In this document: in pieces, positions 1 through 37,138 of the stretch
Position numbering within the stretch: the stretch's first letter is position 1
Layout: each line of letters begins with the position of its first letter
Virus record (IMG/VR): IMGVR_UViG_3300035703_000222
Coordinates: 1-37,138 of that record
Reading direction: 5' to 3' (one strand)
Length of the DNA: 37,138 nt
Source: a virus
Lineage: Duplodnaviria; Caudoviricetes
The notes under the pieces: model-generated
What the model was told of the DNA's origin: nothing
Seen by the model: only the letters and a program-made list of their open reading frames with translations
Databases searched by the model: none
Program-made: the position numbers and the translations under genes

Positions 1-1
1 T

Positions 2-3000
2 AACCTTCACTTCGTCTGCTCGCAAAGCTGAAAGCTCGTTTCGATACCCGCGAACAGCGCTACCCATGGATGCGAGTGTGCGTCGCTCTGCGAACCGATC
101 GCGCACGTCGTCGCGCTGCATGTACTCTGTGCCCCACAAGCTGTTCAGCTCGTTGAGCGCAGTCTCTGCAGTCTTGGCGTTCTCAAAGAACTCGGTCTGA
201 TTCTGCTTGCCAGTGTTCTGCTGATAGAAGCTGCGAAGAATCGGGATCTTGTTCTTATCAATCGCTGCATCAAGACCGATCTCTGTGGTGAGCATCACGG
301 AGTCAGCTGCGTCACGCGCAAAGCCGCCGGCACCGCCGGTCATAAAGCCGAACCAGTAGCGCAGCGTTTCAGGCGACACGTCGATGGCGCCCGAGTACGC
401 CGGCGTACCGCCAGTAGCCTCGTTCATGGCTTGAGACAGCTGTTGGAACATTGTTCCGCGAGTTGCCGTCCAGAACTTCTCGCTGTCCGGCTTGTTCGGT
501 TCGTACACCGAGTCCGGCATCAGCGGGATACCCTGCTCTGTCATGTTCGAAGCGCTGACCAAGATCGGATCGAGCAAGGTCGGTGCCGCAAACGTCGCCG
601 GGTTCTCTAGTGAACCGAACGGCGAGAAGTGGGTGAAGAAGGAGTCGCGCATGAAAGCGCCAACCTTCGCCAACGGCACCCCACGCTGCAGGTCGCTGAG
701 CGCGTAACCGATGTTCACGAAGAAGCCAGAGCCGTACGCCATCGGGATGGTGATGGTGTCTCCGTCCTCGGTGAAGAACAGCAGGTTCTTAATCTTTGCC
801 TGCTTGTATAGCTTCTTGTCCCAGTAAGGCTCGTCGTCATCCCCACTGTCGGCGGCGCCGAGTTGCGCAATCGCATAGCCCAGTGCAATCAATGAACCGC
901 CGAGCATTGCGCCAGCTTTGCCTGACTTGAAGATCAGGTTGTACGTCGCGCGGGTACCCTGAATGTTCGCGTTGGCAAACATGTAGAGCAGCCCAAGGTG
1001 TGGGGTCCACTTGCCCTTGCGATCGAAGTTCACCGTCACGTTCTTTGCGGCGTTGGTCGCGTCCTGCCGGTTTGCGCCGGCTTCGAGGCGAGCTAAGTAC
1101 GTCGCGAATCGCATGGAGGTTTCGATCGAGCCAGCGGCATCGAGCATCAGGTCTTCGACCTTGTTCACCACGCCAAGCATCTGTGTGCCGTAGGTGCGCG
1201 GATCAAGTGAGCCAGACGCCTGAGCAGCACGGAAGCGCTGCTGTATGTCTTGCTGGATGTCTTCGATTTCCTTGATGTCGAGGTAGCCGACCTTGCCGCC
1301 ATCAGCGCGGTACATGTCGTAGGCTTCCTTCAGCGTGACAGTGCGTGCAGGCTGACCCGGCTCACGGATAGTGATCGTGTCGTTGTTGCCCTGCCACGTA
1401 CCGTCTCGCTCAGCCTTCCATGCCACGCGCGCTGCTTTGTACAGACGTGCATACGCTTTGGCTGCGGTCTTCGGACCGTACTTCACCAAGTTCCAGAAGC
1501 CGCCAGTCTCGGTGTTGCGGATAGCGTCAATAAACACGAACGCCGGCGAGAGCGTGGTACGCAGCTTCGCGAGCGTCTGCATAACGCCAGACCACACGCG
1601 GAAGTACAGCTTCGCCTGATCGCCGCTGCCGATCGCGCCTGCCATTTGCAGGTCTTCGAGCATGCCCGGGTCTTTCACGCGGATGAACACGGGCTTACCC
1701 TGCACACGCACGGCGATCGTCTCGCTCGGGTCCTCGTTGACCTCGAAGGCGACACGCACGGTTCCTTGCGCGTAGCCAAGCGGGGACATGCCGCCCTTGT
1801 AGTACGAGCGCGAGACCTTCGGTGCGTTGACCTGCCACAGCTCTTGGTCCGGGTTGTCGCGGACAAACTGTAGAAGCAGTCGGTAGACCTTGTTCTTCTC
1901 GGCAAGCACGATGGCGTCCGAGTAGTCCTTCAGGATGTTCTCAAGGATCTGACCGGCGCGGGTCTCGCGACCCTTAGCTACCTTCACGAACGGGTTGCGC
2001 GGGTCGGTGCGTCCCGGCGATCCGACGCCAAGCGACTGACCAGTTGCTTCGTCAAAGTTCTCAAAGCCACGAAGCGGAACGTAGTTCGGGTTGTCCTTCT
2101 TCCACTGCGCAATGACCGCAGGCTCAACCAGTCCTTCGCTAAGCAGGACGTTCTGCGTCATCTGCGTAATGCGCTGGAACTCCCTCGCAATCTGAGCGAT
2201 CTGCGGGAAGTCACGGCGCGAACGGAAGCCGTTTACAATCTGCATTGCCTCGGCATTAGTCATACCTGAGCCGCCGTCAGTGCCGAACTGTGTCGGGTTG
2301 CGCTGCTGAATGATTGCGTTACGCTCCGGCGCGTACACGGCGTACAGATACTGAGCGACCTCGTCGAGGTTCACGCCTAGCTTCGCCGCCTTCTCAATCA
2401 GCGGGATCTCGACTTCCTTCTTGAAGCGATCGAGACGACCGCGCACTGCGCCACGCATACGCTGGCTTGCCGTAGTAACGTCTGTGTTACCAATGACATT
2501 GCCCTGCGCATCACGGATGTCGAGAGTGCCGCCCTGCTGTTCAACAGCCTGTTGCACATCTTCGACGCGCGACATGCGGTTCTCGAACAGGTTCTCGAAG
2601 TACTTCTCGCGCAGCGTGCGAGCTGGCAACGTGAAGCGCTGACCGGGGATCGGCACACGGCGAGCGAAGTTGCTGTTACGTAACGGCGTGAGCGCGCGAT
2701 TCGGTACGGAGCCGGGGTTCTTCGCGGTCGTCGGGGTGACCTTGGCAAGGCTGGGTAGCCCGCCCTTGATCTTCCCTGACAATGCAACCGCCTTACCTTT
2801 GTTGAAGTACAACAGGCTGCCGCTATTCAGTTCACGGTTGATCTCGGTCAGCGAGTTCGGCTCGTTCACCGGGTACACGCTGGCGATCTCGGACGCCTTG
2901 TCGTTTCCGTAACGCACGTCAGGGTGAACGATGGCGACCACAGGGTTGCCGTCTTTCACCATGTCCAGCACGACCTTGTAGCCGTACCGGCGCGTCATAG

Positions 3001-6000
3001 TGCCGCCTTCGCTGCGGATCACGGCGACCGGGTCGGCAATCATCTGCGGCACGGCGCGCAGCTCGTCAACGGTTAGTGCAATACGAGGAGCAGCCGGGAC
3101 AATGAGTCCAGCCGCATTACGGCGCACAGCGTCCGCGCTCGTAGACTTACCAACGAACTCTGGATTGACGACCTTGACGACCGTGCGCGGCTCGATGACG
3201 AGCAGCTGGTCGGGCGCGCCGACAGCGCGCAGTACGGAGGGGTTCTCGCTGATGCCGAAGAGTTTCGGCGCGCGAGGATCTTGGTTGGCGGCTAGCTCGA
3301 CGTCTCGTCGGCTGAATTGCCCGACTGACTCGGGCTCGGCTTTCTGACTGTCTGCGTCAGATACGTTTCCTGAGACGACTTGCCCTTGGTCGCGATCGAG
3401 GCGCGCAGCTGCTCTTTCAACTGCAACACGTATGGGTTGTCCGAACCATACTGGGCTTCCAGATCTTGTATTCGTTTCGGCAGTTGCTCGATCAATGTAC
3501 TCATCGTAGTTCTCCTTGCCGACGACGATCGTATCGTATTGGTAGGTCTTGGCAAATGCCACGCCGTCCATCGTCGACACTTCGGCGGCGATACTGTCTA
3601 GCTGGCGGGTCTTATCCTCCAGCACACGCTCAATGAATCCCTCTGTCAGCACGTCCTTGCGGAACTGCTCATCCCAGCGCATTGAGATCTCGGGGATGAA
3701 CTGCAGGCGCACACCGATGTACTGTCCGCTCTGAGCTCGCGGATCAACAGCTAGCGTAAAGCCGTCCGCGCCCTTCGACGTGAACTGCTCCAGCACAGGC
3801 ATAACAGCATCAAGCGCGCGCTGGTCTCGGAAGTAGAGCTCGACACCGGGGCGGGCGTTAGCGCTGTCTTCGTCCGGCTGCAGCACCTTGGACACGAAGA
3901 TGTCGTACTGGCTGTTTTCTTTGGAGACCTGTGCGATCTCCGCGATTGCCAGCGCCGGATTGTGTACGCCTTTTTCGACCGTCCACTCGGTGTCGAACGA
4001 CTGCTCAATAGTGTTGCCGTACAAGCCCTTGGTCGGCAGGACGCGCGCAGCGATAACGCTGCCATCTCGCTTGAGGGCGTACATCACCCGAGCCTGAGCA
4101 GAGCTAGCGGTGCCTTCCTCCGGAACCGTCTCGCCCTGCTGAACACTCCAGCCAGCGATGTAGCGCTCCATGGGCTGGCTTTCGATGTTCTCCTCGAAGC
4201 TTCCGCCCTCACCTTGCGCACTGGTCCAGCCGTTGCTCGCCCACAGTTCCTTCTCGACAAACCACGCAATGGCTTGCAGGTCAGGCGCAGTGACGTCGAT
4301 GCCTTCGTCGCGCAGGCGCTGGGCAACCTTATCCATCACGCGCGCACCAAATCCGAACTCGCCGGTAACAGCTGTTGCCTTAGTGTTCCAGTTACCCGTT
4401 ACGCCCTGCTCAGCCGGCGGCGGGATGCGGGCAAGCACGTTGTTACCCGCGGCAATGTTCGCCGCACGGCGCAGCATGCGAGCTGCCCATACGTCGATGG
4501 TTGCCATGTCGGATTGACCGATCAGGTTCAGCGCGAAGTTGCGAGCCTTCGGTGCCTGTCCCGGGTGTATCTGTCGCCACACGTTCAACAACGCCAGCAT
4601 GGCGTTGCCCGAGTTCATGCCATACAGCTTGCCGCTGATCTGGCGGATCTTGTCCTCGGACGGGTAGTCGCTCACATTGCCGCCGTCAGCGATGTAATCG
4701 GCGAACTTCTTCAGCTCAGCATTGAAGTCGCCACGCACGAACCGACGCATGACGTCGATCGAGAACACCCAGTTAGTATCGACCGGTGTGTTCGGCGAGG
4801 TGGCGCCGAGCAAGTCGGCGAGTAAGTCACCCATTCCACCAAACTCTCGGCGCAGCACTTCCGTGACGTTGCGATACCAGTTCTTGTGCGACAGGATGAC
4901 GTTGGCGTTCCGATCGCCAGCAACGGCGCGTCCATAGACGCCCTTCACTAGCTTGTAGAACTCGTCGCCAACCTTGTCCGCCCACGGCTCATTGAGTTTT
5001 TGCGGAGCGCGACCAACGCCATCGGGCACGTTGTACTTGTATGCAACGGGCGCCCAGTTGAGCTCTGCGTCGGCAGGGTCCTTATCTTTGGGAACCAACA
5101 CGCCGCGCACGAATAGCGGAGCCCAGCCCTGCGACTCAGGGAAACGGCGCTTCGTCTCGATGGCTTGCGCGATCAGGTCATCCAGTACAGCGCGCGGGAC
5201 TTTGTTCTTGATGCCATCACGCTCGATGGCTTGCTGCTCATCTGCTGAGAGATCTGCAGTCTCAGCGACAGCGCGCTCGGTGCGCTGCACCCCAAGGCGG
5301 AATCGATTCGCGGGAGTTGCTACCTGCTGTGTATTCGTAGCTGCCGGTATTGTTTCCGGCGCAACAGAAGGCGTTACCGGTTCTGCAACAGGCGCTGCAG
5401 CGGGTTGCTCGGGCTGTTCGCGAACTGCTGCCGGCGCGCCAGCAACTCCACGTCTTGACGCTGCTCGAACTGGTCGATCGTCTCGTTCTGCGGGCTGCTC
5501 TTCGACAGCTTCTCCAGAATACCGATCTGGCGCGAAGCCGATTGCGAGGTTGATTGGGTATCCATCTTCTTTGACTCTGCGGTTGAGTTCCGCATACATC
5601 TTCTCCTTCAGGTCGGCGACATTATACCGCGGTAAATCATTGATGGAGCCGTACGCCACACCATTTTTTCCGTTGTTCACGATGCGGAGAGGCACGTTGG
5701 CAAACAGCGTCAACAGCTGTCGCGCCACGTTAGATGCTCCGTCGTGAGCCTCAGCCAATACCTCGATTGGCACCGTACGACCTACGCGCTCAGCACGCTT
5801 CATGGCACGACCAAGCGAGTCCATGGCGTCCGAGTTGATGTAGTAAACCTCGGTCGGAAGTCCTGACGCGAGCGACTTGTTAATCAAAGAAGTCGCTGTA
5901 TCCAGTTTGCTAAGTGTACCGTCGTACAGAATGACGTTCGGCGATCGCAGGTTGAGCTGCTTAACCGCAAATCCCTTACCTGATCCGCCGCCGCCAGCCG

Positions 6001-8923
6001 TGAAGCGAACGATATCGCCCTGCTCCGCGTTAGTAAGGACGTAGTCGAACACCATCTTTGACAGACGTGATGCGCCTTCGTGGACATAGGCGGCATAGAC
6101 CGCAGGGTTCTCCACGTAGATCGGCGACAGCTCACGTGCGTGATCGGCATTCACCTCGCGACCAAAGCGACGCAGGTATTCATCGACCATACCCTGCGGG
6201 TCTTGATCGAGAGCCTGCTTGAATGTGTCAGACGCCAGCTTGCCGCGCTTCTGAATGTCGCGGTTGAACTGACCGCCTACGCGCTTGTAGGCGTCGGCTT
6301 CATCGGCAGGATCTGCGGCGGTCGCTGCCGGAGCATCCGTTTGCAACCGCTGTGCTGGCGCTGTTGCTGGAGCTGCGGGAGCCGCAGGAGCGTCTTGCGC
6401 AACCGGGGCAGCTGTTGGCGCAGCGGCAACAGAGGCGGTTTGCTGGGGAGCCGGGGTAGCCTCAGAGTCCTGATCTAAGAACGGGTTCCTTAGCCGCGGC
6501 TTGAGCGCATTGGCGAACGCTACTTTCTGGGCGAGCGCGGGCGGCATAGGGGCTGCCGTAGGCGCTACCTGTGCGGCAGCAGGCGCAGCGGGCTGCGCCG
6601 GGGCTGCCATGCGCTTCTGAGTCTCACGCTTCTGGTACTCAGCAAACGCAGCCGTCACCGCCTTCTGCGCTTCCACCAGCCGCGCGCGTTCTTTGATGTA
6701 TTGCGGACCTTTGATGACCGCCAACATCTTCTGCAGCACGTCGGCGAGAACGTCGCGGAAAGTCTTGGCGACCTCGGGGTTCTCGAAGCTATCGAACATC
6801 TGACCAAGGGTCTGCGGATTGCGGACAAGGTCACCCACGACGTAGGCAACGAGCTCCGAGTCGAGCTCGCGCTGGGTCATGTCACGACCGACCTCGGCAC
6901 GACGGCGCTGGTTCAGGTTGTCGATCAGCGTCTGGCGGATCGTGGCGTCCATGGCAGGAACCACAGTGTCCCGCAGAGTCTGGTAGACGTCGGCATGCCG
7001 GGTCTCCAGTACGTGGGTCAGTTCGTGCCATGTGGTGTCGAGCAAGTCGACGTCTTTGGCGCTAACAAGGATCGTGTCGCCAGAACGGTAACCACTGAAC
7101 GCACCGAGCTGTTGACCCGAGGCGGTCGACAGCTGTTCGCCAAAGTCAACGAAGTGGACCTTCACGCCGAAGGCAGATTCGAGAGCGCCCTTGAAACGGT
7201 TCAGGCGAGTATCAGTCGTGACCAACCCAAGATTCAGGGTCTCGGTTTCGTCTAAGCCGAGATCCTGTTTCATGCTAGCCACGGCAGCTGTAAAGCTATC
7301 CTCAGGCGGCTGTTCAACAGCTGTTGCCTGAGCAGCCTGTTTGGCTTCAAGGTCGGCGACAAACTGGTCTTCAGACTGAGCCAATGCCGCGTCTACAGGA
7401 TTGACTGAAGCGCTATTTTCCGGGGTATTCGGCAGGCTCAGATTTTGAGCCTGTGCCGTAGCAGGAGTCTGTTCGGGTCGATCCTGTTGAACGCCAACAG
7501 CTGTTCCCGGCGTTTGAACAGCAACGTCGCCCAACTCGCTGTCCGCAGGGCGGATATTTTCCAGCGGGTCAAGTGCAACATCGCGATTCGGGTCGAGCGC
7601 TGCCCGGACCTGTCGGTCAACGGATTCTGGATTAACCCGGGAGCCGTCGATCGCGCGCTTGAGGTAAGCGTCGAGGGCGCTTTCCGGCGTGGACTTCGCG
7701 CCACTGATAGCGCCGACCGGGGCGCCGCCCAGTGCGCCTAGCACTAAGTTGGCAGCCGAGCCTTCGCCGATTTCTTTATTCGTAATCTGCGAGCGGATGC
7801 CAACGTCAGAGGCGATACCCTCAGCGGTTTCCTGCAGACCTTCCTCGGCTGCGCCAAAGGCAGCGCCGGCGGCAGTAGCGCCAGCTCGGTTGCCACCCAC
7901 GCGGCGCAGGATGTCGTCGTAGGCGCCGTTTAGCAGCTTACCGGTAACCCGGGAGCCAAGGGCTGCCACCATGCCCTGCAGTAAAGCGCCGGTCTCTGCC
8001 GCCTTGTCCGTGACGATCTGGCGGGCTTCCTCGGTGGGCACGCCGTTACGCAACAAGGTGTTGTAGTAGGGGCTGACCTCGGTGAGCTGCTCGTCGGACA
8101 GGTTGCCGACGTACTCGCGTGCCGTGCTGGCAGCCTCTCCAGCCGCCTGCGTGCCGCCAACAGCCATTGCTGCTGTTGGGCTGCGGGTAATGACAGCTGT
8201 CGCCACAGTGGGCGCGAGCGAGCCCAGTACGCCAGCTGCTTGCAACAAGTAGCCGGACACAGTCGGATCGTCGCCAAAGCTGAACTCGCCCTTGAGGATG
8301 TTGCCGCGCGGAGTCGCGCCTTCGAGGCGCTGCTTGCCAGCCTCCGAGATGCCCGACTCGATATCGCGCTGCACCCGTGAGCCGTACTCAGCAAGCCCTT
8401 CCGCCCCGGGGATCTTCACCCCAGAAACTAGGCGGTCAAATGCGACCGCTGCTTTCTCGCGGTTCTCCGCCTGCTCGGCGTACGACATGAATCCCGTGGC
8501 GTCCATGAGCCAGTCGCTTGCCTTCTGCAGCAAAGCGCCAGCAGCCACCGGCTGAGACTCGCCCGTAATGCCGCGACGGATAGCGCCCTTGATGCCAGCC
8601 TCGGCGCCAGCGGGCATGGAGAGCGTGCCGCCAACCAATGCGCCAGTCGCCTTACGACCGGCGTCCTCGGCAAACTCGCCGGCACCGTATTCCAGTCGAC
8701 GCGATTCCTTGTCTGTCGGTATTGCCTGCGGACGCGCGAGTGGGTCTGGAGCGGGCAAAGATTTCGCCGGCTGCGTCAGGACGTCGTCATACGCTCCAAG
8801 CAATCCGCCACGCACAGACTTCTGTTCAATAACAGCTGCGCGCTCGCGGTTCTTCTCGGTCGCTTCTCCGGTTCCGGAATACGGATCTCCAGTGACATCT
8901 CGGTAGGCATTCAAAAGACCCAT
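2..8923 (-). CDS. Giant polyvalent internal virion / DNA ejection protein (>=2974 aa, 3' end beyond window), LPD38-like C-terminus
   Basis: Manual translation from ATG at 8923 (MGLLNAYRDVTGDPY...) finds no in-frame stop down to the window edge, and the ORF track omits it. Motifs: HELTH (7013-7027), AGGGGSGKG (~5972-5998), PKARNFALNLIG..TIDVWAAR (~4480-4555), MuF-C-like ..PQMIADPVAV..EIASVYP, and LPD38-type AKNVTVNFDRKG / LYMFANANIQG / IDVSPETLRYWFGFMTGGAGGF. Last gene of the ejection-protein block. Confidence 0.92.
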   Translation of the reverse strand, partial: MGLLNAYRDVTGDPYSGTGEATEKNRERAAVIEQKSVRGGLLGAYDDVLTQPAKSLPAPDPLARPQAIPTDKESRRLEYGAGEFAEDAGRKATGALVGGTLSMPAGAEAGIKGAIRRGITGESQPVAAGALLQKASDWLMDATGFMSYAEQAENREKAAVAFDRLVSGVKIPGAEGLAEYGSRVQRDIESGISEAGKQRLEGATPRGNILKGEFSFGDDPTVSGYLLQAAGVLGSLAPTVATAVITRSPTAAMAVGGTQAAGEAASTAREYVGNLSDEQLTEVSPYYNTLLRNGVPTEEARQIVTDKAAETGALLQGMVAALGSRVTGKLLNGAYDDILRRVGGNRAGATAAGAAFGAAEEGLQETAEGIASDVGIRSQITNKEIGEGSAANLVLGALGGAPVGAISGAKSTPESALDAYLKRAIDGSRVNPESVDRQVRAALDPNRDVALDPLENIRPADSELGDVAVQTPGTAVGVQQDRPEQTPATAQAQNLSLPNTPENSASVNPVDAALAQSEDQFVADLEAKQAAQATAVEQPPEDSFTAAVASMKQDLGLDETETLNLGLVTTDTRLNRFKGALESAFGVKVHFVDFGEQLSTASGQQLGAFSGYRSGDTILVSAKDVDLLDTTWHELTHVLETRHADVYQTLRDTVVPAMDATIRQTLIDNLNQRRRAEVGRDMTQRELDSELVAYVVGDLVRNPQTLGQMFDSFENPEVAKTFRDVLADVLQKMLAVIKGPQYIKERARLVEAQKAVTAAFAEYQKRETQKRMAAPAQPAAPAAAQVAPTAAPMPPALAQKVAFANALKPRLRNPFLDQDSEATPAPQQTASVAAAPTAAPVAQDAPAAPAAPATAPAQRLQTDAPAATAADPADEADAYKRVGGQFNRDIQKRGKLASDTFKQALDQDPQGMVDEYLRRFGREVNADHARELSPIYVENPAVYAAYVHEGASRLSKMVFDYVLTNAEQGDIVRFTAGGGGSGKGFAVKQLNLRSPNVILYDGTLSKLDTATSLINKSLASGLPTEVYYINSDAMDSLGRAMKRAERVGRTVPIEVLAEAHDGASNVARQLLTLFANVPLRIVNNGKNGVAYGSINDLPRYNVADLKEKMYAELNRRVKEDGYPINLAIGFAPDRYSGEAVEEQPAERDDRPVRAASRRGVAGAPAAVREQPEQPAAAPVAEPVTPSVAPETIPAATNTQQVATPANRFRLGVQRTERAVAETADLSADEQQAIERDGIKNKVPRAVLDDLIAQAIETKRRFPESQGWAPLFVRGVLVPKDKDPADAELNWAPVAYKYNVPDGVGRAPQKLNEPWADKVGDEFYKLVKGVYGRAVAGDRNANVILSHKNWYRNVTEVLRREFGGMGDLLADLLGATSPNTPVDTNWVFSIDVMRRFVRGDFNAELKKFADYIADGGNVSDYPSEDKIRQISGKLYGMNSGNAMLALLNVWRQIHPGQAPKARNFALNLIGQSDMATIDVWAARMLRRAANIAAGNNVLARIPPPAEQGVTGNWNTKATAVTGEFGFGARVMDKVAQRLRDEGIDVTAPDLQAIAWFVEKELWASNGWTSAQGEGGSFEENIESQPMERYIAGWSVQQGETVPEEGTASSAQARVMYALKRDGSVIAARVLPTKGLYGNTIEQSFDTEWTVEKGVHNPALAIAEIAQVSKENSQYDIFVSKVLQPDEDSANARPGVELYFRDQRALDAVMPVLEQFTSKGADGFTLAVDPRAQSGQYIGVRLQFIPEISMRWDEQFRKDVLTEGFIERVLEDKTRQLDSIAAEVSTMDGVAFAKTYQYDTIVVGKENYDEYIDRATAETNTRSGSPVWFGQPIRVAVERAAARLDRDQGQVVSGNVSDADSQKAEPESVGQFSRRDVELAANQDPRAPKLFGISENPSVLRAVGAPDQLLVIEPRTVVKVVNPEFVGKSTSADAVRRNAAGLIVPAAPRIALTVDELRAVPQMIADPVAVIRSEGGTMTRRYGYKVVLDMVKDGNPVVAIVHPDVRYGNDKASEIASVYPVNEPNSLTEINRELNSGSLLYFNKGKAVALSGKIKGGLPSLAKVTPTTAKNPGSVPNRALTPLRNSNFARRVPIPGQRFTLPARTLREKYFENLFENRMSRVEDVQQAVEQQGGTLDIRDAQGNVIGNTDVTTASQRMRGAVRGRLDRFKKEVEIPLIEKAAKLGVNLDEVAQYLYAVYAPERNAIIQQRNPTQFGTDGGSGMTNAEAMQIVNGFRSRRDFPQIAQIAREFQRITQMTQNVLLSEGLVEPAVIAQWKKDNPNYVPLRGFENFDEATGQSLGVGSPGRTDPRNPFVKVAKGRETRAGQILENILKDYSDAIVLAEKNKVYRLLLQFVRDNPDQELWQVNAPKVSRSYYKGGMSPLGYAQGTVRVAFEVNEDPSETIAVRVQGKPVFIRVKDPGMLEDLQMAGAIGSGDQAKLYFRVWSGVMQTLAKLRTTLSPAFVFIDAIRNTETGGFWNLVKYGPKTAAKAYARLYKAARVAWKAERDGTWQGNNDTITIREPGQPARTVTLKEAYDMYRADGGKVGYLDIKEIEDIQQDIQQRFRAAQASGSLDPRTYGTQMLGVVNKVEDLMLDAAGSIETSMRFATYLARLEAGANRQDATNAAKNVTVNFDRKGKWTPHLGLLYMFANANIQGTRATYNLIFKSGKAGAMLGGSLIALGYAIAQLGAADSGDDDEPYWDKKLYKQAKIKNLLFFTEDGDTITIPMAYGSGFFVNIGYALSDLQRGVPLAKVGAFMRDSFFTHFSPFGSLENPATFAAPTLLDPILVSASNMTEQGIPLMPDSVYEPNKPDSEKFWTATRGTMFQQLSQAMNEATGGTPAYSGAIDVSPETLRYWFGFMTGGAGGFARDAADSVMLTTEIGLDAAIDKNKIPILRSFYQQNTGKQNQTEFFENAKTAETALNELNSLWGTEYMQRDDVRDRFAERRTLASMGSAVRGYRNELSALRADEVKV
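3292..3504 (-). CDS. Nested +1-frame small protein (70 aa), candidate immunity/antitoxin
   Basis: ATG at 3504 with AAGGAG (3512-3517) 7 nt upstream; TTGCCA-16nt-TACGAT promoter upstream. MSTLIEQLPKRIQDLEAQYGSDNPYVLQLKEQLRAS... reads as a helical hairpin. Codons are genome-typical in this frame while the host frame shifts to atypical codons (AGA, CGA, ATA). Confidence 0.7.
   Translation of the reverse strand: MSTLIEQLPKRIQDLEAQYGSDNPYVLQLKEQLRASIATKGKSSQETYLTQTVRKPSPSQSGNSADETSS
3528..3555 (-). promoter_or_regulatory. Putative sigma70-type promoter inside the giant gene, driving nested ORF 3292..3504
   Basis: -35 TTGCCA (3550-3555), 16-nt spacer, -10 TACGAT (3528-3533), ending 10 nt upstream of the AAGGAG site. 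Confidence 0.5.
5374..5595 (-). CDS. Nested +1-frame small protein (73 aa), candidate antitoxin of the zeta-like kinase
   Basis: ATG at 5595 with AAGGAG (5603-5608) 7 nt upstream and a perfect TATAAT (5621-5626). Begins where the kinase domain ends. C/G-ending codons (CTG, GAG, CAG, TTC) occur in this frame. Confidence 0.62.
   Translation of the reverse strand: MRNSTAESKKMDTQSTSQSASRQIGILEKLSKSSPQNETIDQFEQRQDVELLARRQQFANSPSNPLQRLLQNR
5621..5634 (-). promoter_or_regulatory. Putative internal promoter -10 element with overlapping palindrome
   Basis: TATAAT at 5621-5626, 12 nt upstream of AAGGAG; the palindrome TACCGCGGTA (5625-5634) overlaps it. No good -35 (GCTCCA at 17-nt spacing). Confidence 0.45.
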
Positions 8924-8926
8924 GGA

Positions 8927-10171
8927 TTACTCCCCTTGCTGGGAACCGTTGGCACGGGAAAGTATCTGGTTAACCAGATCCTGTCTGTACTGTTGCCAGT
9001 AAGTAACCCCGTTGTCCTCCATGTCGAACACCTTCTGACTTGCCGCTCTGACCTCATCCCTGTTTGCGCCGGACGCTTTGAGCCGAGCAAGGTTGTCCTG
9101 CGCCGCCTTCAGCTCCGCATCGTAACGTGATCTGGCGCGCTGATTGAGGTTGGAAACCATCTCGCGCGCCGTGACGTGCGCCTTGCCGCCAGAGAAGTCT
9201 TCTTGTTCGATGAGGATGGCGCCGAACTGATGAACAAGCCCACTCGCGCCGTCATCTGGCACAGTCTCTGCTTTTCCGCTTGGACCTCTAATGGTGAAGC
9301 CAGTGGCGAGGTATTTGCCGGCATTCTTTGACTCAAGATCCGAAAGCGTACGATATGCGTCGCTATCCGCCATCCTCTTTGACGCTTTGCTGGAGTTCGT
9401 CTCTGCGTTCGTAAGAGCTGCGGTTCCCATGCGATCCTTGTAGGTACGATCCGCGGCGTTGTTCTTCAGGTCATCCCCCGCCTTAATCGCCTCACGGCTA
9501 CCCTTGATCATCGAGTCGATCTCAGGCGAGAACGCCGCAGCAAGGTGACCAATAGGTACGCGCGTCTTCGTGCCGTCTGGCTTTGTGCTGACAGCAAAGA
9601 TATTCAGGAAGCCCATCTCGTCCTGACCAGACTGAACAGACTGCAAGCCTTCAAGCTTGAACTGATCCGCAATGCGCTTAACGGCGTCCGCATCGCCACC
9701 GAAGGCGCGCTTGAAGTCGTCAGCCACGCCGTATGCCTCCACCTTGCGGCGGAAGTCGACAAGACCCTGAATCTCCTCAGGCTTGGCAAGACCGAGCTTC
9801 TGACGCAGAGCAACCGTGCGCATCTGCACACGCGAAATCGCTTCCATGCCCTGACGGCTAGACGGGTCGATCGCTTCCGTCACGAACTGCTGTGCAGGGA
9901 AGTTTCCGTCCGCATCAGGAGTCGGGATCGCACCGCTCGGCTGCGCCTGCGCCGGCTTCTTCACGAACATCTCTTCGTTGTAAATGCCCTTCACGCCGTC
10001 GAGGTATTCGCGCTCACGCCCGCGCTGCTCTTCTTGGTAACGCTGATCGGCAACCTGCCCCTTGAGCTGAATACTGGTCAGCGCAGAGCGACGATTGTTC
10101 TCCATGTCGCGCATGTTCGCGTCCGCCGCTTCGTTCAGGACGGCGCCGATCGTCTTCATAGCCTGTGCCAT
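8927..10171 (-). CDS. Internal virion / ejection protein (414 aa), function unassigned
   Basis: Long helical, charged ORF between the S74-containing ejection protein and the giant protein; TAATG coupling with the upstream gene. Confidence 0.75.
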   Translation of the reverse strand: MAQAMKTIGAVLNEAADANMRDMENNRRSALTSIQLKGQVADQRYQEEQRGREREYLDGVKGIYNEEMFVKKPAQAQPSGAIPTPDADGNFPAQQFVTEAIDPSSRQGMEAISRVQMRTVALRQKLGLAKPEEIQGLVDFRRKVEAYGVADDFKRAFGGDADAVKRIADQFKLEGLQSVQSGQDEMGFLNIFAVSTKPDGTKTRVPIGHLAAAFSPEIDSMIKGSREAIKAGDDLKNNAADRTYKDRMGTAALTNAETNSSKASKRMADSDAYRTLSDLESKNAGKYLATGFTIRGPSGKAETVPDDGASGLVHQFGAILIEQEDFSGGKAHVTAREMVSNLNQRARSRYDAELKAAQDNLARLKASGANRDEVRAASQKVFDMEDNGVTYWQQYRQDLVNQILSRANGSQQGE

Positions 10172-11466
10172 TAGGATCTCCGAATCGCTGAGTTGCGGAC
10201 GGGCTTGTGCGTTTTCTCGACGAGGTCATCGAGCGCTTCTTTGCCCACCTTACGAACCGTGTCAGCCGGCAGGATGTACTCTCCATTCGAGAGTAGGATC
10301 GGCTGACCGGTGTCGCGGTTCATTGCCTGAACGCTGTCCGAGGTGCCCGTGCCGGGACCCGTAATCTTCCCGCCCTTCTTGCTGTGGTTCTTCCCACCAC
10401 GCACAGAGCCGCCGTCAGCCATCTTCTTGCCACCCATGCGCTCAACCTTCGCATCGAGGTCCTTAATGGCTGCCATGGTGACGCCGAGGGCGTCCTGCAC
10501 GGAGATAGTGCGACCGTCGCCCATTCCGGTTTCACGCTTGAAATCTTCTGCGTAGGTGCCCACATGTTCGCGGTTGTCGCCCTTGTACTTCCAAGTCTCA
10601 ACGGGCATGTCGCGCACCGCATCGAGCGCAGAGCCGCTCTTCACCGGAGCCTTGCCTTCCTTCATGTCACGCGAGGACATGAACGAGAGACCCGCGCCAA
10701 CGAGTGAGCCAAGACCCTGCATTGCGGCGCCGCCAGCCTGTGATGCTGCGAGCTCGTTCTGGTAGCCCATGTTCATCACATTGGCGATACCCGACTGCGC
10801 ACCGAGCGCACCCTGTAGACCGCCCATGGCGCCCTGATAACCAGCGAACATCGGCGCGTTCTGCGCGTTGAACAGACCTGCGTTGCTGTTACCAACAGAA
10901 GAGCCCGTTCCAATCGCGCTGAGCTGCGTAGCAGGCAAGTTACGACCGAGGCTGATCGCGTTCATGCGCTTCGCATCGACCACCTGATCGGCAGCCATGC
11001 GGGCATTGTTCATCGCGCCTGCGCGAGTCGCCGCCGTGCCCAATGTAATCTGGTTGTTCAGGTCTGCGAACCGCGCGGCGTTCGGGTTGATGCCCATGCG
11101 AGACAAATTGCGCGCAGCGACTGAGCGCGCAGCTGCGGTAGCCTGCTCAACGTCAGAGGCGGCGCGACCGGCGTACTGATTGCGAACAGCTGTTCTGTCT
11201 TGATTCATCGCCTCCGAGACCATCTGGTCTTCGAGGGCGCGGAACTTCTGACGATCCATCTCGGCGTCGCGAGCAAGACGCATGGACATCCGCTGCCCTT
11301 CGAGATTTGCCTGCACCATCTGCTGGTAGAAAGGCATCGTCTCTTCGTAGCGGCGCTGTCCGAAACGTAACTGGTCGCGCCCAAGGGCTTCCATCTGTGA
11401 GCCGATCTGACGCATGGCGTCAGCTATCGGGCGCATATCAGGCGGCTTCGGTGCGTCACTGCACAT
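10171..11466 (-). CDS. Ejection/pilot protein (431 aa) with peptidase S74-like domain and C-terminal GPGTGTSDS domain
   Basis: Gly/Ala/Gln/Met-rich N-terminal part (MCSDAPKPPD...), then SSRDMKE..VETWKYKG..HVGTYAEDF plus coiled coil (S74-like), then GGKITGPGTGTSDSV..LSNGEYILPADTV. Confidence 0.8.
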   Translation of the reverse strand: MCSDAPKPPDMRPIADAMRQIGSQMEALGRDQLRFGQRRYEETMPFYQQMVQANLEGQRMSMRLARDAEMDRQKFRALEDQMVSEAMNQDRTAVRNQYAGRAASDVEQATAAARSVAARNLSRMGINPNAARFADLNNQITLGTAATRAGAMNNARMAADQVVDAKRMNAISLGRNLPATQLSAIGTGSSVGNSNAGLFNAQNAPMFAGYQGAMGGLQGALGAQSGIANVMNMGYQNELAASQAGGAAMQGLGSLVGAGLSFMSSRDMKEGKAPVKSGSALDAVRDMPVETWKYKGDNREHVGTYAEDFKRETGMGDGRTISVQDALGVTMAAIKDLDAKVERMGGKKMADGGSVRGGKNHSKKGGKITGPGTGTSDSVQAMNRDTGQPILLSNGEYILPADTVRKVGKEALDDLVEKTHKPVRNSAIRRS

Positions 11467-12064
11467 GGGCTTCTCCTACAAGAACCTTCGTAAGTTGATT
11501 GGCTGTGTGTTGGTACCCGAGCGCCTGCAATAGTTCACCGGCGCGATTCACCGTCTTAACGGTCACGCGGATCTCGGTGATACCGAGCGCGTTCAGGACC
11601 GTCTCGACATAGCGAATGAGCTTGATGCCAAGGCGCCCCTTGCGGTGGTCCCTGCGAATGAAGATCGTGTCTTCCTCCGCGATCCACTGCCGGGTGTGCG
11701 TTGAGCGAGTCAGGTACATCATGCAGTTGCCGACCAGTTCGTGGTCGGGTCCGCGAAGTGTGAAGAGCACGAACCGCCCTGCACGCTCCGCGTTGATCAT
11801 GTATTCGTAATCGACGTTCAGCGGCAAGCTGTGTCGATAGGATTCAGTCTCTTCCCAGTGTGCGGCATGCAGCGGCTTAATCTCGTCGACGCAATCTTCT
11901 ATGCGCTCAACGGCGAGCGAGTAACCCCAGTGTGTATCCTTTGGGATACTGTGGAGGTCGATCGGCGTAGGCTGCTCTTGCGCCGCCATGCAGAGCCCAG
12001 AGGCAAGCTCGGGCGTCAAGACGTTGCCCAAATTTCGCTGCAACGCTGCCATCAGATCATTCAC
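11456..12064 (-). CDS. GNAT-family acetyltransferase-like protein (202 aa)
   Basis: Motif-A-like IFIRRDHRKGRLGIKLI and C-terminal LLQALGY; position between tail and ejection genes as in many podoviruses. Confidence 0.8.
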   Translation of the reverse strand: MNDLMAALQRNLGNVLTPELASGLCMAAQEQPTPIDLHSIPKDTHWGYSLAVERIEDCVDEIKPLHAAHWEETESYRHSLPLNVDYEYMINAERAGRFVLFTLRGPDHELVGNCMMYLTRSTHTRQWIAEEDTIFIRRDHRKGRLGIKLIRYVETVLNALGITEIRVTVKTVNRAGELLQALGYQHTANQLTKVLVGEAHVQ

Positions 12065-12230
12065 TGGGAACCTCCTTCGGCTTTTTGTATTTCTCCTTCA
12101 CCGCCACAATCTGCTGGCGCATGGCTTCGAGCGCCTCTCCGCCCTTCCACAGAGCGTCGAGCTGATCTCCTATTGCCGGGTACTCCTTGCGGCGAAGCTC
12201 TGCGTAATTCTGCTTAACCTTCAGCTTCAC
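12057..12230 (-). CDS. Small tail-fibre-associated protein (57 aa), not in ORF track
   Basis: GTG at 12230 with GGAGG 6 nt upstream; MKLKVKQNYAELRRKEYPAIGDQLDALWKGGEALEAMRQQIVAVKEKYKKPKEVPSE carries the R..EYP.IGDQLD.LW..I..VK.KY motif common in fibre-adjacent phage proteins; fills the gap between neighbours. Confidence 0.8.
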   Translation of the reverse strand: MKLKVKQNYAELRRKEYPAIGDQLDALWKGGEALEAMRQQIVAVKEKYKKPKEVPSE

Positions 12231-12585
12231 ACTGAACCTCCACGACTGTGTCTAGGTGGCGCACATGCAACAGCGTCACGACCACCTTCTGCGGGTAGTC
12301 AACTTCAAACTCAATCGAGCCTTCGCTCACCACAAATGAATCAGAGCCAACGTGCGCAACGGTGTCGACAGGTATCCGTTCAATTTTGTTCTGCGAAACG
12401 GAGATCCTGAACGGGGTGCGCGGCACCATCTTGCTTGATGCGTGGTCGTACCAAACCGCGTTCGGATCTGCCTTCTCGTCCATGTACACGACCGCCGCCT
12501 CGCCGCTGACGTCGACAGCGTCTGTGCTTCCATCGAGTACGTACTTGCATCTACCGCTTGCATCGAACACAGCCATGAAGCTCAT
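12214..12585 (-). CDS. Hypothetical tail-associated protein (123 aa)
   Basis: ATGA overlap with the fibre gene; beta-rich composition. Confidence 0.75.
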   Translation of the reverse strand: MSFMAVFDASGRCKYVLDGSTDAVDVSGEAAVVYMDEKADPNAVWYDHASSKMVPRTPFRISVSQNKIERIPVDTVAHVGSDSFVVSEGSIEFEVDYPQKVVVTLLHVRHLDTVVEVQCEAEG

Positions 12586-15500
12586 CGCTTGGCTCCTAGC
12601 AGCGAAATGGTGCTATTTCTCAACCAACACGGGTTGCTGCCATTGCCCATTGCTAGGTCCACCCGGCGACTGCCGGTCAAGATCTTTACTCGCGCGGTCG
12701 TGATGTTCCTCGCCGTAAACGTCATGGCGATCGGCAGCGATGCCATAGTGTCTGCGCTACTGTCTGTCCGCAGACCGACCTGCTGCTGCGCAACGAGGCG
12801 GTACCCGGCTCCAGTGTCGAGCAACATGAAGAGATGCTGCCCGGAGTCGTTGTAGGTGTAGATCGATCCGTCGTGGGTTGCGTAGTACACAATCTGCACA
12901 GCAGCGGTAGCGTCAACCCCAACGGTTACCGTTGGCGTTTCTATGACGGTAATTGCGTTTGTAAATGTAGGCGCGCTGTACGTCACCACTCGAACGTGAT
13001 CGCCATTACCGGGACCAACATACTGAATGACATAGTCAGGCTCACCCGGGTTGTAATAGATCAGCACGTAGGCGTAGTCGCCATTACCTTCACCGACGTA
13101 GTTGTAGCTTTCATTGACTCCGCTATTCGTCATTACGATCGCCGAAGAAGTCGGCACGTATACGTCTGCCGCCGTGTACACCTCAGGCTGCGTGATGGCG
13201 TTACCAGCGATCTTCAGCGTACCGACCGCCAAGTTGGCTATCTTTCCCGTGGTCACCGCCAAGTCGTCGATCTTTGCCGTCGTGACGCCAAGGTCTTTGA
13301 TGCGAAGACGGCTGCGCCCGATGGAGCTGTCGTAATACGTGTCAAGCGTGACGTTGCCATCAAGCGTTATCAGATTGGCGTCGATCGTGAGCCCGTTCGG
13401 GCTCGGCACAATTTTCTCGGCTGTCAGGCTAGTGATCTGCGCGCTTGTGATGGTCGCGTTCTGGATCATCGCCGTGGTGATATCACCCGCCTTGATGACC
13501 GCTAGCGTGTCGATGTAAACGACGCCGTTCTCCACCTTAAATGGCGTGATGTACGAGGTAGACGTCGACAGAGACTTGATGCGAAAGTTTGTCGAGACAA
13601 TCTCGACGTTTCCGCCCTCGACCTTGAAGGTCGGGTTGTTCGCAGTAAAACCAGTGACGTTGCCCTGAGCGTCGTAACTCGTCGACGTTGTGCCGCCGGA
13701 GTACAGGCTCGCGCCGTACACCTGAGAGCCGTTGAAGGCAATCGAGGCGGTGACGTAGCCAGCAGTGATCTTCTTGGCAGCAACCGAGCCGATCTTGGCG
13801 TCCGTGATGCTGGCGTTCTGAATGAATGCGTCTTTGATGTAAACGCCATTCGGAACGCCGGCTATGCCGCTGACGTACGCAAACGGTACCGTGTCTGATG
13901 ACGGGTTGAGCGTCAGGTTATTCGCTGTAGACGCAGGGTCAACAATCGCGAAGCGGTCTGCACGAATAATGAACGCGGAGGTAGGTGTTCCGTTTACCAC
14001 CGTCGATGCCAGACCGAATCCAGACACATGCCCGTTCAGGTCAATCTTGACCGTGTACTGCCCTTGCAGTGACTGACCATCCGCCTTGGTGAAGTAGTTC
14101 TGTTGAACAGCGGCAGTCGTCGCGTAACCCGTCAACGTATTGTTGAAAGTTGACGTGAGCGTCGTGGTTGCAGAGCTGATCGCCGAGTCGGTCGCCGTCT
14201 TCGTGTAGTAGTCCGCAGTAAGTGTCGCGGTCGTAACATAGGAACCAAGCGCATTGTTCAGCGCAGTCGTTGAGACAAGACCGGTGGTCGCTGCCGATAT
14301 CGCGCTGTTCGTCTGCGTGGACGTCAGGTAGTTATTCGTGAGCGTCGCGTTAGTGACGTAGCTGCTCAGCGTGCTATTAAGCGTCGTCGTCGATACGAGA
14401 CTTTGCGTAGCGGCGCTGATGGCGCTATCAGTGGCGGACTTTGTGTAGTAGTTCGTCGTCAGGTTTGCGTTGGTGGCATACCCGGTCAACGTGTTATTGA
14501 AGCTTGTCGTTAGATTGGACGACGAAGTTGCAATCGCAGAGTCTGTAGCTGACTTCGTGTAGTAGTCATTGATTAGAGTCGACCGCGTTGCCGGCAGACC
14601 CGTGGTCGGGTGATTGACCTGAGTGCTAAGGACGGTGACGCTGCTGGAGATAGCGCTGTCGGCAGTAACGCGCGCCTGACGCTCGCTGTAAACGAGACCG
14701 GTTGTCAGCGCGTCTATGTCATTTCCGGTGTAACTGCCGCGCAGCTGCGCAGCGAGCGTCTCACGTGCGGTTGCCTGAGCGCTGTCACCGTCTGCGCGGG
14801 CGGTCTGCTCAGCTTGGAGCGCCGCAATCGTGGCGTATGTGCCAGCCGCTGTTGCCGTTAGAGTTGTGATCTGCTGAGCCAGTGCGCTGTCCGCGTTAGC
14901 CCGAGTCGTCGCTTCGTTCGTGATGGCAGTGCCACGGGCAGCCGCTTCGTCTAGCAAAGCTTGAGCGCGAGTTGCCGCCTCGGCAGCAACAGCGTTAATG
15001 CGATCCTGAATTTCTTTATTGACCTTTCGCGACGTAACGCGCGTCGAGTCGACGGCATCGCCGATCCGCGTAGCCAAGTCCTTGGACAGACTGCTTTCGA
15101 GGATCTTCCCCTCGACTGCGGCAATGAGGATTGCCGGGTCGACACCAGTCTTAACTTCGGTGCCGAACGAGCTGTTCCACGCCGACTTGATGCCGGCAGC
15201 AGAGACCGTGCGCACCCAGTAGTAGACCGTGCGGTTCTCGCCCGCCACGTCCGTGAAGAACTGGCTGGTCGAGGTGCCAACCATGGCGGCAGCCGATAGG
15301 TCGTTTGAGAAAGATCTATGGATCTCCCAGTACGACTGGTTCGGGAAGCCGGACATGTTCCACGACAGGAAAACAGTGTCGAAAACAGCTGTTGCCCGAA
15401 GCTCCGATGGCGCGGGCGGCGTCGTGAGATCCTTCGTCGGGTCGTACAGCTCAGGGATCACCCCGTCGAGCAGCGTCGATCGCACGCGCACCGGCGTGCT

Positions 15501-15695
15501 GAGCAGGCTCGATGCGCTGCCGGTTGAGTCCGACTGAACCACGCCCAGTGCTTCGAGGTCACGGAAGGTGACCCCGGCATCGAGCGCGTCGCCACGGCGA
15601 CCGACGCGAACCTCTAGTGCTTCCTTGAGTGCGCCGACAACCTCTGCTGCGTTGGTCCCATCGAACTCAGGGATGTTCGGCAGCCTTGTCGTCAT
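12582..15695 (-). CDS. Tail tip / host-specificity fibre protein (TipJ/DUF1983-like, ~1037 aa)
   Basis: N-terminal Fn3-like domain (..YYWVRTVS..), coiled coil, Thr/Ser-rich YYTK.ATDSAI repeats, QYTVKIDLNGHVSGFGL..FIIRADRFAI (DUF1983-like), IT.AKI repeats. The start at 15695 gives an ATGA overlap with the upstream stop; the track's start at 15713 is less likely. Confidence 0.85.
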   Translation of the reverse strand: MTTRLPNIPEFDGTNAAEVVGALKEALEVRVGRRGDALDAGVTFRDLEALGVVQSDSTGSASSLLSTPVRVRSTLLDGVIPELYDPTKDLTTPPAPSELRATAVFDTVFLSWNMSGFPNQSYWEIHRSFSNDLSAAAMVGTSTSQFFTDVAGENRTVYYWVRTVSAAGIKSAWNSSFGTEVKTGVDPAILIAAVEGKILESSLSKDLATRIGDAVDSTRVTSRKVNKEIQDRINAVAAEAATRAQALLDEAAARGTAITNEATTRANADSALAQQITTLTATAAGTYATIAALQAEQTARADGDSAQATARETLAAQLRGSYTGNDIDALTTGLVYSERQARVTADSAISSSVTVLSTQVNHPTTGLPATRSTLINDYYTKSATDSAIATSSSNLTTSFNNTLTGYATNANLTTNYYTKSATDSAISAATQSLVSTTTLNSTLSSYVTNATLTNNYLTSTQTNSAISAATTGLVSTTALNNALGSYVTTATLTADYYTKTATDSAISSATTTLTSTFNNTLTGYATTAAVQQNYFTKADGQSLQGQYTVKIDLNGHVSGFGLASTVVNGTPTSAFIIRADRFAIVDPASTANNLTLNPSSDTVPFAYVSGIAGVPNGVYIKDAFIQNASITDAKIGSVAAKKITAGYVTASIAFNGSQVYGASLYSGGTTSTSYDAQGNVTGFTANNPTFKVEGGNVEIVSTNFRIKSLSTSTSYITPFKVENGVVYIDTLAVIKAGDITTAMIQNATITSAQITSLTAEKIVPSPNGLTIDANLITLDGNVTLDTYYDSSIGRSRLRIKDLGVTTAKIDDLAVTTGKIANLAVGTLKIAGNAITQPEVYTAADVYVPTSSAIVMTNSGVNESYNYVGEGNGDYAYVLIYYNPGEPDYVIQYVGPGNGDHVRVVTYSAPTFTNAITVIETPTVTVGVDATAAVQIVYYATHDGSIYTYNDSGQHLFMLLDTGAGYRLVAQQQVGLRTDSSADTMASLPIAMTFTARNITTARVKILTGSRRVDLAMGNGSNPCWLRNSTISLLGAKR

Positions 15696-18280
15696 AGGTT
15701 CTTCAGCTCCCATGCGGACTGCGCCAGAGCAACACCCGTCACGTCACTGGTCCCCGTGACCTCGATGTACCACTCGCGGGCGAGGAAGCCTGAGTGCAAG
15801 CGGAACGGGTTCGAGCTGGTCACGGTGTACGTGCGCTCAGTGCCATCCGCCGTGACCTTCAGCGTCACCGGGTACGCATTGGCAATCACCTGACCGAACG
15901 ACATGTTGATCGGTGATGGCAGTGCCGCGATCTTTGAGACCCAGCGGTACGTGCGATTGGAGTTGCCGGCGAACAGAGATTCAATACCGGCGGTCGACAT
16001 TAGGTACAAGTTGTCGTCTTGTACGACGCGGTGACCAGCGTAGGCGACCACGTCGGTTTCGCACCACGTAGCCGTCTGCCCAGTCGGGTCGAAGATGAAC
16101 ATCTTCACGGCGTTGTTTACCGTGCAGAAGCCGTGGTACCGGTTTTCGTGCCAGTAGCCATGGATGCTCGACGGGTTGTACGCCTGCCACTGCGCTTGGC
16201 TCAGAACACCCTGCGTGAGTACGCGAGCGCCGCCAGCGCCAATCATTACCAGACCGTCCGGCGAGGCGTAGATGATCCCGCTCTCGGTCTCAACGATCGA
16301 GCGCTTGGACACGCATGCCTGTTCGAGAGGCAGCTTCTGCACGGTCATGGACTTCGGGTCCACGCCGGTCACGATGTACGGATGCGCCTTGGTGAGGATC
16401 GCAGCCGACTGACCAAACACGCCGATGCCGACAACCGGGAACTCCACGGTCAAGCGAGCGCCGGCGGGCCACGCGCTGGGCAAGTAAGGCTCTGAGAAGC
16501 AGATGGTCTTTTCCTGAGACCACCCGATGGCGATTCCGTTCGCCATTAACCGCAATCCCTGCAGATCGGATGGCGGCTGTAGCCAGTCCGTGGAAGGCAG
16601 TACCTCGCCGAGGGATGCCTGCGGGACGTTGTCCTGCGTCGAACTCACGCCGATCAGGATTTCCTTGACGAACTGATAGTTCGTAGCGGCTGTGCCTGTA
16701 GCGCTGCGGTAGATGTACACCTTGGCGACGTTGTAGTTGCCAGTGGGTGCGCCGGAAATTCCGGAAATGGTGACCGGGGATTCTGGATCAACATCGACCG
16801 ATTCGGAGGGCTCACTCGGGGGACCTTCCTCGCCGTACTCGGAGACATAGGTGTACACGTACACACGGGTCTCAGCGGAACGGGTGGGCTGCAGGTTGCC
16901 AGAGGCGGCGTAGGCTTGATCAGGAGGGAGAAGTGCGTCCGGGTTGGTGGGCGCAGCGCGCGAGGCAATGCTCGCGGCGGACAGGGTGTCCGTGTAGGTG
17001 GTCTGGCTGGCGGGCAGCTCGATGACCAGCTTGTAGCTGGACTCAGTGACCGTGAAGGTGCCCTCGCTGCTGACCGTGACGTTCTGGCGGTACAGGCGCT
17101 TCTTCTCGGCGCCCTCGGGGATCTCCCCGCCGTGGACAATCTTCACCCGGGAGGTGCCGTCCACCACGCCAATGAAGCCGCTGCTGTCTGACAGTGGGCT
17201 CTCATAGCCCGTCTCGTCGACCCAGCTGACGGCGTATACGCGCTTCTGTAGGGACGCATCGCTGACCCCTGTGGTCGACTCATCGTCGATCTCCAGTGTC
17301 GCCGTAGGGGCGAATACGGGCTTCGGCGGGACGTCTGCGGCGCCGGTGGGTATGGTGGGTGCGCTGGTCAGCTCGGCGTCTAGGGCGTCGTCCTCGTACT
17401 TCGTCTGCGTCAGCGGGATAGTCGCCACCCGGCGGTAGACGTCATTCACCTTGCGGTAGATGCGCTTCTGGGTAACCGCCGACTGTCCGTTGTCGTCAAT
17501 GGGCAGGCTGGTCAGGGTGACGCGGGCGAGGATGCGCTTCGAGATATTGAACGACCCGGCGGTAACAGCTGTTGCCCCCCTTTCGAAGGTGAGCGTCTTG
17601 CCGTCCGGGGTGGTCAGGACCTTAAAGGCACCCGACACGCCAGACAGGATCACGTAGTCGTCCTTCTCGAATTCGTGGGTGTTCGTGAACGTCAGGGTGA
17701 CGGTCGTACCGCTGACCGCGGCGGTCGCCGGGTACAAGCCGAAGTCGTAGTGGCTCGTGAGGACCGTGGTCTTTGCCGTGACACCAAGTGCCGACTCTTT
17801 GCTGCCATCAGCGTTCAAGTAAGTGACGGCGTATTCGCGAGTCTGGGTGGCAGCCTCGGACACGACAGCGCCCGTAACGACCGGAGTGTTCGCCGGCTTC
17901 GGCAGCCCGAGGCGGTAGTACTGCGACGGGTACGGCGCGCTGCCGGCAGTAACGAAAGTCTTCGGTCCGTACTTCGGGAAGCTGTCGCCCGTCCAGTAAA
18001 TGCGGTCGTACTGGTCTTCCAGAATGGGAGACTCGATCACATCGACTTCGCTGGTCCACGACATCCACTTGGTGTTGTTCAGGACCGGGTACAGCTTGCG
18101 GACGTTGGCTGCAACCGCCTGTCCGACAGTTACAGCCGTGCTGCCGTTGGTCTTGTACGGCACAAGGGCGCCAGACTGCAGGCGCGCATTGAGGGCGTAC
18201 TGCGCCTCAGCGTCGTTCAGTAGGCGCGGGTCGACCAGCGGTCGCATCCCGGCAAAGCCTTTGAGGACGAGAGCCGCCAT
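15692..18280 (-). CDS. Tail nozzle / tail tubular protein B-like (862 aa)
   Basis: F.GM.P..DPRLL N-terminus, CFSEPYLPSAWP, ACVSKRSIV, YASPDGLV and YRWVSK motifs of podoviral beta-propeller nozzle proteins; three internal Ig-like repeats. Confidence 0.8.
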   Translation of the reverse strand: MAALVLKGFAGMRPLVDPRLLNDAEAQYALNARLQSGALVPYKTNGSTAVTVGQAVAANVRKLYPVLNNTKWMSWTSEVDVIESPILEDQYDRIYWTGDSFPKYGPKTFVTAGSAPYPSQYYRLGLPKPANTPVVTGAVVSEAATQTREYAVTYLNADGSKESALGVTAKTTVLTSHYDFGLYPATAAVSGTTVTLTFTNTHEFEKDDYVILSGVSGAFKVLTTPDGKTLTFERGATAVTAGSFNISKRILARVTLTSLPIDDNGQSAVTQKRIYRKVNDVYRRVATIPLTQTKYEDDALDAELTSAPTIPTGAADVPPKPVFAPTATLEIDDESTTGVSDASLQKRVYAVSWVDETGYESPLSDSSGFIGVVDGTSRVKIVHGGEIPEGAEKKRLYRQNVTVSSEGTFTVTESSYKLVIELPASQTTYTDTLSAASIASRAAPTNPDALLPPDQAYAASGNLQPTRSAETRVYVYTYVSEYGEEGPPSEPSESVDVDPESPVTISGISGAPTGNYNVAKVYIYRSATGTAATNYQFVKEILIGVSSTQDNVPQASLGEVLPSTDWLQPPSDLQGLRLMANGIAIGWSQEKTICFSEPYLPSAWPAGARLTVEFPVVGIGVFGQSAAILTKAHPYIVTGVDPKSMTVQKLPLEQACVSKRSIVETESGIIYASPDGLVMIGAGGARVLTQGVLSQAQWQAYNPSSIHGYWHENRYHGFCTVNNAVKMFIFDPTGQTATWCETDVVAYAGHRVVQDDNLYLMSTAGIESLFAGNSNRTYRWVSKIAALPSPINMSFGQVIANAYPVTLKVTADGTERTYTVTSSNPFRLHSGFLAREWYIEVTGTSDVTGVALAQSAWELKNL

Positions 18281-18591
18281 TACCAGAGGTCCTTGCGCGC
18301 CCAGTGGTTCGCGCTGAACTTGTCGTCCTTGGTGAGCTTGCCCGACTTGTCACGGATACCGCCCGAGCGCTTGAGGTAGTTCTCGCGGCGCTTCTCGCTG
18401 CCGTGCTGGGTGTAGTCTTCGTAGCCACGGAGACCGTACTTCACCAGCTTTACGTCGTCGCCCTTCTTGGCGAGGACCATCTTTTTCGCGCTGTCACCGG
18501 CAGGGGCTTTCTTGGGCTTATTGAAGCCATCGAAGGTGTGCCCGCGGTAGACCAGCTTTCCGCCTTCGCGCTTGACGTCTTTCGCTTTCAT
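18280..18591 (-). CDS. Small basic virion protein (103 aa), DUF5754/DUF6321-like
   Basis: Lys/Arg-rich with YG..GYEDYTQH..EKRRENYLKR..DKFSANHWAR..LW; TAATG coupling to the nozzle gene. Confidence 0.8.
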   Translation of the reverse strand: MKAKDVKREGGKLVYRGHTFDGFNKPKKAPAGDSAKKMVLAKKGDDVKLVKYGLRGYEDYTQHGSEKRRENYLKRSGGIRDKSGKLTKDDKFSANHWARKDLW

Positions 18592-18606
18592 TTACGGACC
18601 CCAGAT

Positions 18607-18633
18607 AGAGAAAGCCCCGCGCAGGGCGGGGCT
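18607..18633 (-). terminator. Intrinsic terminator
   Basis: Stem AGCCCCGC / GCGGGGCT with 5-nt loop followed by TTCTCT, just after the stop at 18639. Confidence 0.7.
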
Positions 18634-18638
18634 CAGGT

Positions 18639-18800
18639 TTAGTCGGCTTTCGGCGCCTCAGGTGGCGGCTGAAGCTGCTGGGCAGCTTGCTGCTGCAACT
18701 TCTGAATCAACCCAGCGACAGCCTCAAAGGGCTGCTTGGCAAGGGCGGCGACCAGAAGGTTGCCCTCCTCCACCGACACCTCGAATTTCAGAGTACTCAC
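18639..18800 (-). CDS. Small conserved phage protein (53 aa), not in ORF track
   Basis: GTG at 18800 with AGGAGG 5 nt upstream; MSTLKFEVSVEEGNLLVAALAKQPFEAVAGLIQKLQQQAAQQLQPPPEAPKAD; followed by a terminator. Confidence 0.85.
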   Translation of the reverse strand: MSTLKFEVSVEEGNLLVAALAKQPFEAVAGLIQKLQQQAAQQLQPPPEAPKAD

Positions 18801-18886
18801 GTATACCTCCTAGGATTACCCAGTACCGTCCGGTATTGTCTAGTTTACCGGATGATTCGGAAAAATCCCGCGTTTTAAGGCGATTA

Positions 18887-19822
18887 TTAGTAGACGAGAA
18901 CGTGGTTTGCGTAGAACCGGGTGTTGCCGAACGTATACACGGCGCCCGGGTACACGATACGCTCGATCTTCACGATCTTCTTCGGGCTGCCGAGCTCGTT
19001 CACGACGCTGTCCCCAAGCTCGACGACCTTCGCGAGACCCATGTCCTTGTACTCAGGCACAGGGACGAGGGACGCATATCCCTTGCCGAGGATGTACAGC
19101 GGATGCTCTTCGGACGCTCGAAGCGTAGAGCCGTCCTCGAAGGTGTACTGGTACATCGGGCGATCTGTGCGGACGATGACCTCGGTCACCGGCACGGCGA
19201 CGTTGGTCTTTAGTTCCTCGCTGTACGTGAGGATGAAGTCGCCGACCTGTACCTCTCCGATCGCCCTGAGCGAGCCGTCGCCCATAAGGATCAGGGTGTC
19301 GGGCGTGAAGCAACAGAACGGGCATCCCGTGTACTCGGTCTCAAGGTAAACGCGCCAATACCTGGTGTTACTACCCGACGTCGCGTTGACCTCGAACTCA
19401 GCTATTCGATATGCATTAAACCCAGTGCCTAGGACGAAGTTCGCTGTATTGCCCGTCCCGCTGCCGGATGCAACTAGAGTGCTTCCGTCAACCTGACCGG
19501 CGCCAAATGAGCCAGCGACTCTGGTCCATGTCCATGAAGCGGACTGGGTACATGAAATGGAGACTTGCGCTGTGCCGCCAGCTTCACCAATGAAATAATC
19601 CTGAACCAAAACGCGGCTGCTGGATGACGTGCTGCCGTCAGGGCTAAACGTACCGCCTGAAGGCGGGACGCTTTTGCCATAGAAATCACTAAACCCAATC
19701 GTTCCGCTTGGGAATGTGCCGCTGGAGTGTGATGTCCCGCGATACGAGTTCAGGTCATTACCGCGACCAAACTCCGCGTTGATCTGCGACATGCTGATCT
19801 CGCCTGACGACTGAAGCGGCAT
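18887..19822 (-). CDS. Putative fibre-tip adhesin with C-terminal Hint (intein-like) domain (311 aa)
   Basis: N-terminal SG.ISMSQINAEFG..P.GTIGFSDFYGKS motif seen in small fibre-associated proteins. Hint domain from Cys171: CFTPDTLILMGDG, I.EVQVGD.I, LRASEEHPLY, VELGDSV, FYANHVLVY-stop. Confidence 0.88.
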   Translation of the reverse strand: MPLQSSGEISMSQINAEFGRGNDLNSYRGTSHSSGTFPSGTIGFSDFYGKSVPPSGGTFSPDGSTSSSSRVLVQDYFIGEAGGTAQVSISCTQSASWTWTRVAGSFGAGQVDGSTLVASGSGTGNTANFVLGTGFNAYRIAEFEVNATSGSNTRYWRVYLETEYTGCPFCCFTPDTLILMGDGSLRAIGEVQVGDFILTYSEELKTNVAVPVTEVIVRTDRPMYQYTFEDGSTLRASEEHPLYILGKGYASLVPVPEYKDMGLAKVVELGDSVVNELGSPKKIVKIERIVYPGAVYTFGNTRFYANHVLVY

Positions 19823-19825
19823 GTC

Positions 19826-20146
19826 TTACTGCGCCCACGGAAGCGGCTTGGTCTGCATTGCGGCTTCCTCGATCACGCGGGCAATCACGTTGGCGATGTG
19901 TTCCTTTGCATGAATCGCTGACCGGCTTGCGTCAATCCACGCGACAGCCTGCTCGCGCGACAGTGACTCGAACGGCGTGAATGTCGCGGGGGTCGCATCG
20001 GGCAGCCGGACCACTACAGGCAGGTGGAACTCCACGCCACCATCCGCGCCCCACACGTTCACATCGATCTCGCGTACCACATCAGACAGAGCGCCCTGAG
20101 TAGCGACGCGCAGCCCGTTGATGGCGTACGTGTATGTGACAGCCAT
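19826..20146 (-). CDS. Fibre-associated small protein, DUF7936-like paralog 3 (106 aa)
   Basis: MAVTYTYAI..LSDVV..FTPFESLSREQAVAWI..LPW motif set. Confidence 0.8.
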   Translation of the reverse strand: MAVTYTYAINGLRVATQGALSDVVREIDVNVWGADGGVEFHLPVVVRLPDATPATFTPFESLSREQAVAWIDASRSAIHAKEHIANVIARVIEEAAMQTKPLPWAQ

Positions 20147-20158
20147 GCGCGGCTCCGA

Positions 20159-20533
20159 TTAAGCGGCAGGCGGCGTGGCAGGCTCAGTCGGCGCAGGAGC
20201 CCACGGCATCGTCGCCTCGGTAACCGACTTGATGCGAATGCTCTCCGCAATAGCCTCGTTCACATGCTGTTCGTAATGACCGACGACCACAGCCTTGATC
20301 CAGTTCAGCACAGCCTCTTCGGTCAGCTGATCGAAAGGAACGAACTGGTCAGCCGGCACGGTCTGCGCGGTGAACGGCGTCGCTCCCGCGAAGGAGCCTT
20401 CATTGCCGTTCGCATCCACACCAGTCTTCACCCAGTACGTCTGGCATACAGCCTGCGGCAAGGTCACGCCCTGCGCGTTCATTTCGTCTCGCACCTTGAT
20501 GCCGGTCACTTTCCACGTGTAGGTCATGCTCAC
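20159..20533 (-). CDS. Fibre-associated small protein, DUF7936-like paralog 2 (124 aa)
   Basis: GTG at 20533 with GGAGG 7 nt upstream and GTGA overlap with the upstream stop; TYTWKV..FVPFDQLTEEAVLNWI..MPW. Confidence 0.82.
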   Translation of the reverse strand: MSMTYTWKVTGIKVRDEMNAQGVTLPQAVCQTYWVKTGVDANGNEGSFAGATPFTAQTVPADQFVPFDQLTEEAVLNWIKAVVVGHYEQHVNEAIAESIRIKSVTEATMPWAPAPTEPATPPAA

Positions 20534-20880
20534 TGTATTTCCTCCATCTGCGCTATGCGCTCGGATATGTGTTTCTGAAAAAGCTGAATCGTGGCAGCCG
20601 GGACTCGCTCTTCGAGCCACGACAGCAGCACCGACTCGGTCACCTCTGGTGCAGGTATAAAGCTATTCGGGTCGAGGTTGCCTTTAATGACCTTCTCTCC
20701 CTCCGCCGTGTCGATCGTCCTGTCGGAGACTGTGAACGGCACAACGCCCTGACAGATCACCACGCGCCCGCTTTGGCTTGTGCCGATGTAGTCGAAGTGG
20801 ATGTGCGTCACTACGCCTGACAGTGACCCGACATTCGTCTGGTTCGTCTGTCGGATAGCAAAGTGGTAAGCGATGCTCAC
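20530..20880 (-). CDS. Fibre-associated small protein, DUF7936-like paralog 1 (116 aa)
   Basis: MSIAYHFAI..LSGVVTHIHF..FIPAPEVTESVLLSWL; GTGA overlap with the fibre gene. Confidence 0.78.
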   Translation of the reverse strand: MSIAYHFAIRQTNQTNVGSLSGVVTHIHFDYIGTSQSGRVVICQGVVPFTVSDRTIDTAEGEKVIKGNLDPNSFIPAPEVTESVLLSWLEERVPAATIQLFQKHISERIAQMEEIQ

Positions 20881-23800
20881 TGCAAAGACCTCCCGCGAAG
20901 CTCGGCGACTTCCGCATTCAGCGCAGCCACCTGTGACTTCAGCTCTTTGATTGCCTCGATGAACAGACCAGCGAAGTTGCCGTACTGCACACCGTACTCA
21001 TCGATGTCCGCCGCGTAGGTGACAACTTCAGGCAGTATCTCATTGACCTCCTGAGCGATCACGCCGATCTCGCGGCGATTCGGGTCGGTCTTTTCGTCAT
21101 CTTCACCGGGGATGCGGGTGTAGTACACGCCGCGCAGTTGCGCCACCTTATCGAGTGCGCCACCAACGGTGACAACATTCGTCTTGCGGCGAGCGTCGGA
21201 GTAAGCGACCACGTTGCCCGTCGAGTAGACACCGCCAGAAACGTACAGCCCATACGAGGACGACGTAGTCGAAGTGTTGATACCTAAGCAAGTATTGCCG
21301 ACGAGGTAATAGAAGTACCAACGACCATTCGCTTCGCGGTACACGCCTCCGTTACCGCCGGAGTCGTACATGATTCCATTGACGCTGCTATACAAATCCA
21401 ATATGCCGCCGTACGAGTTCTTACTGCCCTGAATGCATAGTTGCGTGTACGTGGACTGGTCGTTTGCGCGTACATGCAGCCCGTAGTTGTTCGGCCAGTA
21501 CAAGCCATAGACACTGTCGAGCTGAATCCAGCTACTTGGACGGAAGTAGGAGGCTCCAGAAAGCTGCAAGTGGTAGAGATAACTGGTGCTTGCCGCGTTG
21601 ACGTAATACCCCGTGTTATCAATGTCGTAGTAAATCGGCGAACGCATGTCGCTCACGGCTCGCATACTCGCGTCGAGCGAGGCTTGGAAGCTGCCGTTGA
21701 CGATGTTCATCAAGCCGTGCGACGAAAGGTTTGACGCTACGCCACCGGCGTTCGGGTGCGAGTACCAGAGTCCGTATCCGCCAGACACGCTTGTGCCATC
21801 GATTGCGCCGGTATATGCGGCCCCCATCGAGAAGACAAGCTGGTATCGGTATGAAGAGTAGCTTCCAACGATACCCGCGCCGTAGTCGCCAAATGTTAAT
21901 CTTCCGCGCAAGTAGCCCGTGTCCGAGCTTGCCGGGCGGAAGTAGTAGGAAGTGTTGGTACTGTCGTAGTACAGCGGCGCACGAATAGACGAGCCGTCAA
22001 TCAGGAAATAGTCATTCCCGACAACTCTCGCACGCCAACCACCTCCTGACCCTAGGAAGCCGATGTCGTTACTGTTGTTGACGTAAACGTATCCGCGAAT
22101 CGTTCCGTCGTGCTGGTCGCGGAAGCGAATTCCTCCGGCAGTAGCTCCCCCGTTACTCACGTTCCAGTAGTTTTGCGCGTCAGAGTAGAAGTGGTTGCCG
22201 TACGACTGGTTGTAGATGCCTGTCGCGCCGTAGTTGCGGAACCAGCCGCCGTCCACGTTGTAGACGTTACCGCATTCAATGGTGCTAAGGCGCGATGTAG
22301 ATGTTGGGTCTACGTAATACCCGGTGTTGTTGCTGTCGTAAAAGATCGGCGAACGCATTGAGCCGTACGCCTCTGTGCCAGCGTTGGCGCCACGTATAAC
22401 AAGATTTCGCGTTCCAGATAGTCCGCCGTCCCTGAATACGATGTCCTCACCGCCGGAGGTCGCAAACTGAAAATGGTTGTCGTCTGTGTCAGTCGCGTTT
22501 ATGTATCCACGGAGGCTTCCGGCGGAAGTATAAAATTCAGCCACCCCACCAGCAAAGGTTTGCGTGTTGAAGAGGCGAGACGTGCCAGCCGGATTTAAGT
22601 AGTACCCAGTGTTATCGCTGTCATAGAAAATTGGCGCACGAAGATCGACAGGCGCGGTAACTACGCCGCTCGCCTCGATAGTCAGCGCGCGGGTGGAGCC
22701 GCCAGAGCCGACGTCAATCAGCAGTCCCGCATCCGTCGACTTGATGTACGAGTAGTTGAAGTTGGTGCCGTCTGGTGGCGCGAGGAACAGCATGCGCGTT
22801 GCCGCGTTGTCCCAGATCTCGATGGTAGACCGCCACGAACCTGAGTAGCTGCCGAATGAGCCCGGGCTGCCCCCGGATGGTCCCACACGAAGCGCACGAC
22901 TTCCGGAGCCGGTCCCTGACGTTCCGACATAGATGGTGCCGGTTAAAGTGCCGCCGCTTAACGGGAGCGCGTAGCTGCCGTAGTTCCCCGAGTGAATGTA
23001 CAAGTCGCCCGACGCGCCACCTTTGCGCAGCTCGCCATTCGTCAGCAGCGTCATTCGCTGCGTCCAGTTGTTTGATAAAGCCCCGGCGATGCTGTAGTAC
23101 GTCAGACCGCCGCCAGACTCGGTGTGGACAAGCCAACCTGTATCACTGGTCGTGCTGCGGAACGTCATCGACGGGTACGCGCCGTAGATGATGAGCTGCT
23201 CGTTAAACGTGCCCGCACCCCAATCGGAATTGATGCGGAGGTCGCCGGTCAGCGCCCCTCCGGTCAACGGCAGCGCGTAGCTGCTGTAGTTGCCGCTGTG
23301 TAATACGGTTCTCCACGTGGAATACCCAAGATTGTTCTTAGTGCGAATCCACAGGTTTCCGTAGTCCGAGTTGTTGTGCCTAATATCAAACCCAAGTTGG
23401 GCGCGAATCCCGCTGCCGAACGCCAGCCCTATCACGCCGCCGTATGAAAATGGCGCGTCCCAGCTTGTGTTGGCAGAGCCGTAGCTGCTGTACGCGCCAC
23501 CAGCCTCAAGGTCTGTGCTTAGATTGGTTGATGCCCCGATGTTGCGTGGCATATCCATCGCAACAGCGGACATGGCGCGATAGTTGTTGTCGTACAGGAC
23601 ATTGCCGTACAGCGCGCCAGTCAGAGTTCCGCCGCTTAACGGGAGTGCGTAACTGCTGTAGTTGCCAGCGTGGAGGATCACGTTGCCGCTCGGACCGGTC
23701 AGCGTACCTCCCTGTGGGACGAGCTGGATGTTTGCGCCATTAAGGATCAGTGTCCCGTAGGCGCTTGTCCCACGGTTGTAAGAGATGATGTAGCTAGAAC

Positions 23801-24902
23801 CGCCTGATACTCCGACTTCAGTTGCTAGCGCGTTATTTCCGGAACCGCCGTCATACCAGCCGGTGAATCGACCCTGACCGGTAGTCGCAATATCGCTGCC
23901 AAAATTTCTCTGAGACGTTGTCGCAGAGTTGCCAGAAATGCTTATACCCCACGTACCACTCGCGCCGCTGCCGGTAAGAGAAGGACTGTAGGAGATGTAG
24001 TTCCCGGCGTGGAGGACTACGTTGCCTTTGTACTGGAGATTCGCCTGTAGCACCTCAAGCAGCCGCGTCGTTCCCCGCTCAAGGATCAGCTCCCCATCTG
24101 AGGACCCGCCAGAGCTACTAAATACAAAACGATTTGGTCCGATGCCGAAATCAGCTGTTGACGGTCCGCTGTACCAACTATTCCCACCGAGCGCCTGATA
24201 TAGCCACATCCAGCCGCTAGCGGACATGTTGAATGTAACTGGCGCCGCGTTAGATATTGCGTTCGTGCCGGCTGAGTACAAACCGTTTGTGACGGTTGCG
24301 GCATTACCCGTGATCGAGATGCCCCAAGTACCAGACGCCCCCGTGCCGCTCGGCTGCGGCGGCGTATAGCCCAGCGCCGACGTGACTTGCCCACTGGTGA
24401 TACCCGTGAGGTAGCCGCTGTCGTTCGTGAACGAACTGACGTTCGTGGGCGCCGTGTAGCTGAATACACCCGTCGAGCTGTTGTACGACAACGAGCCTGA
24501 CGCACTGACTGCCGCGCGCGCACGGGCGTTCGTGAAGTACAGGTTTGTGCCGCCTTCAGTCACCGCATCCGTACTGCCCGGGGAGGCTGAAATCTCTACG
24601 TACGCTGAGCCAGACCATCGGTAGGTCTTGTTGGTGTCGAGCGCAACGTAGATCTTTCCGGTCTCACCGGAGCCGGGGAACGCAGCAAGGTTCGCACCCT
24701 CGACCACGTCATCGACGTAGGACGGCAACTGAGCAGACGGTACTTTCCCGCTGCTATCGAGAGAAGCGTATCCGCCCGCCACGCCCTTGTTCGCAGCGAC
24801 TTCTTTGAGCCCAAGCTCTGTGTTGAGCTCTGTGAAGTTGCTGTCGACTTCAGCGTTGGTTAGCGGCGATCCTTTGCCGGTACGAGTCGTAATGCTTGCC
24901 AT
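20877..24902 (-). CDS. Long tail fibre (1341 aa) with C-terminal peptidase S74 intramolecular chaperone
   Basis: N-terminal TR.GKGSPLTNAEVDSNF anchor; Gly/Ser/Tyr-rich modules; repeats H.GNY.SYALPL.GG.LTG and R.P.FYDS.NTGYY..P..TS; SDARRKTN..LRGVYY..IGVIAQEV..LFIEAIKELK coiled coil. Confidence 0.92.
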   Translation of the reverse strand: MASITTRTGKGSPLTNAEVDSNFTELNTELGLKEVAANKGVAGGYASLDSSGKVPSAQLPSYVDDVVEGANLAAFPGSGETGKIYVALDTNKTYRWSGSAYVEISASPGSTDAVTEGGTNLYFTNARARAAVSASGSLSYNSSTGVFSYTAPTNVSSFTNDSGYLTGITSGQVTSALGYTPPQPSGTGASGTWGISITGNAATVTNGLYSAGTNAISNAAPVTFNMSASGWMWLYQALGGNSWYSGPSTADFGIGPNRFVFSSSGGSSDGELILERGTTRLLEVLQANLQYKGNVVLHAGNYISYSPSLTGSGASGTWGISISGNSATTSQRNFGSDIATTGQGRFTGWYDGGSGNNALATEVGVSGGSSYIISYNRGTSAYGTLILNGANIQLVPQGGTLTGPSGNVILHAGNYSSYALPLSGGTLTGALYGNVLYDNNYRAMSAVAMDMPRNIGASTNLSTDLEAGGAYSSYGSANTSWDAPFSYGGVIGLAFGSGIRAQLGFDIRHNNSDYGNLWIRTKNNLGYSTWRTVLHSGNYSSYALPLTGGALTGDLRINSDWGAGTFNEQLIIYGAYPSMTFRSTTSDTGWLVHTESGGGLTYYSIAGALSNNWTQRMTLLTNGELRKGGASGDLYIHSGNYGSYALPLSGGTLTGTIYVGTSGTGSGSRALRVGPSGGSPGSFGSYSGSWRSTIEIWDNAATRMLFLAPPDGTNFNYSYIKSTDAGLLIDVGSGGSTRALTIEASGVVTAPVDLRAPIFYDSDNTGYYLNPAGTSRLFNTQTFAGGVAEFYTSAGSLRGYINATDTDDNHFQFATSGGEDIVFRDGGLSGTRNLVIRGANAGTEAYGSMRSPIFYDSNNTGYYVDPTSTSRLSTIECGNVYNVDGGWFRNYGATGIYNQSYGNHFYSDAQNYWNVSNGGATAGGIRFRDQHDGTIRGYVYVNNSNDIGFLGSGGGWRARVVGNDYFLIDGSSIRAPLYYDSTNTSYYFRPASSDTGYLRGRLTFGDYGAGIVGSYSSYRYQLVFSMGAAYTGAIDGTSVSGGYGLWYSHPNAGGVASNLSSHGLMNIVNGSFQASLDASMRAVSDMRSPIYYDIDNTGYYVNAASTSYLYHLQLSGASYFRPSSWIQLDSVYGLYWPNNYGLHVRANDQSTYTQLCIQGSKNSYGGILDLYSSVNGIMYDSGGNGGVYREANGRWYFYYLVGNTCLGINTSTTSSSYGLYVSGGVYSTGNVVAYSDARRKTNVVTVGGALDKVAQLRGVYYTRIPGEDDEKTDPNRREIGVIAQEVNEILPEVVTYAADIDEYGVQYGNFAGLFIEAIKELKSQVAALNAEVAELRGRSLQ

Positions 24903-24935
24903 GCTTGTTCCCTAACGGCTAGTAACGGAGTGGAA

Positions 24936-24954
24936 GGGCGTGGGTCTCACGCCC
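24936..24954 (-). terminator. GC hairpin, weak terminator or mRNA stabiliser
   Basis: GGGCGTG-5nt-CACGCCC directly after the stop at 24961; poor U-tract (TTCC). Confidence 0.4.
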
Positions 24955-24960
24955 GCCAAA

Positions 24961-25422
24961 TCACACTGCAGAGAGCGTGATCGTCCACGTCACCGTCAGC
25001 GCATCGTCCGCAGCCTTGTTCACCACCGGGAACACAGTGCGGCAGAGCATGTCGCCCGCAGACGAGTCATTGAAGATGCCCGCCTCGGTCACGGCACCGG
25101 TCGCATCACCGGCTTCGAACGAAGCGACGTACACCACCTTCTCGTTGTTCGTGCCGGCGATCGTCGTCGTGTCGAGCGCTTCACGCGAACCGAGCAAGCT
25201 GACGAGATCGGTCTGACCAGCAGCCGCGGCAGTCGTGCCCGAGCCGAGCGCCATGTGCGACATGACCGACTTCGAGGTGCCAACCATACGGCTGATGATG
25301 TACGCCAGACCGGCGTTGACGACGAGGTTGTCGACGTCTCGCTCGTCCTTGACGTTACCGTCCTTGTCGCGCAGAACAATGCTCAGGCGACCCTTAACCT
25401 TCAGGTTTTCAAGACTGTTCAT
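24961..25422 (-). CDS. Virion structural protein (153 aa), fibre-attachment type
   Basis: NLVVNAGL..HMALGSGTTAAAAGQTDL..VTEAGIFN..VVNK..DALTVTWTITL motif set of a widespread phage structural family. Confidence 0.8.
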   Translation of the reverse strand: MNSLENLKVKGRLSIVLRDKDGNVKDERDVDNLVVNAGLAYIISRMVGTSKSVMSHMALGSGTTAAAAGQTDLVSLLGSREALDTTTIAGTNNEKVVYVASFEAGDATGAVTEAGIFNDSSAGDMLCRTVFPVVNKAADDALTVTWTITLSAV

Positions 25423-25436
25423 CTAAGATCCTCACA

Positions 25437-26876
25437 TCAAGTGAATGAACGAGAACTACCGACGTAATCCTCTGCGAAATACGAGAAGTCGCAGTACCCT
25501 TGTGAGCGCAGTGTTCCCGAACTGCCCACGCCCACAGAATCCGACTTGCCAAGATTCGGTGCTCTAAACGAAGCATCCGAAACCGTGGCAGCGTCAGACG
25601 GGATTTTTGCAAGTGCTTTGCTGATCAGTTCCGCGACCGCAGCCGTGTCCTCCGGGTAGCGGAGGTACGTGATGGTCAGCAGGATGGTGTCTGTAAGTTG
25701 CACCGCATCTGACGGTGCCTTAATGAACGACGAGTACAGCGCATCGGCGAGCTGGGCGGCGTCTGCGGCTGACTTGTCTGCCGCCACTGCCACTGCGTCT
25801 GCCAGTGCTGCAGCGTCCTCGCGGACTTTGCTGAACGCCGACTCGATGGCGTCTGCCGCCCCGGAGCCGTCCGCCAGAGACTTGCTGAAGTCGAACACGC
25901 TGTCTTCCGACAGGGCTGATTCGTCTGTCAGCGCCTTACCAAAGCTTCGGTTCTGCTCGTCAGTAATGGCAGCGAGATCCGCCGCCGATTTCTGAAGGGA
26001 CTTCGCAGCCTGTTCGATGGCAAGCCCGTTGTCTGCCAAGGGCTTCTCGAACGCCGTGAACAGACTATCGAACAGCTGTGCAGTGTCTGCGAGGGTCTTC
26101 TCAACCCCCTTCGTATGGGCTTCGGAAACCCCGGCGACGTCATCGAAATACCGTACGTAGTTGACCTGCCGGTAGAAGACATCCCCTACCCCAGCGGCGT
26201 TGCTAGTCGTCTTGAAGAAGAAGACCTCTTGGTCGTCCTCGATCGTGGCTGCGCCATCGACGTCGTCCGTTACGCCTACGCCATCGAACAGCGGCTTGCT
26301 GATATCCCGGTAAGCGAAGTCCGCCGTGACCGCGATGTCCGCTACGTTCTTGGCAAACTGTACATACAAATTGTCTATCAGTTGGGCGGCATCGGCGGCT
26401 GACTTACTGAAGCTAACAGTCGCATCCTCGGCGACCGTGCCGGCGTCCGTGAACAGCTTGGCTAGACTGTTAAACAGCGCGTCAGACAGTACAGGGTCGT
26501 CCCTGAGCGCCTTAGCAAAGAAGTAGGTGCGAGTGTCCGCCAGTTCCAGCGTCTCCCCCAGAACCTTCTGCATTGCGAGGAGCTGGTCATCTGTGAGGCT
26601 AACCGGGTCAGCAGCAGTCTTGTCGAACTGCGCGACGTACCGATCGACCGCCCCAAAGGCGTCTGTGAGTTTCTTTGAGAAGTCCTGACGCAGGGCATCC
26701 GCGACCCGGGCTTCGTCGTCACGCTCGATGAGTATCAGGAAAAGCCCGATCTCATAGACGAGCTTCAAGACCGCAGCCTGAAACGAAGCGGTCAGCGCGC
26801 CTGCCGAGACAGCGGCGGTGATCGCCGGCGCGGTAATGGCGCTTTTGAGCGCCGTCCACGCAGCCGTCAGTTTCAC
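25437..26876 (-). CDS. Ala/Asp-rich fibrous virion protein with 18-aa repeats (479 aa)
   Basis: About 20 units of F.K..AD.....D..... and C-terminal YCDFSYFAEDYVG. Confidence 0.8.
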   Translation of the reverse strand: MKLTAAWTALKSAITAPAITAAVSAGALTASFQAAVLKLVYEIGLFLILIERDDEARVADALRQDFSKKLTDAFGAVDRYVAQFDKTAADPVSLTDDQLLAMQKVLGETLELADTRTYFFAKALRDDPVLSDALFNSLAKLFTDAGTVAEDATVSFSKSAADAAQLIDNLYVQFAKNVADIAVTADFAYRDISKPLFDGVGVTDDVDGAATIEDDQEVFFFKTTSNAAGVGDVFYRQVNYVRYFDDVAGVSEAHTKGVEKTLADTAQLFDSLFTAFEKPLADNGLAIEQAAKSLQKSAADLAAITDEQNRSFGKALTDESALSEDSVFDFSKSLADGSGAADAIESAFSKVREDAAALADAVAVAADKSAADAAQLADALYSSFIKAPSDAVQLTDTILLTITYLRYPEDTAAVAELISKALAKIPSDAATVSDASFRAPNLGKSDSVGVGSSGTLRSQGYCDFSYFAEDYVGSSRSFT

Positions 26877-27211
26877 CCGATGTCCTCACGGACGCGGAAC
26901 TTGAGCAGGTCGTATACGGTCTGGCGGGCGCCCGTGGCAGCCCAGTACACCTCGACCTCGCCCTCGTAGTCGCCGGCGGCGACGTTCAGGTCGCCTGCCT
27001 GCCACGCAATGACAGCCTTGCCGAGCGTGGCTTCTTCAGGATTCACAATCCCCTGACGGGAGAACAGCGGCGCGGTGCCGCCCACCTCGCGGAAGTGAAG
27101 CGTGACCGTAGCGCCGGTGAGGTCAATGACGTCTCCGGTGTTCTCGTCGGTCAGCGTGACACGCACCTGAGGGCGGGTGTCGCCCTGAACGAGCTTAATC
27201 TTCTCTGCCAT
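26873..27211 (-). CDS. BppU-N-like fibre/baseplate adaptor (112 aa)
   Basis: LVQGDTRP..VTLTD..IDLTGATVTL..GDYEGEVEV motif. Confidence 0.8.
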   Translation of the reverse strand: MAEKIKLVQGDTRPQVRVTLTDENTGDVIDLTGATVTLHFREVGGTAPLFSRQGIVNPEEATLGKAVIAWQAGDLNVAAGDYEGEVEVYWAATGARQTVYDLLKFRVREDIG

Positions 27212-27212
27212 C

Positions 27213-27863
27213 TCAGACTCCTGTCAGGCGGACACGCAGGTCCGCGCGCGTGTGCCCACGGGAAGCGCGCTGGCGAGCGACGTTGATGCCGCTGTTAAAC
27301 GCAGCAAGTGCAAGGCTAGCCGCCGGACCATTGGTCCACGGCTTACTCGCCATACTGAGTAATCGGTATTTCGCCCCATGGGCGACCGTCTCGGCGTAGT
27401 CCTCGAACAGGACGTCCTCGATGGTTTCCGCATTTCGGGTAGGTTTTAGGGCGGCGCGTATGGTAAGCCCGTTGGCAACCGTGTCCTTAGGTATCGGGTA
27501 GATCGAGAACGTCCGCTCATCCTTCTGGATGAACATGCGCGGGTCAGAGCGCTCCTTGTCGGCGCCCGTGAACAGCGTGTTGTAGACCTCGGCGTTATGG
27601 ACATTGTCCGGCGCAGTCGGCGTCAGCTCGACATCTTTGTACCAAACGCGCATCAGCCTGCTGACCAGCTGACTAGCTGGCGGGTCGATGTCGTAATCGG
27701 TAATCCCCTTCACCACGGTGACCGGGTCAAGGTCGCGCTGAATGACCAGCGTCTTCTCGCAGAACTCGATAAGTGCCGCACGGATTGCTACGTCTGCGGT
27801 CACCTCTGGGCATCCCGGCACTTCGGGGATGACGTACTGATAGAAGTCGCTGAGCGTCGCCAT
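27213..27863 (-). CDS. Head-tail adaptor / tail tubular protein A-like (216 aa)
   Basis: VIPEVPGCP..AIRAALIEFCEKT..LKPTR..GAKYRLLSM..KPWTN; position after the capsid genes. Confidence 0.75.
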   Translation of the reverse strand: MATLSDFYQYVIPEVPGCPEVTADVAIRAALIEFCEKTLVIQRDLDPVTVVKGITDYDIDPPASQLVSRLMRVWYKDVELTPTAPDNVHNAEVYNTLFTGADKERSDPRMFIQKDERTFSIYPIPKDTVANGLTIRAALKPTRNAETIEDVLFEDYAETVAHGAKYRLLSMASKPWTNGPAASLALAAFNSGINVARQRASRGHTRADLRVRLTGV

Positions 27864-28561
27864 TACGCCACCTCAAGGTTCGCGGACTTCGGCGGCGTTC
27901 CATCCATGTTTGCCACGTTCGGCGAGGTCGCGATGCGCTTGCGGTTACCGATGCCCAATGAATTGGCAAACATCTGGTAGTGCATGGCGGCGCGCTGGAC
28001 GTTCCCGGCGTACTCGGCGTCTTTACTGAACGCGCGGTACAGGATGTAGTCGAGCAACACGCCCGCGTAGATATCCTCGCTCTCAAGAACAGTCGTCGAG
28101 GACAGCTGTTGGTCAGTGATGTCGACCGGCGACTTCGAGTAGACGATCTCCAGCTTGTGACCAGCAGTGGCAGGCGGATAGACGTAGAACGTCTTCGGGC
28201 TGCGCTCATCGAACATGAAGTGCTTCAAGTTCGTCGAGGCAGTCTCCGTGTGCCAATCCGGGCGCTGGGCGTCGAGGATTTCGCGCTCAACAATGCGCAC
28301 GGAACGACCCACCGCATCAGCGGCGGAGATATTGCGCACGGCGTCGAGGAAGCGATTGCCATCCGAGGGGATGGTCTGCTTCGATCCTGCAACCAACGTC
28401 AACGTACTGGTCGAGGAGTAGATGTCCGGGCGATGAATCGCAAGCTCGCGCCGTCCGTCATTCAGATAACGGAGCAACTCGGCTTGCGTCCAGCGCACAT
28501 TCGTCGTGTCCTGCAGAATGTCACCCGCACGGGTGAGCAACTCATTCGGTGTCTGTGCCAT
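27863..28561 (-). CDS. Head-tail adaptor protein, DUF6682-like (232 aa)
   Basis: ILQD..VRWTQAELLRYLNDG..FYVYPP..LLDYILYRAFSKDAEYA. Confidence 0.82.
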   Translation of the reverse strand: MAQTPNELLTRAGDILQDTTNVRWTQAELLRYLNDGRRELAIHRPDIYSSTSTLTLVAGSKQTIPSDGNRFLDAVRNISAADAVGRSVRIVEREILDAQRPDWHTETASTNLKHFMFDERSPKTFYVYPPATAGHKLEIVYSKSPVDITDQQLSSTTVLESEDIYAGVLLDYILYRAFSKDAEYAGNVQRAAMHYQMFANSLGIGNRKRIATSPNVANMDGTPPKSANLEVA

Positions 28562-28736
28562 TAGTTTCTCCGTCAGTCTGGATCGCGACTTTCTTTCGGC
28601 GAGCCTTCTTCATCTCAGGCTGCTCAGATACAAGCACCTCGGGCTTTGGCTCTTCGTATACGTCGTACTCCCCGCTATCCATCAGGACTTTGTGGAAGAC
28701 GTAGATGTCGCCGGTTTGCTTGTGTCTCAGAAGCAT
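28542..28736 (-). CDS. Small hypothetical head-associated protein (64 aa)
   Basis: ATG with AGGA upstream; fills the gap between capsid and adaptor; basic C-terminus. Confidence 0.7.
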   Translation of the reverse strand: MLLRHKQTGDIYVFHKVLMDSGEYDVYEEPKPEVLVSEQPEMKKARRKKVAIQTDGETNGTDTE

Positions 28737-28752
28737 GTGATTCCTGTAAGCG

Positions 28753-28790
28753 AAAAGGACCGGGGGAGGTTGCCCTCCCCCAGCCCCGGT
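28753..28790 (-). terminator. Intrinsic terminator after major capsid gene
   Basis: Stem GGGGGAGG / CCTCCCCC with GCAA tetraloop, followed by GGTCCTTTT. Confidence 0.8.
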
Positions 28791-28801
28791 GTGCCTAAGA
28801 A

Positions 28802-29788
28802 TTAGGCGTAGAAGAAGCCCTCGGCGAGAGCTTCCGGCTTCACAACCTTGTAGCCGTAGACATTCAAGCCACGGACGAGGTTGCCGAACGTCGTCTGCGA
28901 ACGCAGCGACTCCACCTTGGTCACCTGAGAGGCGAACGTGATGGCGTCGTTGGTGCCCGCATAGACGTAGGTGCCCTTCACGGTGCCAGCGCCAGCGTCG
29001 CCAGCTTCGCGAGCCGCACCAGTGGCGGTCGGGAGCAGGTTGCTGACGTACAGCGTGAAGCGATCCACCATGCCGAGGCGACCGTTACGGAGCGGGGTCA
29101 CCGAATCACCGGTGATCGACGCATCCTTGAGGTCCGACTGCTTGATGAGGGCAGCCATCCACGCCGGGATGACCATCCAGCGACCCATCTCGGGGACGTT
29201 CTGCTCGTCGAGGACCTGACCGAGTTCGACAATCTTGTCGACCACGTTGGTCTTCGTGAGCTTCGCGCCAGTCAAGCCGCCGGTGGCGTTGCCGTCACCG
29301 AGGTTGATGTTCGCCGAGAGGGCGCCCGCGGCAGCGCCTTGGTTGGCGGCAGCAGCGGCGTTCTTCACGCCAGCGAGCACGTCCGTGTCGATCGCGATCT
29401 TCATCTGCTGAGCGGCATCGTTCGTGAAGATGTCCATCAGCTTGAGATCGCTCTGCACGTCATCCACGTCGTCAACGACGACTTGGAAGTACTTGCCCTT
29501 GTCGATCAAGAGCTCAACCACGCCACCGGTCGGGACCTGCGAAGAGAGGCTCTGACCCTTGGTGTAGTTCGAGATGGTGATCGAGGGGATCGTGCGGATC
29601 TCGACCTTATCGCCCTGATCTTTGATCTCGCCTTCCCAGTCGTTGTTCGTGATCGACGACAGAACCGTCGACTGATAGAACTTGACCTGAAGCTTGCCAG
29701 ACCAAATCTGCGGGATGAAAACGCCAGCGTAGCTGTCGCTGGTGCCGGCACCGGCACCGTAATAGTTGTTAGAGACTGCGAGAGACAT
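28802..29788 (-). CDS. Major capsid protein (328 aa, P22 coat-like family)
   Basis: FIPQIWSGKL..NNDWEGEIKDQGDKVEI..L.IDKGKYF..RGLNVYGYKVVKPEAL; AGGAG ribosome site; follows scaffold and precedes a terminator. Confidence 0.92.
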   Translation of the reverse strand: MSLAVSNNYYGAGAGTSDSYAGVFIPQIWSGKLQVKFYQSTVLSSITNNDWEGEIKDQGDKVEIRTIPSITISNYTKGQSLSSQVPTGGVVELLIDKGKYFQVVVDDVDDVQSDLKLMDIFTNDAAQQMKIAIDTDVLAGVKNAAAAANQGAAAGALSANINLGDGNATGGLTGAKLTKTNVVDKIVELGQVLDEQNVPEMGRWMVIPAWMAALIKQSDLKDASITGDSVTPLRNGRLGMVDRFTLYVSNLLPTATGAAREAGDAGAGTVKGTYVYAGTNDAITFASQVTKVESLRSQTTFGNLVRGLNVYGYKVVKPEALAEGFFYA

Positions 29789-29858
29789 AAATTACTCCTG
29801 TGAATGTTGTCTCTGCCGCACCTCTGTTTGGTTTATTTACACGCTAGACAGTATTGTC

Positions 29859-30803
29859 TCAGCGCAAACGACCTTCCTTCTGTGCGGCGAAAATGTCTTG
29901 CTCAATCCTCGCCGCCTCATCCTGCGTGTGAACGCCGCGTCGAAGCTCGTCATAGAAACGAGCGACATCCGCGGTGGTCCACACTTTCTTGCTCGGCGGT
30001 GGCTTGTTCGCTTTGTTAGCGGACGGAACCACCTGATCGGCAAGGCTAGGTTTTGGCGACTCGGGCTCTACACGCCGAGACTCGTTGTACGAGTTGAAGA
30101 AGTTCGCGATACGCCAAGCATCGAGCTTCTCGTAAGCATCGTCGAAGAGTTCCTGCCGGGGACGTCCCGTGTAGGGATCGAGTCCACCGAGGTATGCAAG
30201 GAATCCCTCGTCCGTGTTTAGCGCTTCCCACTGCGGAGCTTCGCGACCAAGCTGATCAAAGAACTGCTGTCGCGCTACCCGGCGCTGCGTTTCCGTGACT
30301 TCCTTCACCTGCGCTTGCAGATTCGGATCAACACCCGGTGTGGCGTTACGCGCTACACGCTGGACCATATCGATGAAGTCCTTGCCGTACTGCTCGACTT
30401 CTTCCGGCTTGACGCCGGCGTCGGCAGGCGCTGCAGGCTTGGCTTCCGCTTCGCGGAGCTTTGTCTGCAGGTCAGCAATCTGGTCCTTCATCTCGCGGAT
30501 GGTCTGCGCCATGCGCGGCATCTCCTTCGTGAGACGCCCTTCAGCCACTTTCGCGCGTTGCTTCCAGTGGTTCAGGTCGCCTTCTTCTGAAGGTTCTGCG
30601 GGCTTTTCCGGTTCTGCTTTCGCGGGTTCCGCTGACGGAGCGCTATCGGCAGGTGCCGGGGGTGTGGAATCTGCAGGAGGTGCGGATGGTGTCTCGGCTG
30701 CCTTCGGAGCCTCAGGGGGTTGCTGAGGAGTTCCGTACGCCTGCTGGTAGATCTGGTCCGCAAGCTCTGCTTGCTTCTCAACTGACTTCGGTAGTCTGGG
30801 CAT
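29859..30803 (-). CDS. Capsid scaffolding protein (314 aa)
   Basis: Pro/Ala/Glu-rich N-terminus, coiled coil, C-terminal IFAAQKEGRLR; immediately upstream of the capsid gene; ATG at 30803 with GAGGA upstream. Confidence 0.8.
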   Translation of the reverse strand: MPRLPKSVEKQAELADQIYQQAYGTPQQPPEAPKAAETPSAPPADSTPPAPADSAPSAEPAKAEPEKPAEPSEEGDLNHWKQRAKVAEGRLTKEMPRMAQTIREMKDQIADLQTKLREAEAKPAAPADAGVKPEEVEQYGKDFIDMVQRVARNATPGVDPNLQAQVKEVTETQRRVARQQFFDQLGREAPQWEALNTDEGFLAYLGGLDPYTGRPRQELFDDAYEKLDAWRIANFFNSYNESRRVEPESPKPSLADQVVPSANKANKPPPSKKVWTTADVARFYDELRRGVHTQDEAARIEQDIFAAQKEGRLR

Positions 30804-30908
30804 TATCAATCCTCTGAGCCGTGTCCTACGCGCAAGAGAGCCTCTCTGGAGTCTCTGCCTACGTGACTGGAGTCAGGGCGGGTTATGCCGGAGAACCTCC
30901 GGCGGGGT

Positions 30909-31112
30909 TTATCTGCCTTCGAGTGAAAGCAGCTTGATCAAGTCAGAGAGTGCTTGGCAGTAGCCTTGCAGCTTGTGAACCTGAAGAGACGCCGTAGCGT
31001 CCTCCAGCTCCGCTCGCTTTTCCTCTCTGTACTTAGTCAATAGTTCCGCGAGCCGTTGCACGTCTGAGTCCCGTCTCAGACGCTCTGCGAGATCTCGCGG
31101 GAATTGATTCAT
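30909..31112 (-). CDS. Small head-assembly protein (67 aa)
   Basis: Helical, ..HKLQGYCQALSDLIKLL; typical gene between portal and scaffold. Confidence 0.75.
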   Translation of the reverse strand: MNQFPRDLAERLRRDSDVQRLAELLTKYREEKRAELEDATASLQVHKLQGYCQALSDLIKLLSLEGR

Positions 31113-31417
31113 TACTTCTTGAACGAGCCGCGCTGCCAGCTCATCTTGTCGTGATGCTTCGGCATCTCGCCGACCATCCCGCCATTTGCCATCGGCATGC
31201 CGACTGGCTTCTTGCGGCGAAGACCTGTCATCTCTGCGGTCTCATCGTCCATCTCAAATCCCATCATGCCGCTATCGGCGGAATCTGAGTTACGACTCAT
31301 CAGGATGTCTTTCATCATCTGACGGTCTTCGTCGCGCTCTTTCTTCGTGTCCTTGTAACGCTTGCCAGCGAGGTAGCCCTCGCCCATTCCTGTGGCGAAC
31401 GATGCCCACTTGCTCAT
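31112..31417 (-). CDS. Hypothetical virion protein (101 aa)
   Basis: Coupled to the portal (ATGA) and the next gene (TAATG); Met/Gly/Lys-rich; MANGGMV motif. Confidence 0.75.
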   Translation of the reverse strand: MSKWASFATGMGEGYLAGKRYKDTKKERDEDRQMMKDILMSRNSDSADSGMMGFEMDDETAEMTGLRRKKPVGMPMANGGMVGEMPKHHDKMSWQRGSFKK

Positions 31418-33348
31418 TGCATGACTCCTTGCGGTTGTGGCTGCTGCATCATGGCTTGCTCGGCGGCTGCAGCCTCCGCCTCCTGTCGCGCCTTCTCAGC
31501 AGCGAGGATCTCCTCGGGCTTCGGCACGATCTTGTCGACATCAATGTTTAGACCATTCGCCGCCTGACGCAGAAGCTCCGCGCGACCCGCTGGTCCTATG
31601 ATCTGCAGGTCAAATGGATTCGCCGTCATCTGCATGAACTCATTGCGGCGAGCCATCATCGTTTCTTTGAGCAGCGTGCCGACCACGCCAGACGCCACGA
31701 TTTGCATGTCACCCTTAATGGAGACATCGTCGTCGTAGATCATCAGGTGATCGTAGAGGCGAGTCAGCATTTCGCTCATAGCTTTGTCGAGCGAAAGGAT
31801 CGCCTGCTTGATGCCCTTGGCGGCGTTCTCCATTAGCATCGAGAGACCGGATGCCGTGCGTCCTGCGCCCGATACCGAGGTTGAGCCGTAGACGTAATTG
31901 GGAACACCCGTCACTTCGTCCGCCACGCGCTGGAAGTACTGCATGACGTTCATCAAAGTTTCGGCGTTCATATTCGGCTGGAAGAACCGCACAGCCGGCT
32001 GACCGCCACCGGTGCGATCAGAGGTCGTCTGCCAGATCTTCCACGGATACATTTGCGTCAGGTTCTCGCCGTCCGGCAAGCGATCAATGCTCACCTCGAC
32101 CTGCGGACCCGACGCGATACCCATGTTGTTCGAGAGTGCGCGCGCTGCGCCGTTGCAGATCACCTGCACGTCACGCATGACTTCCGGTAACGCCACGCCC
32201 CAGAACGCGCCCGGGATCGCTTCCCAGCTCGCCTTTGAGTACGGACGGCGACCGAGCGGGTCGGAGTTCTTGATCGCTTTGATGACGTGCGAGCCAACCT
32301 TCCAGCAGTTGACCTCGTACTCACCCTCGGGTTCGACGTCTTTCGTGAGCCCCCATTCGATCAGCATTGAGCCTGAGACAGAACCCCAGAACTCGATCGA
32401 GTCAATGATCTCCGTTCCGACGAGCGTGTGGTTGCGACCTTCGAGCAAGTTGCGCTCGCTGTCGCTCTGCTCCATGAACTGCATTCCACTGCGACCGTAC
32501 TGTTCGAGCGCCGCCTTGATGGCGTCGTCGTTGTAGCCCGGTGTTCCGAGGAGTCCAGAGAGATCCGCGCGCGTCAGCTGATGGCGCTGAATGATGTATC
32601 CGTCCTGACAGTTGACCGCGTTAGGAGACGGGAAGATGTCATACGGCGACACGCGCTCAAAGGACTCTGCGATATCTTCGAAGACCTCTGGCTTGAAGTT
32701 GCGTCCCCACTTTAGGGCGCGCTTCTTCTTCACGACAGGACCCTTGAGGATCGCCGCCGGGAACGTCACGAAGTCATAGATCAGCTCAGCCTGCGTATCA
32801 GACCAGCCCGCTTCAACGAGCTTGTCCTGCATACGGCGCTCCATCTTCGACGATGCATCCTTCGCCTTGTCGTTGATGGCTTTCGTGACAGCCTCGTACA
32901 GCTCCTTCATGCGCGCATCGATGGCGCGCGGGTCGATCGCCATGCCCTGCTGTTGAACAGCATCGGCTTCCATGACCACGGTCTCGATCACGCCCTCACG
33001 CATTTCGTTGGGTAGTGAAGGCTCGACAGTGGGAGACAATGACCACGTCTGCTGCCCGGTGGACAGCATGACGTCTTTGATCCAGCTCTCAGCTGCACGG
33101 CACTTGATGTCCGTGAGCATCATGTAAATGTCCGCGCCGCCCGTCTGTCGAATCTGGGCAAGCTTGTCCGGGTCGTACTCGCCACGACGCTGGCGCTCAC
33201 ACTTCAGCAGGCGCTCAGTGATATCCGCCTTGGCGGATTTCGCCTCCTGATAGCACTTGTCGATGTACGCAGCCAAAGACAATACGGCAGTCTCTGGGAC
33301 CTCCGTCTTGTCGATATCCCGGCGTAGTCTTTGCGATTGAAGTGCCAT
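31414..33348 (-). CDS. Portal protein (644 aa)
   Basis: Follows terL; size; RVSPYDIFP, PGAFWG..LPE, ADEVTGVP..GAGRTASGLSMLM; Gln-rich tail. Confidence 0.9.
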   Translation of the reverse strand: MALQSQRLRRDIDKTEVPETAVLSLAAYIDKCYQEAKSAKADITERLLKCERQRRGEYDPDKLAQIRQTGGADIYMMLTDIKCRAAESWIKDVMLSTGQQTWSLSPTVEPSLPNEMREGVIETVVMEADAVQQQGMAIDPRAIDARMKELYEAVTKAINDKAKDASSKMERRMQDKLVEAGWSDTQAELIYDFVTFPAAILKGPVVKKKRALKWGRNFKPEVFEDIAESFERVSPYDIFPSPNAVNCQDGYIIQRHQLTRADLSGLLGTPGYNDDAIKAALEQYGRSGMQFMEQSDSERNLLEGRNHTLVGTEIIDSIEFWGSVSGSMLIEWGLTKDVEPEGEYEVNCWKVGSHVIKAIKNSDPLGRRPYSKASWEAIPGAFWGVALPEVMRDVQVICNGAARALSNNMGIASGPQVEVSIDRLPDGENLTQMYPWKIWQTTSDRTGGGQPAVRFFQPNMNAETLMNVMQYFQRVADEVTGVPNYVYGSTSVSGAGRTASGLSMLMENAAKGIKQAILSLDKAMSEMLTRLYDHLMIYDDDVSIKGDMQIVASGVVGTLLKETMMARRNEFMQMTANPFDLQIIGPAGRAELLRQAANGLNIDVDKIVPKPEEILAAEKARQEAEAAAAEQAMMQQPQPQGVMQ

Positions 33349-33354
33349 GTGTGC

Positions 33355-34800
33355 TTAGACCCAGCCTGCAGCGGCGGGCGCTTGTCTCACCGTTTTGGCT
33401 CTGACTGGATTCATCTCAGACCTCATGTGTAAGCATCCGTACTGCAATGCGTCATGGATGTGACTGAACTTGTCCTTCACCGGTCGATCTTTGAATCGCG
33501 CAGTGCCGGACACCCTTAACCGCTCGTAGCGGTATCCCCCGTTGAATCCCTTCCGCAGCATCTTGCAGCTAGGGTCGAGCAGGAATCCCGGCTCGCCACC
33601 TGACAAACGCTGAAGGAAGTACGCCACTGACTCACGGCGAGCGATGAACTCGTTCGTCGGAGCGGGCTCACACAGCAGACCTAATTCCATGAGCTCCTGC
33701 ATGCAGGTCTTCTCGTCGGTCTGGCTGCGAATGTTGCCGGCAGGGTCGCCCACTGCCTCAACACGATATTTGCTGTACTCGCCGCGGATTACCGGGCGCA
33801 CTACCTCGGAGTAGAACTGGCGTATGCCCATATCCTCCGAGACGAGTTCTTTGAGAATCATCAGCTGACCGCGGCTATTCATCTGCAAGAATGCGCACGC
33901 TGGCGTGAGACCGAAGTCGAACGCGAGGAGGATGGGCATTCCAGATACCGGGTTCAGCGACTTCTCGCTGAAGTGAATCTTGTCGTTGTACTCCGGGTAG
34001 ACGGGCTTGCCGTCCATCGTCGTACCGTAATCGCCGAGCAGGAATACTTTGATCCAGTCGTCGGTCTTGCCGGCGAGCTGGTTCAGGTAGTACTGATAAC
34101 CGAGCGAGTGGTTCGCAATGTTCTCGGCGTCTGGGTTCGGCAGGTACTGACCAAAAGTCTCAGACTTCGGATCGTTGTCCCGCATCAAGCCACCGGGCTG
34201 CTTGAAGAACTTAAAGATCTCAGGGCGATCTTCTTCGGCGAGCTTGTACCACCAGCTGTCGTCGTCCGGTGGGTTCGTGTCCATGATGACACCAGTCCAG
34301 CTCGGGCCACCGTTGCGCTTCGAAGGGAAGCGTCCGACACGCTGCGTGAGCATGTCGAGTACCGCCTTATCCATCTCAGACGCTTCGTTCATCCAGCCGC
34401 CAGTGAGTTCCAGCGACCTCAGCTTGCCGACATCTTCAGGGCGATCGAGCGCCATAAAGATTGCTTCAAGCTCAAGTCCCGTCCCGTCACCGATGTCGGC
34501 GATGTTGATATGCGACGTGATGGGCGTATCCCACTTCATCGTCGCGAGATCCTGATACCAGTCCATCCACGTCTTGATCGTGGTCGACTTCAATTCAGGA
34601 TACGTGTTACGGCAGATCGCCCAGCGTGAGCGGCGAATCCCATCAGGACTCGGAGCCTGCTCTAGCGCACGTGAGAGAATCTCAAAGCAACATGCCGTCG
34701 ACTTGCCGGAGCCGACAGGACCCATTAGTCCGCGAACGAACGAGCTGTCTTGATGGAATGCTTCGCTAACTGGTCCCGGCGCGACGTAGTTGATATTCAT
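33355..34800 (-). CDS. terL: Terminase large subunit (481 aa)
   Basis: Walker A GPVGSGKS, RNTYPEL, Walker-B-like WMNEASE, coupling motif DTNPP, nuclease DFGLTPA and SHIHDALQY. Confidence 0.96.
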   Translation of the reverse strand: MNINYVAPGPVSEAFHQDSSFVRGLMGPVGSGKSTACCFEILSRALEQAPSPDGIRRSRWAICRNTYPELKSTTIKTWMDWYQDLATMKWDTPITSHINIADIGDGTGLELEAIFMALDRPEDVGKLRSLELTGGWMNEASEMDKAVLDMLTQRVGRFPSKRNGGPSWTGVIMDTNPPDDDSWWYKLAEEDRPEIFKFFKQPGGLMRDNDPKSETFGQYLPNPDAENIANHSLGYQYYLNQLAGKTDDWIKVFLLGDYGTTMDGKPVYPEYNDKIHFSEKSLNPVSGMPILLAFDFGLTPACAFLQMNSRGQLMILKELVSEDMGIRQFYSEVVRPVIRGEYSKYRVEAVGDPAGNIRSQTDEKTCMQELMELGLLCEPAPTNEFIARRESVAYFLQRLSGGEPGFLLDPSCKMLRKGFNGGYRYERLRVSGTARFKDRPVKDKFSHIHDALQYGCLHMRSEMNPVRAKTVRQAPAAAGWV

Positions 34801-34913
34801 CTGTTACGACTAATCCGATCGAGCTCGCGCTCTACGCGCACTGCGGCAGCCGCTTGCAGAATCCACTCGAACGTATTCACATTCGAGTTCCAGTCAAACA
34901 CCGGCATCCTCAT
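34797..34913 (-). CDS. Small hypothetical protein (38 aa)
   Basis: MRMPVFDWNSNVNTFEWILQAAAAVRVERELDRISRNR; ATGA overlaps at both ends (lysozyme stop and terL start). Confidence 0.6.
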   Translation of the reverse strand: MRMPVFDWNSNVNTFEWILQAAAAVRVERELDRISRNR

Positions 34914-35356
34914 AGGAGCTTCGCTTCGGCGGCGCGTCGGCGCACTAGACCGGGCAACACTCTGCCCCCGCCCCTCGTCCACTTCATCAGCTGCTCCTTC
35001 GCAGCCTCCCAGTCCTCCGCATTCACTTTCCTCCTCAGCGTCGAGGTCTGCAGTCTCCCGAGACCCAGATTGAAGGCAAAGTCCGTGATCGCGGCGAGGC
35101 GGGCGGGATGGGTAATGAGGATCGGACATAGTCGAAGCACCCCGGGAAAGAAGTCTCTCTCTAGTTGAAACATGAGAAGACCCGTCGCCACTTCCCGTGT
35201 GATCGGCGGATCGGTGAGTTGCACCCTACGACCGTCCAGATAGTAGGTAGCGCCGTACCCAATCGTGGGAACACCGGCGCTGCAGAGGTAAGGCTTACTG
35301 CGGAATCCCTCGAAGTGCTTGCACAGCTCCGAGGTAATCGACAAAGCGTCGCCCAT
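34910..35356 (-). CDS. Endolysin, GH24 phage lysozyme (148 aa)
   Basis: FEG.RSKPYLCSAGVPTIGYGAT (E-8x-C-5x-T triad), FAFNLG, LPGLVRRRAAE. Confidence 0.95.
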   Translation of the reverse strand: MGDALSITSELCKHFEGFRSKPYLCSAGVPTIGYGATYYLDGRRVQLTDPPITREVATGLLMFQLERDFFPGVLRLCPILITHPARLAAITDFAFNLGLGRLQTSTLRRKVNAEDWEAAKEQLMKWTRGGGRVLPGLVRRRAAEAKLL

Positions 35357-35853
35357 TACAGCCCACGCTTCGCCAGAGTCCTGTCAAGGAACCAGTAGTT
35401 CAGGGTGCCAGCGACCAGAGCAGCGAAATCCGCGCTCATCATTGTCTTGAACACCTCATCCGGGCTCGCACCACCAGCCCAAGCGTTGTATGCGTACCAG
35501 CAATGGATGAAAGTCCACAGTGCGAGCACCCAGTACGTGACGACGGGGCGCACAGAGGCGCTCAGAGAGGCTACCCAGCCGCTTCCTGCAGCCTTAACCA
35601 TCTCTGTTTGCTGCTCAATCGCCGCATTGAAAGCGGACATGGCGCTCGTATCCACCGCAAGGTCGCGCTGTGCGCCGATCTCCGCCATCTTCTGCGCGCC
35701 ACGCTGCTCTTCGAGCTTGCATTGGCGGTCGAACATGGACAATTCGTGGTTACGCTCGTTCTTCCGGTCGAACGCCTTGAGGAATTCGGGTACCAAACGG
35801 AACACACCGCCCAGAACCGAGCCCAGTACACCACCGCCGAGCAGTTCAACCAT
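35356..35853 (-). CDS. Holin-like membrane protein (3TM-type, 165 aa)
   Basis: W..SLSASVRPVVTYW, hydrophobic helices, YWFLDRTLAKR C-terminus; adjacent to the lysozyme. Confidence 0.72.
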   Translation of the reverse strand: MVELLGGGVLGSVLGGVFRLVPEFLKAFDRKNERNHELSMFDRQCKLEEQRGAQKMAEIGAQRDLAVDTSAMSAFNAAIEQQTEMVKAAGSGWVASLSASVRPVVTYWVLALWTFIHCWYAYNAWAGGASPDEVFKTMMSADFAALVAGTLNYWFLDRTLAKRGL

Positions 35854-35856
35854 GGC

Positions 35857-36240
35857 TTACGCCTTCTTCCGGCGCTTCACACGCTCTTTCGGGGGCTCAG
35901 GCTTCGTCTCTGGCTCTATATCCCCCCTCGCCGCCTTCACAAGGTCGACAATGTCGCGCTCCTTGTGCCGATCGAGGAAGTTCGCCACCGCCCCGAGGAC
36001 GCTGTAGGCGATAAAGCCAATCACGAAACCACTTACCAGCTGCATCTCCCACCCTGTTGGCAGTCTCAGGGCGACCAATAAGGGTCCAGCGAAGATGATC
36101 GCAGCCCCCGTTGAGGTGCCACCACGCGCAAACGCCTCGCCGATGCTGTGTGGGCGGATGTAAGACATGATGCTTGCGCCGCCAACCAGCCCGCCAAGAG
36201 CTGCTGTGAGCTTGTGTGTGATGTAGGAGGTGATTTCCAT
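35857..36240 (-). CDS. Membrane protein, holin/antiholin candidate (127 aa)
   Basis: Three hydrophobic segments and a basic C-terminal tail; ATG at 36240 directly after the upstream stop. Confidence 0.68.
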   Translation of the reverse strand: MEITSYITHKLTAALGGLVGGASIMSYIRPHSIGEAFARGGTSTGAAIIFAGPLLVALRLPTGWEMQLVSGFVIGFIAYSVLGAVANFLDRHKERDIVDLVKAARGDIEPETKPEPPKERVKRRKKA

Positions 36241-36241
36241 C

Positions 36242-36508
36242 TCAGTGAACCTGTGTCGATTCATGGTGAGCCAGCTCAAATGACTGGATAAGCATTCCCG
36301 CAAGCCGTTCAAGGTCGCGGGGCCCGTTCATTTCCCGCATATCAACGTCCACTTCGTACTGGTGGACCTTGCCATGCAAGTTAATGAAGCCATGTACCAG
36401 CACCAGAAACGGTGCCAGCTGTCCCTGCATCTCGCTGCGGTACCCCACCTGCACGCTTTTCAGCGGTTCGAACTGGCGTAAGTACTTCTGTAAGGCGACA
36501 TCGAACAT
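36242..36508 (-). CDS. Hypothetical protein (88 aa)
   Basis: ATG at 36508 with GGAG 6 nt upstream; abuts the next gene. Confidence 0.7.
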   Translation of the reverse strand: MFDVALQKYLRQFEPLKSVQVGYRSEMQGQLAPFLVLVHGFINLHGKVHQYEVDVDMREMNGPRDLERLAGMLIQSFELAHHESTQVH

Positions 36509-36815
36509 GCAAGGCTCCAAAAAAAATTACTGTTGAGTACAACAAGCCCCAGTACCCCCGGGGTACCCGTGGTCCACAGGGGGTCGCACTAGGTGTGAGG
36601 GTGCAAAAAAGCGCGCTCACTGCGTGTGAATGGGTATATATGGGGTACCAAACGGCGCCGGGTCGCGCGCGTGCGGGTCCGCATGGGCGTGCCCGAGCGT
36701 GCGCGCGGTCGATCGCGCCTGTGCGCCGTGCGCGAACAGCTGTCCGCGTGTGCGCGCCCGGTTAGTCAGCGCGCGAACAGGTGGGCTCAACAGGGGCTAA
36801 CAGGCGACCACCGGA

Positions 36816-37138
36816 CTATTTGTCCGCGCGATCCTCTTGCACGATCAGCGAGTTACCGTCGATTGTGTGTCCCACACTGTGGGGAGCACGTGTGATCCCG
36901 ATGTTGAACGTGATGCCTGAGCGCTGCTCGACAGCCTGTTGCTCGCCCCACTTCTGCGGGCGCAGCTTGGCGGCTACCCACTTGCGGGCGTCCATGCGCA
37001 ACCGGGCAGCTTGTATCTGCTCAAGGGTCCCAAACTGGGACTCGTCGGCGATCTCGACAATCTCGTCGGCGAGCGAGTCGGCGCGGTCTTCGTGCGCGCG
37101 TGCGTAGCGCTGCATGAAATCTTTCTGCTCACGCAGCC
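36816..37138 (-). CDS. terS: Terminase small subunit (5'-truncated by window)
   Basis: LREQKDFMQRYARA..DSLADEIVEIAD..IQAARLRMDARKWVAAKLRPQKWG, Sf6-gp1-like motif; frame is open to the right edge. Confidence 0.88.
   Translation of the reverse strand, partial: LREQKDFMQRYARAHEDRADSLADEIVEIADESQFGTLEQIQAARLRMDARKWVAAKLRPQKWGEQQAVEQRSGITFNIGITRAPHSVGHTIDGNSLIVQEDRADK

Follow-up and report, generated by a model that had tools for sequence, protein, structure and literature searches.

A giant gene of a tailed phage carries, behind two of its effector regions, two small genes nested in the +1 frame, and each of these probably encodes a dedicated inhibitor of the preceding domain that shields the producing cell during virion assembly. 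The DNA analysed (hereafter the window) comprises 37,138 nucleotides, positions 1 to 37,138 of the IMG/VR record IMGVR_UViG_3300035703_000222, and contains the structural region of the phage with terminase, SU10-type portal and adaptors, capsid and tail genes. The giant gene is the last in this series, following the portal, capsid, adaptor and tail genes, and its Pfam matches are Zeta_toxin, DUF7178 (weak), MuF_C and LPD38. The gene, its domains and the nested ORFs are located as follows:

2..8923, minus strand: gene of a giant polyvalent (ejection-type) protein, at least 2974 codons without a stop, open at the window edge
5519..6232, minus strand: zeta kinase domain, ng-zeta1 subclass (host residues 898-1135, with D927, K983, R1043 and R1049)
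5374..5595, minus strand: ORF A, nested in the +1 frame and coding for 73 aa, a candidate zeta-kinase inhibitor
4193..5137, minus strand: HhH-GPD DNA-glycosylase-fold domain, DUF7178-like (host residues 1263-1577, with invariant K1459 and D1477)
3497..4168, minus strand: tandem ferredoxin-like domain (host residues 1586-1809), with a G-x-Y..E..Q pattern resembling that of SAM lyases in its first repeat
3292..3504, minus strand: ORF B, nested in the +1 frame and coding for 70 aa, of a helical-hairpin protein family, predicted binder of the upstream two-domain module
2789..3079, minus strand: MuF_C domain, no nested ORF behind it, serving as a negative control

With an LPD and effector domains combined in one multi-domain protein encoded among virion genes, the product of the giant gene belongs to the large polyvalent proteins. 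Those described by Iyer 2017 (PMC5512222) are likewise giant, encoded amid virion genes and equipped with several effectors, including LPD38, MuF_C and a zeta-like kinase, and zeta kinases are explicitly listed there as constituents of polyvalent proteins. Nested partner genes, however, do not appear in the passages of that paper on polyvalent proteins, and the words "overlap" and "glycosylase" occur nowhere in its main text.

The initial annotation had described two +1 ORFs of one layout inside the giant gene. Both frames were confirmed, with ORF A starting at host codon 1110 and ORF B at host codon 1807, and the only two minus-strand AAGGAG hexamers within the giant gene are those of these two ORFs. 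The signals ahead of the start codons are:

5603..5608, minus strand: AAGGAG ribosome-binding site of ORF A, followed by 7 nt and ATG
5621..5626, minus strand: TATAAT, the likely -10 hexamer of an internal ORF A promoter, 12 nt before the Shine-Dalgarno (SD) sequence, kept at the related locus L091
3512..3517, minus strand: AAGGAG ribosome-binding site of ORF B, followed by 7 nt and ATG
3528..3555, minus strand: TTGCCA-16-TACGAT, promoter-like match 10 nt before the SD of ORF B, probably due to chance

The composition of the two zones agrees with the further observation that the host frame takes on atypical codons there while the nested frame keeps the usual ones. The host-frame GC3 is 0.41 in the zone of ORF A and 0.44 in that of ORF B, compared to 0.66-0.74 elsewhere in the gene, and the nested-frame GC3 amounts to 0.84 in ORF A and 0.70 in ORF B. 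Rare codons make up 8 of 75 host codons in the A zone and 10 of 72 in the B zone, against 75 of 2827 elsewhere; the frame of ORF A contains none in 73 codons. As the start codons had been selected by means of ATG, SD and open frame, the conservation of these features counted row by row would be biased, and a fixed blind rule was used instead (ATG or GTG, an SD of at least 4 letters and 35 open codons). In two sets of 35 and 32 fully nested, non-redundant relatives this rule fired 25 and 31 times, whereas synonymous resampling under the same rule gave expectations of only 9.4 ± 2.5 (n = 35) and 6.9 ± 2.2 (n = 32), so that both nested ORFs stand above chance. In a control window inside the domain the rule fired in 7/35 and 4/32 cases, and its background in 213 long host frames was 230 sites in 234,773 codons (0.049 per 50 codons).

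For ORF B, nine loci were retrieved with the module of the window as query and then the best 80 of 444 with an alignment as query; after removal of duplicates and of loci lacking the anchor column 73 were left, one of which was too short. All 72 scored loci of this sample contain a +1 ORF of at least 35 codons at the homologous spot, starting 49-79 codons past the anchor, and 59 of them have an SD of at least 4 letters. At two of the 72, L058 and L059, the +1 ORF is unlike ORF B. A later set of 20 loci from genome contigs included 17 with a complete module; 15 of these exhibited a match to B in the +1 frame (two of the 15 resemble earlier loci), and in the remaining two the +1 frame was open by eye. 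In a profile built without the clade of the window ORF B scored 50.7 bits, the best shuffle reaching 10.3. The family profile matched 495 called protein representatives at E up to 0.001, mostly of 51-120 aa; a few of these matches are long coiled-coil repeats and are regarded as false. The ten relatives whose names were looked up are all merely called "hypothetical". A word-index search with ORF B alone yielded no match, unlike the later profile search, a tblastn search against GenBank phages returned chance N4-like matches only, and Pfam holds no name for either of the two small families. In 10 disjoint pairs of nested loci the dN/dS within the nested zone was 0.36 for the +1 frame and 1.24 for the host frame, the latter showing a value of 0.12 inside the upstream domain. 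An open +1 frame under purifying selection in homologues, which had been named as a check of the idea, was thus found for ORF B. Judged by these comparisons ORF B is a real gene family, and its translation appears almost certain.

The zeta kinase domain ahead of ORF A is well anchored by its profile, which matched PDB entries 6EPH and 6EPG (E 1e-27; collinear over residues 32-268 of 6EPH, 1.2e-27) and PezT at only E 0.63. In the 38 rows of the alignment the catalytic residues are kept almost without exception (D927 in 38, K983 in 38, R1043 in 37, R1049 in 38); their equivalents in ng-zeta1 of Neisseria gonorrhoeae are Asp56, Lys115, Arg175 and Arg181. The kinase ng-zeta1, which uses these four residues, lyses E. 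coli, and it is blocked by an extended, non-globular antitoxin of 61 aa (Rocker 2018, PMC5923241). The ng-epsilon1/ng-zeta1 pair is the closest solved relative of the phage domain and likewise involves a small non-globular partner, but it differs in being a plasmid two-gene operon and in possessing a C-terminal OB domain. As the residues equivalent to those that give ng-zeta1 its UNAM specificity are changed (Lys59 to Arg in 37 of 38 rows, Asn75 to Ala in the profile consensus), the substrate of the phage domain may differ from that of ng-zeta1. A tblastn search with the zeta domain of the window against GenBank phages yielded no match.

For the ORF behind this domain 62 distinct zeta loci were collected, of which two were too short. 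A +1 ORF at the matching place was present at 53 of the 60 scored loci, 44 of the 53 being nested and nine overlapping the host stop, and 52 of the 53 have an SD of at least 4 letters. Seven of the 60 loci lack a +1 ORF by the rule, one of them with a small ORF at the host stop. The pooled dN/dS of the nested zone (11 pairs) was 0.54 for the +1 frame and 1.04 for the host frame, and 0.20 for the host frame inside the zeta domain, so that the predicted open and constrained +1 frame was also found in the zeta-trailing set. The ORF A of the window itself is a more difficult case. True homologues exist only at L010 and L091 (54% identity). At L091, with a host identity of 59%, the TATAAT, the SD, the ATG and the open frame are all kept. 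The comparison of the window with L091 exhibited no codon-position bias (20/22/21 changes) and, with 5 synonymous and 31 non-synonymous codons, no purifying signal. When the remaining zeta-trailing ORFs were made into a profile, ORF A scored -1.0 bits with it, a value reached by 461 of 500 shuffles. Strain variants occur at four sites in ORF A, none within the signals, a number too small to be of use. An identity of ORF A or its positional family with a known epsilon antitoxin was rejected for lack of sequence likeness: the profile of the zeta-trailing ORFs found no epsilon in the PDB at E up to 10, and the Pfam epsilon family had no match in 38 zeta-trailing members. Since ORF A shares no detectable homology with most zeta-trailing ORFs, it is less certain than ORF B; it is nevertheless likely a gene, more weakly supported than B, and its translation is very probable.

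A promoter of its own had been claimed for each nested gene, which stood for ORF A and did not for ORF B. The TATAAT of ORF A is unique on both strands of the 37-kb window, and a strong (extended) -10 element lies ahead of the ORF in 12 of 38 non-redundant zeta loci, compared to 2.4 expected, although these loci are related and not independent. An internal promoter for ORF A is therefore likely on grounds of sequence. For ORF B, the promoter scan of bases 1-10000 revealed one site against 2.1 expected, and a strong -10 preceded 9 of 50 relatives against 9.4 expected, which amounts to no conservation. With both tests at chance level, a promoter of ORF B was rejected.

Selection in the two frames also bears on the proposal that an immunity gene is retained by overprinting. 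From the domain to the nested zone, the share of changes at host position 3 drops from 0.60 to 0.26 for B and from 0.56 to 0.27 for the zeta-trailing set. The nested frame is indeed under selection in both sets. As the linker frame of the host looks unconstrained (dN/dS 1.0-1.2), it is the linker that appears to be the overprinted frame, and not the small gene.

The enzymatic activities of the module ahead of ORF B are suggested by its folds. PDB sequence searches with the module gave no meaningful match, and tblastn against GenBank phages gave none. The model of the glycosylase-fold half (pLDDT 92.5) had its best structural match in Tm1821 (Z 9.0, rmsd 4.2, 185 residues aligned), and ranks 1-22 consisted of 20 DNA glycosylases and two queuine-salvage enzymes; the top three Foldseek hits agree with this fold, but only at E 0.26-0.6. 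K1459 and D1477, invariant in 46 of 46 rows, lie 18 apart and are putative counterparts of the catalytic Lys and Asp, judged by spacing and not by superposition; in hOGG1 the corresponding K249 and D268 are 19 apart (PMC3397491). An assignment to the Ogg2 8-oxoguanine glycosylases, in which the carboxyl group of the C-terminal lysine recognises 8-oxoG (PMC3397491), was ruled out, because this requires a free C-terminal lysine and the domain is internal in a polyprotein.

The ferredoxin-like domain, whose model reached a pLDDT of only 62.5, matched the SAM lyase 6ZM9 with Z 6.2 (rmsd 3.7, 115 aligned, rank 9) and 7OCK with Z 4.9. RND porter domains outscored the SAM lyases (Z 7.3-9.2), the best matches thus being generic, and an Atlas search with this C-terminal domain gave no usable match. 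G371, E378 and Q410 (module numbering) are each invariant in 47 of 47 rows and were equated, by order and motif and not by superposition, with Gly56, Glu69 and Gln104, which are strictly conserved in phage SAM lyases (Guo 2021, PMC7877911). The position of Tyr58 is occupied by Y in 22 and F in 25 of the 47 rows, and that of Glu105 by D in 32 of 47 and by Y in the window. The domain would resemble the phage SAM lyases Svi3-3 and T3 SAMase in its modelled ferredoxin-like fold and does so in the order of the G, E and Q counterparts, but the lyases are small trimers, whereas the domain of the window is a tandem repeat within a polyprotein, and the spacing from G to E is 13 in the lyases compared to 7 in the module. 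A SAM-lyase-like activity of this domain is, from its modelled fold, about equally likely to be present or absent. The SAM pool of the host is broken down by T3 SAMase (PMC8406200); a domain of this kind would accordingly act against restriction and burden the producing cell.

The initial annotation had suggested predicting complexes of each small protein with the preceding domain. For the module and ORF B the prediction reached a score of 0.86, the best of three controls 0.00; the mark for this score was passed by 116 of 157 solved complexes and by 2 of 215 mismatched pairs and is roughly applicable here, as own alignments were used. At least 87% of the contacts recur between runs, and the partner pLDDT is at least 81. 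In the predicted complex ORF B sets its hairpin against module residues 503-533 and its later part against residues 84-127, 205, 289 and 292, the contacts including the invariant W87, V119, L205, A289 and W292 and lying outside the 2-3 codons common to both chains. The model makes it highly probable that ORF B binds the upstream module, where it is predicted to clamp across both domains. The putative catalytic K197/D215 and the G371/E378/Q410 pattern are absent from the predicted interface, so that blocking of an active site by ORF B is not evident. Co-occurrence of each nested ORF with its upstream domain, a further check, was also observed: 99 of 100 matches of the ORF B profile lie behind the module and none behind zeta, and all 62 matches of the zeta-trailing (A) profile lie behind zeta. 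These counts are partly circular, as the loci were fetched by their domains and the profiles built from the same loci.

The module and its small gene also move together in an exchange among close relatives, which is in agreement with the claim that an effector is acquired as a unit with its small gene:

3342..5323: exchangeable cassette of both domains and the greater part of ORF B, in place of which close relatives have a paralogous module

At L010 the sequences on either side of the swapped cassette share 95% and 92% identity with the window (blastn), whereas 5324-3341 is occupied by the paralogous module. Two other nested ORFs come with it, and the latter of them ends in the tail of ORF B. 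Both cassette alleles were present in run X1, at depths of 63 and 71.

The layout itself varies among relatives. A small ORF of less than 150 aa directly follows the effector domain at 72 of 72 module loci and at 53 of 60 zeta loci. Among these same module loci the host frame continues for at least 250 codons past the small gene in 16 of 72 and for fewer in 29 of 72; in 27 of 72, and at 9 of 53 zeta loci, it stops inside the small gene, which then becomes an ordinary overlapping downstream gene. In a quick tree of 47 modules the overlap forms fall in one clade with two changes under a midpoint root. The idea that the downstream gene came first and nesting arose later is not supported by this tree, the root of which is unreliable; forming one clade under such a root, the terminal overlaps are not shown to be ancestral. 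The usual arrangement of toxin and immunity genes, a C-terminal toxin domain with the immunity gene after the stop, is not found in the window, where the domains are internal. Virion-associated MuF toxins were reported to be followed by a small ORF in 89.4% of 191 toxin genes (Jamet 2017, PMC5576092). These polymorphic toxins of temperate phages thus resemble the putative toxin domains of the window in having a small ORF immediately behind them. They differ from the window in that their toxin is C-terminal with the small gene after it, whereas the window has internal domains, several per protein, with the small gene inside the host frame. Embedded same-strand genes with their own ribosome site are also familiar from other phages, namely Rz1 in Rz of lambda and E in D of phiX174, and Rz1 partners the product of its host gene. 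Those are single fixed lysis genes, whereas in the window a separate nested gene comes with each of the exchangeable effector domains.

The toxin-immunity reading proposed at the outset is thus supported in part, by real nested genes with ribosome sites, their strict pairing with domains, a co-moving cassette, the predicted binding of B and the likely promoter of A; the promoter of B has to be dropped from it. The following course of events appears probable. Late expression of the structural operon would yield the giant protein, which would be loaded into the virion for ejection, and internal ribosome sites on the same mRNA would supply A and B alongside it. These would hold the zeta kinase and the glycosylase/SAM-lyase-like module inactive in the producing cell, where a free kinase would drain cell-wall sugar precursors and a free module would damage DNA or deplete SAM. 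Threading out of the virion would strip the protein of its inhibitors, which would stay behind, and the domains would gain activity in the newly infected cell; early new synthesis of A from its own -10 element could then turn the kinase off. Since the giant frame reads the small genes as unconstrained linkers, domain-inhibitor cassettes could be exchanged within the polyprotein chain and protection be retained. The general form of this idea is about as likely as not: giant ejection proteins would be chains of toxin-immunity cassettes with an inhibitor gene in the +1 frame behind each toxic domain, the "linkers" would be off-frame readings of inhibitor genes, cassettes would be exchanged whole within the population, and ejection would arm the effectors.

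Whether a partner inhibits or activates cannot be read from pairing and binding by themselves, and A and B could instead be cognate folding or packaging chaperones or activating subunits. The prediction that B bridges both domains with the putative catalytic residues outside the contacts would fit such a role. Structural or delivery domains such as LPD22 and MuF_C, however, have no nested genes, the layout is that of toxin-immunity pairs, and the closest solved relative of the zeta domain needs an antitoxin, which renders this alternative unlikely. Rather improbable is also an action of the inhibitors mainly after infection, by switching off injected domains or excluding kin phages. The unique TATAAT of ORF A, the extended -10 enriched in its relatives (12/38 vs. 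2.4) and the two module alleles in one run, as expected of kin-recognition systems, speak in its favor; yet B and most relatives have no conserved promoter, which would tie their synthesis to the late mRNA of the giant gene.

That only B is functional and the ORF A of the window a decaying or newly arisen passenger, of which just the signals persist, would agree with its missing homology to other zeta-trailing ORFs and the missing purifying signal against L091. This appears quite improbable, however, given that TATAAT, SD, ATG and open frame are all kept at a locus of 59% host identity and that the nested frame combines a GC3 of 0.84 with no rare codon in 73. Finally, ribosomal frameshifting might lead into the +1 frames, which would then serve as alternative C-termini of shortened giant proteins; both frames open right at a domain end, and a product truncated there would be a folded one. 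As what is conserved is an SD and, at a fixed distance from it, a start codon, and relatives are called as free proteins of 51-120 aa, this is hardly credible. A dedicated inhibitor behind each of the two effectors remains the favored interpretation.

Toxin-like domains in mid-chain leave no place for an ordinary downstream immunity gene, and no proposed answer to how a producer survives the toxins of its polyvalent proteins was found in the literature searched. Nested partner genes would be one such answer. Searches of the open-access literature returned no paper on nested partner genes in polyvalent phage proteins; the window contributes the pairing of one domain with one gene, the predicted complex, the layouts of intermediate form and the cassette swap. 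Fully nested partner genes form a class that gene callers miss, and they offer a rare same-strand overlap in which selection is measurable in both frames and intermediate states are at hand. They supply candidate inhibitors for the zeta kinase and for the glycosylase/SAM-lyase-like module; if the interpretation is correct, the latter would be a new effector and its partner the first protein to inhibit such an effector, and a nested gene would mark which uncharacterised domains are toxins. Nested genes do not accompany all enzymatic domains: the same rule found none behind ART-PolyVal (0/8), as well as none behind LPD22 (0/5) and MuF_C (0/3). Behind InPase the rule fired at one of two loci and behind GNAT at the single one, and distinct conserved small families occur behind a paralogous glycosylase-like domain (10/10) and behind another ferredoxin-like domain (6/6).

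The second clade of the glycosylase-like domain is trailed by a nested ORF of family C in all 10 distinct loci, and another ferredoxin-like domain, which likewise carries a G-x-Y and a Q-D pattern, is followed by a nested ORF of family D in six of six. The small ORFs of family C share the motif QQPNLDQD, and a variant of family D occurs in L103 and L110 (L-numbers denote related loci fetched for comparison, with positions after the colon). Further nested +1 ORFs were found behind other domains of the relatives.

L010 (host ORF 1379-8779), L091, L099, L101, L108, L111, L113, L115, L123, L125: family C, conserved nested +1 ORF
L010:7113, L108:6152, L112:6140, L118:6119, L115:594, L123:520: nested +1 ORF of family D, trailing the ferredoxin-like domain
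L117:1964, L120:1250, L122:1418, L124:1949: conserved nested +1 family of about 144 aa, behind another domain
L108:1697, L111:959, L112:959: conserved nested +1 family of about 68 aa, behind another domain
L004:5639: single nested +1 ORF behind a GNAT domain
L020: single nested +1 ORF behind an inorganic pyrophosphatase (InPase) domain

At L003:8135 and L005:3616, ORF B is coupled via TAAATG to a second +1 ORF, which has an AAGGAG of its own. Longer nested proteins have C-terminal add-ons in common (L012, L017 and L029; L001, L013, L108 and L110). The same add-ons turn up on different nested-ORF families, as if extra small modules had been fused onto the nested proteins.

Among the zeta loci, one relative has an unannotated small ORF that by eye resembles the zeta-trailing family; the zeta-bearing gene itself is annotated there as thymidylate kinase.

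L165:6713-6835 (GenBank MW202577): 40-codon ORF overlapping the stop of the zeta-bearing gene

No small ORF was found behind the terminal zeta domains of L151, L153, L156, L158, L159 and L094; possibly the kinase is inactive in these six loci, or its partner is encoded elsewhere.

In the window, the N-terminal part of the giant protein (7322-8254) hits a virion RNA polymerase PHROG at E 6e-15, which is consistent with an ejection protein. An HExxH motif at 6980-7040 (host aa ~630-645) is presumably metallopeptidase-like, and behind this region no SD-led nested ORF was found. The proteins P0005-P0007 exhibit 98-99% identity at zeta, but just 67-69% over the C-terminal third (window 2-1800), a drop that marks another exchange downstream. 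The virion genes of the window include:

10171-11466 and 20877-24902: two Peptidase_S74 proteins
11456-12064: standalone GNAT
18887-19822: Hint-domain protein
27213-28561: two SU10 adaptor genes in tandem

Follow-up and report, generated by a model that had tools for sequence, protein, structure and literature searches.

The host gene and its enzyme module

The window, meaning the whole 37,138-nt stretch of DNA that was analysed, covers the virion-gene region of a podophage, with all genes on the minus strand, including those for an SU10-type portal and adaptors, capsid and terminase. Positions 2..8923 (minus strand) are occupied by one gene, hereafter the host gene, which runs off the window and codes for a large polyvalent protein that exceeds 2974 aa and has Zeta_toxin (aa 998-1092), DUF7178 (aa 1401-1485), MuF_C (aa 1949-2045) and LPD38 (aa 2703-2878) domains. 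The combination of LPD38, MuF_C/PBECR and a Zeta-like kinase in one chain, encoded among late virion genes, is shared with the large polyvalent proteins treated in the main text of Iyer et al. 2017 (PMC5512222), where late synthesis, packaging and injection were proposed for them; judging from gene context and from that work, which deals with other phages, the present protein may be packaged and injected as well. Directly upstream of the giant-gene cluster lie an ejection-region gene with a Peptidase_S74 match (10171-11466) and a GNAT acetyltransferase gene (11456-12064, both on the minus strand), and a 311-aa ORF with a weak Hint-domain match (18887-19822, minus strand) is found among the tail genes.

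Residues 1236-1822 of the host protein are predicted to form a single compact module (pLDDT 89, pTM 0.86) of three domains, G, S and F. Domain G (4193..4906, minus strand) corresponds to DUF7178 and has an OGG-like helical glycosylase fold: a fold search aligned it with the OGG structure 3n0u over 183 of 209 residues (Z 7.5, rmsd 4.6), and its K224 and D242, 18 residues apart and invariant in 44 aligned sequences, may be compared with K249 and D268, the catalytic residues reported for hOGG1 (PMC3397491). Domain S (3878..4177, minus strand) has a SAM-lyase-like ferredoxin fold, matching SAM lyase 6zm9 over 115 of 129 residues with rmsd 3.3 and a Z score of 8.6, which is tied with those of unrelated ferredoxin folds (AcrB porter domains, Z 9.0). 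Its conserved G-x-Y...E...Q residues (G398 in 43/44 aligned sequences, Y400 in 40/44, with F in 4, E405 in 43/44 and Q437 in 44/44) parallel, by order and secondary structure and not by residue-level superposition, the G56/Y58/E69/Q104 series reported for the Svi3-3 SAM lyase (PMC7877911). Domain F (3500..3865, minus strand; RPGVELYF...GVRLQFIPE...YD) is a second ferredoxin-fold domain without the SAM-lyase motif, and a profile comparison of S with F revealed no homology (prob 0.8). Helix alpha2 of domain F (3575..3637, minus strand; module residues 528-548, corresponding to host aa 1763-1783) constitutes the predicted binding surface described below.

The fold scores are middling, and the SAM-lyase and glycosylase assignments are leads and not proof. 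No sequence-level PDB match was found for the G-S-F module, a Foldseek search of the module against PDB gave nothing at E<=0.001, an S-F query of the ESM Atlas returned no usable match, and the annotated GenBank phages contained no match to the module. In its ferredoxin fold and in the order of its conserved Gly/Tyr/Glu/Gln residues, domain S resembles phage SAM lyases (T3 SAMase and Svi3-3; PMC7877911) and SAM-AMP lyases (PMC12255297). However, the known SAM lyases assemble as homotrimers, and T3 SAMase is encoded by an early gene that stands alone (PMC7877911), while S is one part of a virion protein, flanked by an OGG-like domain and a second ferredoxin domain, and comes with a dedicated small partner, a kind of gene for which the accessible text of PMC7877911 and PMC12255297 yielded no phage-encoded counterpart among SAM or SAM-AMP lyases.

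A small ORF in the +1 frame at the end of domain F

In the +1 frame of the host gene lies a small ORF of 70 aa (3292..3504, minus strand), with its ATG at 3504 and its stop codon at 3294-3292; a Shine-Dalgarno (SD) sequence, AAGGAG, is located 7 nt before the ATG (3512..3517, minus strand) and belongs to a family-wide SD excess over the synonymous null. The original prediction had described this ORF as a nested gene with a full promoter, coding for an amphipathic helical hairpin unlikely to be a random off-frame read, and the letters of the promoter hexamers, of AAGGAG-7-ATG and of the 70-aa peptide are all present at their positions. A longer version of the ORF, with 87 aa counted by an ORF finder from a TTG at 3555, was rejected, since relatives start at the ATG. 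Among the same-strand alternative frames of the whole 8.9-kb gene, only two ATG-initiated ORFs of at least 35 codons have an SD (3504-3292 and 5595-5374); both are in the +1 frame and at the end of an enzyme domain, and the same listing includes one TTG candidate at 2127.

In the window alone, synonymous resampling given the host amino acids produced AAGGAG by chance in 51%, the ATG in 34% and the open frame in 40% of cases, which counts in favor of reading the ORF as an off-frame shadow of conserved host-frame residues. Since the in-window signals are each 34-51% likely from host codons, the case for a gene has to come from its relatives; as shown in the next section, the claim that the ORF is no random read was upheld by conservation there, and drew little strength from the window signals with which it had been made.

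The conserved core of the small protein (residues 1-58) consists of a helix, a G-x-D/N-x-P turn, a second helix and a short third helix. Its AlphaFold model (mean pLDDT 81) has helices at residues 4-19, 24-39 and 44-52 and a tail that is disordered beyond about residue 60. Cysteines and a hydrophobic signal are both absent, and with them any Rz1-type lipobox. Searches of Pfam, NCBIfam, PADLOC and annotated GenBank phages gave no match to the small protein, the best PHROG match was weak (E 0.27), a fold search returned generic hairpins (best Z 4.9), and the ESM Atlas contained only unnamed clusters, at 0.88.

Conservation and selection in the nested frame

The small gene is present behind the same enzyme module in more than 150 related phages. 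We surveyed 235 loci picked by the host frame and not by the peptide (59 + 79, best of 301, + 80, best of 437, + 17), a set in which some contigs recur and which, because scans kept the best 80 of 301 and of 437, contains too few distant G-only or S-only forms. In 218 loci the F domain is complete and has enough sequence behind it; 4 were cut, and 13 had no F match, including 9 that end at a contig edge, one with a diverged F (L257) and three with G but without S-F (L079, L247 and L260). With a profile iterated on the same loci, a small-gene homologue was detected in +1 at the end of F in 215 of the 218 complete modules, and the first-round, non-iterated profile identified it in 148 of 168 new loci; the remaining 3 of the 218 have a +1 ATG ORF at the same spot without a profile match. 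None of the three loci having G without S/F, one of which contains an N gap, yielded a small-gene match. When loci were instead chosen with the peptide, the module lay directly upstream in each of the 22, and no peptide match stood apart from it, so that the proposed tie between the nested gene and the glycosylase/SAM-lyase-like module holds from either side.

Selection was examined in 12 independent pairs. Differences at the three host codon positions number 65/45/156 upstream versus 99/67/59 in the overlap, i.e. the wobble position moves to the nested frame within the overlap (chi2=52, p=5e-12), and pN/pS in the overlap is 0.47 in the nested frame versus 1.22 in the host frame, indicating purifying selection on the nested frame. 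An open start accompanied by an SD of at least 4 nt is present in 131 of 151 loci, compared with 38 expected under the synonymous null, and in L037 a GTG start is kept even though the host residue changes from D to R. While a single-sequence protein search with the small peptide gave nothing, an alignment-based search yielded 212 matches, and 221 independently called proteins (representatives at 50% identity) match the family at E<=0.001; among the 120 matches listed, none has an informative name except for an automatic KpsE/RkpR label on two.

The conservation in relatives, the excess of starts with SD and the wobble shift argue, at the sequence level, that the 70-aa ORF is a real, conserved gene with invariable position and frame, its own ribosome-binding site and selection on its frame. 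The shadow interpretation introduced above could still point to a few host residues in the overlap (W-x-G-x-P-x-R) that look conserved; nevertheless, it is already refuted by selection acting on the nested frame and by persistence of the small gene where the host frame has stopped, the 221 independently called matches also speak against it, and we assign it a negligible probability. Gene callers would miss such genes whenever the giant ORF is intact, which would leave a widespread family, together with its role, invisible in annotation.

Gene architectures and comparison with known systems

The small gene occurs in several arrangements, and its family covers embedded, overlapped and separated layouts. 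Of 159 distinct loci, 88 have a host frame that continues through the small gene; the host stop lies no more than 150 nt beyond the small gene in 22, within this gene in 41 and at its start in 8. At L055 and L057 the host protein ends in ...YDEYL(R/K)*, and the small gene follows downstream as a normal, coupled gene, the pair being situated between terminase genes or head-tail connector genes. The small gene is always in +1, and an in-frame form was never seen in loci of the 235-locus survey; a weak search for a longer fused form of the small protein found none. About 8 layout changes can be counted on a midpoint-rooted tree. An ancestral status of the tandem layout was considered and not established, as midpoint rooting makes the read-through forms basal and places the tandem layout inside one clade. 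In a cassette-like manner, the module gene and its small partner are found between or beside the genes for the small and large terminase subunits in L055 (2225-5147) and L044 (<1-1354).

Across the small gene, the host frame would mostly serve as an unconstrained linker, and further domains could therefore be fused downstream without loss of the partner. The Arg/Gly-rich "linkers" behind such domains would then be explained as read-through of a second gene.

The layout invites comparison with phage MuF polymorphic toxins, in which, according to the accessible text of PMC5576092, a small ORF follows 89% of the toxin genes: in both cases a small gene (<150 aa) comes immediately after a virion-associated effector, a gene that for the MuF toxins has been proposed to protect the producer, and the tandem forms (L054/55, L057-60) share the MuF toxin-immunity layout. 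In contrast to MuF toxins, the effector module here lies within a polyvalent protein, and its partner gene is for the most part nested in +1; moreover, there is no match to an N-terminal MuF trafficking domain, the partner family does not match known immunity domains, and toxicity is only putative. Spanins Rz/Rz1 (PMC6139136) likewise form an interacting pair, as is predicted here, with genes that may be embedded (+1), overlapped or separated, and loss of the upstream stop codon is one route proposed for spanin embedding in that article. Unlike Rz1, however, the small protein carries neither a lipoprotein nor a membrane anchor and plays no part in lysis, and whereas PMC6139136 reports that no spanin family was found to combine embedded with other architectures, the small-gene family spans all of them. 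Neither nested partner genes nor the G-S-F module appear in main-text passages of PMC5512222 ("overlap" and "glycosylase" are absent, and "frame" occurs once, in an unrelated sense), and the listings returned by literature searches, which cover few subscription journals, showed no description of the small-protein family or of nested partner genes in polyvalent proteins.

Co-variation between the small protein and domain F

To locate a partner surface, mutual information (MI) and mean-field DCA were calculated for 153 paired loci (effective number about 80); small-protein columns 1-5 were left out of DCA, and MI matches at column 4 were treated as alignment artefacts. Both methods agree that the strongest inter-protein couplings connect positions 534/538/541/542/545 of the F helix with residues 10/11/14/18/23 of the small protein, i.e. 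one face of helix 528-548 with one face of small-protein helix 1 and the turn. In DCA, the top five inter-protein couplings all join this helix to residues 11/14/18/23 (z 10-16), although intra-chain couplings within the module were noisy in the same analysis. The mean z of the top five is 10.7, a value that did not exceed 6.05 in any of 36 partner shuffles, including 24 done within clades, and the pairs 541-11 and 545-23 are within the top 8 in each of three clades taken alone. The coupled helix is encoded outside the overlap, at 70-130 nt upstream of the ATG, and when both overlap frames were offered the five strongest couplings remained in the nested frame.

The coupled pairs mostly join D/E with R/K, with reciprocal swaps of K/R and E/D. 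The correlation of face charges is -0.74 for the nested frame versus 0.07 for the host frame, for positions selected from these very data. Across 72 non-overlapping sister pairs, compensatory changes of charge outnumber the others by 134:29 at the focus pairs, again chosen on the same data, against a background of 51%; for the whole helix the ratio is 524:317, and four other helices give 49-55%. The charge-swapped interfaces suggest specificity between cognate pairs.

Because the co-variation stands out against clade-aware shuffles, is seen again in each of three clades and is tied to the nested frame, the small protein is likely to bind directly to domain F, in the SAM-lyase-like half of the module. 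It had been predicted that the target would be one of the two enzyme domains encoded just upstream; the contact, to judge from the couplings, is likely with the last helix of domain F, and the part of the prediction that would have allowed the glycosylase as target was not sustained. The contact helix is not the obvious active site, since domain F lacks the SAM-lyase motif. A defined partner surface is what the present case adds.

Since co-variation is blind to contacts in cis versus trans, and since the frame relation is always +1, a programmed +1 frameshift might also be envisaged, yielding a shorter host protein that ends in the small domain and folds back on helix 528-548. We consider this highly improbable: the ATG/GTG start and the SD are conserved, in L028, L033, L050, L074 and L077 a stop codon immediately precedes the ATG, so that the +1 frame is open from the ATG onward only, and by eye no shared slippery run was noticed in the junctions inspected.

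Inhibitor, chaperone or subunit

Such a pair bears on the question of how phages can produce injected proteins with several enzymes while the producer cell stays unharmed. A SAM- or DNA-cleaving module made late would, by analogy, be expected to harm that cell; T3 SAMase is reported to be toxic when highly expressed (PMC7877911). Immunity genes are commonly arranged as small ORFs behind the effector gene, and the MuF toxins of phages follow this pattern (PMC5576092). The explanation that we favor, with confidence that we would place at about even, is that the small-gene product is a built-in inhibitor of the SAM-lyase-like module next to it and docks on the last helix of that module. The small protein would be translated from the late mRNA of the giant protein via its own SD and would clamp the module while the giant protein builds up in the producing cell, so that host SAM and phage DNA would be spared. 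As a chain of its own, it would not accompany the giant protein into the virion, and the module would become active only once injected into a new host. The constant presence of the partner as a separate chain, never in frame even though the host protein fuses other domains, fits an inhibitor that is to be left behind.

Inhibition by the small protein is thus plausible, the main counter-argument being that the contact helix is on F, which does not carry the catalytic motif of S. Binding alone fits an inhibitor, a chaperone or an activating subunit alike, and the small protein may be a binding partner of another kind, either a chaperone for folding or packaging or an accessory subunit serving to complete or stabilize G-S-F. 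The same linkage and co-variation fit such a role, and the location of the contact helix away from the S-domain catalytic motif favors it; on the other hand, a permanent subunit could have been fused as other domains are, yet it is never in frame, and the module models confidently on its own, which is a weak argument. We regard this as a serious alternative, although of distinctly lower probability than the built-in inhibitor. If the small protein is indeed an inhibitor, the phage would encode it specifically against an injected SAM-lyase/glycosylase module, and the charge-swapped interfaces would set specificity between phages. The pair is directly testable, since the small protein has 58 residues, its target helix is named and reciprocal charge swaps are predicted.

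A promoter-like element upstream of the small gene

The original prediction envisaged early transcription of the inhibitor by host RNA polymerase from a full promoter of its own. The element in question, a sigma-70-like TTGCCA-16-TACGAT (3528..3555, minus strand), has its hexamers at 3555-3550 and 3533-3528 and matches in 9 of 12 positions. One such match was found in positions 1-9200 versus 1.7 expected, and under synonymous resampling it has P=0.07, i.e. it is not above chance. The family mean promoter score of 6.57 lies within the range of the synonymous null (6.36+-0.135, maximum 6.70), and matches of 9/12 or better occur in 23 of 164 relatives versus 13.9 expected, the loci being non-independent. 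A -10 hexamer at the 16-nt spacing needs Thr-Ile codons, which are absent from the 10 relatives aligned, so that the element is not conserved at this spacing; four near-identical strains are uninformative on this point. The promoter claim, and the early transcription built on it, therefore found no support, although the small 9/12 excess makes an internal promoter possible in some lineages.

These data bear on another version of inhibition, in which the small protein is expressed early, or from a prophage, via its own sigma-70 promoter and confers superinfection immunity against the module injected by the same or related phages. The element is the sole 9/12 match in 9.2 kb and lies 24 nt before the ATG, and the count in relatives as well as the cognate-pair specificity suggested by the swapped charges would be in keeping with such immunity. 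Nevertheless, with the expectation and P value given above for host codons alone, a family mean inside the null range and a -10 box that is not conserved at its spacing, we consider this version unlikely.

Other nested ORFs in polyvalent protein genes

The second +1-frame ORF with an SD in the host gene (5374..5595, minus strand; 73 aa, AAGGAG-7-ATG) is located at the end of the Zeta-kinase domain in the same layout, and its product is a candidate epsilon-like partner. In L004 (about 8637-8790), behind a Zeta domain that is 31% identical, a +1 ORF preceded by GAGGAG-7-ATG begins from about the same host position. Related-strain contigs over the 5595-5374 overlap differ in 3/383 and 4/408 letters versus about 10% in the upstream domain, although the pieces may be from different strains.

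We tentatively suggest, with somewhat less than even confidence, that polyvalent virion proteins may be strings of effector-inhibitor cassettes, with each inhibitor encoded in the +1 frame of the linker behind its enzyme, the second such inhibitor in this host gene being the one behind the Zeta kinase.

Two further +1 motifs, QF.TQ.EF.EA...W and ETE.DG, are either fused to the C-terminus of the small protein or present in a separate ORF behind it, just before the next host domain; the loci with these two motifs are L001, L002, L045 and L102, and L008, L103, L112 and L245. They may represent more nested genes in the same linker. In L079 (4090-8116), which has no small-gene match, the G domain is followed by several diverged stretches that by eye resemble SAM-lyase/ferredoxin repeats. 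In L260 (about 3850-4000), the end of a stand-alone G domain overlaps a +1 ORF with a strongly acidic tail, which is possibly a DNA-mimic inhibitor of the glycosylase-like domain.
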